A stretch of DNA of 63,287 nucleotides, counting the filler, from Aduncisulcus paluster (Eukaryota): assembly GCA_024181965.1 (NCBI GenBank). It is 5 parts of 5 records of this genome, joined end to end, with 100 filler letters (N's around TTAATTAATTAA, not from the genome) between each part and the next. Parts side by side here need not be neighbours in the genome. Positions count along the whole stretch, not along the records: positions 1 to 25,098 come from BQXS01010000.1; 4 more parts are not named here. One strand, given 5' to 3'. A program made the translations under genes and the position numbers. Of the stretch, positions 1 through 63,287 are shown piece after piece (the stretch's first letter is position 1; each line of letters starts with the position of its first letter). The notes under the pieces were generated by a model. That model saw nothing but the letters and a program-made list of their open reading frames with translations. It did not search any database and was not told the DNA's origin.

Positions 1-1206
1 AGCAGTCACGGCAGACTCAACCTCTTCTTGTCCGGTCACAAACACTAAAACATCTCCAGTGGTCGTAGTATAAAATATTTCTTCCTCCTCTTCTTCTCTC
101 TTCTCTTCTTTTTCTTTATGATATTTAATAAGCTTTTCTTTACGTTGCCTCCATTCTTGTTCTTGAATAAGATCGCTATAATTAGAACATTTTTCTTTCT
201 CATTCAACTCTGCAACTACCTGAATCGCACTTTCCAGATAATCATCAACTCCACAGTCGTAGGAAGAAGAAGAAGAGGAAGAAGAAGAGGAAGAAGAAGA
301 GGAAGACCACCAATAGTGCTTGATTGGATACGTTCTACCTTTTATGACCATAATCGAAGAAGTAGAGAAGAATGATGCGATGGGACTGGTATCAAGAGTG
401 GCACTCATAATTACCACTCGGAGAGGTTTGAACCTTCGTGTATCTTCCCTTTTATCCGGGTCAGCATCATCCAAATCAGCGTATTCTCTATGTCTCTGTG
501 TTGTTCTATCAATCCAGGCATGTTTGAGACCACCTCGAGCTCTTTGTTTTTCGATAAGAGTTTTTAACAAACCCAATGTCACATCAGTATCAATGGTTCT
601 CTCATGGGCTTCATCAACAATCACAAAATCATACTTGGATAACGTTTGATCAATCAAGGCTTCACGAAGAAGCATTCCATCCGTTAGAAATTTGATATAC
701 GTTCGAGTGGGATGAGAAAGCTCATCAAAACGAACACTGTATCCAACTTCTCGTCCTAAACTTACATCCATTTCCTGACTCACTCGTTTAGCGACAGAAA
801 TGGCCGCGACACGCCTAGGTTGTGTCACAGCAATATAACACGGTCGGCTGTAGGGCCAAGACTTAAGAAGAAATTGGGGGAGCTCTACGACGAGGAAAAT
901 ATAATAATTAATGTAGATGAAAAAAAAAAATTAATATTTTTTCGTAATGTTTTTGAATTTAAGCATAGAATCATAAAGTTCATAAAAACCACATTAGGAA
1001 GGAACAATTCAGGGAAGAAACAGGTAAATAATTGTATAAAACATAAATTATCAATCTTTGATCACTATTTTCCACGTAGAAAAACTTATATATGACTACA
1101 TACGGGTACTTTTTCCACATCCTGTTGATCCAACGAGAATAGACACATCATTATCATATATATTATTTAAAATTGCATCTTTGCATTGATGAATAGGTAA
1201 ATCCAT
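1..1206 (-). CDS. DEAH-box RNA helicase (DHX33/35/40/Prp22-Prp43 type); 2 exons (1206-1104, 884-<1); runs off the window
   Basis: Absent from the ORF track. Manual translation gives MDLPIHQCKDAIL...VGSTGCGKST Q LPQF...IAVTQPRRVAAISVAKRV...VGYSVRFDE...FLTDGMLLRE...IVDEAHERT...VVIMSATLD...GRTYPI...GDVLVFVTGQEEVE, i.e. motifs I, Ia, Ib, II (DEAH), III and IV, open down to base 1. Confidence 0.95.
885..1103 (-). other. Spliceosomal intron (219 nt) in the DEAH helicase
   Basis: GTATGT donor and ...TTTTCCTCGTCGTAG acceptor; removal gives C|AG and restores GKSTQLPQ. Confidence 0.93.
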
Positions 1207-1669
1207 GACTTGATAAAATCAATACTATTCAATACAAGCAAAAAAGCTTGATTGAAAATTCTCATTGCAATCAGTATTGGAGGAATTTTTAAATAATGTA
1301 AATCCATATGATACAACTTTATTTAAAATAATAAGATAACAATTATTTCGTTATTACCACAATCCGGGATTTCAAAGGTCCATTTGTTATCTTTTCTCCT
1401 GATCTTTATTTTTATTAGTTTTTAATTTAAATTTAACAAAACTAAAAAATAAAATATATTGTGAGTATCATAACTTTTGTATGCATATAAATTAAAGAGA
1501 TAGAATCTGAGATTTCCAGAGCAAAAAATTACCAAAAAAATAAACTAATTATAATATATTTTAATTTATTACAATCAACAAATCATTAATTAATTGACAA
1601 AACTTTTTGAATGCTTCTATAGCTGGTGTAGTTCAAGCCAATGTTATTTCCATCTGTCTTGCCAACATT

Positions 1670-3553
1670 ATGTCTAGTGAACGAGGTAGAATCTTCTTTG
1701 ATGAGGGATTAACCTGTTTTAGAGCGGGTAATTTCGCCCGTGCCGTATATTCCTTTAATCAAGCTCTTGAATTTTTGCAAGGCGATCGTAATATTCTTCT
1801 TTGGAGATCTAGAGCCTATGTTGCCCTTGGTCAGCCTCAAAAAGCTATAGACGATGCCGATGAATGCATTGGCAAAGACACTAAATTCCACAGAGGTCTC
1901 TTTCAAAAAGGAGAAGCCCTTTTTTCAGCTGGTGACTTTGAATTCGCCTTAATGTTCTATCACAGAGCACACAGACTTAGAACCGATATTGAAAAATACA
2001 AACTTGGAATCCAGAAAGCCGAAGCTGCCATCAATCGTGCCATTGAACAGGAATTAGCCCCCGAGACCGGTATTGAATCCGGTGAAGACGAAGAAACTGT
2101 GTATGACATTGATGGACAAGCTAGTTCTCACTTGTCAATATCTCAAGCCGATGAAGAAAGCGCCGTTTCGTCTGATCACGACGATCTTGATATTAGGAAG
2201 ATGAGAGACCGTTTGTTACAGGATAAACAAGCTCCACCCGACCCTTTAGCTCATAAAGCCATTCCTTCTCGTCGTTTATTGGGTGCGTTGTACGACGATC
2301 ACCTCTTTTTAAACAAAATGATGAAAGATCGGGTTATGACTGATGCTGCCACTGGAAAAGTCAGACAAATTATGCAAAAAGGACTGAATTACCTTGATTC
2401 TCGGATTGAATTCTGGAGACAACAGAAACCTCCTGTCCCACAAGGCGCTGAAGGGAAAACCTTATCTAAATCTCGCCGAACAACTCGTAGACGTCAACCA
2501 AAACCTCCATCATGTGCTCAAACAGGAATTAGGAGAGATTTACAGGCCATGGAAGGTAAATTAACGAAGGATACCGATGCCCAGTCCAATTTAACCAAAG
2601 ATACCACCCTATCTATTGAAGGTGGTGAAGAAGGTGTCTCCGGTGACCTTTCTGTTCACAACCAAGGCATGGAGAAAGAGAAAAGACTGAGTACTGTTTA
2701 TAGATTCATTAGTGAAACTCTTAATAATGTCCGTGAAGCCGTGGCCTCAAACGCCCCACATCTTGCGCTCCAATTTTGTGTAAAACTAAGAGACCGTCTT
2801 ACAAAAGGTCCAGGAGAATGGCAAACTCTGCCTGATCGTGAGCAAGTCCTTGCCGATGTATTTTCTGCCATGGGATGTATTTATTTCGACCAAGAGAAGT
2901 ATGATCAAGCTGTCATCCACTTCAGAAAATCCCTTGACCTCTCTGAACACGCGTCTTTACCAATGAAGACTGCCCGTGCCTTACGTAATCTTGGACGTAC
3001 CTTACAACGCCTTGGAGAGATCGTGAAGGCTGCCCCTCTGTACAATCGTGTCTTAAACATGGGAACAGTTCTCGGACCATTTGTTAGAGGAGATGCAGCT
3101 CTTCAGATCGGAAGATGTTATTTCGAAGCTGAAGAATGGGATCAAGCCGTTAGTTATGGCCAGAAAGCTCTGGAAATGTTGTTATTCTCGGACTCCAGAG
3201 GCGGTGCCGATTCGTCTGACTCAGCAAGCAAAAAATATGCCAATTCTCAGGATGAACTCGAAGATTTTCAAAGACACGCCCCATCCTTCTTTTCCCGTGC
3301 TGAACAATCGAGAAATGAAGATGAATTGGATAGTCGATGTTTGATTGGACGTGCGTTGTTTATGCTCGGCAAAGTTGATGAGAGTAAGGCAACGTTGGAG
3401 GAATGTCTTGCATTATCGAAAGAATTCGAGGATCCTACGGCTCAAGCTGCTGCCTTGGCCAATTTGAGCTCAATTTATAACCATTTAGGAGAGGCAGAAA
3501 AGGCTGAACAGATGCGAAAAGAGGCCGAAGAAGCTTCCAAAATGGGAATGTAA
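1670..3553 (+). CDS. TTC25: TPR protein, outer dynein arm docking complex subunit TTC25/ODAD4
   Basis: First in-frame ATG at 1670. Contains QKGEALFSAGDFEFALMFYHRAHRLR..KLGIQKAEAAI, LLGALYDD and FWRQQKP, all characteristic of TTC25, plus N- and C-terminal TPR arrays. Confidence 0.85.
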   Translation: MSSERGRIFFDEGLTCFRAGNFARAVYSFNQALEFLQGDRNILLWRSRAYVALGQPQKAIDDADECIGKDTKFHRGLFQKGEALFSAGDFEFALMFYHRAHRLRTDIEKYKLGIQKAEAAINRAIEQELAPETGIESGEDEETVYDIDGQASSHLSISQADEESAVSSDHDDLDIRKMRDRLLQDKQAPPDPLAHKAIPSRRLLGALYDDHLFLNKMMKDRVMTDAATGKVRQIMQKGLNYLDSRIEFWRQQKPPVPQGAEGKTLSKSRRTTRRRQPKPPSCAQTGIRRDLQAMEGKLTKDTDAQSNLTKDTTLSIEGGEEGVSGDLSVHNQGMEKEKRLSTVYRFISETLNNVREAVASNAPHLALQFCVKLRDRLTKGPGEWQTLPDREQVLADVFSAMGCIYFDQEKYDQAVIHFRKSLDLSEHASLPMKTARALRNLGRTLQRLGEIVKAAPLYNRVLNMGTVLGPFVRGDAALQIGRCYFEAEEWDQAVSYGQKALEMLLFSDSRGGADSSDSASKKYANSQDELEDFQRHAPSFFSRAEQSRNEDELDSRCLIGRALFMLGKVDESKATLEECLALSKEFEDPTAQAAALANLSSIYNHLGEAEKAEQMRKEAEEASKMGM

Positions 3554-3863
3554 AAATGAAAATAGATTATTGTTTTCAAGTATTATTTATCCTTTATTCA
3601 TTAGTAAAACATTGAAATAAAAGGGAATTCAATGAAAATCTTGGAGATTTTAAGGAGAAAAGAGGGAATTTCCCAATTGAATTTCCTTCCTGTCTAAAAT
3701 ACAATAAAATTGTAGAATTTAAAACAATTATGAATGTGTTGTACAATCATAAATGCAGTATCGTGCGGTGAAAATAATATTTTATGCTCAGATTGGAAGA
3801 TCCGATTGTTTTTTGTTCATTTCGTTGCGCAAGTAAGTAGACGCAAAAAATATCGTTTGCGAA

Positions 3864-6800
3864 ATGGCTAATTTATCTCAATATATTGATTTTAAACAGC
3901 CCATCTCATTTATTTCTCAACCGCAACTTTCTGGATCAACTGAATTGGCCAGAGCCAAAGAAATTGCGTATCTACCGTCATCAAAGAACAAATACCCTGA
4001 AAATGGTCCTATAAGAGGTCATTTACTTCTTAATACAGACACTGGAATGTTTGTGGTGAAGAAAAAAACCTTTAGGAAAGGTCATCCGACTCGTAAAGGT
4101 GGTTGGAGTGGAGATTTCTTGAATTTTATGCCCAAAGNNNNNNNNNNNNNNNNNNNNAACAGCCCATCTCATTTATTTCTCAACCGCAACTTTCTGGATC
4201 AACTGAATTGGCCAGAGCCAAAGAAATTGCGTATCTACCGTCATCAAAGAACAAATACCCTGAAAATGGTCCTATAAGAGGTCATTTACTTCTTAATACA
4301 GACACTGGAATGTTTGTGGTGAAGAAAAAAACCTTTAGGAAAGGTCATCCGACTCGTAAAGGTGGTTGGAGTGGAGATTTCTTGAATTTTATGCCCAAAG
4401 ATATTGGAGTTTCCAGTCATCAGCAACATCTTGTTTATTGCAATCGAGAAGTATGGATTAGTTATTCTAATCGTTATTTATGCAGTTTTCCAATTAATAC
4501 CCCAACTCCAAAACAAACATGTTCAATTTCATTGCCCAGCAATGTTATATCTCTTAATTCAGGTCTTATAACGCCTAATTATGATGTTGATGATGAAGTT
4601 TACAAATATTATTATGACAGTGTTTCGAGAGTAACTTCACGCCCAGAATCAGCCTTAGACGGATCTCTTGACCCCTTAATCGTTAAATTCAAGACTAAAA
4701 CGGGCGGATCAAAAGCTAGAGCGCCTTTACCCAAACCAAACACTCCAATCCTTTTGGTTCATGATGGTAGTAATAGGATCCACACAATTAACACTAAAAC
4801 ACATTCATTATTGTATACTTTAACACTCAAACGTGATTCAAAAGTTGCCAAAACATATGGAAAAACAAAGGGACCTTACGAGAGTATTTTTGCTGCTATT
4901 GCTGTAACTTCTGGCATATTTGCAATTGTAACTAACAAATATGTTTATTTACGTGACGTTTTGACTGGATCCCGCACAACCGGTCTGAGTGAAATTCCTA
5001 TTCCAGCAAACACTGAAAATCCAATATCTGAAGCGCATTCTTACCCCCGTCCGGTGTCAGTATGTGCTCAAAATGGTACATTATGTATTGGATATGATAA
5101 CGGGGAAGTATGTGTTATGTATGAGAAGGAAAGGTCGTTTAAAAATGTTTTCCAGGTCTTCCCACGATCGATCATTGATGGAAGTGAATCTTCTGAATTA
5201 GAAAGACACGATGGGAAATATAGCCCTGTTTCATTCGATGTAGAGAGGAAAAAACGGGTTGATTCATCCGAATTCCCTTCTTTCCAACCTCAACGCTCCA
5301 CACACATTCCATCGAGCCTTTCTGAGTCTATCTTGAGCGATCCATTGGTTTCAATGTGTCCAGATCTATCTTTACGACTAAATTCTGTCTTTCTCCTAGG
5401 TGGTTGTTTATGGTGCATTTCTCATGGAACCTACGGTCGTTCTCAGCATGCTCCATCTGTTTCTACAGTGAGTTCTGTGAGTATCATCCGTGCCATTGAT
5501 CTCAAAACAGGAGTTTGTGTCCTTTGCGAACGTATAAAAGCTATATTATATGGGTCAATACTAAATGAAACTCATTTGGCCATTTGGAGCTCAATCGGTC
5601 AATTATATGTTCTAAATGGACGCAAATGGGACGAGAAACAAGAAGAACTTATTAAATCAACCATTATATCGACTCAAGATACAAAATTATCAAAAACGAG
5701 TCACGCTGTTGACAAAATTGACACTTCTCAACCAGAAAATGTCCAAAATCACGTATTTAGTTCGACTATTGACTTATCTCCGCATGAAACCATTGACAAA
5801 CCAGTTGAATCCGACCGTTCCCAGGTTATTCAAGCCTTCCTTGATGGACCTTCGATTGAATCTAAGGAAGCTCAAAAAGATGCCGAAGAAGCCCAAATAC
5901 GTGAAAGAATGAATGCTTTTCTTCATAAAGGAATTATTGGAAATAAGAAAGAGGAAGAAAAAGAAGAAGAAGAAGGAGATGATAGATTAGGTTCTTCCGG
6001 TCTCTTTTTGGCTCAGAACAATCCAAAAATAGAAATATCTCCATCTTCTTCGAAAAAAGATGAAGAACTGGATCATCATATTACAAAGTATCATGAAATC
6101 TCACCCTCTGATGAAAATTGGAGAAATCACGGCGATATCGTTGTTTCGGTTACCAGTAGATCCGCCATTTTCACTCCTGTTGTCCACCCACCTCGAACTC
6201 CCATTTTCCATTGTTCTTTAGCTCCGATATGTCAAGAGATGGAAGAAGAAGTATCTGCCACCGAATTCGACTCAGACACATCAGAATCCAGCGTTGTTTC
6301 CATTCACTCGTCGAATGCAGTGACAAAAGATCAGAATAGGAATGAAACGTTTGAAATGGAAAGAATTGGAATGGATTCTGATCGGCAGATGGGTTCCATA
6401 CCATTACGTTCTTCACTTTCCCTCCCTATATCTCATCATTCTTCTCACAATTCTAATAATAGAACATCTTCATGCATAGTTTCTGGGTCCTCTTCCTCTT
6501 CTTCCTCTTCCTCTTCCTCTTCTTCTTCCTTACAACATATTAGTGGAGGGCTTGGTGCAAGTATTGTCAGAACTCCTGTACCAACGTCACATTTAGCCCA
6601 GAACAACACTTATTCTTTGGTTGCTCATGAAGAACAAAGCAGTCAACATTCTCCATCTTATTCGAGATCTGCATCTAATTCGAAATCAGTGCCACCGAAA
6701 TCCAATCTATTTTTAGAACAACAACCGAAACATCAAGAAATGTCCATTGCTGATCTGATTATTGGTGGTTCGGAACATCAAAAAGAAGAAGAAGAAGAAA

Positions 6801-8101
6801 TTTCGATGTCCATAACAACGACCAGTCCAAGACATAACCCTATAGATAAACAAGATTCTCATAATATGATCTGTTTTCCAAAACATGTGGCGGAAGATAT
6901 TTATAAAGATCTTGATGACAGTCTCATGGAACGTGAAATTCTTGCCGAAGAAAGGAAATCCTTGGAAAAATGTGCCCGAGAAGTCGAACAAAAAGCCGAT
7001 TCTTTGCGCATTTTGGTCAAATCTTTTCAAGAAAAGTCAAAAAAATTAGAAAACGAACGACTATTATTAGAAACTGAGAAAAACAATGTGAAATTTGAAA
7101 AAAGTGAGCTCGAAAAAAGTCAACGTGAGCTCGAAACGCTTAAAAAGGAATTGCTTGAAAAAAGAAAGGAACAAATAGAAGAGGAAGAGGAAGAGGAAGA
7201 GGAAAGAGAGAAAGAAGATATTCAAATGACTTCTGATCTAATTTTAGGAGCAGACGTCGAAGAAATCAAGAAAGAACTTGAAGAAACACAACGGTTACTT
7301 GCACAATCAATTGAAGAAAAAGATAAATTTTCTGTTTCTCTGAAAGAAAAAGAGATTTTGCATTCCCAGGTTTGTTCCGAATTAGAAAAGACCAAAAAAA
7401 TTCAATTTTCTCAGCTTACTAAATATAGCGAACTTCAAACCGGATACAGCGACATTGTTGAAACTCACAAAGAAGTTTGTACTGCTCTCGAAGATGTGAC
7501 TGAACAGCTACAGCAAAAGGAACAGGAATGGCATGAAAAAGAACAAAAGTGGCACGAAAAAGAAAAAGAATGGCAAGCGAAAATATCATTATTCGATTCA
7601 AAAATTCAGAAAACTCAAGACACAGAAGAAGCTAATTTGCATTTAGTTTCTCAGCTCAAAAATCAACTTGAGAAAGAAAAAGAGTTGAGGAAAAAATCAG
7701 AAGCTCAATGTGAAGAAGAGGTAAAAGAAAAAATGGATGAAATATCGATGCTCAATGATATAATTGCCACTTTGAAGAAAGAAAAAGAAGTCAGAGAAGT
7801 TAGAGAAAAAGAAGTAATGGAAGAAATGAACGAAACAACCGATAAAAGTTCTTCAGGTGGATCTTCAAGTCCAAAAATACTTATTGAAGAAATTGAGAAA
7901 AGAAGAGCTGCAGAAGACGAATGCCAAAGATTGTCAACAACAATTATCTCTCTCAAAGATCAAATCCAAAAATCTGATCAAAAATATAGAAGGCGGGTTA
8001 AAACTGTTGAAAATGAAGTGAAACTACGCATGTCAGAAATTTCAGAATTAAAAGGTAAAATTAAGAAATTAATGGAAATAATTACAAAAAGCATCGAATA
8101 A
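3864..8101 (+). CDS. Large protein (~1324 aa after removing the gap duplication): beta-rich/propeller-like N-half, Ser-rich linker, long C-terminal coiled coil
   Basis: ORFs 3864..4277 and 4103..8101 form one gene: joining 3864-4137 to 4401-8101 is in frame. WD-like blade LCIGYDNGEVCVM; E/K-rich heptads from about 6930. Confidence 0.8.
3895..4400. other. Scaffold gap (20 N, 4138-4157) with duplicated flanks; assembly artefact
   Basis: 3895-4137 is repeated at 4158-4400. Confidence 0.95.
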
Positions 8102-8688
8102 ATAAAAATGTCAGATTTAATCTAAATATCTCAAGATTTTGTACAGTCAATATTTTACAAATTCATAAGCATTAATAATATCTATTTTTAGATAATTTAA
8201 AAATATTATTTAGTATATGATTATTTACAAAATTATTAAAATTAATATATAATTTATTTATAAAAGGAATAATTAATTCATCTATTTTTAGATTTTAAAT
8301 GGTTATATGGCACTGAGAGATGTAAACAAAATGACAATTGTAATTTTGAGTGTTTTGTTAATCATATATTCAAGATAATAGGTAAAATTAAATTTATTCT
8401 AACGAATTAACGTCGAATTTTCATTTTTGTTCAGAACTCAGGGTCACATCATAATATATCAAGAAATATTACATAATTTGCAACTCATAAACGGTATTAA
8501 TGATCGGAATTATCATTAAATAATATCAAAAACTCTAGATTCGCAAGATCTGATGGATTGTTCAAAAAAATGTAATGTGTTTTGAATTCGAAGGTAATCT
8601 GAATTTCATTCTAATTCTCTCATGATAATTTCACAAATGCTTCTTTGCCTGTATTCTGCTTATACATATATAACCTTTTCTTCTTGTT

Positions 8689-9966
8689 ATGTACCCGTTA
8701 AGTCATATTCCTCCCTCATATTCTCTTGATAACCGCCATAATTTTGCTTTTGCATTTTCCTTTAAAAAGTGTTCTGAATCATTCATTGAGAAGAATCAAT
8801 CTGTGTTTCAATGTCACCGCCTTGATGTTATTTCTAGAGCTTTGAAACATTTTCACCTTCATCCAATTGAGATTGTCTGTCGTTTTATTAGGCTTGTTGG
8901 TACATCCAAACACTGTATGCTATTAATTCAACCCATTTTTGCCTCACTTTCTGCCGAAGAGAGTTATATTCTTGATACAGCCATTTTCCAATTCATTCAT
9001 AAAGAATTAGGAGGCAAAGAGTATTTCATTTCCACAAAAATTGTAACTCCTGAATTTTTTATTTGTTTTCAACTCCCCTTTGCCTGCCAACGTATTAGGA
9101 AGATTATTTCTGCTAAGCACCGTCACTATTTTGTTTTGCGTTCTGATATGTCTTCTCCTGTCAGCACCCAATCTTATGTAGTTGGTGTGGGTCGGGCCAG
9201 TGAAGTAAGTGAACTCGAAGCTGAGCTTGGAGCCCCTGTCCAGATCAATCAATGCCCTGCCATGCCAAATACATTTGATGCCAAGATGTTCGTCTCCCCT
9301 TATTCCCCCCCGGCCATTATATTGCCCAGTGAGATCCACGATCGTCATTTCCACCCTCAACCCCCTTTCTATTCTTCCATGCCTTATCTTCCTCATGCTT
9401 CTCATCACCAACACCATTACACTGCTCCTCCTCCCATCATTCCACAACAATATTCCCATATCCCTGAGACTGGAAGGACTTCTATTGGATATTCTCACCA
9501 AGCTCCCCCGTCTTTCCAAGCCCAAGCCCAAGCCCAATCCCAATCTGCCCGAGTTCCTGGAGCTTCCACTGTTCCCTCTCTGATTCAGCATCACCCAATG
9601 CACTCTGAGCTCCGTCAGCCAGCCTTTGGAGATGATATGTTCACACTGCCAGAATATTTGTTACCCTCTTCCTCTTCCTCTTCCTCTGCTCTTCCTTCCT
9701 CTCCCAAGCTGAATCTATTACCAAGAACCCTGTCGACTTCTTCAGCTTCTTCATCGAGTCGTTCTCTTCCTGGGATGGGCGATCAGCATCACGAATCACC
9801 AATTCACGCTGTTCCTTCCTCTTCTTCTTCCTCTTCCTTGGGGCCTGAAAGGTTTTCTTCAAGATCTTCTTCAGAGGCATCTATAGGCCATTTCGATCCA
9901 ACGAAAGTCTCTTCCTCTTCTTCTTCTTCTTCTTCACATCAATTGTTCGTGTATGATGGATTTTAA
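8689..9966 (+). CDS. Hypothetical protein: ~190-aa folded N-terminus plus P/H/Q/S-rich disordered C-half
   Basis: 425-aa ATG ORF, GC-richer than its flanks; no family recognised. Confidence 0.7.
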   Translation: MYPLSHIPPSYSLDNRHNFAFAFSFKKCSESFIEKNQSVFQCHRLDVISRALKHFHLHPIEIVCRFIRLVGTSKHCMLLIQPIFASLSAEESYILDTAIFQFIHKELGGKEYFISTKIVTPEFFICFQLPFACQRIRKIISAKHRHYFVLRSDMSSPVSTQSYVVGVGRASEVSELEAELGAPVQINQCPAMPNTFDAKMFVSPYSPPAIILPSEIHDRHFHPQPPFYSSMPYLPHASHHQHHYTAPPPIIPQQYSHIPETGRTSIGYSHQAPPSFQAQAQAQSQSARVPGASTVPSLIQHHPMHSELRQPAFGDDMFTLPEYLLPSSSSSSSALPSSPKLNLLPRTLSTSSASSSSRSLPGMGDQHHESPIHAVPSSSSSSSLGPERFSSRSSSEASIGHFDPTKVSSSSSSSSSHQLFVYDGF

Positions 9967-11097
9967 AAGGTTATTATTTATTATATTATTTATTTTCTTC
10001 GTTTTGATTCTTTGTTCTCAACATGCCAAATCCCAAAAACTGGCAAAATTCCAATAATTTATTTTTTAATGACTGGACCTTGATATTTTTTCATATTTTA
10101 TTCTATTTCGATCTCCTTTCTTAATTGGTGTTTTTTTTTTTTTTTTTTTTTTTTTTTCAAATATTTTCAAAGGTTTTATTGTTTTGGCTATTTGTAAAGG
10201 AGAGTTACCGGAAAAATATCAATACAAATCACTTATTTTTGTGTTTTAATTTACTATATTTCGTTCAGATTTCAAACAAACTTTTGTCGAGCTAAACATC
10301 TTGCTTAAAGCTTATTTTTATTTCTATTTTTCTTTATTTACGTTATTAAAAAGCTCACAAATGGTTTGTGATATTAATATGCTTTCAATTATCGGTTTTA
10401 TATTTATTCTGAAATTTCTATATTCCTAAAACAATAATTTATGTATTCACTTATATGATGTATCTTATTTAATCTTTTTCAATGCCATTTTATCGAAAAA
10501 AACGTGAATATTTTTATAATTATTAACAAAATATCAAACTTGTTGTAAATAATATTTATACCAGTTTAAATGGCATTTCCTCGTATTCTTAAACAATCAT
10601 TAGTATTATTTTATATTTTCCACTTAGTAAATACTTTTCAAAGTTGAGAACTCGGTCTCTTTTTTGGTGATTAGGAATCGGATTTGCGCCAATGTGAAAC
10701 AAAAGGATAGTTCATGAAAAGTATTTATTAATATTGCAACAATATCGAAAATTATAAATATTCTATCACCTTATTATACCATTTCTCAAACAGAATAACA
10801 ACTTTGATCCGACCTATAAAAAGTACCCAAAAGAGTGAAAAAATAAAACGTTTAACAAAAACCCCGTAAACGTATTCTTATTTTTGTTTCAATTTATTAT
10901 CATATATTCCCATACAAAATGATTAACGAGAGAATGGAGTGAAAATTTTGTCTTTTCATTATTTTTGTTGCAATTTCAAAAAGGCATCAGGAAAGGGTTC
11001 AATTATTTCATAATTTATAACTCAACTATCTTGAATATTACCAAATATCATCGATTATTCATCAGACTCATTCAGTTATTCAAGAAATATACGAAAC

Positions 11098-12726
11098 ATG
11101 TCGTTAAAAGATTTTAAAATACTAAATATCCTTGGTAAAGGAAGTTATGGAACAGTTTATCGAGCTATACGACATTCAGATTCAAAAGAATATGCCATAA
11201 AAGAAATTAATGTAAAATATATGTCAGATAAAGAAAGAGAGGAGTCATTAAATGAAGTTAGGGTCCTTGCATCAATCTATGACCCTCACGTGATCGCATA
11301 TTTTGACTCATTTGCTGAAAAAGACAAATTATTTATTATTATGGAATATTCGCCAAAAGGAGATCTTAGCAAGCGAATCAAACAGAGGAAACTCTCAAGA
11401 AATCCATTTCCAGAGGATACAGTTTGGCTATTCTTCATCCAAATGTGCCTTGGGCTTCAAAGTTTACATAAAAAACATATTTTACATCGAGACTTAAAAA
11501 GCGCTAATATATTCATAAACGACGATAAAACTATTAAAATTGGTGACCTTGGTGTTGCCCGTGTTCTTAAAGGTAAAAATTCTCTTGCTAAAACCAGTAT
11601 TGGAACCCCATATTATATATCACCGGAAATATGGAGAAATGTTCCATACGATGCTAAAAGCGATATATGGTCTCTCGGTTGTTTATTATACGAAATGTTA
11701 ACATTTAAACATCCATTTGATGGTCGAGATATGCGCGGGTTGGCTCATGCGGTGTTACAAGGGAAATATCACCCAATTCCGTCAAGATATTCACGTGAAT
11801 TGGCATCTATCGTGGCTTGGTGTTTGCAAAGGGACTCTTCAAAGCGTCCGTCCATTGATGAAATATTAGTCCATCCTGCCATTCGTTCAAGACTTTCCAC
11901 TCTTCCTCTTTCGCCTTCCATAGTTGGATCCACCACTCCGCACTCATTGTGCCCCACCATTAAACTTGGAAAACGTTTTGGGGCTGTCAGAGTCCGTGGC
12001 GAACCAATTCTTCGAGATGTGAAGCTTCCATCTCCTGCCTATGAAAAACGACGTAAATACGAAGAAAGCATTCTTAAAGATTCACAGAGAGATCCCAAAT
12101 GTTACTCTATTCCTTCCAGTTTTGATGGTTCCTTTGGGACAGATCGTAGCGACAGTATATCTGTTAGTCTGAGTGGAAAAGACGGTTCTAGCCGTAAAAG
12201 TATCGGCAGCAGCGATGGACATTCCGGTTCTTCTGAATGTAAACAGCCCATTGACAGAAAAAAACCTCCCCCACAACCTATTAGTCGACCTTCAGCACGA
12301 CCTATTAGGGGAAGTGGCATTTCTGTCGTTAACTACTCTCCAAGAGGGCGTGAAAAGAAAAAAGGTCAATATCACGACGTTAGAGATCCAAGTCGAGATG
12401 GTAAAGCTTATATTGGACATAGACATTATAAAAGAAGCGGATCTGGCGAACAGCAGGATGAAATATACCGCCCAGTGATTCCTAAAGTTCCTCATCGTGC
12501 TCACAAACCATATGTTCGGTATTCTTCACGATCTGATCATGCCCAACAACAATCGGAGGCTGGTCCAGATTCTAGAATTCCGAGAGCTTTTGAAAAACAC
12601 TCATATCACCATGGAAAAGATTTGAAACACCCACTTCCGCCTGTTCCCAGAGATCAAGCTAGTTGTCTTGTCCAAGGTCCTATTCGACCGAGAAGGAGGA
12701 TGCCCTATGCTTATATGGGATATTAA
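11098..12726 (+). CDS. NIMA-related (NEK) Ser/Thr kinase, CNK2/NEK1-like
   Basis: LGKGSYGTVY, YAIKEI, EESLNEVRVLA, HRDLKSANIF, GDLGVARVL, IGTPYYISPE, KSDIWSLGC; basic disordered tail. Confidence 0.95.
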   Translation: MSLKDFKILNILGKGSYGTVYRAIRHSDSKEYAIKEINVKYMSDKEREESLNEVRVLASIYDPHVIAYFDSFAEKDKLFIIMEYSPKGDLSKRIKQRKLSRNPFPEDTVWLFFIQMCLGLQSLHKKHILHRDLKSANIFINDDKTIKIGDLGVARVLKGKNSLAKTSIGTPYYISPEIWRNVPYDAKSDIWSLGCLLYEMLTFKHPFDGRDMRGLAHAVLQGKYHPIPSRYSRELASIVAWCLQRDSSKRPSIDEILVHPAIRSRLSTLPLSPSIVGSTTPHSLCPTIKLGKRFGAVRVRGEPILRDVKLPSPAYEKRRKYEESILKDSQRDPKCYSIPSSFDGSFGTDRSDSISVSLSGKDGSSRKSIGSSDGHSGSSECKQPIDRKKPPPQPISRPSARPIRGSGISVVNYSPRGREKKKGQYHDVRDPSRDGKAYIGHRHYKRSGSGEQQDEIYRPVIPKVPHRAHKPYVRYSSRSDHAQQQSEAGPDSRIPRAFEKHSYHHGKDLKHPLPPVPRDQASCLVQGPIRPRRRMPYAYMGY

Positions 12727-12729
12727 TAT

Positions 12730-12785
12730 GTCAAAAAAAGTCAATCAGTCAAAAAAAGTCAAGGAATATTGTCAAGAAGGGTCAA
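12730..12785 (+). repeat. Six GTCAA motifs, including a duplicated GTCAAAAAAAGTCAA unit, immediately after the NEK stop
   Basis: gtcaaaaaaagtcaatcagtcaaaaaaagtcaaggaatattgtcaagaagggtcaa. Confidence 0.8.
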
Positions 12786-13745
12786 GGTTAAATGTTTAAA
12801 CAAAAACATTGTTTCATGGAGGGGAAATCGATGATCAAAATCTAATTCTCAATCTTTTATATTAAATTTAAATGGGGAATATCTATTATATGCGTGTTTA
12901 TTATGTTTTCCCTTTTTTTGATTGATATTTTATATATGCAAGATTTATGCTTCAATTTTCTTCCCATTGAATATTTATTTCGGTATTTTATCATATTTTC
13001 CTTTTATCTCAGAATAATCAGCAAGCTTTATTTGATTATTCTGGGGTCCTTTTTTTTTTTTTCTCAATATTTTGATAAAAGATCAATCAAACAAAGAAAA
13101 GAATTATTTCATATATAAACCATTCATTTTGATAATTCTAATCCATTATATTCACTATAAATCAATTTAAATGCCTCGAAAATCAATCAAAGTGGAAATT
13201 CGCTAATATGTGATGAAATTCTGTTGTTCTACAATCAAATAGAATAAATATCATTAAATATTTGTTATTATTATATATTATGGTGAAATTACGACAGGCT
13301 AAGTGCTGAATTATACCCAATACAACTATTGATGAAAAGACAACGATAACCACTGGTATCTGGCAGATCATGTTGAAATTAATAGCACATATTAAATAAA
13401 ATATAAACTTTTGAATGCATTTTAAACCATTGAATATGATGGTTCGGGCAAAAAATGATAAAAAAATGAAATTGAGCTTTTTATAACACAAATTGGTGTT
13501 TATTTATAGGACGAAACAGGTTCTCGCTAAATTTTGATACATAAGATTTTACGATAAGTTGTCTCAGTAAAATTTGGGTTTAATTTGCGAGATTTTTAGG
13601 AGTTTTTTGGTCGAAAGAACTAAAAGCTTAGAATATTTACGGCATCTCAATTAATTCGTTTTAAGCATTATTATTCTTGTATTTGACAGTTATTTTGAAT
13701 ATAACATGTTCTAATACGTAAAAAAAAGAATTCGTAAGCTTACAT

Positions 13746-14663
13746 CTATATCAATAAATCATATTCTTTTGATCCTTGTGAATAATCTTTAGCATAGATC
13801 ATAGAATCAAAAATACAGAGCAAATTCAGGGAAATATCGACATAAAAACGTGTGGAAGGAGTGTTGGCATACCCAAGATTAACAATTATTGAATTGGAAA
13901 CCCAGACTACAACATTGACTAGAGCCATAATAAATAACTGGACGAATATCTTCTTTTGCAACTCAGTGGCAATTGTAAACTCATTTTCCTGCCTCTTTTG
14001 AGCATTTTGGCAACGAGAATATATTAAATAGACGATGTAAATACAAGTCGCGAAAGATAACACAGATTGAACTCCTAAACCGAGTAGATTCTCACAAATA
14101 ATCTGATATGGACGGAATTCGGTATCTAGATCATAATCACGGTCATCTTTATGGTTAGAAACACAAATAAGATCCAAAATAAGATATAGAATGATACAAA
14201 TGGCAAAAAGACAAATAATAAAGATGAATGATACGTTAAGAGCTATTTCTTTCCATTTTTCCCTTTTTTTTATGCACAAAAAAGTCGAAAAGGTGGCAAT
14301 AGAAAGAGTCAATAGGAAATAGAAAACTGAACAATCAAAACAATTTGTAACACAAACTAGGAATGTATATGCTGCAGAAAACCCAAGAACATTAACATCT
14401 GAATCACGAGGACGCTCTTGAATGGCTTTAATGAAACGAGAGATACATCTGAACCCAGCACTGCCAAAAATACCAATATAATAAAAAAACATCTGTTTTC
14501 CCATCAATTCCCCTCTTTTGGCATTCTTTAAACCCGTTGAAAATGAGGATAGATAGGTATTTCGGGCTTTAATATAAAAAATGAGAACGATGAACACTGT
14601 TACGAATGAAATAAGAGAAGAACCAAAATAATAATAAAATGTTTGAGAATCAGTATTTCCCAT
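13746..14663 (-). CDS. Seven-transmembrane protein, GPCR-like (cAMP-receptor/GCR1-like layout), ~305 aa
   Basis: Likely start MGNTDSQ at 14663. Seven hydrophobic segments, a basic/polar loop before TM6 (QKKIFVQL), TM6 VNVVVWV and TM7 LLCIFDSMIYA. Confidence 0.7.
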   Translation of the reverse strand: MGNTDSQTFYYYFGSSLISFVTVFIVLIFYIKARNTYLSSFSTGLKNAKRGELMGKQMFFYYIGIFGSAGFRCISRFIKAIQERPRDSDVNVLGFSAAYTFLVCVTNCFDCSVFYFLLTLSIATFSTFLCIKKREKWKEIALNVSFIFIICLFAICIILYLILDLICVSNHKDDRDYDLDTEFRPYQIICENLLGLGVQSVLSFATCIYIVYLIYSRCQNAQKRQENEFTIATELQKKIFVQLFIMALVNVVVWVSNSIIVNLGYANTPSTRFYVDISLNLLCIFDSMIYAKDYSQGSKEYDLLI

Positions 14664-15169
14664 GACAAATTTCAAAGACAGTTGGCAAAACTGAGTTTTT
14701 ACGGAAACGGCGTTACGCCGGGGTGCTCGACGCGGTTTTTTTCCTTCAAGGCAAGTTGACCGTTTGCGAACAGATAATTGAATCATGTTCCATTTATTAT
14801 ATTGATAATATAATATTATTATCTGTATGAATTTGCGATAAATGAACGTCATTCACTGAAAGAGAATCATGGAAAATCCACTTGGATTTAAATTGAATTT
14901 ACAGTATTAATCCCGTATAGGGAGACTAGCAAATTTATTTATTGAGAATTAGAGCCTGTACATGCTGGTAACAACCGGTTATATTAATACATCAACAAGT
15001 TGTTGACAACAACAGTACTAGTGTAGTTAAGCAAACTGTACAGTTTGAAATTCTTTAATGGCGGACAGCTTCTGTATTTTAACCCGTATAATTGCTTTCC
15101 AAATCGAATATCATATTGACTCCGTTTTCACAATATTTGAGTTGTGATGGTTTACCCTAAACCTGTGTG

Positions 15170-18100
15170 TCACACACCACAATTTTCACAATATTTATGA
15201 AAATCATCATGGAAAATGGTAGATATTTCTCCCTCTTGTTCAATCATAATGAATTTAAGAAAAGGATGATGCTCCAACTTATGTAATATTTCCGTTTGAT
15301 GATCAGCACACCATCTCATGTCTTCTGTATATCTCGGGTGGAGTTCATCAACCAGCGAATTGACATTGGAAAAAGAATAAATTAATCTCGACCAAAAGAA
15401 TACACCAAGCCCAATTTCCTTCGTTTTGATGGCTCTGATCCATGGTTCCAGGAGATCGCCAATAATAAAATACAATTCCACAACAACTCTTTGCTCCAAA
15501 CATAAATTTGAGAGGAAAAATAAAAGGAAATAATTATCATTTTGGACAATAATATCACTAACGAGCTCTTCCTTTATCGTTTCTTGCATTGCAACGAATA
15601 AATCCCAAGTGTTTCTTGATATTGGTTCATACGGAGTATTATCGGGATTTGACCATGTAATATTTGCAAGGATATTAAACCACACGCCACAACATTGTTG
15701 TTTATAGATTGCAATTGTGAAAATCTCATTTATGTATGTTTGAATTAATTCGAAAAGCAAAGTTTTGGTGCTTAAGGAGTGTGATAATGATACTGTTTGG
15801 AAAAAAGCCGAAATCGCGGGAAAGGAGATTTTCATACTTTCAAATTTTTTCTGCCTTTCTCGATGAAGAATTCGACTGAAAGTTGAATAGATCTCCGGAA
15901 GGAACGAATCACAATGATCAGGAACTTTCATGACATAATTCACACAAATATTAAAATATGTTTCGGCAATTATTTCTTCAACATCTCCTTCCAACACTTC
16001 CTCACATCTTGAAAGATGACCAATGAAAGTGTCAATGAGATCATTTAGAACTGGATTAGGGAGATAAATAGGAACACCACGAAATTTTGAATGCATTACA
16101 AACAAGTCCAAACACTGAATGCAAATAACAATGGCCCTCTTATGCTCTATAATCTCACTCTCTGATTGGGATTCACTGAAGACAGATAGAATTTCTTCTC
16201 GATGCGTATGGTAAAGTATGGAGGTGGATTTCGAGTCAGGAGATTCGTTGATCGATTCAACCAATCCAACCCAGCGCTCCAAAGATGGGTATGAATTTTC
16301 AAAAAACCTTGAAAAATGAGAAGAATAACATTTGTTACCATTAACAACACACCATCGCATTTTCTTATCATATTTAGGTGATATTTGGGGAACAATCGAT
16401 GGAACAGTGGAGAGCATGGAAATGAGATTAGCCCAGTACACAATTCCCCATTGATGTCGTTTTCCCATTATTTTTTCAAACCAACCATCAAGAAGATCCT
16501 TAATGTTATCATATATTTCAATAAGATGTGATTGGTCTTGATTATGGCATAATCTGGAGAAAACCATTAAAACACATACATGATCATCCTCAAAAAGTTT
16601 ATCCCCAACAAACTCCTTCTTTACAACATCAAGAATAGGATAGAAGAGAGGCCAAGCTTTAGAACAAAGGGATTTGTTGGGGGACATGTTATCACTTGAG
16701 AGGGTGATAAATGATAGAATATACATCCATTCTCCATAACATACACTGCTTTTGTATATCCTCAACCAATCTTTGATATATGGTTGGATGAGGGTAAAAA
16801 TGGAATTTCGACAGGAGGTATCGGAAACAATAACCATGTTTCGAAGAGTTCCCAAAATATTTCTTGCAATATTGCCTTCTAACTTCTTCTTTCTTCCTTG
16901 ATCAAGAATACATTCGAAAGATGGAGAAACCTTCTCAAAGAACAACGATTGACATTTAACTTTGAAGGTATAATTAACACAGATCTCACAATACGCTTCA
17001 TAATATTCTTCATCAATATATTCTTTCAATAATTCTTTCGATAGGGTATCGAGAAAAGTGCTTATCAAATCATCAAGATCAGAAATAGGAAGATAAATAC
17101 CGGTTTTAGACGGAAAATGGGCAACAACCCAGTGTTTAACAAACCATCTCAAACATTGAATACAAAGAACGATCTCTTTCTTATTTTCTGAAACCTCTTC
17201 AATCGTACTCTTTGTTTTAGAAGCATCGAAGACAGAACGAATCCCATCTCGATGTTCACGGTAAAGTTTGGAAGTTGATTCTGGATCAGGACATTTCTCA
17301 ATAGATTCAGCCAAATTGACCCATTTCTTCAGGAAAGGATAACAATTACCAAGATACCTCGAATAAACTTCACTATATTCTCCATTTATATAGCACCATT
17401 CCTTGCACCATTCCATACTGGTATCATATTTGGGAGATATCTCAGGAACAAGAGATGGAACAGTAGAGAGCATGGAAATAAGTCTGGACCAGTATTTGAT
17501 TCCCAATTCATGCTGGTTCCGCTTTATAACCTCAAACCACCCATCAAGAAGATCCTTTACATTATCATAGATTTCAAGGGCATGTCCTGGATCACAACAT
17601 AAATTGGAGAAGAACAGTAATACCAATTCATAACCATCCTCAACAATCTTATCCCCAATATACTCTCTCTTAACAACATCAAGAACAGGGTGGAAGAGAT
17701 CCCATATTTCAGAACAGATAGATTTGTTGGGGATATTGTCTTCATTAGACCAGGTAATACTTGCAAATATCTTCACCAACTCTTCAAATTCAGAAAAACT
17801 ATACTCAATATCTGAGGACCGATTTTCTTCGATGTAGGGCTTAATAATTTCAAAAATTTCTTTTTTCACTTGGTTTGGAGCATTTTCAGAAATGGAAATA
17901 TTCCGAAGAGTTACAAGAATGTGAATATAGTTTTGTGAGGCAAGTATCACCTTTCTTCCCCTTTTAATAATTTTTCCCAATGGTTTAGAGATTTTTTTAT
18001 AGAGTTTAGAATGACAAATATCCTCGCGAAAATCCGAAAAATTTCTACAAATTTCACAAAATTCCTCTGTTATGCAAGGACTTAATTTCTCTTCAATTAA

Positions 18101-19520
18101 AGATAAATCTTCGATAATATCTTCCATTAATTCAAAAAAATATGGATCAGAAAGATAAATATCAGTTTTGTTGAAACGATGACATGTAAACAATACAAGA
18201 CATTGGCAACATATCCTAATTTCACACTTTAATTCAATAATCTTATCGGGATCATAATACTGATTGTTACAAATATATTTTATACACTTTCTAAAGACAT
18301 TGAGAAACAAAGTACGATTATTTTCTTCTGAACCCGGATACATATGCATTAAAAGTCTGGTTTTGGATACGGTATCTGGGCATTTCTTTATATCTTTGAT
18401 TAATACAGCCCATTTATCAAGTGATTTGGGATGACAATTACTCAAATAATTCAAATAGTCACATTCACTTGAACCAACATTTAGTTTACACCAAAGCATA
18501 AATTGGTCAAATTTTGCATATATAAATTCAACGAAAGCAAGATTATTTGAAAGTTGCGAGATAAGTTGCGACCAATATTCGAACCCTCTTTGATGCCTCT
18601 GAAGTTTAATTGCTTTAAACCATTCTTTAAAATAACTTTTGAGTTTTTCGTACACTTCAGAACGGTGAGTTTCATCGGAACATAAACGAGACAAGAATAA
18701 TAACACAAATTGATGATCATATTTCAAAATAGATTTCCCTCCAAATTTTCTAACAATGACAAAAATATCATACATTGGCCAAGAATCAGCATCGCAAATA
18801 GAGCCAAATGGTGCATCATCTTCACTTGACCATGTTAAATGAATGAAAATCTTTATCCACTGCTCAAAGCATTTCTCCTCAATTTCATCATTCAAATGGT
18901 TCGCAAAATATTTTAACCACTGTTGAGCGAATGGTCTGACAAAAGAATAAAATATAGTTTGTTTCGTGGATTTCAAAGAAGTTCCAGCGATGTTTCTGAG
19001 AGTATAAAATAGACGTAAATATGTAGAAGATGGAATATCTTCTAAACAATGATATTCTTGATCTCCTTTTTTCTCTTGACGTTTGAATGGTTGAAGAATG
19101 TTCACAAAAGTTGGGGATATTTTTTGTAAAAAATCATGATATGTGGTCACTTCTTGCGTCCATTTATCATGAATTGTATATGTATTGAAAGTAAAATTCA
19201 TGCAAATATCACAATAATCTTCATCAACATCTCCTTGCAAAACTTTCTCGACATTCGACAAATGATTCATGAAAGTGCTTACAAGATGATTCATGTCAGG
19301 AATAGGAAGATAAATCGTATTTCCAGGAATTTCATGTCTAACAAACCAACGCAAACACCGGAAACAATGCCGCATGAGATTTCTTTGCATTTGAAATTCC
19401 TTATCTTGGGAATTTTCTGGGAATTTCTTGAAAGATTCAAAACAATTGAGGATTAACGGATGAGTTTTTCGGTAAAGTTTGGATTTTGACTCTGGATCTG
19501 GACATTCTTTAATGATTAAC
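15170..19520 (-). repeat. Four coding tandem repeats of ~1050-1120 nt (~350-375 aa), preceded by a truncated unit (~20010-19520)
   Basis: Unit starts near 19504, 18382, 17293 and 16243. Shared motifs: CxxCLxxFVxH..IYLP, YCxICxN, TLRNI, ITWS..DN.P, WSxLISxLS, KYDxxMxWC. Confidence 0.9.
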
Positions 19521-21694
19521 ATGATATTTTTGATCATAACCAATGGAATTCTTGAAAAATAATCATTTTTCAGTGGATTCTTAGCCAAAGTGGCTACATC
19601 TTGATAATTTGACACAATTTTATATAAAAATTTTGTTATGGGAATTACACTATCAAATAAACTTTGCTCATCATCTAACTCAATGAAAATTTCCTCAATT
19701 TCAACCATCAAATCAAAAAATTGATCCATTATTTCAGTTGCATGCTTTAATTTAAGAGTGACAACTCTATATTCAACAGGAAATGAACAAGGGCTTTTTG
19801 TTGGGATTATATGCAGAATGAATGATGCTAAACATTGGAATAGAATAGTAAAATATTCTTGTGAGACGAAGGGAAATCGATACTCACGAGAAGGAATGGC
19901 TGAGAAAACCCGTTTAACTTGCATGAAACAATTTTGTATACTTGGCAATAACTCAAAAAAAAGATCTGTCACTGATTCCGTCGAATTGGTTTCTTCAATG
20001 CGTTGAATCAATTTTTTAAGTTTAAGCAATGTCAATTGAGGTTTCTTCACGCTAATGGATGATTCTGAATAAGATGAAAAATTTTCATTCCGAATTGAAG
20101 CTGTTTTTGAGTGTTGCATTGTTGAGGAAGAGGAGGATGAAGCATGTTGTTTCCCTGATGAATTCAAGGGTTCAACTTCAGTGGTTTCATAATCAGAACC
20201 ACTTTCAACAGAATTAGGATTCATACATCGGCCATCATCAATTTTATCACATTCATCAATTGTGATTTCGATTGGTTCACAAGGAAGTTGTTCTGGAGCT
20301 CTGAATTGTTTAAATTTGTTTTCAATAATTTCATCGATGGTTGGACATTTCCACCCTTCTCCAATCCTTGGTAACAAATGCTTGATGGATTGTACTTTTT
20401 CACATGCTTTATGGACACTCATACGCCTTTTTACATTATACTCAGTCAAACCTTCATATACTTCATTCAAACATTTGTAAATGGGTGTGAACATACCACC
20501 TTCAATGGTTATGAGGGATTCAAACAGAGGAGAGAATGAAAGTTGAGGCATAAAACCTATTTTCTGGACGCGACACAACAATTTTGCGAAACTGGGCAAA
20601 TCTTCGTAATGCGATCTTAATAAAGGCGAGGAAGAGAATGGATCTCCCCCTCTAAACAACGCAAGAATACTCATGCCAAGTGCGTAAGCATCACTCTTTT
20701 GACTGTGCTCTCCATATAAAGCTTCGTGAGAATTGTATGCAAGAGTTCCATATAACGATTGATCAGAAATATGAGACGTTATCTTCATTATTTCCTTGGG
20801 TTTTGTTCCAGGATATTCCGAGGATATAGAACAATAATGTTCCTTCACAACACTCTTGGAAGACATCTCAGAAGAAATGGAATCAAGAACACGAACAATA
20901 CCAAAATCGCCCAAGACAATAGTGAATTTCTCGTTCGTTCTTCCAGGATTCTCCACTCTAACCAAGAAGTTGTCAGGTTTAATATCTCGATGAACACAGC
21001 CAGGATTTGCTCTATATACATCATCAAGACATTCAATCATTCCAACACAAATGGCTGCAATTCTCAGAGGGTCGAGAGTTGTCAGGGGATCAAATCCAAA
21101 ATACCCATAATTTAAACCAGAATCTAATTGCGAATAATGATTTTTGACATCAAATGATTCCTCGATCTCTCCTTTCGACTTTTCTTTCTCACCTTCTTCT
21201 TTCTCATCTTCTTCTTCCTCATCTTCTTCTTCCTCATCTTCTTTTTCTTCACCTTCAGGATGTAGGACATTATTATTATCAGTAGTATGCTGACCACTAT
21301 GTTTTCTTGCTCCCCAATTTTTTGAGAAAGATCTTATGCTGCCCCCGATACAAAATTCCATAACAAACCCAAACACTCCATCAAAACTCTTGGGATCAAG
21401 AAGGTCAAGAATGAAAAAGGGACGGGGAATTCGCATGGAACAATGCCGGAAAAGCTCAATTTGAATCATGAATTCTCGGAAGAAATTGTTCCTGGCATTT
21501 TCATTTTTGGGGATCATTTTCTTCAGAACATAGAATTCGGGATCACCACCGTTTTCATAACGAATGAGTTGAACTTCTCCCAAACCAGATTCTCCAAGCT
21601 TTGCTAATGGAAAGATGCAAGATCTAGGATTGAGAATGTAAGATTCTGGCAAGATCTGTTTCTCATCAGATTGTTCACTTGATGACTTTTCCAT
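15170..21694 (-). CDS. 2174-aa protein: N-terminal protein kinase plus tandem giant alpha-helical (ARM/HEAT-like) repeats
   Basis: Kinase motifs LGESGLGEV, YVLKK, HRDIKPDNFL, LGDFG, GTLAYNSHE, SDAYALG, with an acidic insert. Repeats begin CPDPESKSKLY / CPDTVSKTRLL / CPDPESTSKLY / SPDSKSTSILY. Confidence 0.92.
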   Translation of the reverse strand: MEKSSSEQSDEKQILPESYILNPRSCIFPLAKLGESGLGEVQLIRYENGGDPEFYVLKKMIPKNENARNNFFREFMIQIELFRHCSMRIPRPFFILDLLDPKSFDGVFGFVMEFCIGGSIRSFSKNWGARKHSGQHTTDNNNVLHPEGEEKEDEEEEDEEEEDEKEEGEKEKSKGEIEESFDVKNHYSQLDSGLNYGYFGFDPLTTLDPLRIAAICVGMIECLDDVYRANPGCVHRDIKPDNFLVRVENPGRTNEKFTIVLGDFGIVRVLDSISSEMSSKSVVKEHYCSISSEYPGTKPKEIMKITSHISDQSLYGTLAYNSHEALYGEHSQKSDAYALGMSILALFRGGDPFSSSPLLRSHYEDLPSFAKLLCRVQKIGFMPQLSFSPLFESLITIEGGMFTPIYKCLNEVYEGLTEYNVKRRMSVHKACEKVQSIKHLLPRIGEGWKCPTIDEIIENKFKQFRAPEQLPCEPIEITIDECDKIDDGRCMNPNSVESGSDYETTEVEPLNSSGKQHASSSSSSTMQHSKTASIRNENFSSYSESSISVKKPQLTLLKLKKLIQRIEETNSTESVTDLFFELLPSIQNCFMQVKRVFSAIPSREYRFPFVSQEYFTILFQCLASFILHIIPTKSPCSFPVEYRVVTLKLKHATEIMDQFFDLMVEIEEIFIELDDEQSLFDSVIPITKFLYKIVSNYQDVATLAKNPLKNDYFSRIPLVMIKNIMLIIKECPDPESKSKLYRKTHPLILNCFESFKKFPENSQDKEFQMQRNLMRHCFRCLRWFVRHEIPGNTIYLPIPDMNHLVSTFMNHLSNVEKVLQGDVDEDYCDICMNFTFNTYTIHDKWTQEVTTYHDFLQKISPTFVNILQPFKRQEKKGDQEYHCLEDIPSSTYLRLFYTLRNIAGTSLKSTKQTIFYSFVRPFAQQWLKYFANHLNDEIEEKCFEQWIKIFIHLTWSSEDDAPFGSICDADSWPMYDIFVIVRKFGGKSILKYDHQFVLLFLSRLCSDETHRSEVYEKLKSYFKEWFKAIKLQRHQRGFEYWSQLISQLSNNLAFVEFIYAKFDQFMLWCKLNVGSSECDYLNYLSNCHPKSLDKWAVLIKDIKKCPDTVSKTRLLMHMYPGSEENNRTLFLNVFRKCIKYICNNQYYDPDKIIELKCEIRICCQCLVLFTCHRFNKTDIYLSDPYFFELMEDIIEDLSLIEEKLSPCITEEFCEICRNFSDFREDICHSKLYKKISKPLGKIIKRGRKVILASQNYIHILVTLRNISISENAPNQVKKEIFEIIKPYIEENRSSDIEYSFSEFEELVKIFASITWSNEDNIPNKSICSEIWDLFHPVLDVVKREYIGDKIVEDGYELVLLFFSNLCCDPGHALEIYDNVKDLLDGWFEVIKRNQHELGIKYWSRLISMLSTVPSLVPEISPKYDTSMEWCKEWCYINGEYSEVYSRYLGNCYPFLKKWVNLAESIEKCPDPESTSKLYREHRDGIRSVFDASKTKSTIEEVSENKKEIVLCIQCLRWFVKHWVVAHFPSKTGIYLPISDLDDLISTFLDTLSKELLKEYIDEEYYEAYCEICVNYTFKVKCQSLFFEKVSPSFECILDQGRKKKLEGNIARNILGTLRNMVIVSDTSCRNSIFTLIQPYIKDWLRIYKSSVCYGEWMYILSFITLSSDNMSPNKSLCSKAWPLFYPILDVVKKEFVGDKLFEDDHVCVLMVFSRLCHNQDQSHLIEIYDNIKDLLDGWFEKIMGKRHQWGIVYWANLISMLSTVPSIVPQISPKYDKKMRWCVVNGNKCYSSHFSRFFENSYPSLERWVGLVESINESPDSKSTSILYHTHREEILSVFSESQSESEIIEHKRAIVICIQCLDLFVMHSKFRGVPIYLPNPVLNDLIDTFIGHLSRCEEVLEGDVEEIIAETYFNICVNYVMKVPDHCDSFLPEIYSTFSRILHRERQKKFESMKISFPAISAFFQTVSLSHSLSTKTLLFELIQTYINEIFTIAIYKQQCCGVWFNILANITWSNPDNTPYEPISRNTWDLFVAMQETIKEELVSDIIVQNDNYFLLFFLSNLCLEQRVVVELYFIIGDLLEPWIRAIKTKEIGLGVFFWSRLIYSFSNVNSLVDELHPRYTEDMRWCADHQTEILHKLEHHPFLKFIMIEQEGEISTIFHDDFHKYCENCGV

Positions 21695-22450
21695 TGCAAT
21701 ATTTAGTTATTTTTGAAAGATTGGATGCTTTAAAGGATGTAATCACCTTTCTATTGAGAGATAGGAGGGGAAAATAAATATCTTGATAAATAATAATAAA
21801 TTTTTCTCTAATAATTTATAATTAACCATTTTAGACATACTTTGTATAAATTTATGGAAGGAAATTCCTTAGAATGCTTCCAAAAAGTCATGAACCGCCA
21901 TCAAACTTATCTAATTTCTCAAGGATGATGGTACAGTAATATAAACTAAAAAATGGCATTAAATCAGCACAATATTTTATTTTACTTCATAAAAAAGTCT
22001 CTATCATGCGAAATATTCGATCAAAATTCACGTTGATATTTTGGCTGAGATAAAGGTTATATAACAAAAATAGTCAACATTCAAGATGTGCCAAATAATC
22101 ATATTTAATGTATGAGAATCTTAAGTCTCCTATTGTTATAGAAATGAGAAAGATTTGAAATCTGAAAATTTTCTTCGACATATTTTATTTTTCGCAAGAG
22201 CTATATAGTGATACCTTGTTGTTGAAAAGAGGGTTGAAAATAAAGGAAATAAAACGGACAAAAAAACAAATAAAAACAAATAAAAAACTCGAAACCCGCT
22301 CATCTTTCATCAGGAAATTGAAGGAAAATGAATTTCTCTCCAAACAACTAATATTGCCAAATGAAAGCGATAAAACAAGAAAATGAACAATTTATATATT
22401 TAAATGATCAATTACGCAATTATACTCAATCGTTACAATGTTCAAATAAT

Positions 22451-23428
22451 TCATTCATCATCCTTTGCTTCATCATCCTCACAAATCTTCTCTTCTCCTT
22501 CCTCCTCTCCTTCCTTCTTTTCGTTTTCATTGTCCTCTTCAATCTTCTTTTGTGTCATTTCTTCAAGAGTTACCACTTTCTCTACTTCTTCCTCTTCCTC
22601 TTTTCTCTCTTCCTCTTCTTTCTCTTCTCCCATTTGTTGGGGAGGAACAATCACAGCAGGAGTCATGGGAACATGCTCAGGTCTTTCAGAGAAACCCTTT
22701 TTCCCAGCTTCTTTGATATTCTTGTTGACACACGCAACCATGGGCTCTCCAAACTTATATCCGAGCTGTTTTCTCTGATCTCCTGTGACGAACACAGCGC
22801 ATGGACGAAGATATTCACATGCCAATCCGACTTCCATGTGTTGATCCAAATCAATTCCTCTGACTTCAACTTGGGATTTTACAGCATCGGTAAGTTTGAC
22901 AATCTCTTCAACTTCATCATCATCATCACCATGGTAAGAAACAATCAAACCTATCTTCTTTGAAGGAGGGCAAGTAATGAATCCATTGTGTTCTTCAATG
23001 GATTTCAACATAATTGGGAGACTAGGATTCACTGGTTTCTTGGCTTCACCTTTAGATTCGAGTTCTTTCATCTCTTCTATCTGTTTGGTGGCTTCAGCAG
23101 CATATTCGGCATATTTGTCGGCAAATTCATCGTATTTCTTGATTATGGAACGACGACCGATAAGACGAGCAATACGAATACCTCTATAGAAGAAAGCAAC
23201 GGCGGGACCATTCTTGAAACCAAGTTTTTTGGCCAATTCAACGTTGTCAGCACCAACAACAAACTTCTTATTAATAGTCCTTCCAGAAGCCTCAGCTAAC
23301 ACAGCATCAGAGGCTTTGTCGCCTTGTTTCACAAATAATACAACGCAAAGGTCGTGGAGGTCCTCCAAATTGATTTCTTTGGAGTATTGGGAGGGTTCAA
23401 TAACAGATTTAGAATTAGTACAGCCCAT
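22451..23428 (-). CDS. Dually acylated protein with two degenerate thioredoxin-like domains and an acidic tail (~325 aa)
   Basis: True start is probably MGCTNSK (G2/C3/S6 acylation signature). Trx-like segments ADNVELAKKLGFKNGPAVAFFYRGIRIARLIG and VRGIDLDQHMEVG; no CxxC. Confidence 0.7.
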   Translation of the reverse strand: MGCTNSKSVIEPSQYSKEINLEDLHDLCVVLFVKQGDKASDAVLAEASGRTINKKFVVGADNVELAKKLGFKNGPAVAFFYRGIRIARLIGRRSIIKKYDEFADKYAEYAAEATKQIEEMKELESKGEAKKPVNPSLPIMLKSIEEHNGFITCPPSKKIGLIVSYHGDDDDEVEEIVKLTDAVKSQVEVRGIDLDQHMEVGLACEYLRPCAVFVTGDQRKQLGYKFGEPMVACVNKNIKEAGKKGFSERPEHVPMTPAVIVPPQQMGEEKEEEERKEEEEEVEKVVTLEEMTQKKIEEDNENEKKEGEEEGEEKICEDDEAKDDE

Positions 23429-24565
23429 TATGAAAAATAGTTGGTAATTTAATGAATAAAATCTCTTAAGTGGTGTAAAGGGTAACAAAACGCGATAAAC
23501 GGGTGGAAAAAAAAAAATTGACGTCAAGAAACGAAGCAATTCCTTGACAATGAAAGGAAAAGAAAAACAATAACAAAAAAAATCATAATGATTCTTTAAA
23601 TTTTTCGGGGAACTTGGATTTATTGACGATTTTAAACGAAACAATCGATTTTGGCGTGAATGGAAAGATTTCCAATATATTTGTTTTGATGAAGAAATGT
23701 GTTGTTCCACTGTTTAGAGAGAAATATTAATTTTTCATTTGTTTGATTACATTTTACATGTTGTTTTTTCCAATCAGTGTGGGCCAACCAAACCAAGAGG
23801 TAATTAATCAACATATTTAAAAACAAGCAAATATTGGTGGAGTTTTTGATTTGTGTATTTTATTTTTTCGCTGCTTTGATTTCAGCCGTAATATTTCACA
23901 CTGTGAATTTTATGGCATGGAATAATTAGAAATAACTAGAAACTGGGTATTTTCCCACGATACAATCTTAATTAAGAAGTATATTCCCAAATTATCTGAC
24001 TCTACATTCGGATTGTCCAGAATTCCTGTTCGAGAGAGCAAAAACTCTGGGCTACCACGACAAAAAGAAAAAAAGAAGCAAAGATGATGGAGAAAAGCAA
24101 TCAATAACAAATAGTAATGTTAAAAAGAGATACAATAAAATCACCAATATTAGAAAAAAAGGAAAAATTGTCATTGTCCAATAGAACAAATAAAAAAGCT
24201 CAATTAGGGTATAAATAATTCATAATGTCACATTTAATTTCAAAAAGTTCGAAAAATGAAATGATAATATTATATTGAAACGGTCAGCCCGTTGGAGTCC
24301 AAAGAAAACCGAGATGGGGGGTTCTTTTGTTTAAAAAACTTGTAAATTTTAATAATTTCTTCATGTGAATTTAGCAAAATTAGATATTTCTATCTATAAA
24401 TGGAAATAATTCAACTCATTTTCCCTTTATCGCAAAAATAATCATCTATTATTATAATGGAGAAATATCGACCAATTATAAGACATTCTCCATCAATATA
24501 AAGCCATAATATAATGTAAAACAGAGTAGTTCTTGTGTAATTTTTCTGGTTATTTCTCCAGACTT

Positions 24566-25098
24566 TCAATTGATGAATACAGAGATATTCTTCATTATAT
24601 GTGTCCAATGCAGAAAGAACTTCTTGTCAGGATACTTCTTCATCCAAGGTAAGATGTGAGGGAGAAGAATGGATAAAAGGGAATCCTTAATGGAATTGTC
24701 TTTGGCAAATGCGATAGACCTACATGTCTCGAGGATATCTTCAACAAGGGAATCCTCAAATTGCTCAGACAATCCAAGAACTAACATCTTAGAGAGAAAA
24801 GGGTAGATAATTTCACAGATATCACAATGAACTCGTGTATTTTCCCACAGAGCATAATGTAATAGTAAAAATAGAGATCGAACAAGGGGATTAATGGTAT
24901 CAGAACCAATGTCGGTAATAATACAACGAGGATTCTTTTGATCTTCTTCTTCGTCATCATCATATAGAACTGCGATTATCTTGATCACATCAAAGATCTT
25001 ATCATAAAATTTACCTTCTGCTGTGCGAAAAACATTATCTTCTAAATAAACAGCATTTAATTCCTCTTGAGATTGAAGGGGAGATTTTGTTTTTGAGA
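24566..25098 (-). CDS. 3' fragment of a helical-repeat protein related to the repeats of the 2174-aa kinase; 5' end cut by the contig edge, stops mid-repeat
   Basis: Frame is open from 25098. IIYPFLSKMLVLGLSEQFEDSLVEDILETCRSIAFAKDNSIKDSLLSILLPHILPWMKKY..FFLHWTHIMKNI aligns by eye to repeat 3 KVSPSFECILDQGRKKKLEGNIARNILGTLRNMVIVSDTSCRNSIFTLIQPYIKDWLRIY..CYGEWMYILSFI. Confidence 0.65.
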
Positions 25099-25198
25099 NN
25101 NNNNNNNNNNNNNNNNNNNNNNNNNNNNNNNNNNNNNNNNNNTTAATTAATTAANNNNNNNNNNNNNNNNNNNNNNNNNNNNNNNNNNNNNNNNNNNN
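25099..25198. other. Artificial contig linker N44-TTAATTAATTAA-N44
   Basis: Six-frame-stop palindrome inside Ns; identical at four sites. Confidence 0.98.
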
Positions 25199-25980
25199 AG
25201 CTTTGATATCAAGGAGATCGGCTTGCTTCTTGCTTGGTTTAGATGATCTATGATGTTTGGTGGAATTCTTAGATTTCTTCCTGGAACTAGAAGACGTTTT
25301 GCTAGAGCCAGTGATCGAAGCGGAGCCAAGAATTGATTCAAGATCATATTTTCCACCTCCTCTTCCTCTTCCTCTTCCTCTACTGCAGATCATACGTTTA
25401 TTTATATTATCACAGCACCTCCACCTCTTCTTCTTTCTTTTCTCTGATGTTTGGAAGATATCACAGTCCCACCGGGAGAAACACAACGAACAGATGTATC
25501 TCCAAGCCCAGATTGTTCTTCCTCGGCATCCATTAAGCTTATCATAGCAGACACATCAACCATTTTGTTTTTCTCGGCTTCAGCTTTGATATCAAGGAGA
25601 TCGGCTTGCTTCTTGCTTGGTTTAGATGATCTATGATGTTTGGTGGAATTCTTAGATTTCTTCCTGGAACTAGAAGACGTTTTGCTAGAGCCAGTGATCG
25701 AAGCGGAGCCAAGAATTGATTCAAGATCATATTTTCCACCTCCTCTTCCTCTTCCTCTTCCTCTTCCTTTTCCTCTTCCTCTTACTTCTTCTTCCTCTTC
25801 TTTCCCATCTGAACCTTCACTGTCCTCACCAAAGAGATCAAGAAGAGTGGCATCATCTTCGTCATCATCTTTCTCAGTATCTAAATGTAGATCATGGGGA
25901 AATACCGCATCCTGAGTTATAGAGTTAATCAAATTGTGGCGAACAATGCCGATTCGTGTGTGTCCGATCTGAATAATCAT
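25199..25980 (-). pseudogene. Low-complexity (acidic, RG-repeat, Ser/Lys) ORF fragment with an out-of-frame internal duplication at the contig end
   Basis: About 25199-25380 duplicates about 25582-25763 (RGRGGGKYDLESILG...DIKA); the second copy follows the stop at 25402. Confidence 0.45.
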
Positions 25981-26432
25981 TGGATTTCCACAAAACTCGA
26001 GACTTCTGACAACTCACTGAAATGCATGGCATGTCACATGAAACGGTTTCAAAATCTTCTACATTTCGCAGCATGGATACATTTATTGGTGAGATATCAA
26101 TAAAAATATTGTTGAATCTCTGAGAATCAGATTTTTCAAACGGACGTGATAGTTTTTTAAAAAACGCAAAAAATTATTCTCAAATTGATGACAATTTTGT
26201 GTGGCCCACAGCAAGACTGTACAATACAGATTCATCATGAATCACATGATGAGCAGAAAGATAAATAAATAGGAATCAATTGACTCGAATAATAATCATC
26301 CATATAATCTAATTCAAAGTAACACTGAGAAAGAAAAGACCCACTCAGATCCACACAGTAGTAAATAAAGAAACTGTTTAGAAAGATCAGAACAGTATCT
26401 GCTGCATATAATATGCATCCACTGATTACCAA

Positions 26433-29150
26433 CTACTCAGTGAATTCAACTCCAACATGCGGTGGTGGAGACGGGGTGTTGGTTATAGAATCAAATCCCG
26501 ATGATCGAATCTCATCAAATCTTGAGTGGAGATCCTCGATTTGTAAATCGTCAACCAATTCGTCTCCTTCTCCTTTTCTTTCTCCTTTTCTTTCTTCAGC
26601 AAGCCCATTTCCTTCCGTTTCTTTTCTATTTTCCACCAAAGTCGATGCAGATGTTGACAGTTCATCTTTCTCCACTCCACTATGTTCATGATGACTTGTG
26701 GTGGTCTCTGCTCTATCATCTCTAAGGATATCTGCATTTTCATGAGGAATAAACGACTGAACTATTCTGGATGTCGGAACAGCTTGTTGAGGATCACCAC
26801 CACCAAGAATAACATGATTGGGGGATTGAGACGAAACATGTCTAATAATAGCATCATCAGCTTGAGAAACTACTCCATTCTGACTATTGACACTGAGAGG
26901 ACTGGTAACTTCTTCTTCTTTCTTCCCTTTCCCCTTTCCTCCTTCATTCATTGTTAAAGTCCCGAAAGTCTTCTTTTTCCATTGGGCAGCAAACAACAAA
27001 GCATTCTTCTCTGCCCTAATTTGCTTTTCCTCCCATTCCACAAGAGTCTGCGTCGCTTCTTGTGATGTCATTGGTCTAAAAAGCATTCTCCCACCACGTT
27101 TCTTCTTATTCTCAAGCTCTTGCCACGTGACCAGATCAGACACAGCATCAAGGACACTCGACATCGTCTTGCGGATTATCTTGCTCACAAGAATATTTGT
27201 AGCTGACGTCATGAGTTTCTTAGTTTTTGTTAACTGTTCCACTTCACGCTCTTCCTCTTTTCGCTGAACAGACTCAGTCTCCTCCACTTTTTTCATCAGT
27301 GCATCAAGCTTGCATCGAAGCTCCGCAACATCGGCAGCGATCAGCTCCATTTTCTTCTTGGCATCTTCACGGCGTTTCATCTCAACCTCACATTTGCCAT
27401 ATAAATGCCTCTGTTCGTCATTTAAGGCGTGCAAATACTGAGATCGACGCATTACTTTCTTTTGCCCAGCAAATATAGTCTTCGTCAAAACAGGAGGCCT
27501 AAATTGACTTCTCTGTCTTGTCTTCGGGGAAGACTTTCCAGAAGCAGAAGAACTACCGACAGCAAAACGAACACCCTTGGAAGCACCACCACCAAGCTTA
27601 AAAGATGTCACAGAGGACTGCCGACTACTGGCCAAACTATCAGACCCCCCACTGCCTCCAACAGCAAACCGGACTCCTCTACTAACTTCCCCACTCGTGT
27701 CACCAGCATCGGCATCATTCGCTTCATCTCTAGCGCTCATTCTATTGAGCATCTCTTCCATTTCTTCAAGATCGGAGCTTTCTTCTTCCTCATATTCCTC
27801 CTCTTCTTCTTCCTCATCCAAGTCATCTTCTTCGAAGAGTCCATCCTCATCCTCTTCATCCTCGTCGATCATCCACATATCAGCCCCATCACCTTCCTCG
27901 CCATCACTTTTGCCTTTCCATAGCTCATCTCCTTCCTGCTTCACACGTCGGACAAGACGGTCCACAATGGCAGAAGTGAACGTCTTCTCTGCGCCAAACA
28001 GTCTGTTCTTGAGAATATCCTTTGCATGGCGGTTCATGAGAAGAGGAGACGCTTGAAGGACAACAGAGGCGAACGATGGCTTCTTGGTGGCTGTTTGTTC
28101 TTGCGTTTCATGTTGTTTTTTGGCCTCGGCTTCAAGACGTTTCTTTTCTTCCTCTTCTTGCAGTTTGAGTTGAGCCATCCGCTCTTTTTCTTCTTGCTCT
28201 CGCTTTTTCCGCTCAAATTCCTTCCGAAGCATCGCGTCTTCATCTTCGAGGACAAATCCTCCGAGCAGAAGACTCCTTCCTTCTTTTCCTTTCTTCCTCC
28301 GGTGTGTTTGAATTGGGAGAGGAGTATTTTGTGATATCAACGAAGCTTTAATTTTGTTCTTTTCTTTTTCTTTCAGAGCGATGCGCTCGAACATTGTCAA
28401 TTTGGAAAAATCAACTGCTCCAGAATCTTCTGACTGGGCATTTCTATCTTTCTCAACCTCGTCCATTCCGTCAGCTTCAACAATAACATGGGCAGGAAGC
28501 CGACTTTGATCGAGATCTTCCTCTTTTAATTCGAGGCCACTCACGGATTCGATAACTTTGTCATCTTTATGTTTAAATAAGTTCTCTTGTCCACCAACTC
28601 CAATTCCAGACATGCTTTTACCAGACCAAACAGATTTACGTGCTAAATACTTCACATTGTGAGGGTCGGCTTGTCCTTGAGCGGCAATCATCATTCCACT
28701 CAATTCAGCAATATCTGATTCTGATATCCCGATAGATGCAATAGCAGCCTGTCGTTTTTTCTCCAATATTTTCATTTCAGCAGTAATTGTATCCATATAA
28801 CTTGATTTCCAGCTATCAAATTGTTCTGAACCTTCTTGAAATAATTTTGTCTTAATAGAGTCTGAAGCAGCTTGTTTTGACCTTTGTACTTGTGTTCTTA
28901 TCTTAGAATTATATTCATCTCGAGCTTTACGCATGGCAGCATCCTTATCTTCTTTCCTACGTTGTCTAGCATATCTATCCTCTTGTTTCATCCTAAATTC
29001 TTCATTATATTGAATTTTAGTCGATAAATATGCTTCATGTACTAATTTAGACGCTGTAGACTCACCCCAATGTGTAGCAAAAGATTTACCTTCATTCAAA
29101 CTTACATTAAGTAATTCTATACTTGAATAAGCTCCACCAGTTCCACTCAT
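26433..29150 (-). CDS. Hypothetical coiled-coil protein with an acidic tract (~905 aa)
   Basis: Long ORF, first ATG at 29150; several E/K/R-rich helical segments; twice-repeated GVRFAVG motif. Confidence 0.75.
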   Translation of the reverse strand: MSGTGGAYSSIELLNVSLNEGKSFATHWGESTASKLVHEAYLSTKIQYNEEFRMKQEDRYARQRRKEDKDAAMRKARDEYNSKIRTQVQRSKQAASDSIKTKLFQEGSEQFDSWKSSYMDTITAEMKILEKKRQAAIASIGISESDIAELSGMMIAAQGQADPHNVKYLARKSVWSGKSMSGIGVGGQENLFKHKDDKVIESVSGLELKEEDLDQSRLPAHVIVEADGMDEVEKDRNAQSEDSGAVDFSKLTMFERIALKEKEKNKIKASLISQNTPLPIQTHRRKKGKEGRSLLLGGFVLEDEDAMLRKEFERKKREQEEKERMAQLKLQEEEEKKRLEAEAKKQHETQEQTATKKPSFASVVLQASPLLMNRHAKDILKNRLFGAEKTFTSAIVDRLVRRVKQEGDELWKGKSDGEEGDGADMWMIDEDEEDEDGLFEEDDLDEEEEEEEYEEEESSDLEEMEEMLNRMSARDEANDADAGDTSGEVSRGVRFAVGGSGGSDSLASSRQSSVTSFKLGGGASKGVRFAVGSSSASGKSSPKTRQRSQFRPPVLTKTIFAGQKKVMRRSQYLHALNDEQRHLYGKCEVEMKRREDAKKKMELIAADVAELRCKLDALMKKVEETESVQRKEEEREVEQLTKTKKLMTSATNILVSKIIRKTMSSVLDAVSDLVTWQELENKKKRGGRMLFRPMTSQEATQTLVEWEEKQIRAEKNALLFAAQWKKKTFGTLTMNEGGKGKGKKEEEVTSPLSVNSQNGVVSQADDAIIRHVSSQSPNHVILGGGDPQQAVPTSRIVQSFIPHENADILRDDRAETTTSHHEHSGVEKDELSTSASTLVENRKETEGNGLAEERKGERKGEGDELVDDLQIEDLHSRFDEIRSSGFDSITNTPSPPPHVGVEFTE

Positions 29151-29240
29151 TATTGAATATGGTGGTAAATTTATCAAAAATGTTGATCCAGTCGAAAAAT
29201 TACCAAAAAAAATTCACGGATTTTTCTACGGCGTAATCCT

Positions 29241-29834
29241 GAACCAATTGAAGAAAAAATACGAAATATCTTAAATATTAATAACAGTAAATATATATTT
29301 TATTGTAAATTTTTAAAAATCCAATGAAACATCCATAGGCGATGTATCATCGCAATCTATCTAAAAGAACATCCAAAAAAATTAAATAAACATCAAAAAG
29401 TCATAAATAATGACCTGTAATAATCAATATAATCTCATACTCCAAGGGAAGCAAGAGATAGTGTTCCATCACGAGGAGGATCTAAACGAGCATCAAATCT
29501 CACCTTTGAAGAGGCCATTGTCGATGCNNNNNNNNNNNNNNNNNNNNGAACCAATTGAAGAAAAAATACGAAATATCTTAAATATTAATAACAGTAAATA
29601 TATATTTTATTGTAAATTTTTAAAAATCCAATGAAACATCCATAGGCGATGTATCATCGCAATCTATCTAAAAGAACATCCAAAAAAATTAAATAAACAT
29701 CAAAAAGTCATAAATAATGACCTGTAATAATCAATATAATCTCATACTCCAAGGGAAGCAAGAGATAGTGTTCCATCACGAGGAGGATCTAAACGAGCAT
29801 CAAATCTCACCTTTGAAGAGGCCATTGTCGATGC
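29241..29834. other. Scaffold gap (20 N, 29528-29547) with duplicated flanks; assembly artefact
   Basis: 29241-29527 is repeated at 29548-29834. Confidence 0.95.
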
Positions 29835-32526
29835 CATAGAAGACTGAACGGATGACGATGAACTCATCATCTTTCTCCCAGCTCCTTGATATTTCTGAGG
29901 TGGAACAGGTACACTCATGATTATACCTTTGTGAGACATTTCACCTTCAATCCGTAACCCTAATTCACCATCAATTTCTTTGCAATGTTTCTCAAGACGA
30001 TCGATTAAGCTCTGCTCAAGCTTGATCAATGTGGTCAAGGCATTATTACTTGTTTGATGGGCTTGTGAAAGAGATTTTTCTGCAGTGGCAAACTGCCGTT
30101 TCATTCCAACTCCCCCTTTCTCTGCCTCTTCGATAAATTTATGCAACCGATCGCACATTTTCGATGCTCTTGGATGGCTTGGTGCGAGTTCAGTCTTGAG
30201 TTTGGCGGATAATCCTTTCGCTTGAACTAAGGAAGAGTGAGTGACTCTCGTATGGGCAGGAGATGTGGATCGAACAGTGCTATAAATAGATGTATGAGTA
30301 GATTTCTTTGTTTTCTGGAGCTCAACACATTGATCCTTCAACCATTTCAAGTCCTGGGTCAGGGCATTCATGTGACTCCGCATCCGCACAATTTCCCGTT
30401 TTAGAACAACATTCTCACTCTCAAATCCACGAGAAGCAGTGTCCTGTGTAACTGTCCGTCTGATAACGGTGTCCAATGCTTTATCGCGTTTGTTGAGGGC
30501 AGATGACATTACCCTCATCTTTTTCTCAAGCATCGACACTCTACGTTGAGCAATAAGACCACGCTGAGTATTGACTTCGAGGTCTTGCACTTTGTCTAAC
30601 AAGCGTTTTACATGATCCTCGCTTTTACGTAGCAGAACACGAGTACCGTGGAGACGATCTCCTTTAATCGTGCTTCCACAGGCCAGCCTTTCCCTCAAAC
30701 GTGAGTTCTCATGGGATAAACGAGACACTGCCTGATGTAAAGCTCTATTTTTAGAAATGAGAATATGATATAATTCCGGAACAACCTCACCCCGTTCTTT
30801 TTCCTCCAAAGCATATTCCAATTCCCTTATTTTCTCTTTTAACAAGTCCATTTTACCTCCAATAAGTGGATTGAGCAATGAACTTTCCTCTTTTCCGGCA
30901 TAGTATGATGTGCTAGAATATGGGTACATTGTAGATGCACCTTGTTCGTCAGGATGTCCTTGATGTTGAGAGTAAGCAGCATCATCTAAATATAGACCAG
31001 CTTGAGAAGAAGAAAAGTCACCAGCATCTGCCGGTGGAAACTGCCGGTAAGAACCGACACCACCAGCCCCTCCCTTTGGCTGTTGATGCACTTCAGAACC
31101 CCTGACAGATTGAGGCAATCCCTGTCCATCGAGATGATGCTGTGTCCTTGTTTGNNNNNNNNNNNNNNNNNNNNTAAATATAGACCAGCTTGAGAAGAAG
31201 AAAAGTCACCAGCATCTGCCGGTGGAAACTGCCGGTAAGAACCGACACCACCAGCCCCTCCCTTTGGCTGTTGATGCACTTCAGAACCCCTGACAGATTG
31301 AGGCAATCCCTGTCCATCGAGATGATGCTGTGTCCTTGTTTGTGCTGATATGTGACTTGAAATGTCCTGTATCTCCCCTTCCAACAATTGTTCCTCTTCC
31401 ATCAAAGCTCTGGTCTCTGGTGTAGCACTTCCAAGAGGCATATTCTTTCCCGATTCTGCATGCTTGACACCATGACCATTAACGCCGGCTGTGCTGGATG
31501 TCATGGTGCCAGATCTAGACACACCAGATGATACAGAGGTTGACGAGACAGTGGAAGAATATCTCTTTGAGCCACCTTTATGATGTGGGGATGGAACTCT
31601 GATAGATCCATACAGATCAACATAGGAGTTATCGAGAGAAGAACCATGGGGAATCGACCGGTGTGCTCCTTCAACAGAAATCGGTATGGATTGATCCATG
31701 GTACTTTCACGGTCGATATGCCGATCCCTGTCCATCACACGATCTTGAACACCATGAGATACCGAATACATGGGTTGTTGTGGCATAGATTTGCCGTTCT
31801 TCTTGCTTTCTCTCTCTTGCTCTACTTTTCCTTGGTGTTGTTTTTGTTGGATTCGTTTTTGAGCCTTGACACTTTTTTTCTCTATTTCTTCCTCTTCCTC
31901 TCTTTTCTTCCTCTCTTCCCTCATTTTCAATTCTTGCTGCCAAAGCTCTTTCTCTTTTCTTTCGCGTTCGATCCGATCCCTTTTTTCTTTGGCTTCTTTC
32001 TCCAAATTCTTTTCAATTCGTTTAATATCAATAAAATCAATAGTGTCAGCGGTCATGCCTTTTATAAATCCACAAATAGTCTCTATTCCAAGACATTCCC
32101 GAGCAATAACAATATCGGAACGAGTCTTGGGCTCAGTGACCATAATAACCTTGCAAAACCCACACAATAGAGGGACCACCAACCTCACAAATTCACTGCT
32201 ACCGGGAGGTATCGGCTGTAGACTGCCATCGAGAGGCCCCTGTAGTTTTGATTGGATGGCAAGAGCCGACAAGCAAGGAGCAAGCGTTGATACCTGCATA
32301 GGTGTCGCTAAAATGGTCTGAACTGTTGCCAATGATCCAAGAACATGATTAAATACGTTCACACGAATGAAAAGAGCCTGATCAAAAGAGAATCCCGTGC
32401 AAGCGAGTGTGAGAAGATGGGCAGCCGCATAACTGTTTGGAGAGCCAACCGTAAGTATTTGAGGGCTATCGGGCATCGAAGGAGCTGACCATGGATCTAA
32501 AAGGTCTTTAATAAGATGGACACCGG
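29742..32526 (-). CDS. Degenerate kinesin-like protein (C-terminal half of a motor-like domain plus coiled-coil stalk and tail), 5'-partial
   Basis: ORFs 30986..32476 and 29742..31118 join once the gap duplication is removed; frame is open to the contig edge. IKDLLDP, STLAPCLSALA and PIPPGSSEFVRLVVPLLCGFCKVIMV occur in kinesin motor order. Confidence 0.6.
30987..31342. other. Scaffold gap (20 N, 31155-31174) with duplicated flanks; assembly artefact
   Basis: 30987-31154 is repeated at 31175-31342. Confidence 0.95.
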
Positions 32527-32626
32527 NNNNNNNNNNNNNNNNNNNNNNNNNNNNNNNNNNNNNNNNNNNNTTAATTAATTAANNNNNNNNNNNNNNNNNN
32601 NNNNNNNNNNNNNNNNNNNNNNNNNN
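32527..32626. other. Artificial contig linker N44-TTAATTAATTAA-N44
   Basis: Same linker as 25099-25198. Confidence 0.98.
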
Positions 32627-33064
32627 ACACGAAACATCCCATATCAATGTATATATATGAATACTATACCGCGAGTGAATGAGTAAACAAGACATGCTGA
32701 GACAGCCCTCTGTGGGAGAATATCGTGATCTTAGCAAAATGAAAGGGTTTAGGAATGGATCTGAGATGGAATACACCCCTGATATTGAGTAAGGAATATG
32801 GAGAATGGGGGAATATAATAAATGAAAGAAGAACAAACACAACAATAAGGAGATAATTTGAACAAAAGGGGGAAAGAGAACAGCATTAAAGAAGATTCAG
32901 AGGTTTTAGGGAGGGTGAAATAGCAAATAAAGAGACGATTGATTAAAAAAAAGGTCAAAATAGCATAATGGAATAGCTCTATATTTGAGATAAATATTGA
33001 TATATAATAAGTATTTTTGTGGATTATCGATAAAATAAAATTAAACACTTTAATTTAAATATAT

Positions 33065-34258
33065 TTAAAATATTTTCTCCAAAAACGATTTCATGGTATC
33101 CATATCGAAACCATCAATGGCTTGTAAAGCTAATAATTCCTCTTCGGTTGGCTTCATTCGGTATGAAGAATCCAAAAGTGATCCTCCAAGTTGCTCAGGG
33201 TCAACACGAATCGAACTTTCAACCATTGATGTCGGCGGATGCATTATTGGAGGCTCAAAACGATCATATCTAGCCATTTCAATCTCCCTTTGCTTTTCTC
33301 TCCTCTCCCGCCACTCCAAAAAGAACAGCGAACACTCATCACACTTTCCTGAAGTTTCACATTTTGTATAAATGCAAATACATATGCAATAAATCAGACA
33401 AAGGGTAGCGAGACCGAAGAACAAGAAACAAAACACGACGCCAATGATGTAGTTATCCCCAAACGAGCCACCATATGTCGTTTCGTACAAACCACAGTTA
33501 TTTTTAGTATCATATAAGAATATACTGAGTTCATCAATTGGAATAGAATTGACTACAGAACAAGAGAACGATTCAGTCGACAAATGGGCCCAATCATCAA
33601 ATAGAACATTATTTTTAGATATTGAGAAATTATAATGAAATAGATATCCAGGAGTTATTCCAATTTTAAGGGTTTTTGGATACATCATAGATAAACAGAA
33701 TGGACTACATTCAATTTCATTCTCTGAACATCCTTCGCTAATTGGATCAAGAGATATCTTAAAATATGACTTGGCAATACTGATACTGGAAGTGGAATCT
33801 CGAAATACGTTAATGGTCGCATCAGTACCATATTCCACTTCTTGATAAATAGGATTCTCAAATTCTGAAAAATAATAGAAATATGTCTCCATATCATCTT
33901 CTTCTATACCTCTATTCTCAATAACACGCATATCTTCGGGCCGGACATTGCATTCTTGATTGTTAAAAGATAGAAAATCGTCAGTAGTTAGAGAGACAGT
34001 TTCAGAGCCAATAGTTAATTCAAGTGTCATTTCTTCGATTGAATTTGAGAAATGAAAAAATGATATTGAATTAAACGATATATTCTTAACGGAATCGACG
34101 AATTCATTGACGTTTTGATAAAATTCAACCGTGGGGTTAATATTGAAAATGAAAAATATTCCTAAGATGACAAAAAATATGAATATTCCTTCAATTGCAT
34201 GCAAACAATCAGATTTACAGCAAATTGAGTTTTGTAGCGTCGAACGAGAACAGCACAT
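33065..34258 (-). CDS. Two-TM membrane protein with a ~230-aa acidic, N-glycosylatable loop and Cys-rich juxtamembrane segments
   Basis: TM1 GIFIFFVILGIFFIFNI; TM2 YIIGVVFCFLFFGLATLCLIYCICICIY; NIS and NFS sequons in the loop. Confidence 0.75.
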   Translation of the reverse strand: MCCSRSTLQNSICCKSDCLHAIEGIFIFFVILGIFFIFNINPTVEFYQNVNEFVDSVKNISFNSISFFHFSNSIEEMTLELTIGSETVSLTTDDFLSFNNQECNVRPEDMRVIENRGIEEDDMETYFYYFSEFENPIYQEVEYGTDATINVFRDSTSSISIAKSYFKISLDPISEGCSENEIECSPFCLSMMYPKTLKIGITPGYLFHYNFSISKNNVLFDDWAHLSTESFSCSVVNSIPIDELSIFLYDTKNNCGLYETTYGGSFGDNYIIGVVFCFLFFGLATLCLIYCICICIYTKCETSGKCDECSLFFLEWRERREKQREIEMARYDRFEPPIMHPPTSMVESSIRVDPEQLGGSLLDSSYRMKPTEEELLALQAIDGFDMDTMKSFLEKIF

Positions 34259-34610
34259 CACAGAAGATATGTTATTGTGGAAAAAATAACCTAAAAGGGA
34301 TTAAATATAAACAAATATCAAAAATAAATTATTGATTGTTGAAAAAAATCTCTTTATCGTGTTCAAAAACTAAAAAATACATTTCTCCCGCCATAAAGAA
34401 CCAAATAGAAATTTTAATAACAAAAATATTAAATTTAATTATTGTCATGGAACAACTTATGATTTAATCTTTTATTATTAAATAGGTCTGATCGTTAGAT
34501 TAACAGCCTGTTAATCCTGAGAATGTTTATTTTTCAAAACTAATTAAGAGAATTTCAATTATTATAGTGTAATTAAAACGATTAAAAATGACAATTAAAT
34601 ACATGAGCTC

Positions 34611-37600
34611 TCATTTATGCTTCATTCTATGTTCGATAACTCCCAAACACTCATGGCATACGTATTGAGCTCCTTTCTTTTTCGATTCGCTATCCTTTTT
34701 CCAGAAATCGGAAAGACCTAACGTTTGGACATCTTTCTTTGTGCAGCATTGTCCACATGCATTACGTCCACAAACACGGCAATGATGTCTTCTTCTTCTC
34801 AAACTAAAATCATTGTGACAAACTTGACACCGTTTCAACTCCCTAATCCACGTTGGTTCCCTTGAAATATTACGGATAAGTAACATAACCATTTCTTTCT
34901 TTGGAGAAATGATGTTAAACACAGTCTGCTGATTGTTATTTTCAATTCCAACATCAGCTCCATGTTTAAGCAATACAGTTGAAATATGAGCATATCGTTC
35001 TGTTTCTGATCTAAGATTGGACACGGCCCTAAACAAAGCGGTGCGTCCCTGTTTATCTTGGGCATCTATATTGATGGCAACGCCAAAGGATAAAAACTCT
35101 TCAACAGTCGTTCCAATTCCATTAGAAACCAAAAGATGCAACGCAGTTTCTCCCTTCGCATTCCTTGCATTTACATCGACCTCCTCTGGATTTTCTTTGT
35201 AATATTTCAGCAATTTAAACAACAATTCAATATTGTGAGATGCGGCAGCCTTGTGAAGCGGAAGATCACCATCACTGTCTTCTTTCGAGAGATCTGCACC
35301 ACCCTTAAGAAGAGCATCCACGACTTTTCCACTTCTGTTATTGAGAATGGCAAGGTGGATGGGACAAAGACCCTCCATATTTGTAGGGTTCTGGGGGCTT
35401 CCATATTCGTACAAAAGCCGAACAATCTCAGACGAAGCATCCGAGGAGGAAGAGGATCTCGCAGCCAAATGAAGAGCTGTGTTTGCATGGAAATCTGGGA
35501 CAGAAACGACAGCAGCAGTGTCGAACTTGGAGCGACGTGAAGAAACAGCCAAAATATCACACAAATCATCCACTTCGGACATGGAAAGGATGCCCTCGGT
35601 ATTTTTGGCAAGAACGTGGCGATCTCCAACACAAAGAGCAATAAACAGCAAGTTTCCAACGCTTGCTGCAGTATGGATGGGTGTTCTACTCTTCGAATCA
35701 GGAATAGAACGGAGATTAGAATCACTCATTATCAAGTGATAAGCAAGCCGAATGACTCTTCTCCTCCTCTCCCATTTCACTAACAATTCTCTCTTTAAAC
35801 CAGAGTTATCAATCAGTCCTTTTTCCTTCACAAGCCGGTGGAGCATGGTTTCACCTTTCAAAGTGACCTTTTGGGTGCTTAGGGTGCATTGGGGAGATGC
35901 AAGTTTTGATAAACACGCAGCTAAGGCAAGAGGAGAAGGACACCAAGTCAAAGATGTGGAAAGAACCGAATGCTGGAGAGTTCCAAGATCAGTGAACGTA
36001 ATCGCCCCATACACCTCCCTTTTACCAATTTCAGCCCCCTTCCTGAGTATCCATTCAACACCAGCCTTATATCCGTGCTTAAGGGCAAGAAGAAGCGGAG
36101 TGTATCCCAAAAATGTCCTTGCAGAGGTCAGCAAAAGAGGAGAATTGGTGTGCAAATGGTGTAGCAATGCGAGCGGATGATGGACATGGGGATGAGATGA
36201 AGAAGGAAGAAGAGATGATGAGAAAGCAGAAATGATCGAGGAAGGCAGAGAATCGCTTGCAGAAGAGTTTGAGGATGAACCAATCTTCAATATCCTTCTC
36301 TTTCGTTCCTTCTTCACCCTTTCTTCCTTCCTTTCCCTAACCCTTTCTCGTCTACCTTCCTCTAAACAGATCTCCACTTCTCTTCTCGCCTTTCTCTCAT
36401 TCTCAGAACTCCACAGAGACAAACCAGAAGAATACAAGTGAGACAATGACCGCCCCATTGTATCGAACATACGTACATACCCGTCTGAAGTCGTGATAGC
36501 AAGAGGAGTGAAGGGTTGGATCGGAACTGATGAACCCAGGACAGGAGGCAATGGCGTTGAGATAGCTTGTGAAGAGAAAGGAGATGAGGATGAACCGCGT
36601 CCCCTACTCTGTTGCTGGGCTTGAGATGATAAGTCTGTGCCCATGTCATACATACCAATACTCATGGGACTGAAAGCTCCGTCCTCCTCAAATACGAGCG
36701 ATGTGGGTTGATGATTCATAATAGAGTCATCCTCAGAAACGGGTAGACTGGTCCTCCCATGTTCACTACTGCTCTCCCCCTGACCAACAGGGACCATTCC
36801 ATCTTCTTCAGTGCGCTCTCCATATAACGAAGACAAGACGTGGGCAGTGTTAACAGACCAAGTGGTAATGGAAGGAATGGAAGGTGCACACATGGAGACA
36901 CAATCACCAGATCCCCAAAACACGACACGAGGGGTTGACTGTGGCTCAGACAGGGAGAATACGACAGCCAGGGAGGGATATGAGCGTTGTTTCAATTTAG
37001 ATGCCCTCTTCTTCTCACGCATTTTCCACCTCAATCGTCTAAACCTCCTTCTCTTGAGGCCAAGAGCAACTCCGCCAATTCCTAATCCTCTTTCCCTCTC
37101 TCCTCTTACCCCTTCTCTGGGCCCTTCCATGAAACTTACAGTACTATCCTCAATTCCACTCACTTCACCCCCTCCCACGAACACTTCACTCATCTCTCCG
37201 TCACCAGCGGTGCTTTGAGACACATCAGCTGAGGATTCGAGCCCCACAATTGAGGAAAGATCAAGGAAAGAACTTCCCTCTTCATCACAAATGGATCTTT
37301 CGATAGAGGATCCAAGAGATGCACGTGATTTTCCGAGACCAAGAGAGGCTAAGAATTCCTTCTCTTCTGCAAGTTCTTTCTCAGAATCAAACCCATCTTC
37401 ATCCTTTTCCTTTAATAATACCCACACAGATGGCCAACAGCACACGACATCAGAAACATACACGTTTGAAGGAAGTGAAGGAGCAAACGAGGGAGTAATA
37501 CGCTTCGTATGGGTGGAATGGAGTTCTTTAGGACTGACAAGAGTGCATGAAGCCAATGAATGAACATGAATGGATGATTTGAATAGGGTTTCATAATCAA

Positions 37601-40600
37601 AAGAATATGCAAATGTTCTTCTCTTCTTACGCTTCTTCTTCTTTCCATTTTCCTCATTGCCTGCCTGTTCCTTTTCTTTTGTCTCATCTTCTTCCTTTTC
37701 TTCGAGTTTTGAGGCAACTTCCATTTCATCCTCTTCAGAGCTTGAAGCAATAGACGACTGATGTAATTCATTCGTTTGAAGCAATTCTGTACCATCACTT
37801 TCATCCCCATCAGATATAAGGCTTGATTCTTCATCGTGCCAATCTTCTTCATCGCGAAATTCATTTCTCAACCGCTCTTCCTCTTCTCTCCTTCTCCTCT
37901 CCTTCAACATTTCATTATCAAAAGCAGATTGTTCAGATTCTCGCTTCTTAAGTTCCTTTTCTCTTTGTATTTTTTCACGTTCGCGCTTTTGAATCCTCTC
38001 TTTCCTCTCTTCTTCTCTAATAATCTGCCAAGGGTCGACAGAAATGTCCACAACAAGGATATTTCTTCCATGAAGCCCAATCCAGAGAACCTCTCCAACA
38101 CATATGATCTCCCTTTCATTTTGAGGAGTACCGGCCAGAGACGACAAAGAATCGTTAGCGCCGACACTCAGAACCGGACAACCTCTTTCATATCTCAAGA
38201 CACAACCCACGCTCTCTCTGTCCTCGAGGAAAGCATGAACGAGTGAAGGAGGGATGTATCCTGATGTGGCTAAGAGTGTTGACAAGGATGACGTGGAGGC
38301 AGATAGGCTAGAATATATGGAAACAGATCCAGGGGGTGGCGAAGAGGTGCTAATGCGAGAAGAGTGACTCTTCAAAAGATCTGAATGTTTCAAAAGACCA
38401 AGGCTGGAAGCTGCAGGTACAGATGCAAATGATGAAGCTCGATATAAATGCGAATAATGGTCAGATTGAAGTTTAAACACACATACAAACTCATCTACAT
38501 CATCCTCCTCTTCCTCTTCACGTTCTGAAGAAATTGGTTTAGTAGTTTGTCCATATTTACCTCTAAATGTGCTCTGGGTTGCTGTTTTTTGCTCTCTTTC
38601 CTCCCAACGTTTTTCTTTGGCCCTGATCTTCTCGTCACGATGTTCGTAAACACATACTTGTCCATTTGTCTCACACAGACATGCAATAACAATGTCTCTT
38701 CCACCGACTTCCATCGGAATGAGCTTTGTGGGTAACATGGGTATATCTGATTTGGATAGAGAGAAAGATTCGTCGGGTTTGTTTCCTTTCTTTCCTTTCT
38801 TTTCCTTCAATTCCTTTTTCTGCCTCTTCTTAACGGGAGAACTCATGTCAATGTTAAAGGTATATATCAAAGAATATTCGACAACTGTTTGTGAAGCAAG
38901 ATTTCTGTGTTCTCTTCTACGACGGCTTCGTTCTCCTCTTTGTTCCTTCTTATGGTCCATTCCACCAACTTTAAGTCGTTCAACCCTTTCAAGGATGTGA
39001 CAACGACACAATTCATCACACACACAGACACGAGTGGCATCAACTTCACAAATACACACAATACCAATGGAAACACTGGACATGGAAGTGGATCCGGGAG
39101 TTAGAGGAGTCGAATAATCGCTGGTGGGACCTGCAATATCATACCCAAGTTCACCCGTTATTCCTCCAATCGGAGATATTGGGGATGGAAGGGGAATATT
39201 CATGATATACTCAAGATCTCCATTGCTCTGGTTCAAAACACTCACATTACTCCCACTGTGTTTAGCCACACCAGACACATCCAAGGGAATTTCATGCTTA
39301 CATGTTGGACTGACCCAAGTCCACACAGAACCATGGACGGAAGCAAATGAAGGGAACGGCCTTGAGGGCCATGGAATGCCAGCATGTGAAGCCAATGAGA
39401 TAGNNNNNNNNNNNNNNNNNNNNTTCAAAACACTCACATTACTCCCACTGTGTTTAGCCACACCAGACACATCCAAGGGAATTTCATGCTTACATGTTGG
39501 ACTGACCCAAGTCCACACAGAACCATGGACGGAAGCAAATGAAGGGAACGGCCTTGAGGGCCATGGAATGCCAGCATGTGAAGCCAATGAGATAGGAACA
39601 TATGTACCAACCTCAGCTACTTGCATATCATGATATTTCCCCTTACCATGTTCCTTTGTTCCTTTCCTGAAGGGACGTTGAGATATGGAATCGGGTGACA
39701 ATAGTCCTCTTGGATGAGAACTATGAGGGGGATGAGAGGTGTGATGACGAGAAGATTTGTAATTTGAATGTGGCGTGTACAGAGCTCTAGAAGACTCTCC
39801 ATGACGAGAGTGACGAGTACGATGAATTGTTGTGATCTCTTCATGCGGTGCAGGCAAATGTTTGTGAGATAAGTGGAATATCTTTTTGTAAGTGGCATTG
39901 TTACCTTGAGAAAGAACAATATCGACACATGAACCAACTGAAAATCGATTCCCGTTGCTCCCAGCCTTAATGGCAGCCTCCAGAACATCACGAGAAACAC
40001 CTGAGGTATGAGAATAAGTATCGAGTAAATCCTCAGTCTCGTCTTTATCATGCAAATCAAACGCAAGGACGATGGACCACATGTAGTGATCAGCGAAGAA
40101 TGAAGACAGAGGACGTAACACGGAAAGATTTATGGGAGTATTCTCATTGATAACCATCGGGGAAGACTGAACAGTATTTGGAATATCAGCTTCTCCTTTA
40201 GTGCCCTTCCTGGCTTCTTTCGGTCTGTCCGTCTGACCAGAATCATTCACAAGATCATCTGCACCTTCTTCCCTCAACTTCCTTGACATCACCAAGACTC
40301 CACTCACTTTGCCTCGAGCAGAGTGCAAAGGGGCTGGGATATTCAATCTCCTTACCAGGGTTGGGTAAAACACATCAGGGAGCGAGTGTGTTGATGTATG
40401 CCCTTTTCTTTGGACAACCATACTGCTATAAGGACCCACACAGAGGAGAGGAGTTAGTGCTGTAGTGTCGAAGAGAGGTTGGATTCTTGGGTGAGCTAGG
40501 TGGAAAGCAAAGAATCGAAGAAGGTTAGGTTTCACAGAATAAACACCTTCCATCCCACCAACCTCAACGAGGACCTTGACACATCCAATGTGACCATATA

Positions 40601-42696
40601 GGGCAGCATAGTGAAGTGGAGTGTATCCTTTCTCATCGAATAATGTTGGATAGTGTTTTGGACGATGTGAACGATACTGTTCTTTCTGAGAATGGGAAGT
40701 ATTGAGTGCAGAAATTACTTGAGCTGCAGACGACACATCGAACAAACGAAGAACAACCTTATCGAGATCTTTTGGAGATATTGACACCGCCACTGACGAA
40801 GATCCAGACAAGGACGATGTGATGGAACTAAGAAGTTCGTCCTCCTCTTCCCCACTCCAAGGCCCACCTCTTCTTCGAGTTTTCCTTGATAATGAACCAC
40901 TACCGATGGAAGAACCAGAATACTCAGAAAGGAAATCGCTACTAGCACTTCCTCTTCTATTTCTTTCCCTTGTGATCTGCTCTAAGTAAAGTTCTTCGCA
41001 TCCTTCCACCTTTCGTTCACACACCATATGGAGCAATTTATCATCTCCAACGCGACAAGCCTCGTGAATGAGTGTACTGCGAGAAGTGTCAGAGGGAATA
41101 GATGGACAAGCACCGTGCGATAGTAGAAGACGAACAAGATCAACGGACCCACATTTCCAAGCAATATGAGTCGGTGTTTCACCTTGGTTATTGGTGTGAT
41201 TGAGAGAAGAGGCAAACAAATGCGAGCAAAGGAAACCATGGGGAGTCCTTGAAGGCTGTAAATGCCCCTCGCGGTAGAGTGTAGTGTCAAGGTCAGATTC
41301 GGAGATATGATAGAATCCAATCCTGCACATCCATACTTTGAGAATGTCACAGAGACATCGAGCCATTGCGGAACAAGAGGAACTAGCACCAGAATCAGGA
41401 TCAACAGCAAGTTTAACAGATAATGTTGGATCCCACGTACACAGTTTGCATAGTAGATGGAGAACAGTATCTCCAGTATTGTTGGGACTGAGACCTGCAG
41501 TTTCAGCGCCATGATCAAGCAAAAATAGGAGAGATGACATCACAGAGTGGAATCGAGCTGGGAGAACACCAACACTGGCGGATAGATCAGGATGAGAGCT
41601 CCCATGTCGATTTGTCTTTGCTCGATTTCCTTCACTTGACACAACAGCTCTATTTTCAGTGACTTGTCTCTGGCCAGCATTCCTTTCAAGGATAGCCATA
41701 GCATTTTTTACAAGACAATGCATACATGTATCACCTTCCTCATCCACGGCTCCCAAGATATACACACCGGCCATGTATTCGTTCATACTTTCCACACTAA
41801 AATTGGCTTCAACATCACCATACAAAGCATGGAAATGTGAGAGTGGAGGCGAGGAAGCCAAAGGAGAAGAGGAAAGAGGAGTGATAGAAGAGATTGGAGA
41901 AACATATGTCTTTGAGGATGAAAAAGAATAGAAAGAGGTACTTTTGGAGGCAGATTCAGTTTCAGTTTTGCTTGAACTTGCCTCGATCGCTCCCTTTTCA
42001 ACTCTGTCAGGAGACATTGAAGCATCATTTGCACTCCCCCCCCCAAATAACAATGAGTGCGAATACTTCTTAAATACACCCCTGGCACCCACGATAGTCC
42101 TCAGAGCAACTTCTTCAAGAATATTCTTTGTCCCACCGACATCACACCCGAATATATTCCTCACAACAACGGCAGAGCAGGATGGAGAAGTGCTCGTGAC
42201 AGCTAGAGAGAAAGGGAATTCACTTGAAATGGGGAGAGAATCGTGTTCTTTGGATTGGAGCTGGGCTTCTCTTTCTCTCTCTCTCTCTTCTTCGCGCTTC
42301 TTCCGAGCATCAAGTTTTTGTTCTTCACGTTCTTTCTCTTCATCTCTTTTCTTTTCTTCATTATGAATATCCCCAAAACCACCAATAATTTCTACAGATA
42401 CAATTTTTTGTTTGCGTTCCTTTTTCCTTTCCTTTCTTTCCTTTCTTTCTTTCTTCTCCCTTTTTTCTTTCTCTTTTCTCAATTGTTCTCTCTTTATCTT
42501 GTTTTCCTTAGCTTTTAGATTTAATTCAAACTCTTTAGCCGTGTGTGATAATTTGTTGGCATTTTTACAAGCAAAATGGAGAGGAAGTCGGCCATCAATA
42601 TCTCTTTGTAACAATTGAGTGAACAAAGGATCCGCAGCGATGGAAGCACGCTTAACAATATCTTGAATAATCTCCCCGTTACTATTTTTAACCTTT
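34611..42696 (-). CDS. Very large ankyrin-repeat protein with a C-terminal FYVE finger, 5'-partial
   Basis: Many ankyrin repeats (GRLPLHFAC, GDTVLHLLC, GETPTHIAW, GYTPLHYAA, GDLPLHKAA, GETALHLLV, GRTALFRAV). FYVE: W..CQVCHNDFSLRRRRHHCRVCGRNACGQC...VCHEC. Open to the contig edge. Confidence 0.9.
39232..39595. other. Scaffold gap (20 N, 39404-39423) with duplicated flanks; assembly artefact
   Basis: 39232-39403 is repeated at 39424-39595; 172+20 nt happens to preserve the frame. Confidence 0.95.
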
Positions 42697-42796
42697 NNNN
42701 NNNNNNNNNNNNNNNNNNNNNNNNNNNNNNNNNNNNNNNNTTAATTAATTAANNNNNNNNNNNNNNNNNNNNNNNNNNNNNNNNNNNNNNNNNNNN
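42697..42796. other. Artificial contig linker N44-TTAATTAATTAA-N44
   Basis: Same linker. Confidence 0.98.
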
Positions 42797-45700
42797 GCTT
42801 TAAAACGGATTAATAGCGGAGAGATTAAAGCTTTGTCATTGGATGATAGACGTGGTGATCCTGATTCTATTCCTCCTCCTCTTCCTCCTTCCGCTTCTTC
42901 ACATGGTGGTATGTCTCAGATATCCCATCGTTTAGGTTCTCTAAGAACACATGGAACCAGTCATGAATCACGTATTTCTACTGGAGCCAACAACAACAAC
43001 AATACTACAACATCATCTTCTTCTCCTCATTCTCATCCTTCTCAGCTCTTACCTAATCAAGAAGATGATTCTCATGGTCATTTAGCACCTCATTTGGTCT
43101 CCAATCCTTTATTTACACATGTCCTTGACCTCGAGAGAGAGAGACAGTGGCTTGGAGAGTCAGGAAAAGAAGGTGGGAAAGGAAGAGAGAGACAATGGGA
43201 AACATCAAGACTTAAACAGCGTCTCTCCAAGCACAGTGATAACAAGCGTGGTGATACTAAGCGTACTGACAGACATGATCCTACTAGTACTTCTCCTTAT
43301 AAGGATCTACACGGCAGTACAGGTCGTGGTCATGACCCTGTATATCAAGTCAGCAATGGAAGTGGAACAAGAACAGACGCTGACTGCACTGATAGTCAAC
43401 ATTCTTCAAGCAGGTTGGGTATAAACAACACAACTGATGGCACAAGCACCACAGATGGCACAAGCACCACAGATGGCACAACTGATGGAACAACGAGTGA
43501 TGGAACAACGAGTGAGGTGGATAGTATGTATGCTTTCAGACGTCGTATTGGTCATTACAATACTCTCTCTGACGAATGGGGCAGTGTTGTCGGTGTTACT
43601 GGCAGTGCCATCGTTGAAGGAGATATTAGAGACCAAGGACAAATAATTCTTGGTGGGGATGGTGAGTTTGGACATGATCATGAAGCTGGTTCTCCATCAG
43701 CACAATCAGCTGTATCAGCAGGTGATAGAGTCATTGTAGAGCAGAGTGATGTTCATGAACTTATACAGCACGATAGAAGAGAGAGAGAAGCAATGGAAGG
43801 TGTTGGTATTGATTCCGAACAAACACTTGCTCCGGATGTCCAAACTTCTCCAGATATTATGGATATTCCTGTAATGGAGATTAATCCCTTGCGTCTTAAA
43901 GGTATTGTTGGAAATCAAGCTAAAGGTAAGACATATCCAACATCAGGTCGGAAAACATATGCTCAAATGCGTGCTCAACATTCATCTCAACAAAAAAATG
44001 GGGGAGGATCGTCTTTTTCTTCCTTTTCTCGGCAAGGTCGTGGGACAAGGAGTTCTCTTGGTACAGCTAGAAGCGAGCTTAAGTCCAGGATAACTCACTC
44101 GCATCTGAAAGCTTATACACACACCCACACGCATCTGCAGACCCATTCAGAGAGAGAGAGAAGCATTCACTGCTCTTACTGTACGTCATGAGGGTACACG
44201 AACACTTCAAGATGGAAGGTTTATTGAGACAGACGATGATGTTACTGCTGTTCTTAAGAAAGCATTGAAGGATGAAGAAGAGAGGGGGAAAATATTCGAA
44301 TCATACGATAGAGAAAAGGAGGAGAAGAGATCGTTGTCCGTTAAGAAGAAAGAGAAGAATTCCAAAAATGGACTTTCTCAAGCTCAACCACGTAGAGTTG
44401 GGTTTGCTCTTCCTTCTCAAACCGAATCTATTCCTAGATCGGGGGGTATTATGCCTTTGGGAATCGGTGTGGTGGGTGTGAGTACCTCTTCTCATTCTCC
44501 CTCACATGTTAGAGAAGAAGAACAACAACAACATACTGATAATAATACTGAAAATAATGATGATTTTGATGATGATATTCGTCATGCGTCATCAAGTTCA
44601 CAGATATCATCTTCCTCTTTCTCTTCCTCTTTCTTCTCTCGTCCTCTTACAATACACAATACATTCCATCAGATGTCACCCTTGCCAGCATCTGCCAGTT
44701 CTCCTTTCCCTTCTTCATCCTCATCCTCTTCAAAGCCCAACCCCATTGGTTTCTCCTCTTCTCCTTCAACTTCTTTCTCACATACTTTACTGACATCTCA
44801 CTCACCTTATGTACAGTTTGGAGATATATCTTGTACATCTGCAGGTCTTGTAAATGCTCTAAAAACTATGATTACGTCTTACTCAAGTGATATGGTTAGG
44901 TTTGAGAAATATGTCGATACTTGTGTTCGTTGTTCAATAGAGTTTCTCAGCAGCAAGACAAATGTATCTAAAATTAGAAAAAGGTTACATCGAATGCGTC
45001 AAAAATATGATCGTCAGCAGGAAATGTACACTGGTGCTCTTGAGAAATCACGTAAGAGAGGCTTGTATCTTGAAAAACAAGAGGAAGAGAGAGAGAGGAA
45101 AGAAGCTTGGGGATTCATAGCCGATCATGCCACTGGAGTAGATAAAGCTTTGCGTGGGCTTGTGATTGGTACAAGTGCTGAAAAAGAACGTGAAAGTGGT
45201 CTTGTCAATGCTGATCATCAACATAATACTCAGATCTCTTCTTCTGCTTCTTCTTCTGCTGCTGCTTCAAATGGTATTTTTGATGATATTGGTGATGATG
45301 TTGGAGATGCTGATGATGTTGAGAAAGTTCCGCCGATGAATAGATTCGAATCTCTATCGTTTTTGGCCGAAAAAGAACGGTACAGAACGTGGACAAAGCA
45401 AATGGAGCTCATTTCTTCGACTCGATCCTCTCTACTTCTCTTGCCACCCTCTGCTTTGACTCTCTCACAGAAACAATTGTCTGTTGCATATGTACGCTTT
45501 GAGGAACGTCAGAGTTTGATTTCTGCCTTTGATACAGCTTCACAAAGAGTTGGAGCTGTCATCAAAGGAAGTAAGAAAAATAGATTTAAATTTACAATCC
45601 CTGTGAGAATGCTCTTTAGTGTTGCCGAAAGAGGTCGTGTGAGAGATGTTCTGAAGAAAAAGGAGCTTGAAGAGCAGCAAGTTAATGAAATTAAACAGGA

Positions 45701-46052
45701 ATTATTAGGTGAAATGGAAGTTCTTTCTCGATCCTCAAAAGGTTCTTCTTCTTCTTCGGCTTCTTCAACAACTCTTTCGGCTGTAGCCGGTGGTGAGGGT
45801 GTTGATGATCATGGGCAAGAACAGTTGCCAGTGGGGGATGATATAGAAGTGTCCACAAAGAAAGATTTTTCGACTAATTCCGAAGGTTCTTCGCAGGAAA
45901 AGAAAGAGGAAGCTCGGTCTGTTATTGATAGGATGTTCGCTTCTTCAAAGTTCTTTTCTTCTTCCACTCTTCGTACCGCTTCTCCACGCTCCTTCCAGTC
46001 ACCTCGGAGAGACTCTTCAAGATATCACTTGGCAAAAAAGGGGAACATTTAA
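42797..46052 (+). CDS. Probable single 5'-partial gene (disordered N-part, helical/coiled-coil C-part) split by a frameshift at a dinucleotide microsatellite
   Basis: The frame of ORF 44265..46052 is open back to 44109 and overlaps ORF 42833..44191; adding one AG to (AG)6 at 44149-44160 fuses them. Confidence 0.65.
43430..43516 (+). repeat. Coding minisatellite TTDGTS/TTDG/TTSDG
   Basis: GATGGCACAAGCACCACA x2, then GATGGAACAACGAGT x2. Confidence 0.85.
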
Positions 46053-46398
46053 AGTTTAAAGTTTAAACATTGAAAAGCCGTAATTGTTATTGATTTAAAG
46101 GAGAGGAAACATTTATTATATTTTCTTTATCAATTTTTTGGCTGAATAATTCCTCAACTTGACTTACTCAAGTGTTTAAAATTTTAAATTTATATTACAA
46201 AATGTATAACCATTTGAAGATTGGAAGTGCATTTAAGTGCACACAAATTGTATTGACAAATAGTTTCCGTTCATATCATCTATTGTATATTGCAATTACA
46301 TAGTGTACAGGACGTAAACTGTTTAGAGAACTTGAATAAACTGTTTACATCATTAATAGACGATTACTGTCAATTCACATGCCTAGAAAGTGCATGTT

Positions 46399-46585
46399 TC
46401 AAAAATGTTTTTTTATAATTTCTTGAAGAAGTACAGTATAACTTGCATCCCAACCAAGATAACAGTTACCAAGATATCTTGAATAATCTTCACTCCAACC
46501 CCCATTATTCTTGCACCATTCCATGTTGGTATCATATTTAGGAGATATGTGAGGAACAAGAGATGGAACAGTGGAGAACATGGAA
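46399..46585 (-). pseudogene. Isolated fragment of the kinase-associated giant repeat (repeat C-terminal end)
   Basis: MFSTVPSLVPHISPKYDTNMEWCKNNGGWSEDYSRYLGNCY versus MLSTVPSLVPEISPKYDTSMEWCKEWCYINGEYSEVYSRYLGNCY; 46510-46585 matches 17402-17477 at 69/76 nt by hand count. Confidence 0.85.
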
Positions 46586-46936
46586 GCATATTTTTAACGA
46601 TATCGAAATAAAAACGGAACAAATACTACAATATTCAATATATTAATCTATATTAATCAATACATGGGTATGTTCGGCAATATAATATGTCCGTCGAGTT
46701 GTTTAGATGTCTTGTTGCAGTAGAAAAAGATAATGGATCTAAAAATAGCAAGGGAATTGAGAAAGTAACCAAATCCATCATGATTTCTGTCAGTAATACA
46801 TACCATTTTACAATAATTATACAACAATACACAAATACACAAACAATACAATGGGTACTATCTGCACACACAATCAGTCACCCACCCACTACCCCCCAGC
46901 CCCCCCATACTTTCTCAATAGCTCTATATTTAGCTC

Positions 46937-49599
46937 TCATTCAGGAGGATCTATAATTGGAGTCAAGAAGAATGCCTGAGCCTTGTCAATGGCCTCAACG
47001 GCATCGACACTTTCGTCTTCGTCACTCTCCTCTTCACCACTGCTGTCTTCTTCGTCTTCAAGTTGAGAAGTACAAAAGTGTGAGCTAACTTCTTCACCAA
47101 TAAAATGGGTCCTGGTGGGTTTTGAACCCGAGACCTTCAAACTTCTAAGCTGAGGCAATGTAGCACTTAGTGGAGTTGCCATGGAACCACTATCTTCTTC
47201 TTCTTCACCGTCGATCAACAACGATGGATGGGTCAATGGGGAACTCAAAAACAGTGCAGCTGCAGCTTCTCTTTGAGCCAAAGTTGTTGAAGGCCCTGGT
47301 ATTTTGAGTGGAGCATTCAGGAGTGTTGTTTTATGACCAATTAAACCCATTTTTTTCTTCTTTTCATGAGTTATTGGAGAAGGAGAAGAAATTGGAGAAT
47401 GGAATGGAGAAGAAGAGAACTTGGAAGGCAGACTTGGTGTGGATTGAGATGAAGAGAGTTTATCACTTGGAAGTTTAGGACGTGAAGAAGAGGAAGAGGA
47501 AGAGGAAGAGGAAGAAGAGGAAGAGGAAGAAGAGGAAGAGGAAGAGGAAGAGGAGGAAGAGGAAGAAGAAGAAATGGGTGAAACTATGGTTATTTTATCA
47601 GATAATGAAGGTCCTTCAGGTTGGTCATGATGGTGACCAACNNNNNNNNNNNNNNNNNNNNGAAGAAATTGGAGAATGGAATGGAGAAGAAGAGAACTTG
47701 GAAGGCAGACTTGGTGTGGATCGAGATGAAGAGAGTTTATCACTTGGAAGTTTAGGACGTGAAGAAGAGGAAGAGGAAGAGGAAGAGGAAGAAGAGGAAG
47801 AGGAAGAAGAGGAAGAGGAAGAGGAAGAGGAGGAAGAGGAAGAAGAAGAAATGGGTGAAACTATGGTTATTTTATCAGATAATGAAGGTCCTTCAGGTTG
47901 GTCATGATGGTGACCAACGTCAGTGTGATCCACAGATACATCATTTTTTTCTTCTTTTGTTCCTAAAGAATCTTTGTTATCTTGTGACGTTGAGTGAGCT
48001 CCTGATTGTTTTATAACCGAAGAATGGTCAGAATGGTGATCAGATTGGTGATCAAGCAAATGACTTGATGAACTCACTCCAACCTCATCTTTCAGTTCAG
48101 TTATCTTTTCTTTCCTTATTATACGGGCACTATGGTATTTCCTTCCAATATGATGTTCTGAAGTACCATCAAACTCTAACTCAAGAGAATCTATATCTCT
48201 GTGTCTGTCTCTGACTTTGTCTCCGTCTTTTGCACTTGAACTTGAACTTGCACTGTATGTTCTTGCCGATTTAGAAGCAGCTGTAGATGAATGATGCAAC
48301 GAAAGGGGAGAATCCAAAGAACATCTTACACAAACTCGGGAACATGGTTTGTATGAAGTGTTATAATATGGCAATATTTTAGTTAAATCTTCACTCGTTG
48401 AAGAAGAAGAAGAAGAAGAAGAAGAAGAAGGAAGAGGAAGAGGAAGAACTGTCTCTTTTCTAGAGCTTAATCTTGAGAAAGTAAGGCGAACAGCATACTC
48501 GGGAGGAATAGTTTTATCTTTTTTATCCTTGTGGGCAGTGTCAATTTCAAACTTAGAAAGAATGACAATGGGGTCAACAAAGGCTGTGTTAATCCAGAAA
48601 TGTCCAAGTTTCTTGCTTTTACCACCGAGTTTCTTTTTCTCAAGACTGATCTTAAAATAAACATCACCGCAAAGCATGGATGATATTCCTTTCGGGGTGA
48701 GATCAGCATATCTTGACTTGTCAACGTGCAAAACGTATGTATTTTTGGTCCCTTTACCATATTTAACGACCGGTTCGACTTCAATGGTTGAATAATTTAC
48801 AATAAGAAGCTTCACAGATTTAACATCGGGTGCAAATGGTCCAATCCGGACATTAGAAAGTTTAACGGCGGATAAATCTAGTTTATGAGATTTATATTTA
48901 TGGGAGTCCTTGAGAAACTTCTCGTAATAATGAAGATATCTTTGTTGGCTAGGAATAGTCACTCCTTTGCCATTATGGGTCCTAGCTTTTCCATAAAATA
49001 CAAGAGAACTGACGGAAGAACGAATAAATTGCGAATGTAAAAGGAAAGAACAGATCATTATTCCAGTTCGGCCTTTTCCAGCCTTGCAATGGACGGCCAC
49101 TACATTTCGAGAATCAGAAAGTAAAAACTCCTGTACATCGAGGCAAAATGAACGAATCATCGTGAAAGGTGGTGGATTATGGTCGGGAAAAGGAAAACAA
49201 ACAAATTTTCCATCAAAATACGTGTCTGGGTATTGCCGATTCTCTTCAATACATAAATTATATACCCTGTAAAAACCATCGTGTCTCTTATCTAAGAATT
49301 TTTTTGTATCTTTATACGAATTACGAAACAGAGTTTCCCCTCCAGAAGTTGGGAAACCCATAGCAATAATTCTGGTTGTAATATCTAAAATAACGAATTA
49401 AAACGAAAGAAAACGCATTTAAACAAGAGTTGAAGCAATAAAATTGAAAAATATTCGATGAAATTGATGAAATAAGCAGGTTTTAGACATTTCTTGAAAA
49501 AAATGGAGATGGAAGCAACATACATGAAAGATCTAGGTCAAAGTCCGCATCTACAAATCTTTTTTTCTTCTTTGAAACGGCCCGTTTAATTGAAATCAT
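46937..49599 (-). CDS. PTEN: PTEN phosphoinositide 3-phosphatase; 2 exons (49599-49524, 49384-46937), ~748 aa after removing the gap duplication
   Basis: [73 protein letters not shown], C2 domain FWINTAF; long poly-Ser tail. Confidence 0.95.
47385..47918. other. Scaffold gap (20 N, 47642-47661) with duplicated flanks spanning a GAAGAG poly-Ser microsatellite
   Basis: 47385-47641 is repeated at 47662-47918 with one substitution (GGATTGAG versus GGATCGAG). Confidence 0.93.
49385..49523 (-). other. Spliceosomal intron (139 nt) in PTEN
   Basis: GTATGT...TTATTTTAG; phase 1 within the Tyr codon (T|AT) of DLDLSY. Confidence 0.95.
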
Positions 49600-49808
49600 G
49601 TTATATGTCGAGGAAATTTTACCTTCAGTTTTTTCATGGAAATTTATTTGCCATTACTCAATTTTCATTTCATATTATCATTGAAATTGAGCTTTAATGA
49701 ATTATATGACATTTAATTTCGATATATACCGCTCTAAGTCGAAGCAGGGAAAAGGCATTTTTATTGCTTATTTTCTTTGCGTCAAATTTATATATATGCA
49801 TAAAATTA

Positions 49809-50408
49809 ATGTCATCTCCATATAGTCTTTGTAAGTATCCTTTATCTGGGCTAAAAGAGGATGTATCGTTGCTTGACATTACTCTCGAAGCCACAATTGA
49901 TGTCCAAACTACCACGCTTCCTCATGGAACCATTAACCTTCACGATCAATCATTGGCTACATTTTGGCAATCTAGATCAATGACTCCGCCACATGTAATT
50001 ACTCTTTGCTTGAAACGACCTTATCTTGTAAAGCGAATTGCCATATTCCTAGCTGGAAAGACCGATAAGACATTTTGTCCCAATTTAATCAATATAAAAA
50101 CCGGAATGAGCCTCCAATCAATGCATTTTATGGGAAATATATCTGTTGATTTCCTTGAAGAAGATATTTGGGCTGTTATTGATTCTCATGGTGAAAAATT
50201 GTACGTTACACATATTTATGTTATATTTTTGTTTATTTAGTTGCTAATCCGCCGTTTTTTCTCTAACTTGTTAAAATCTATTTTTTTTAGTGAAACCGAT
50301 TTTTCTCGTGGAATCCCTTGTCAATATATCCAAATTGTAGTATTATCAAATTTAGATGGTGGAAGAGATTGTCGAATTAGACAGCTTCGAGTTTATGGTT
50401 ATAAATAA
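49809..50408 (+). CDS. ANAPC10: APC10/DOC1-like protein; 2 exons (49809-50200, 50291-50408), 169 aa
   Basis: NLHDQSLATFWQSRSMTPPHVI, KTDKTFCPNLINIKTG, then after splicing YIQIVVLSNLDGGRDCRIRQLRVYG; compare the APC10 motifs TYWQSDG-QPH, DESYTP and IQIAVLANHQNGRDTHMRQI. Confidence 0.8.
50201..50290 (+). other. Spliceosomal intron (90 nt) in the APC10-like gene
   Basis: GTACGT donor, CTAAC at 50263-50267, TTTTTTTTAG acceptor; splicing restores the frame (TT|T). Confidence 0.9.
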
Positions 50409-50667
50409 ATAAATTTACTATGGAGTGATTCCTTGTTACTCGTTCATCAGAAACTTGTGAAACGTTAGATCTCAGATATAATTTAAATGAAATAGTAAAT
50501 AAAACATTCATTTTAATCGATTTTGAAGCATGAGAATCCATGATTTAATTGAAAAAACAAAGAAGAAATCAATTCACAGTTTTCTCTGCATATTATAGTA
50601 TAAAAAGATAGGAACATTTTTATTTCCAATATTTGATACATTTTAATTATATTTATTTTCATTACAA

Positions 50668-52596
50668 ATGAATGAGCATAGAGATAGAACAAGGAAACCT
50701 CATCACTCACATCATAGCCATGAGAAACCCTCATATCGAAGAGGAAGACGAAGAGAAGTTCCCAGATATCCCCCGCAAATGATGTATCCAATGATGCCTT
50801 ATAATCCCGGTTATCCGCCTCAAGCCCACCCAACGATGGAATATTATAAAAAACCCTCTCAAAGAATGCCTAAAAAAAGAAGAACCATGATGTATGATGG
50901 ATATATGTACCATTCAGCAGCTCCTGGTGGCTATTTCCCACCGGGTGAACCCGACCTTGATGAATACTATCAAAAAATGCATCGAATTGGTCAGTTTATG
51001 GATCGCCGTGGTCGTGAAAGCCATGCAAAGGAAGATAATTTCACCGATGAACAAAAAGATGAACATGAAAATGATGATAAAGATCAGGAACTTAAGCTTA
51101 TAAGTGATAGAGATGATCAAGAAACTCCCATAACAACGAGACCTTGTGAAGAAGAAGAAGAAGAAGAAGATTTATGTCAACCTGAAGATGTAAAACCCAC
51201 TGCAATCGCTATCACTGATGTCTCAGAACAGTCTGGCTTTGGAGCCATTGTTAGTTCAGAAATCGATGATATAAAGAGAAAAATACCGAGTGCGGATAAG
51301 GCAATTACAAAATCAACTGCTATTGCAGCAAAATCACCAAGATCAGTGTTTGATGGTGAAGAAAATGGTGGTGAGCGTGGTACTTCTCAGATTCTAAAAA
51401 TAGATGATGTTTCTCACCGGAAAGAGGAAGATGATGAAGAAGAAGAGATAAGAAGGGAACAAGAGCGCCAAAGAGGTCGAGAACGAATGAGTGGAGGTGG
51501 AGATGTTGCTGATAGTCAAGATTCTTATCAATCATATGCTTCTCGCTTCAAACAAACACGTCATTCACATCGTCTCCATGCTTCAAGTCAACAAGTTTAT
51601 GGACAATATCCACAATGGATGTATATGCATCCTGGGTATTTTGGTGGAGGTCCATGTGGAATGGGAATGCATTGTTATGGTTCCACACACCCACCAATGT
51701 TCTCTTCATCTCCTTATCATCAGTATACTGGAACAGGAAGAGGAAGAGGAAGAGAGAGAGGAGAGAGAGAGAGAGAGAGAGAGAGTCATAGTGGTGGTCG
51801 TTACAGTGGTCACGGTGTTCACGGTGGATATGGACATTTGAAGAGAGACGGAGCATATCAACATGTCCCAGGCCATGGTATGTTTGTAGATGATCTTTCA
51901 GATACCTCTTCTATGTTATCTGTGAGTGACGATGATGAGAAACATACTCATATGGAGAGAGGAAGAGAGAGAGAAGAGTTTGAAGAGGACTCTATTGATC
52001 ATGATAGGGTGACAAAAAGAGAATTACGGGATATAAAGCGTCTTGATAGAGAACAAAAACGGGCATATTGGAAAGCTAGATGGGACAGAAAGAATAGAGC
52101 AAGGAAAAGGAGTATTTATCATGAAGAAGGAAAGAGATATAAAGACAAAAGGGAACAACATTATGAACATGAATATTATGATCCTTATCATAATACACCA
52201 GGTGTGAAATGTAACGGTGGACCAGTTGAAGATTCTGATGATCCAAAACAACATAGTTCAGCTTGCCCTGGACTGATATCCCATCCTTTTGGCAGATCTG
52301 AGATGGTTACTCCATGTGGAAAATGCAATGGGAAAGGGAAATGTTGCGGAGGTCTTTGGATGGCATTTACTCTGGTCGATGGTGGAGTTGAGATGGTTGA
52401 AGATTTCTTATATGAGTTGATGAAAAGGTTTCGAACATCTGGAATATCTGAAGAAAAAATGGATGTTGTTGCCAAATCGTTGATAAAAGTTATTGATAAA
52501 CTTAAACAGAAAGATGATCATGGAAAACAAGAAGAAGATCGAGAAGATCGAGAAGATCAGGATGATCCGCATATAGCGCATGATGTGGAGGAATAG
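50668..52596 (+). CDS. Hypothetical, largely disordered H/Y/G/R/E-rich protein with a small Cys-containing C-terminal helical domain
   Basis: 642-aa ATG ORF; PCGKCNGKGKCCGG near the C-terminus. Confidence 0.75.
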   Translation: MNEHRDRTRKPHHSHHSHEKPSYRRGRRREVPRYPPQMMYPMMPYNPGYPPQAHPTMEYYKKPSQRMPKKRRTMMYDGYMYHSAAPGGYFPPGEPDLDEYYQKMHRIGQFMDRRGRESHAKEDNFTDEQKDEHENDDKDQELKLISDRDDQETPITTRPCEEEEEEEDLCQPEDVKPTAIAITDVSEQSGFGAIVSSEIDDIKRKIPSADKAITKSTAIAAKSPRSVFDGEENGGERGTSQILKIDDVSHRKEEDDEEEEIRREQERQRGRERMSGGGDVADSQDSYQSYASRFKQTRHSHRLHASSQQVYGQYPQWMYMHPGYFGGGPCGMGMHCYGSTHPPMFSSSPYHQYTGTGRGRGRERGERERERESHSGGRYSGHGVHGGYGHLKRDGAYQHVPGHGMFVDDLSDTSSMLSVSDDDEKHTHMERGREREEFEEDSIDHDRVTKRELRDIKRLDREQKRAYWKARWDRKNRARKRSIYHEEGKRYKDKREQHYEHEYYDPYHNTPGVKCNGGPVEDSDDPKQHSSACPGLISHPFGRSEMVTPCGKCNGKGKCCGGLWMAFTLVDGGVEMVEDFLYELMKRFRTSGISEEKMDVVAKSLIKVIDKLKQKDDHGKQEEDREDREDQDDPHIAHDVEE

Positions 52597-52909
52597 TTTG
52601 AATATAGTTATTTTCTTCGGATCATATTCATTCATTTTCATTTATATCAGAGATAAAAATAAACATTATGTTCTTGGTTTAAGCTTAAGGATAATTTTTT
52701 GCCAGTTCATTATTGGAAAACTATTGAGAAAAATTAAAGAATAAAAAATAATATACCTAAATACTAGATTAAAAATGATCTAACAATTTTCAATGATTTA
52801 CATCATTTCTATTATTTTGAAAATCGAAACCGAATAGAGTTGAATTTGAATTCAATTTCCAACAACAAGGGTAATTTTCACTTTTATTTGTTAATATATT
52901 CGCTAAACA

Positions 52910-54595
52910 ATGTCTTTTGATGCATTAGCTGGAGGATCCCAGAAGAAAAGTTTCTTCAAAGGAGTTCGTGACAAATTGAAAGGATACAGTCCTGCCGAAT
53001 CAATAATTGTCGATTTAACAAACCCAAAGGAAACATGGGGCCCATCCCCTGAAAAAATGCAAGTTCTTGTCGACATGGCTGATCGCAAGAGTTTTGAAGG
53101 CACTGGTGTGCTTCAGTGTTGTTTCGAAAGAATGAGGGATGCTACTGGCAAGAAATGGAAACAATCATATAAGTGTATGATGATAATTGAATACTTATTA
53201 CTCCATGCATCCGAGAGTACTGTGGCCGAAATTAAAAGAGGTAGTTTTCATCTTCGAACCCAACTAGATTTCCGTTATAAAGATGAAGAAGGTCAAGACA
53301 AAGGCCAAAATGTTCGTATTCGTGCTGAGAAGATCCTCAAACTCATTGAAGATCCCGAAACTTTAAAGGCTGATCGTGCTGAGGCAAGGTATATTCGTGA
53401 TAAGGTAAGAGGCAAAGGATTGCTCCTCGGACAGTCTAGAGGTATGGATTTGAGTGGAATGAAAAAGCCTACTTCCCCAGCTCTATGTGATTCTTCTCCT
53501 CGTTCATCTCTTCGTCTTTCTTCACCTTCTGGGGTCAAAAAAACACCACTTCCATCCAATCTTGCCTCAGCTTTTACTGATGATCTATTTGATCAACCAA
53601 TAGGCTCAGATAAAGCCGAGCTTGTTGGCGATGAGGACGAAGACAGTGTGAGTGGAAGCCCGAGAGATGACTTTGAACGCTCACGGTCTGAATCTGGTTC
53701 TCCGATGGGACAAGCAGGATATACCGATCCATTTGCAGCTTTTACACCTGCTGTTCCAACTCAATCTGGTACTATTCTTGATAGTACCCCAAGAAGGGAA
53801 CAAAAAACAGTTATTCACGATGACTTGGATGATTTATTTGGTGATTTCACGGCTGTTTCTGCCGATACCTCTTCTGTACCTACTTCAAAGATGCCAATTG
53901 AAGTCGAAACCGAACCTAGTACAATTATCCAGGCCACCGGAAGTGTCAAAGATACTGCAAATGATTTGATTGATGATGAATTTGGGTTTGCTTTTGAGCC
54001 AAAACCAAGGAAACCTGCCCAACCGGTCTCTAAACCTGTTCCAAAACCAGTTTCCAAGCCTGCCCCTGTTGATGATTTTGATGATCTCTTTGATATTATG
54101 AGTGGTCCAGCAACTGTTTCTCAAAAACCTAAATCGAGCACTCCTCAAAAACAAACTAAAAGCGTTCCTCCAACTCAGACCAAAACATTGTCCCAACCCA
54201 CTACCTCCAAGGCACCTGATAGGGGAGGCTTCGATTCAATATTTGATGCGTTCTCCCCTGAATCACAAATGAAATCTGTTTCTTCTTCTAAACCTAAAAC
54301 CAAACCAAAACCTACTTCTTCGAGCTCTGATTTTATGGATGATATGTTTGGCCCTTCAAAATACTCATCTCCTAAAATATCTCTTGAAGAAGATAAGGAG
54401 CGAAAAACACATCATCATTATTCCAAAAAAGTTCATAAAAAACCATCTTCACAAGCTAAAAAGACTGTTGTTCACGACTCTTTTGATGATTTCTTTACTC
54501 AACCAACTACTTCGAAACCTCAAAGTATTGTACAAACTCCAAAGAAGGTTGATCAGAAGAAAACATTTGATCTTTTTGATGAATTAACTATGTGA
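52910..54595 (+). CDS. ENTH-domain epsin (epsinR/Ent3-like adaptor)
   Basis: YSPAE..LTNPKETWGPS, KKWKQSYKCMMIIEYLLLH, DFRYKDEEGQDKGQNVRIRA, LKADRAEA; disordered tail with repeated DDLF/DDF/FDDFF acidic-Phe motifs. Confidence 0.93.
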   Translation: MSFDALAGGSQKKSFFKGVRDKLKGYSPAESIIVDLTNPKETWGPSPEKMQVLVDMADRKSFEGTGVLQCCFERMRDATGKKWKQSYKCMMIIEYLLLHASESTVAEIKRGSFHLRTQLDFRYKDEEGQDKGQNVRIRAEKILKLIEDPETLKADRAEARYIRDKVRGKGLLLGQSRGMDLSGMKKPTSPALCDSSPRSSLRLSSPSGVKKTPLPSNLASAFTDDLFDQPIGSDKAELVGDEDEDSVSGSPRDDFERSRSESGSPMGQAGYTDPFAAFTPAVPTQSGTILDSTPRREQKTVIHDDLDDLFGDFTAVSADTSSVPTSKMPIEVETEPSTIIQATGSVKDTANDLIDDEFGFAFEPKPRKPAQPVSKPVPKPVSKPAPVDDFDDLFDIMSGPATVSQKPKSSTPQKQTKSVPPTQTKTLSQPTTSKAPDRGGFDSIFDAFSPESQMKSVSSSKPKTKPKPTSSSSDFMDDMFGPSKYSSPKISLEEDKERKTHHHYSKKVHKKPSSQAKKTVVHDSFDDFFTQPTTSKPQSIVQTPKKVDQKKTFDLFDELTM

Positions 54596-55467
54596 TTTTC
54601 AGTTTAATCGATATGTTCTAAAAATAGATACAGTATTGTTCCTCAAAGTCATGTCTATTTTAGGATAAGACAAAGATAAACAGAATAAACACAATGATTG
54701 ATGTCACCTCGAAAACACACCGTTGTTTCTGTGCTCACCAAGAACAAATGAGAAATTAGATGTATGTATTACATACATGTATGTTCTATCTCAACTAGAA
54801 AGGTGAATTATTGAATAATAAATATTCAATACATTGGCAATTTCAATGATAAGTATTATTGTGTCAATTATTAGACTCTGAGTTACTTTTCGAAAATAAC
54901 ATCATTCAGATGACTCATCTTAAGGATTCCTTATGGTCTTTGTATGTTCCAGATATTGGATATTTACAAAATAAACAGGATTGATTTGGGGCTATACCTT
55001 GCATATATTAATATAATGTCGTCCTAAATATAGTTTTCTTCCCCTTTTCACACATTTTGTTGGGCGCATCAGTCTACTTTAAACCTTCAACTAAGAGAAT
55101 TGGGGAGGATATTGATCATTCTTTGAGAATAGAGCATGATAAGTTGGAGAATTATAATTGAAATATTACGTGTCTGTTTTGTTGAACAAGAATAGACTTA
55201 TTGTTCATAATATGTAGTTGAGTCGATAATACAATGATAATATTAGAATTGTCAGGTAGAACGGGATAGATCAAAGTGATTAGTTTCAAGACAAGGGTTT
55301 AGTTTCAGCTGAGCTCCAAGAATGGACCAGGGATTTAAATAATAAATAAATAAATAATGTATTGGAAAATATTGCAACAATGTGTTTTGACACAGCATTC
55401 AATTCTTCGGTTATATTCAATTCAATACCTTTTTTGTCTTAGTCTGGAGCATTTCTGGTTCTGTCAT

Positions 55468-55910
55468 TCGGAAGGAGGAAGGCTTGGCAGCTTGCTCGGG
55501 ACTCATGAACTTGATGACTTCAGTCCCCCATCCTCGTCACGCAATTCATATCTGATCCAAGGATGGTCTTCGAACACAATGAGTTTCTCAACACAGGACA
55601 AATCGAGGTGGCACATCATGTCATCCACACCGAAACAGTACTTCCCACTGTCTGTGGTAATCTCTTCAAAGAAGGATACAATCAATTTCTTCTCTTGCAT
55701 GAACTTCACATCCTTGAGAACATCCTCACTCAGCTGGATGGCCTGGTTGAACCCAGCCTCGCCATTATAAGATATATCAACAGATTGATGACTTTATCGG
55801 CAAGACGACCGTCAAACAGGTCAGACTTACTAAGCACAGACTTGAAATTGGCAGATCCAGACATATGGACATAATTATGACGAGGTTCATCTCAAACGAG
55901 CGAAACGAAT
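55468..55910 (-). pseudogene. Decayed eRF1 (eukaryotic release factor 1) fragment
   Basis: IRFARLR /shift/ RHNYV /deletion/ [25 protein letters not shown] /shift/ [60 protein letters not shown] /shift/ FMSPEQ; no N domain, no GGQ. Confidence 0.9.
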
Positions 55911-56202
55911 ATTTGTTGTTGTTTGTTTCGTTGTGTTGATAAAGACGCCCCGACGACCGAAACAAGAAAAAAGAACTTTGGAATCCAAAGTTCACAAAAT
56001 TATTTTGTTGAGCCAATTACTGAGCCATGGGCAAGGAAAATTTGAATTATAAAGAGTTATCAATTCAAAATTCAATTGAAGAGACGAATTTTTATTACAA
56101 AATCTCAACTTGATTCTAAGTTAAGATCATGGATAAAATGACTATTGGTTGTATTATTTTTCTATTATATGAGAATCATATTATGAATAAACGAAAGAGA
56201 GA

Positions 56203-56783
56203 TTAGTACACGGGTTCCCATTGTTTGGATCTAACCCACTTGGCGAGTTGCTCGTCGTCACCTGCAGCAACAAGACTCTTACAAACGGAGCATCTGGCGA
56301 CACCCTTGCCGACAAGATTCTTGATACCAGAGACGGTGAGACCAACAGTGATGTCTCTAATGTCACTGATCTCAGGGGAACACTCTCCTCTCATAAGTTT
56401 CTCCTCGGGGACAAGGTCAGCGAGTCTGTGAGAAATGGTGGAGAACAAGCTCTGGGGGACCTCAGAGGCCTTGGCGATAGAGGCGGCGAGACCAATAGCA
56501 GGGAAGACGAAGAAGTTGTTACACTGGGTAGTGTTGACAACAACACCATCAGCACGAGTAACTTTAGCCTGAGGGGATCCAGAGGCGTAGATACAACGGT
56601 CCTTGAGGAACTTGTAGCAGTCAGCATTGGTGACCTCAGTCTTGATGGTAGGGTTGGAAAGAGCAAAGACAACAGGTTTCTGGTGAGGACAACCCTCATC
56701 GAGAGCCTTGAGAACCTCAGCATTGAAAGCATTGGCAATGGTAGAAAGACCAATCAAAGCAGTGGGTTTAACGAACTTGACAG
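56203..56783 (-). CDS. NAD(P)-dependent malic enzyme, C-terminal fragment (5' end cut by the contig edge)
   Basis: VKPTALIGLS, PVVFALSNPT..EVT, IYASGSP, QCNNFFVFPAIGL, KQWEPVY*; strong C/T-ending codon bias. Confidence 0.93.
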
Positions 56784-56883
56784 NNNNNNNNNNNNNNNNN
56801 NNNNNNNNNNNNNNNNNNNNNNNNNNNTTAATTAATTAANNNNNNNNNNNNNNNNNNNNNNNNNNNNNNNNNNNNNNNNNNNN
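56784..56883. other. Artificial contig linker N44-TTAATTAATTAA-N44
   Basis: Same linker. Confidence 0.98.
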
Positions 56884-57111
56884 GGCCAGTTCTTCAGGAG
56901 TGGGTTTTGGAGGAGGGTGGCGGATATCATACCACTTTTTCTTATAAAATGTTGAAGGTTTGAGCTCAGTAGATAGAATATCAAGAATGGGTTCTTCTTT
57001 TATCACATCTTCAGCTAGTTCTTGGTCAAATTTTTCAGTATGAATGCTGAAGGCCTCTATGATAAGTTGATCCAGTTTCTTGGGATTCGTTAACAGATAT
57101 GACAGTCCCAT
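56884..57111 (-). CDS. N-terminal fragment of a hypothetical protein, cut by the contig edge; divergent from the BRE1-like gene
   Basis: MGLSYLLTNPKKLDQ...PPPKPTPEELA, open into the linker. Confidence 0.55.
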
Positions 57112-57371
57112 TTTCAAGGTTTAATCACGAAAATAAGAATGATAATTCTGAATGTATTACAGAAGACAATATTTTCCAAATTGTGGTTCTTTGCATTTTC
57201 TGATACGAATTCCACCAATTAATTGTAGTCCTGAAATATACCATGCATTTATATATTAATAATTCATCGAATAAACTTCCAAGTCATCGATATAACACGT
57301 CGTGATTGGCGCTCCCTTCTTTGCTCAATCTCATTTTTTCAAATAATATTGAGCGGCATTTTATTTATAAA

Positions 57372-60110
57372 ATGGGAGATCTTGAACAGACAATCATATT
57401 AAAACAAAGAGATGCATTGATTACAAAGCTTGCTGCACAGAACAGCCAGATATCCTCTCTTCAAAGTGATTTAGAGTTAGAAAAAGAAGAAAAATCCAAA
57501 TTAATAGGCTTATTATTTGAACACTTCTCATATGTTTGTGATAATATTAAAGCATCTACCGCATTATCCACTCCCTCTAAAACCCCTAAAGAATTAGTTG
57601 ATTTTTTGAGTCGTGCTGATATTTCAACATGTGATGGTGCGAATGTTCTTGTTAAAAGTATCCATAGATTGTCAGGATTATTATATGAAAGTAAGAAGCA
57701 TTTTGAGTCTGTACCTGTTAAAGATGAAGAAGAAGAAACTAAACCAGTGAATCTTGATGCCCCCAAGGAAGAAGAATCCTTGGTGAAGAAAGAGGAAGAG
57801 GAAGATCACAAGGAAAGCAAGGAAGCTCAACCAGAAGTTGTATCTAAGCCTATTCCAGCATTCATTTATTGCCCCAATTTGTCTCCTGCAGGTCACCTTG
57901 CATCTGTTTGTGAAGACATTAAGCTTGCTCGTCGTGAAACACAACGTCGTGTCATTGATCGTGAAGTTGATGAAAGGGCCTTTGTTTCTCAGATAAAATC
58001 ACTTGAAGAGAAGGTGAAGACTCTTGAAGAAGAGAATGAAACTCTTAAGAAGAACCAATCATCCGGCGTAGCTGCCTCTTCCTCTTCCTCCACTTCTGTT
58101 CATTCTTCTGCAAGCGATTCTGCTTCCACTGTAGCTCCATCCAAGCGTAGATCTGCTGCCATCCCTTTATCATCAGCCCATTCCACCCGCAAAGAACTTA
58201 CGATGGATGATATCTCGGCCATAACTGCTGAGAATGGTAAAGTCAAGGCAGAGGCCTCAAACCTTCGTAGAAAGATGGAAAAACAACGTGAAGCTATTGG
58301 TCGTCTCAGTGACCGTCTTGACTTTGAACTTAAGAAGTTTAAAGCTGTCGTGGATGTATTTGAGTCTTCTGGTATGCCCGAACCCTCCATTGCTTCTATC
58401 AACTCTCTTTCTGCGATCATTAACCCTTCATATTTCCAATCTCCTGGCAACCCTGTGACTGCCGACGGAGCGAGCAGCTCTACTGTCATCACACCTGGCC
58501 ATCTGTCTGCTTCCTCGTCCTCTGCTGCGTCTCTAGTGTCTGGCAGTGAAGCTGGTGTCGATGGGTCTTCATCTCTCCAGCACAACTCCCACCACCATCA
58601 TGTATCGATCGGAGCCTCCTCTTCCTCTGCCTCTTCCTCTGCCTCAGGTACTACTACAAGCACCAGTGTTGAATCTATTGCACAAGCAGCCATGTCGTCT
58701 TCTGTACAATCACAATTGTTTAATCCAGCCATGATGGCAACCATTAGTCCCCATCTAAGGACTATATCTTCCTTTATTGAAGGCAAGAACAACACTATCG
58801 ACACCTTGAAGAAGAAACTGTTGGCCACCGATGATACTATAGATGGACTTGAGAAAGAGATAGCCGTCATGAAGAACTTTGCTGACGAGAGACGTAAGGC
58901 AAGCTCAGATCTCGATGCTCAGCTTGTGAAATTGAGAGAAGAGATCGATGTTCATATGCAACGTGCAGTCGAGAGGGAGAAGAAGGCCACTCAAGTTATC
59001 AATGATAGTAATGCCACTGTGTGTGGAGCTGAGAAGGCCATGGAAGAGTGGAAGACTAAGTTTGAAGAGGAACATGATCTATTTTTAGCCATTGAGAAAG
59101 AATTGATGGCTGAACGTGCTAAGAACACATCTCACCATGAGCGTGTTAGTGCTCTGTTCAAGAAAGTGAGTGAGATTGGCTCCAAAGATGATGTAATGCC
59201 TGAGGATGATGTGGAAGAAGTCAGGAAAGAGACAGAAGAGGCATGGCAGGAGGTCGATGATGTTAATGAACAGTTGTCTGAGGTCCAAAAGGAGTTGAGT
59301 TCAGTGAGAGCTCTGTTAAACACCTTGAAACGCAATGATGCCATGAACAAGAGTGAGATTGCCACACTCAAGAAGAGACTAGAGCAGAAAGAATCTAGTG
59401 GAGCATTCCAAGATGGGTCTTCTTCTTCTACGACCTCTTCCGTCCTTATCGGTGCACCTATGATCGGTGGCACTCATTCTCTTGGAGGAGTCCCTGGTCA
59501 TGATCAAGGACAGTCCATCGGTGGTCACGATGTCACTTTTACTCTTAATGAGCGGATATTGGGACTTAAAGCTGCGAAAGAGACTGAAGAACATCTTGCA
59601 AAAGCTCTTGGGGAGCAATTAGAGAAGGAAAGGAGAGAGAAAGCAAAGATTGAAGAACGCTGGGCTCAGATTCGGAAAGAGAAGGCCACAGCCATTGCTG
59701 AACTCTCTGCTGCGAAGAGCACAATCGTTGGCATGTCTCAGCATCAAGATAAATCCAAGTTAATTATCCGTGATCTCGAAGTGAAGCGTGATTCCTTGTT
59801 ATCTAAATGTGCTGGGCTCAAGGGTGCACTTGACACCGTTAGAGCACTGTGGAGTGGAGCCAGTCCCGACAAAGAGATTGCTGAGCTTAAATTACTTCGT
59901 GATGAGCTGAAAGCCAATGTTTATTGTCCTCAATGTGCCCTGCGTAGTCCTCGCAATGTAGTCATATCTACTTGTGGACATACATTCTGTAATTCATGTG
60001 TTGAGGAAGTTCTCGATTCAAGATTGAGGAAATGTCCAACATGTGGAGGGAAATTCCATAAACAGGACGTCATTCCCATTTTCTTACCTATTCATGGAAA
60101 TAAACTCTGA
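57372..60110 (+). CDS. BRE1: BRE1/RNF20/RNF40-like E3 ubiquitin ligase (coiled coil plus terminal C3HC4 RING)
   Basis: First ATG at 57372; CPQCALRSPRNVVISTCGHTFCNSCVEEVLDSRLRKCPTCGGKFHKQDVIPIFL at the C-terminus, with the Bre1-type RxRKCPxC..F...D signature. Confidence 0.85.
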   Translation: MGDLEQTIILKQRDALITKLAAQNSQISSLQSDLELEKEEKSKLIGLLFEHFSYVCDNIKASTALSTPSKTPKELVDFLSRADISTCDGANVLVKSIHRLSGLLYESKKHFESVPVKDEEEETKPVNLDAPKEEESLVKKEEEEDHKESKEAQPEVVSKPIPAFIYCPNLSPAGHLASVCEDIKLARRETQRRVIDREVDERAFVSQIKSLEEKVKTLEEENETLKKNQSSGVAASSSSSTSVHSSASDSASTVAPSKRRSAAIPLSSAHSTRKELTMDDISAITAENGKVKAEASNLRRKMEKQREAIGRLSDRLDFELKKFKAVVDVFESSGMPEPSIASINSLSAIINPSYFQSPGNPVTADGASSSTVITPGHLSASSSSAASLVSGSEAGVDGSSSLQHNSHHHHVSIGASSSSASSSASGTTTSTSVESIAQAAMSSSVQSQLFNPAMMATISPHLRTISSFIEGKNNTIDTLKKKLLATDDTIDGLEKEIAVMKNFADERRKASSDLDAQLVKLREEIDVHMQRAVEREKKATQVINDSNATVCGAEKAMEEWKTKFEEEHDLFLAIEKELMAERAKNTSHHERVSALFKKVSEIGSKDDVMPEDDVEEVRKETEEAWQEVDDVNEQLSEVQKELSSVRALLNTLKRNDAMNKSEIATLKKRLEQKESSGAFQDGSSSSTTSSVLIGAPMIGGTHSLGGVPGHDQGQSIGGHDVTFTLNERILGLKAAKETEEHLAKALGEQLEKERREKAKIEERWAQIRKEKATAIAELSAAKSTIVGMSQHQDKSKLIIRDLEVKRDSLLSKCAGLKGALDTVRALWSGASPDKEIAELKLLRDELKANVYCPQCALRSPRNVVISTCGHTFCNSCVEEVLDSRLRKCPTCGGKFHKQDVIPIFLPIHGNKL

Positions 60111-60361
60111 TCATATCTGACGTGTTAGAATCGGTTTTATTTGAGATTTAAAATTAAAAATTGGAAGATATTGATTTATTTATTTTCTTTTCTTTCTCTA
60201 ATTAGTGAATTTGACTTAAGATTAAGCGATGATCATTAATATTAATATTGTCTTTTCGACACTAATGAAAAAAAAAGAATTTTATTTCCAAAACTGAGTT
60301 GCAAGAAACTATTTTGCGCAGTGGAAGCTCTATTCTCACTGTTCTAGTTTCTTTACGTTTC

Positions 60362-61708
60362 ATGCTTGCTCCCTATTTCAAGGAACATGTTGTTCGGGAG
60401 ATTATCACCTTAAAATCATACAAAGAGAAGCCTGAAAAAGAGGCCTTTTTCCATGGCTCAGATATCCTGAAGAATTTACCATGGAAGAAGGTATTTATTG
60501 ATGTTTTGGTGAAATGTGAAGGAGAGTATCCCGATACAACTAAAATAGAGTCCATTTCTGATAATGACGTAATAGATATTCTCTCCGAAATGAGTTTTGG
60601 AGTTGAACCATACTTGGATGCTTTGTCAACTTTTGCTGGCTCTCCAAAGGATTTTGAAGAAATCCTCACTGAAGAAACCACCTCATCTCTCGAGGTATTG
60701 CTTGAAATGTCCTCCAACCTATTCAAAATAACCATGGAAGATGTAAATGACGTTATTGAGTTCGAATCTCCCTCAAGTATATTTGATGCCCCTTCTTCTG
60801 GCTCTAATTCAAGAGAATTGTCGTGTACACCGATCCAAATCGGCGAAATCCGTGAGAAGCTTCGCAAGATAACATCCCAGCCATTTTACCAATGGGAACT
60901 GACTTCGATCCCTTCTGCCGAGAGGCTTACGACAGAAACTGGTGCTGAAACACATGGAAGTGGCGCAATCTATGGGCAAAGTCATGCTTTTCTTGTTCCT
61001 CCTCTGGATACTGAGACTGAATCTCATATGGAGAAGACCTACAGTGCTAAACAAGGTAGGAGCTGCAGAGATGTGGAACATTCAGCGAAAGAGGAGGAAG
61101 AGGAAGTCTCTTGTGATTCAAAAGAAAGTGAATCACCTCATTTCTCCTCTCTCTCCTCTCCTTATGCCCCTTCGAAGCCGAGGGATACCGTGTCATGTGT
61201 CCCTCGATCCTTTGATGCCACTTCGGATGGGAAAAGGAGAGTAAGTTCAAAGGAAGGATTCGACATTACTATTTGTGGGCGAGAGTATTCAATCGTGCCA
61301 AGTTCCAGTCTGGACTCTGAGTCTCCCACTGGGTCTATTTACGAGTATCTTCTCTTGATGCGAGAAAAAATGTGTCGATTGTGTGATCCCTCGTCCGATG
61401 TTACTGATGCCGAGAGAGATCGTGTTGTAGATCTTATGTATGATGCGTATTCCAATGATTACTGTTTTCTCCTCTCTGCTCTTCTCTCTGACCCAAAATC
61501 CTCTAAGATAATACAAGAGTTTATTGTTGGGGCACATGTCAAACAACATTGCCATTATGACGACTATGAACAGTGGCGTGGAGAACAGCCGGGAGCTGGA
61601 GATATAGGCAAAGACGAGGATGATCAGTTTTCTGATATTATAACTGATAGCGAAGACGAACAAGAGGATAGTAATGTATCCTTCGACGATGATTCCTCTT
61701 ATGACTAA
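60362..61708 (+). CDS. Hypothetical acidic protein (~448 aa)
   Basis: First ATG at 60362 in a long ORF; helical N- and C-terminal parts and a Ser-rich middle; no family recognised. Confidence 0.7.
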   Translation: MLAPYFKEHVVREIITLKSYKEKPEKEAFFHGSDILKNLPWKKVFIDVLVKCEGEYPDTTKIESISDNDVIDILSEMSFGVEPYLDALSTFAGSPKDFEEILTEETTSSLEVLLEMSSNLFKITMEDVNDVIEFESPSSIFDAPSSGSNSRELSCTPIQIGEIREKLRKITSQPFYQWELTSIPSAERLTTETGAETHGSGAIYGQSHAFLVPPLDTETESHMEKTYSAKQGRSCRDVEHSAKEEEEEVSCDSKESESPHFSSLSSPYAPSKPRDTVSCVPRSFDATSDGKRRVSSKEGFDITICGREYSIVPSSSLDSESPTGSIYEYLLLMREKMCRLCDPSSDVTDAERDRVVDLMYDAYSNDYCFLLSALLSDPKSSKIIQEFIVGAHVKQHCHYDDYEQWRGEQPGAGDIGKDEDDQFSDIITDSEDEQEDSNVSFDDDSSYD

Positions 61709-61799
61709 TCTCTCTTGTAGTCATTGAGGATGAATGAGTGTGGGAGTTTCCTGAGGATTATGTGAGGAATAGGAATGTCAAGAGTCCCCAAGCTCAGGT

Positions 61800-62081
61800 A
61801 TGGACAGGGAAGAGATGATTAGCCTTACAGAAGCCGAAATCTTTATTATGATTTCTGAATTGCCATTTGGAACCAGTTGGTACCTTGAACATCTCCGGTC
61901 CCTTGCCTCAGACTTGTCTCCTCGTGAGTTGATGGGCAGAGTATCCCCAGAGACATATGGCATTTCAGAAGAACAGATATATGCCATGATGGATTATCAA
62001 GACGAGCCGGATGCCCCTCGTTTTCGTATTGATGAAGAGAGAACAATCTTTGTTCTCTTCCCGGAATTGAAGGATGAATAA
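61800..62081 (+). CDS. Small hypothetical acidic protein (93 aa)
   Basis: ATG ORF with coding-like GC content and an abrupt T-rich 3' flank. Confidence 0.5.
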   Translation: MDREEMISLTEAEIFIMISELPFGTSWYLEHLRSLASDLSPRELMGRVSPETYGISEEQIYAMMDYQDEPDAPRFRIDEERTIFVLFPELKDE

Positions 62082-62317
62082 GGGAGGTATTTTGTTTTTT
62101 TTATTTATTTTATTTTCTATGAGATAATCTTGAAAAAAATGGAGCGAACGATTGTTATGGGAACATTGGCCAATGTTGTCTGTGTTCTTAGGTTCTTTAT
62201 TCCAAGACAATAGTTCAATTTGATTTGACTAGATTATCATATTAAGACAATTAAGAATAAAATTTTTCACCACGTCGTTTGTAATTATTTATCATTTTAT
62301 TACAGTCATTTTCTTTC

Positions 62318-62393
62318 GAAGGGTAAGTTTGATCTTCCGCCGAGATCGAAGCGAGCTCTCAGACTGAGTCTCGCCGACTCCCTCATTTTTGAC
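62318..62393 (+). ncRNA. Candidate small structured RNA (two hairpins plus an Sm-like site)
   Basis: GC-rich island in an AT-rich spacer: GG|GTAAGT, hairpins 62328-62350 and 62351-62374, ATTTTTG at 62385-62391. Confidence 0.3.
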
Positions 62394-62418
62394 TTCTTAC
62401 GTATAATAATAACTGTGA

Positions 62419-63287
62419 ATGATGCATTTTTCAACATTTTTTCTATGCTTTTTATTTAAATATATTCCAGTTATTCTTTTTTCTTTGTTTTTTTTCTTTT
62501 TTCAATCAGTTTGTGCTAGTACCACTGTTTCCAATCAAATTACTGTGGAATACACATATAATTATACAATGAAATCAAATTACCAATCAACTTTAGACCG
62601 TACTTTCCTTATTGCCAGTAATAATCTCCTTGGGCAAGATTCGCTCACTTCTAATCAGCTCATCTCTAATATATCTGGAACTTTATACTTTTCATATTAT
62701 CAATTAAATGAAGATACTAATAATGATTGGGAAAAATTGGAGTTAACAGTCACTTGGGCCGGTGGGACAGTTGTAATTTCTGATGATTATTTGGAGTATA
62801 GTGGGGATGGTTCTACGACATCTACCAGAACTATATCTGGCCCAACCAGTGGTGAAGTTGAAAATTTATACGTCGACTTGGAATTCAGCGCTTCCAATAC
62901 CATGTATCATTGTGTAATTACAATGATCAAACTTGTTCTTTCCTATGATGTTGTGACATGTTCTTCTGGGCTTTATGGTAGTTCTTGCCAATATGTTACC
63001 ATTTCCGATTCTAATTTGCATGCAGCGGTATGCTCTGCTCTTTCCATAAGTGATTCTTCACGTGATATTCCCTTGAACTCCTTTCAGAACCTCACATCAT
63101 TGAATGCTGCAAGCCAATCTATTACTAATCTTTCAGGGATGTCATTTGCCTCTTCTCTCACATCTTTGAATCTCTCTGGAAATGCACTTTCAACTGGATC
63201 TCTCTCTAACATCTCATCTTTGTCTTCTCTTCGGACCCTTTCGTTGAGTTCATGCACGAACTTCACAGATCCTGCAAATATTCCAAG
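62419..63287 (+). CDS. Signal-peptide-bearing leucine-rich-repeat (internalin-like) surface/secreted protein, 3'-partial
   Basis: Absent from the ORF track. MMHFSTFF...IPVILFSLFFFFFQSVCA|STT, a ~150-aa beta-rich domain, CSSGLYGSSC, cap VTISDSNLHAAVCSAL, LRRs LTSLNAASQSITNLSGM / LTSLNLSGNALS / LRTLSLSSC. Confidence 0.88.
   Translation, partial: MMHFSTFFLCFLFKYIPVILFSLFFFFFQSVCASTTVSNQITVEYTYNYTMKSNYQSTLDRTFLIASNNLLGQDSLTSNQLISNISGTLYFSYYQLNEDTNNDWEKLELTVTWAGGTVVISDDYLEYSGDGSTTSTRTISGPTSGEVENLYVDLEFSASNTMYHCVITMIKLVLSYDVVTCSSGLYGSSCQYVTISDSNLHAAVCSALSISDSSRDIPLNSFQNLTSLNAASQSITNLSGMSFASSLTSLNLSGNALSTGSLSNISSLSSLRTLSLSSCTNFTDPANIP

Follow-up and report, generated by a model that had tools for sequence, protein, structure and literature searches.

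A divergent protein kinase joined to tandem armadillo-type domains in a large family of Aduncisulcus paluster

What kind of protein is encoded by a 6.5-kb open frame of Aduncisulcus paluster that joins a kinase to very long helical repeats, and what might the repeats do for the kinase? The gene lies in a window (the whole stretch of DNA analysed, 63 287 nucleotides) in which sequences from several contigs are separated by N spacers, starting at 25099, 32527, 42697 and 56784. The contig of P0002 is 25 098 bases long, so only positions 1-25098 are true context for the gene. A preliminary description, made from the DNA alone, had proposed an intronless gene for a receptor-like kinase, carrying giant helical repeats of a new kind and diversified by repeat shuffling or conversion. 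The features of the locus are collected in Table 1.

Table 1. Features of the kinase gene and its surroundings, with positions counted along the window.
Feature	Position	Strand	Remarks
Whole open reading frame	15170..21694	(-)	single frame of 2174 aa + stop; gene is public model ADUPG1_006656 (P0002, 1849 aa)
Divergent eukaryotic protein kinase with conserved C-terminal extension, residues ~26-445	20360..21619	(-)	Pfam Pkinase, family alignments
Acidic low-complexity insert between kinase lobes, residues 145-180	21155..21262	(-)	15-nt tandem DNA repeat at 21182-21256
Ser-rich linker, residues 470-556	20027..20287	(-)	mostly without paralogue match
Truncated unit, residues 557-717, first third of unit model	19544..20026	(-)	HMM positions 2-111
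Unit 1, residues 719-1092, divergent armadillo-type domain	18419..19540	(-)	best paralogue identity 41-68% per 34-column bin
Unit 2, residues 1093-1455, N-terminal 60% divergent, C-terminal 40% canonical-like	17330..18418	(-)	
Unit 3, residues 1456-1805 (P0030), modelled unit	16280..17329	(-)	AF2 armadillo-repeat domain
Unit 4, residues 1806-2149, N-terminal 40% canonical-like, remainder divergent	15248..16279	(-)	
Short C-terminal tail, residues 2150-2174	15173..15247	(-)	
GT..AG intron of public model, 975 nt, in frame	17799..18773	(-)	frame stays open; encodes unit sequence
Canonical-like central block, residues ~1300-1945, ~1.8 units	15860..17797	(-)	high identity to many paralogues, far lower in the flanks
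Neighbouring family-member fragment at contig end	24569..25098	(-)	hmmsearch E 2.8e-24; unit model positions 102-200; P0147

The reading frame was compared with the public gene model. P0002 is identical to it at residues 1-973 and over its last 875 residues, and differs by the annotated intron. X2 contig record 14 is unbroken across 17690-20349, with no joint reported at this intron. The intron is probably wrong and the stretch coding. The earlier view of an intronless gene thus holds for the frame, which is open straight through, and conflicts with the public model, which the 2174-aa reading corrects. X2 contigs cover the gene, X2 being only guessed to be RNA. As had been proposed, neither a signal peptide nor a transmembrane segment was found in the 2174-aa protein: the N-terminus is hydrophilic and the top 19-residue Kyte-Doolittle mean is 1.59. 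A Pfam scan of the whole protein returned kinase models, three sub-threshold chance rows and nothing else. The product is a cytosolic modular protein with an N-terminal kinase, a Ser-rich linker, and one truncated and four complete armadillo-repeat domains.

The Pfam Pkinase model (PF00069) scored 44.9 bits over residues 212-432 (E 1.2e-11; curated cut-off 31.7), and this score places the domain in the eukaryotic protein kinase superfamily. The N-lobe was detected by PK_Tyr_Ser-Thr only (residues 32-280, under the cut-off of that model). The kinase had been described as active-looking yet atypical, and the alignments agree on both counts. The catalytic set is complete (K58, E74, H235-R236-D237, N242, D263-F264-G265). 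In 11 aligned family kinases K58, E74, HRD, N242, D263 and G265 are invariant, F264 being the exception. HRDIKPxN (x mostly D or E) was found in 26 of 36 kinase-bearing proteins (P0001 and P0002 counted separately), and eight of the ten others are N-terminally truncated fragments. This retention across the family argues for selection on activity. The kinase has neither a canonical GxGxxG loop nor an APE motif: in the G-loop GESGLG (residues 34-39), S36 replaces the second Gly, and SHE (residues 322-324, within YNSHE at 320-324) stands in the APE position, SxE being family-wide. Judged by its residues, this very divergent Ser/Thr-type kinase looks competent; the GxSxxG loop, SHE for APE, an activation segment of 58 residues and the acidic insert might make it oddly regulated or weak.

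The best PDB sequence match of the kinase reached only E 7.5e-5. With the family kinase profile, HRI came first (1.6e-10), followed by CDPK1 and Aurora, and no Nek was present among the best 60 of 222. Assignment to the Nek family was not supported by these PDB sequence comparisons. The nearest named ESM Atlas clusters were all Pkinase, a lead only. Residues 391-480 are 81-90% identical to P0077. Exchange with this paralogue was considered and rejected, because the C-terminal extension of the kinase is conserved family-wide and constraint suffices to explain the similarity. The linker gave no paralogue match in the sliding windows that begin at residues 451, 481 and 511.

The units were delimited with a unit HMM; segment-wise BLASTP gave unit-to-unit E-values as low as 4.6e-47. 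The HMM placements agree with the one truncated and four full units of the preliminary description. On the DNA, the starts of the units are spaced by 1050, 1089 and 1122 bases, and duplication acts on this ~1-kb unit. A kinase with a partial unit (model positions 3-134) was also found in P0018, P0019, P0023 and P0027, and a near-identical layout in P0073 and P0074 (model positions 3-131 and 2-138).

Structure prediction and a Foldseek search on one unit, as had been suggested, returned an armadillo fold and not a new type of giant helical repeat. The AF2 model of unit 3 (39-row alignment) had a pLDDT of 91.6 and a pTM of 0.90. Using VIA-align, it was superposed on p120 catenin (3l6x_A; Z 22.6, rmsd 3.3, 311 of 350 residues aligned), plakophilin-1 (Z 22.3) and Kap60 (Z 22.1). 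The fold is common to the whole unit in these comparisons with p120 catenin, plakophilin and importin-alpha/Kap60 (3l6x, 1xm9 and 2c1t; Z 22.1-22.6), with 298-311 of 350 residues aligned at an rmsd of 3.0-3.4 and an identity of just 6-10%. Foldseek gave designed armadillo proteins and importin-alpha (eight matches at E <= 0.001); the designed protein 4rv1 matched with E 1e-4 and TM 0.65. The predicted model is a right-handed three-helix solenoid that can be superposed on the armadillo-repeat fold. A three-unit model (pLDDT 85, pTM 0.59) is helical across the unit borders without interruption. Most of its good structural matches end where the middle unit does (~360-711), which indicates that the units behave as discrete domains. 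On these models, each unit is a whole armadillo-repeat domain; the array is thus a repeat of repeats, and the full units (344-374 aa) owe their length to being complete domains.

The armadillo sub-repeats within a unit are no longer recognizable by sequence. Pfam Arm or HEAT models gave no match at E <= 10 for the units or at E <= 1 for the whole protein, and the quarters of the unit profile, compared with one another by hhalign, revealed no internal ~42-aa period (probability <= 5.8%). No other Pfam identity could be given to the units, since no family was above its cut-off and only chance rows were returned (e.g. DUF5856, TSR, GSKIP). A precomputed label, PF27444, is attached to P0004 and P0005 and is absent from the Pfam version scanned. 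The ESM Atlas gave weak HEAT/ARM-like leads for the unit, with a recognition of 1561 against a mark of 2300. The A. paluster unit differs from the catenin and importin domains by having no Pfam Arm/HEAT match and by a small beta-hairpin inserted at unit residues 65-79. Unlike p120 catenin, plakophilin and importin-alpha, the A. paluster protein carries tandem copies of the whole domain.

A protein was assigned to the family when the unit HMM recognized at least one 340-375-aa unit in it, whether the HRDIKPxN / SxE kinase was present or not. Counting copies with this HMM, as had been recommended, gave 351 unit matches (1-8 per model) in 144 of 146 retrieved proteins, 36 of which have the kinase. 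P0001 and P0002 are the same gene, so the unit is present in ~143 gene models and accompanied by this kinase in 35 genes (36 proteins); these counts rest on draft-genome models that contain errors, such as the intron of ADUPG1_006656. The gene itself has five unit matches and the kinase. Roughly three in four family models have no kinase. Relatives in which the unit is fused to zf-C2HC and RRM domains were also found, and P0028 combines LRRs, a kinase and one unit. Some models place the kinase after the units and may be fused neighbours. The draft genome has an N50 of 4.6 kb, a BUSCO score of 40.4% and 15 316 gene models (genome announcement); the family makes up ~1% of these models (143) in a little-studied free-living relative of Giardia.

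The claim of a large lineage-specific family was upheld. In word-based searches, all 96 named rows were from A. paluster (28/28, 10/10 and 58/58). The unit profile was then run against 1.84 billion representative proteins and gave 98 matches, 29 of which were already named A. paluster. Thirty of the 69 new matches were traced: 28 are from A. paluster, one is the window's own neighbour and one is an unrelated metagenomic LRV-repeat protein (P0141). The latter, the only non-A. paluster match among the 59 of 98 with known source, matched only on repeated 26-residue stretches and was treated as spurious. No true relative of the unit outside A. paluster was thus found among these 59 matches, and the kinase-ARM family has so far been seen only in this free-living flagellate. 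Members with source names are all labelled hypothetical or carry misleading automatic names. UniRef/NCBI names include 'Defective in cullin neddylation', 'Proteasome activator Blm10', 'Telomere-associated protein R…', 'RTM2-like small heat shock protein' and 'TFIID subunit 6 like'. P0035, which bears a name of the cullin neddylation type, showed no cullin-binding domain on scanning, and the automatic name of P0100 was not supported, its scan matching no family. The family is not described in the titles or abstract openings of the papers listed for the Aduncisulcus genome or kinase, nor is it mentioned in the main text of the genome announcement.

Identity to the paralogues changes abruptly along the array. 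The central block is 60-88% identical to many paralogues and the flanking units at most 35-68%. Within unit 2, the best paralogue identity is 41-47% over columns 1-204 and 79-88% over columns 205-339; within unit 4, it is 62-85% over columns 1-136 and 35-53% over columns 137-339. Family-wide conservation along the unit is almost flat (0.40-0.53). The patchy divergence noted earlier between the gene's own units was recovered: the C-terminal thirds of units 2 and 3 show a protein identity of 60% (71% at the DNA level), other thirds and pairs reaching a protein identity of 20-48%. Two DNA repeats, one of 200 nt (70%) and one of 172 nt (77%), link these two units, and dS is lowest in this third (0.83 vs 1.0-3.6 or saturation elsewhere). 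Clustering within the protein of origin was observed for units 2-4 of P0006, the two full units of P0018, the two of P0043 and the first two of P0042, and the first units of many paralogues form a separate clade. Patches of the gene match many other contigs with a DNA similarity of 95% or more. Contig depth rises ~4 to 110 times over baseline in bins 15824-16041, 16042-16259, 16260-16477, 16478-16695, 16696-16913 and 17350-17785. Contig joints skipping from 16668 to 17445 and from 20371 to 21018 were also recorded, the short side being only 20-31 letters. Duplication of whole units and block exchange between paralogues make the family grow and change, in line with the proposed shuffling or conversion, and the gene is a mosaic with a canonical-like central block between old, divergent flanking units.

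A mosaic of this kind, and possibly the exact unit count, could also be produced by short-read assembly, if unique pieces of paralogues were threaded through shared near-identical stretches. The assembly used 150-bp paired reads of ~500-bp fragments (genome announcement), and breaks between unique contigs in X1 and X2 fall at 16000-16021, 16715-16807 and 17545-17725, which are high-depth bins shared with paralogues and near the identity steps. However, depth is the same for all unique pieces (1134-1326 in X1), the second identity step (near 15856) falls within a single contig (15170-16000), the frame is open over 6.5 kb, and the shared stretches between unique pieces (~20-180 nt) can be bridged by read pairs. 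An artefact is, in our judgement, quite unlikely.

For the role of the protein, two other explanations were weighed. The arrays could mainly build the flagellar or cytoskeletal apparatus, the kinase being vestigial or regulating assembly only. The frequent lack of a kinase in the family is in line with this, as are the axonemal armadillo proteins among the best structural matches (7n6g, 8glv, 8j07, 9fqr, 9e5c), which may reflect the shared fold alone; but catenin and importin matches are equally good and catalytic residues are retained across the family, and we regard a mainly structural role as unlikely. It is still more doubtful that the family is an immune-like, recombining intracellular recognition repertoire of a bacterivorous flagellate, in which dozens of genes would swap ~0.1-2-kb blocks by gene conversion, variable arrays would sense foreign or prey molecules and the kinase would be the signalling output. 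Such a system would keep its diversity by shuffling and conversion. New binding surfaces formed in this way would sense prey, symbionts or viruses, and armadillo domains would take the place of LRRs in an innate-immunity-like system. The large size of the family, its variable copy number and its restriction to one species, the mosaic gene with its shared DNA patches and the architecture of P0028 would suit it. Against the receptor or immune-sensor role first suggested, the Pfam scan of the whole protein revealed no sensor or oligomerization domain such as NACHT/NB-ARC, TIR or a death fold, and dN/dS is ~0.35 in the only block where it is measurable. The fusions of the unit to zf-C2HC and RRM fit a general scaffold better than an immune sensor.

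The explanation that we favour, and hold to be fairly probable, is a divergent kinase joined to a duplicating chain of ARM domains, the arrays being binding scaffolds through which the kinase is positioned or regulated. Armadillo arrays would act here as protein-binding scaffolds, tethering the kinase to specific partners or cellular structures, or gating it. Differences in unit number and sequence would give each paralogue a different address or substrate, and kinase-less members might be adaptors or competitors. We infer this scaffold or targeting role from the usual behaviour of ARM domains and from the analogy with the Nek-ankyrin proteins of Giardia. In Fused/STK36, ULK4 and plant MAP3K-epsilon, a long ARM/HEAT solenoid thought to be a scaffold lies C-terminal to a kinase or pseudokinase; these are conserved genes with one or few copies. 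The A. paluster family has the same general layout, but ~140 members in one species and a duplicating 350-aa unit.

The Giardia proteins are closer in kind. According to PMC3218828, Giardia has 198 Neks, long ankyrin runs and kinase-less Protein 21.1 relatives; distinct cytoskeletal locations, and relocalization once an ankyrin repeat is deleted, are also reported. The Nek / TALM-ankyrin / Protein 21.1 proteins and the A. paluster family are both large, lineage-specific fornicate sets of kinases with alpha-solenoid arrays, with many repeat-only kinase-less relatives, very divergent sequences and repeats proposed to set location or interactions. The repeats are 33-aa ankyrin repeats in Giardia and armadillo-type 350-aa super-units in A. 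paluster, and most Giardia Neks are inactive whereas catalytic residues are kept in nearly all A. paluster kinases. Unlike those of the Giardia expansion, the A. paluster kinase could not be assigned to Nek. The armadillo fold, the retained catalytic residues and the mosaicism give the family a testable function, and the comparison suggests that kinases with solenoid arrays expanded on more than one occasion within Fornicata, in a parasite and also in a free-living organism.

The gene at window 15170-21694 (-), ADUPG1_006656, is a single open frame of 2174 codons plus stop. The intronless kinase followed by one truncated and four full units, as proposed in the preliminary description, was borne out by this frame, by the Pfam kinase match and by BLASTP between the units (E down to 4.6e-47). 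In the DNA, the units are spaced 1050-1122 bases start-to-start. The absence of a signal peptide or transmembrane segment was likewise confirmed: all 19-residue Kyte-Doolittle means were below 1.6 across the protein and the N-terminus is hydrophilic. The C-terminal tail is 25 aa long; the tails of two relatives, P0038 and P0040, differ, with about 150 conserved aa after the last unit and no family (columns ~440-660 of the family protein alignment A2).

Features of the kinase-array protein and of a second family member on the same contig
Feature	Position	Strand	Remark
Acidic insert between kinase lobes	residues 145-180
Protein kinase	residues 212-432		Pfam Pkinase 44.9 bits (cut-off 31.7)
Ser-rich linker	residues 470-556
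Truncated unit	residues 557-717		covers first third of unit model only
Unit 1, full	residues 719-1092
Unit 2, full	residues 1093-1455
Unit 3, full	residues 1456-1805
Unit 4, full	residues 1806-2149
Second family member, fragment	window 24569-25098	(-)	contig end; unit model positions 102-200; E 2.8e-24

The kinase N-lobe was detected weakly by Pfam. Kinase motifs were assigned by reading and by alignment with the family kinases. The G-loop (G34-E-S-G-L-G39), the catalytic Lys K58, the alpha-C Glu E74, H235-R-D237, N242, D263-F-G265, D335 and R424 are all present, APE is replaced by S322-H-E324, and the activation segment has 58 residues. As judged from sequence, the catalytic residues are intact. 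The family signature is GxGGFGEV, VLKK, KEFxxQ, HRDIKP[DE]N and SxE for APE; most family kinases have DLG or DHG where this gene has DFG. The family kinase is far from every solved kinase. Its profile matched HRI best (E 1.6e-10), and no Nek was found among the best 60 of 222 PDB matches. An ordinary conserved protein kinase lies 2.4 kb away at window 11098-12726 (+) (Pfam Pkinase E 9.1e-68) and makes the apparent drift of the family kinase visible.

The closest database match, the public model protein of ADUPG1_006656 (P0002, 1849 aa), is exact over residues 1-973 and over its last 875 residues; between these stretches it lacks 325 residues of the window protein. The absent part corresponds to window 17799-18773 (-), an in-frame stretch of 975 nt that starts with GT and ends with AG and was therefore called an intron in the BRAKER2 public model. 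Its removal leaves a single hybrid unit, made of the leading part of unit 1 and the trailing part of unit 2. The stretch has no stop in frame, and its translation is good unit sequence. Sequencing run X2, only guessed to be RNA, has a contig that is continuous over 17690-20349 and no joint was reported at 17799-18773. Together, these points suggest that the intron is a modelling error.

Pfam matched no family on the units, even at E up to 10. Unit 3 was modelled with AlphaFold2 from an alignment of 39 rows (unit 3 itself, three further units and 35 family proteins). The model is all-helical and of high confidence (pLDDT 91.6, pTM 0.90). VIA-align against 48,161 chains placed armadillo domains on top: p120 catenin (Z 22.6, rmsd 3.3, 311 aligned), plakophilin-1 (Z 22.3) and Kap60 (Z 22.1), followed by designed armadillo proteins, SPAG6-like axonemal proteins, beta-catenin and APC. 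Foldseek retrieved the designed armadillo protein 4rv1 (E 1e-4, TM 0.65) and also importin-alpha. Each 350-aa unit is thus predicted to be a complete armadillo-repeat domain. The preliminary description had set the unit apart from ordinary ARM/HEAT repeats as far longer; the length stood and is explained by the unit being a whole predicted armadillo domain, but the separation did not extend to the fold. Comparing quarters of the unit profile by hhalign revealed no sub-repeats (probability at most 5.8%). A model of units 2-4 (pLDDT 85, pTM 0.59) stays helical from one unit into the next, with uncertainty in how the units are oriented to each other. Most of its good structural matches nonetheless stop where the middle unit begins or ends. 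We read the predicted array as discrete armadillo domains strung together without flexible linkers.

All 28 long relatives of the repeat region, the rows of a first word-based search, were named Aduncisulcus paluster, a free-living fornicate, as was every row of two more such searches (10 and 58 rows). A nine-row unit profile gave 98 matches at E <= 0.001 against 1.84 billion representatives (85 at <= 1e-10, 71 at <= 1e-30), 29 already named A. paluster and 69 new. Sources were checked for 30 of the new matches: 28 were A. paluster, one was the window's own neighbour and one was a metagenome protein. The last, a protein with LRV repeats, was rejected as spurious, having matched only on short repeated stretches. 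By these sequence searches the family is, so far, confined to A. paluster. With a refined unit HMM, the copy count suggested in the preliminary description gave matches in 144 of 146 stored proteins, with 351 unit matches excluding P0002 (1-8 per protein); 36 proteins, from 35 genes, also carry the family kinase, all these counts being lower bounds because the genome is a draft (BUSCO 40.4%) and relatives more than 50% identical are merged in the library. As a rule the kinase stands ahead of the units, and the few models with the kinase after them may be fused neighbours. Other partners of the unit are LRR plus kinase (P0028), zf-C2HC (P0112) and RRM (P0135). For the partial protein P0072 (ADUPG1_012142), the precomputed Pfam annotation gives a reverse transcriptase (PF00078) alongside the kinase; this gene model may be fused with a retroelement.

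The contig of P0002 is 25,098 bases long and the first N spacer starts at 25099, so the real genomic context of the gene is window 1-25098 only, and genes past 25098 belong to other contigs. Contig joins lie at 25099-25198, 32527-32626, 42697-42796 and 56784-56883 (pairs of 44-N runs separated by 12 bases); single 20-N runs (e.g. 4138-4157) look like scaffold gaps. The same contig carries a TPR protein, the ordinary kinase and several ORFs without a family. One ORF, at 22451-23710 (-), matched no Pfam family; its tail is acidic, and an internal start reads MGCTNSK, which may be an N-myristoylation motif. The frame of the second family member, at the contig end, runs into a stop past model position 200, which implies an intron or a truncation beyond that point. 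The presence of this member on the contig suggests possible genomic clustering of the family. A different contig carries a very long ORF at 34611-42626 (-) (2671 aa), which matched neither the unit HMM nor the family kinase.

A tree built from 149 near-full units groups the first units of many paralogues in a single clade, and part of the array is therefore old. Units of P0006, P0018, P0042 and P0043 cluster within their own protein, which indicates that local duplication or homogenisation has recurred. The units of this gene have long branches. Identity was scanned in sliding 60-residue windows against 144 paralogue models. Residues ~1291-1920 have 56-83% identity to the best paralogue, with 44 paralogue matches at or above 75% at residues 1321-1380; identity is only 35-57% in unit 1 (one window there reaches 70%), in the leading part of unit 2 and in the closing part of unit 4. 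On the unit alignment, best-paralogue identity steps from 41-47% to 79-88% in unit 2 and from 62-85% to 35-53% in unit 4. These steps are not explained by constraint alone, since conservation across the family varies little along the unit (0.40-0.53). The C-terminal thirds of units 2 and 3 gave dN 0.29 and dS 0.83; for other thirds and pairs in this gene, dS was 1.0-3.6 or saturated. Contigs mapping to the gene numbered 514 and 146 in the two runs (X1, X2). Their summed depth reached ~4 to 110x the single-copy level in particular central-block and kinase bins, which means that sequence at least 95% alike is present in many further contigs. Taken together, unit tree, identity steps, dS values and contig depth indicate an exchange of blocks among paralogues, whether through unequal crossing-over or through gene conversion. 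The mosaic could instead be a mis-join of paralogues by the short-read assembler, as unique contigs break in or adjoining paralogue-shared stretches; the unique pieces have equal depth, however, and one of the identity steps falls within one contig, which makes such a mis-join unlikely.

Kinases fused to helical solenoids are already known. Lineage-specific kinase-repeat expansions are known from Giardia. New here are the armadillo super-unit as the duplicating piece, the family size and presence in one species only, so far, and the mosaic structure of this gene. No description of the kinase-unit family was found among the listed titles and abstract openings of the Aduncisulcus literature searched or in the genome announcement.

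The immune-sensor role put forward in the preliminary description found no direct support and appears improbable: the Pfam scan gave no NTPase or other sensor module in this protein, and dN/dS is ~0.35 in the block where it is measurable (C-terminal third of units 2 and 3). The nearest parallel is the kinase-ankyrin expansion of Giardia (PMC3218828). It comprises 198 Neks, the majority of which carry long runs of ankyrin repeats, together with Protein 21.1 relatives that lack the kinase. There, tagged Neks occupied distinct cytoskeletal sites and deletion of an ankyrin repeat relocated one Nek. In A. paluster, the likeliest role of the armadillo arrays is that of protein-binding scaffolds by which the kinase would be placed or gated, and the paralogues would differ in address or substrate.
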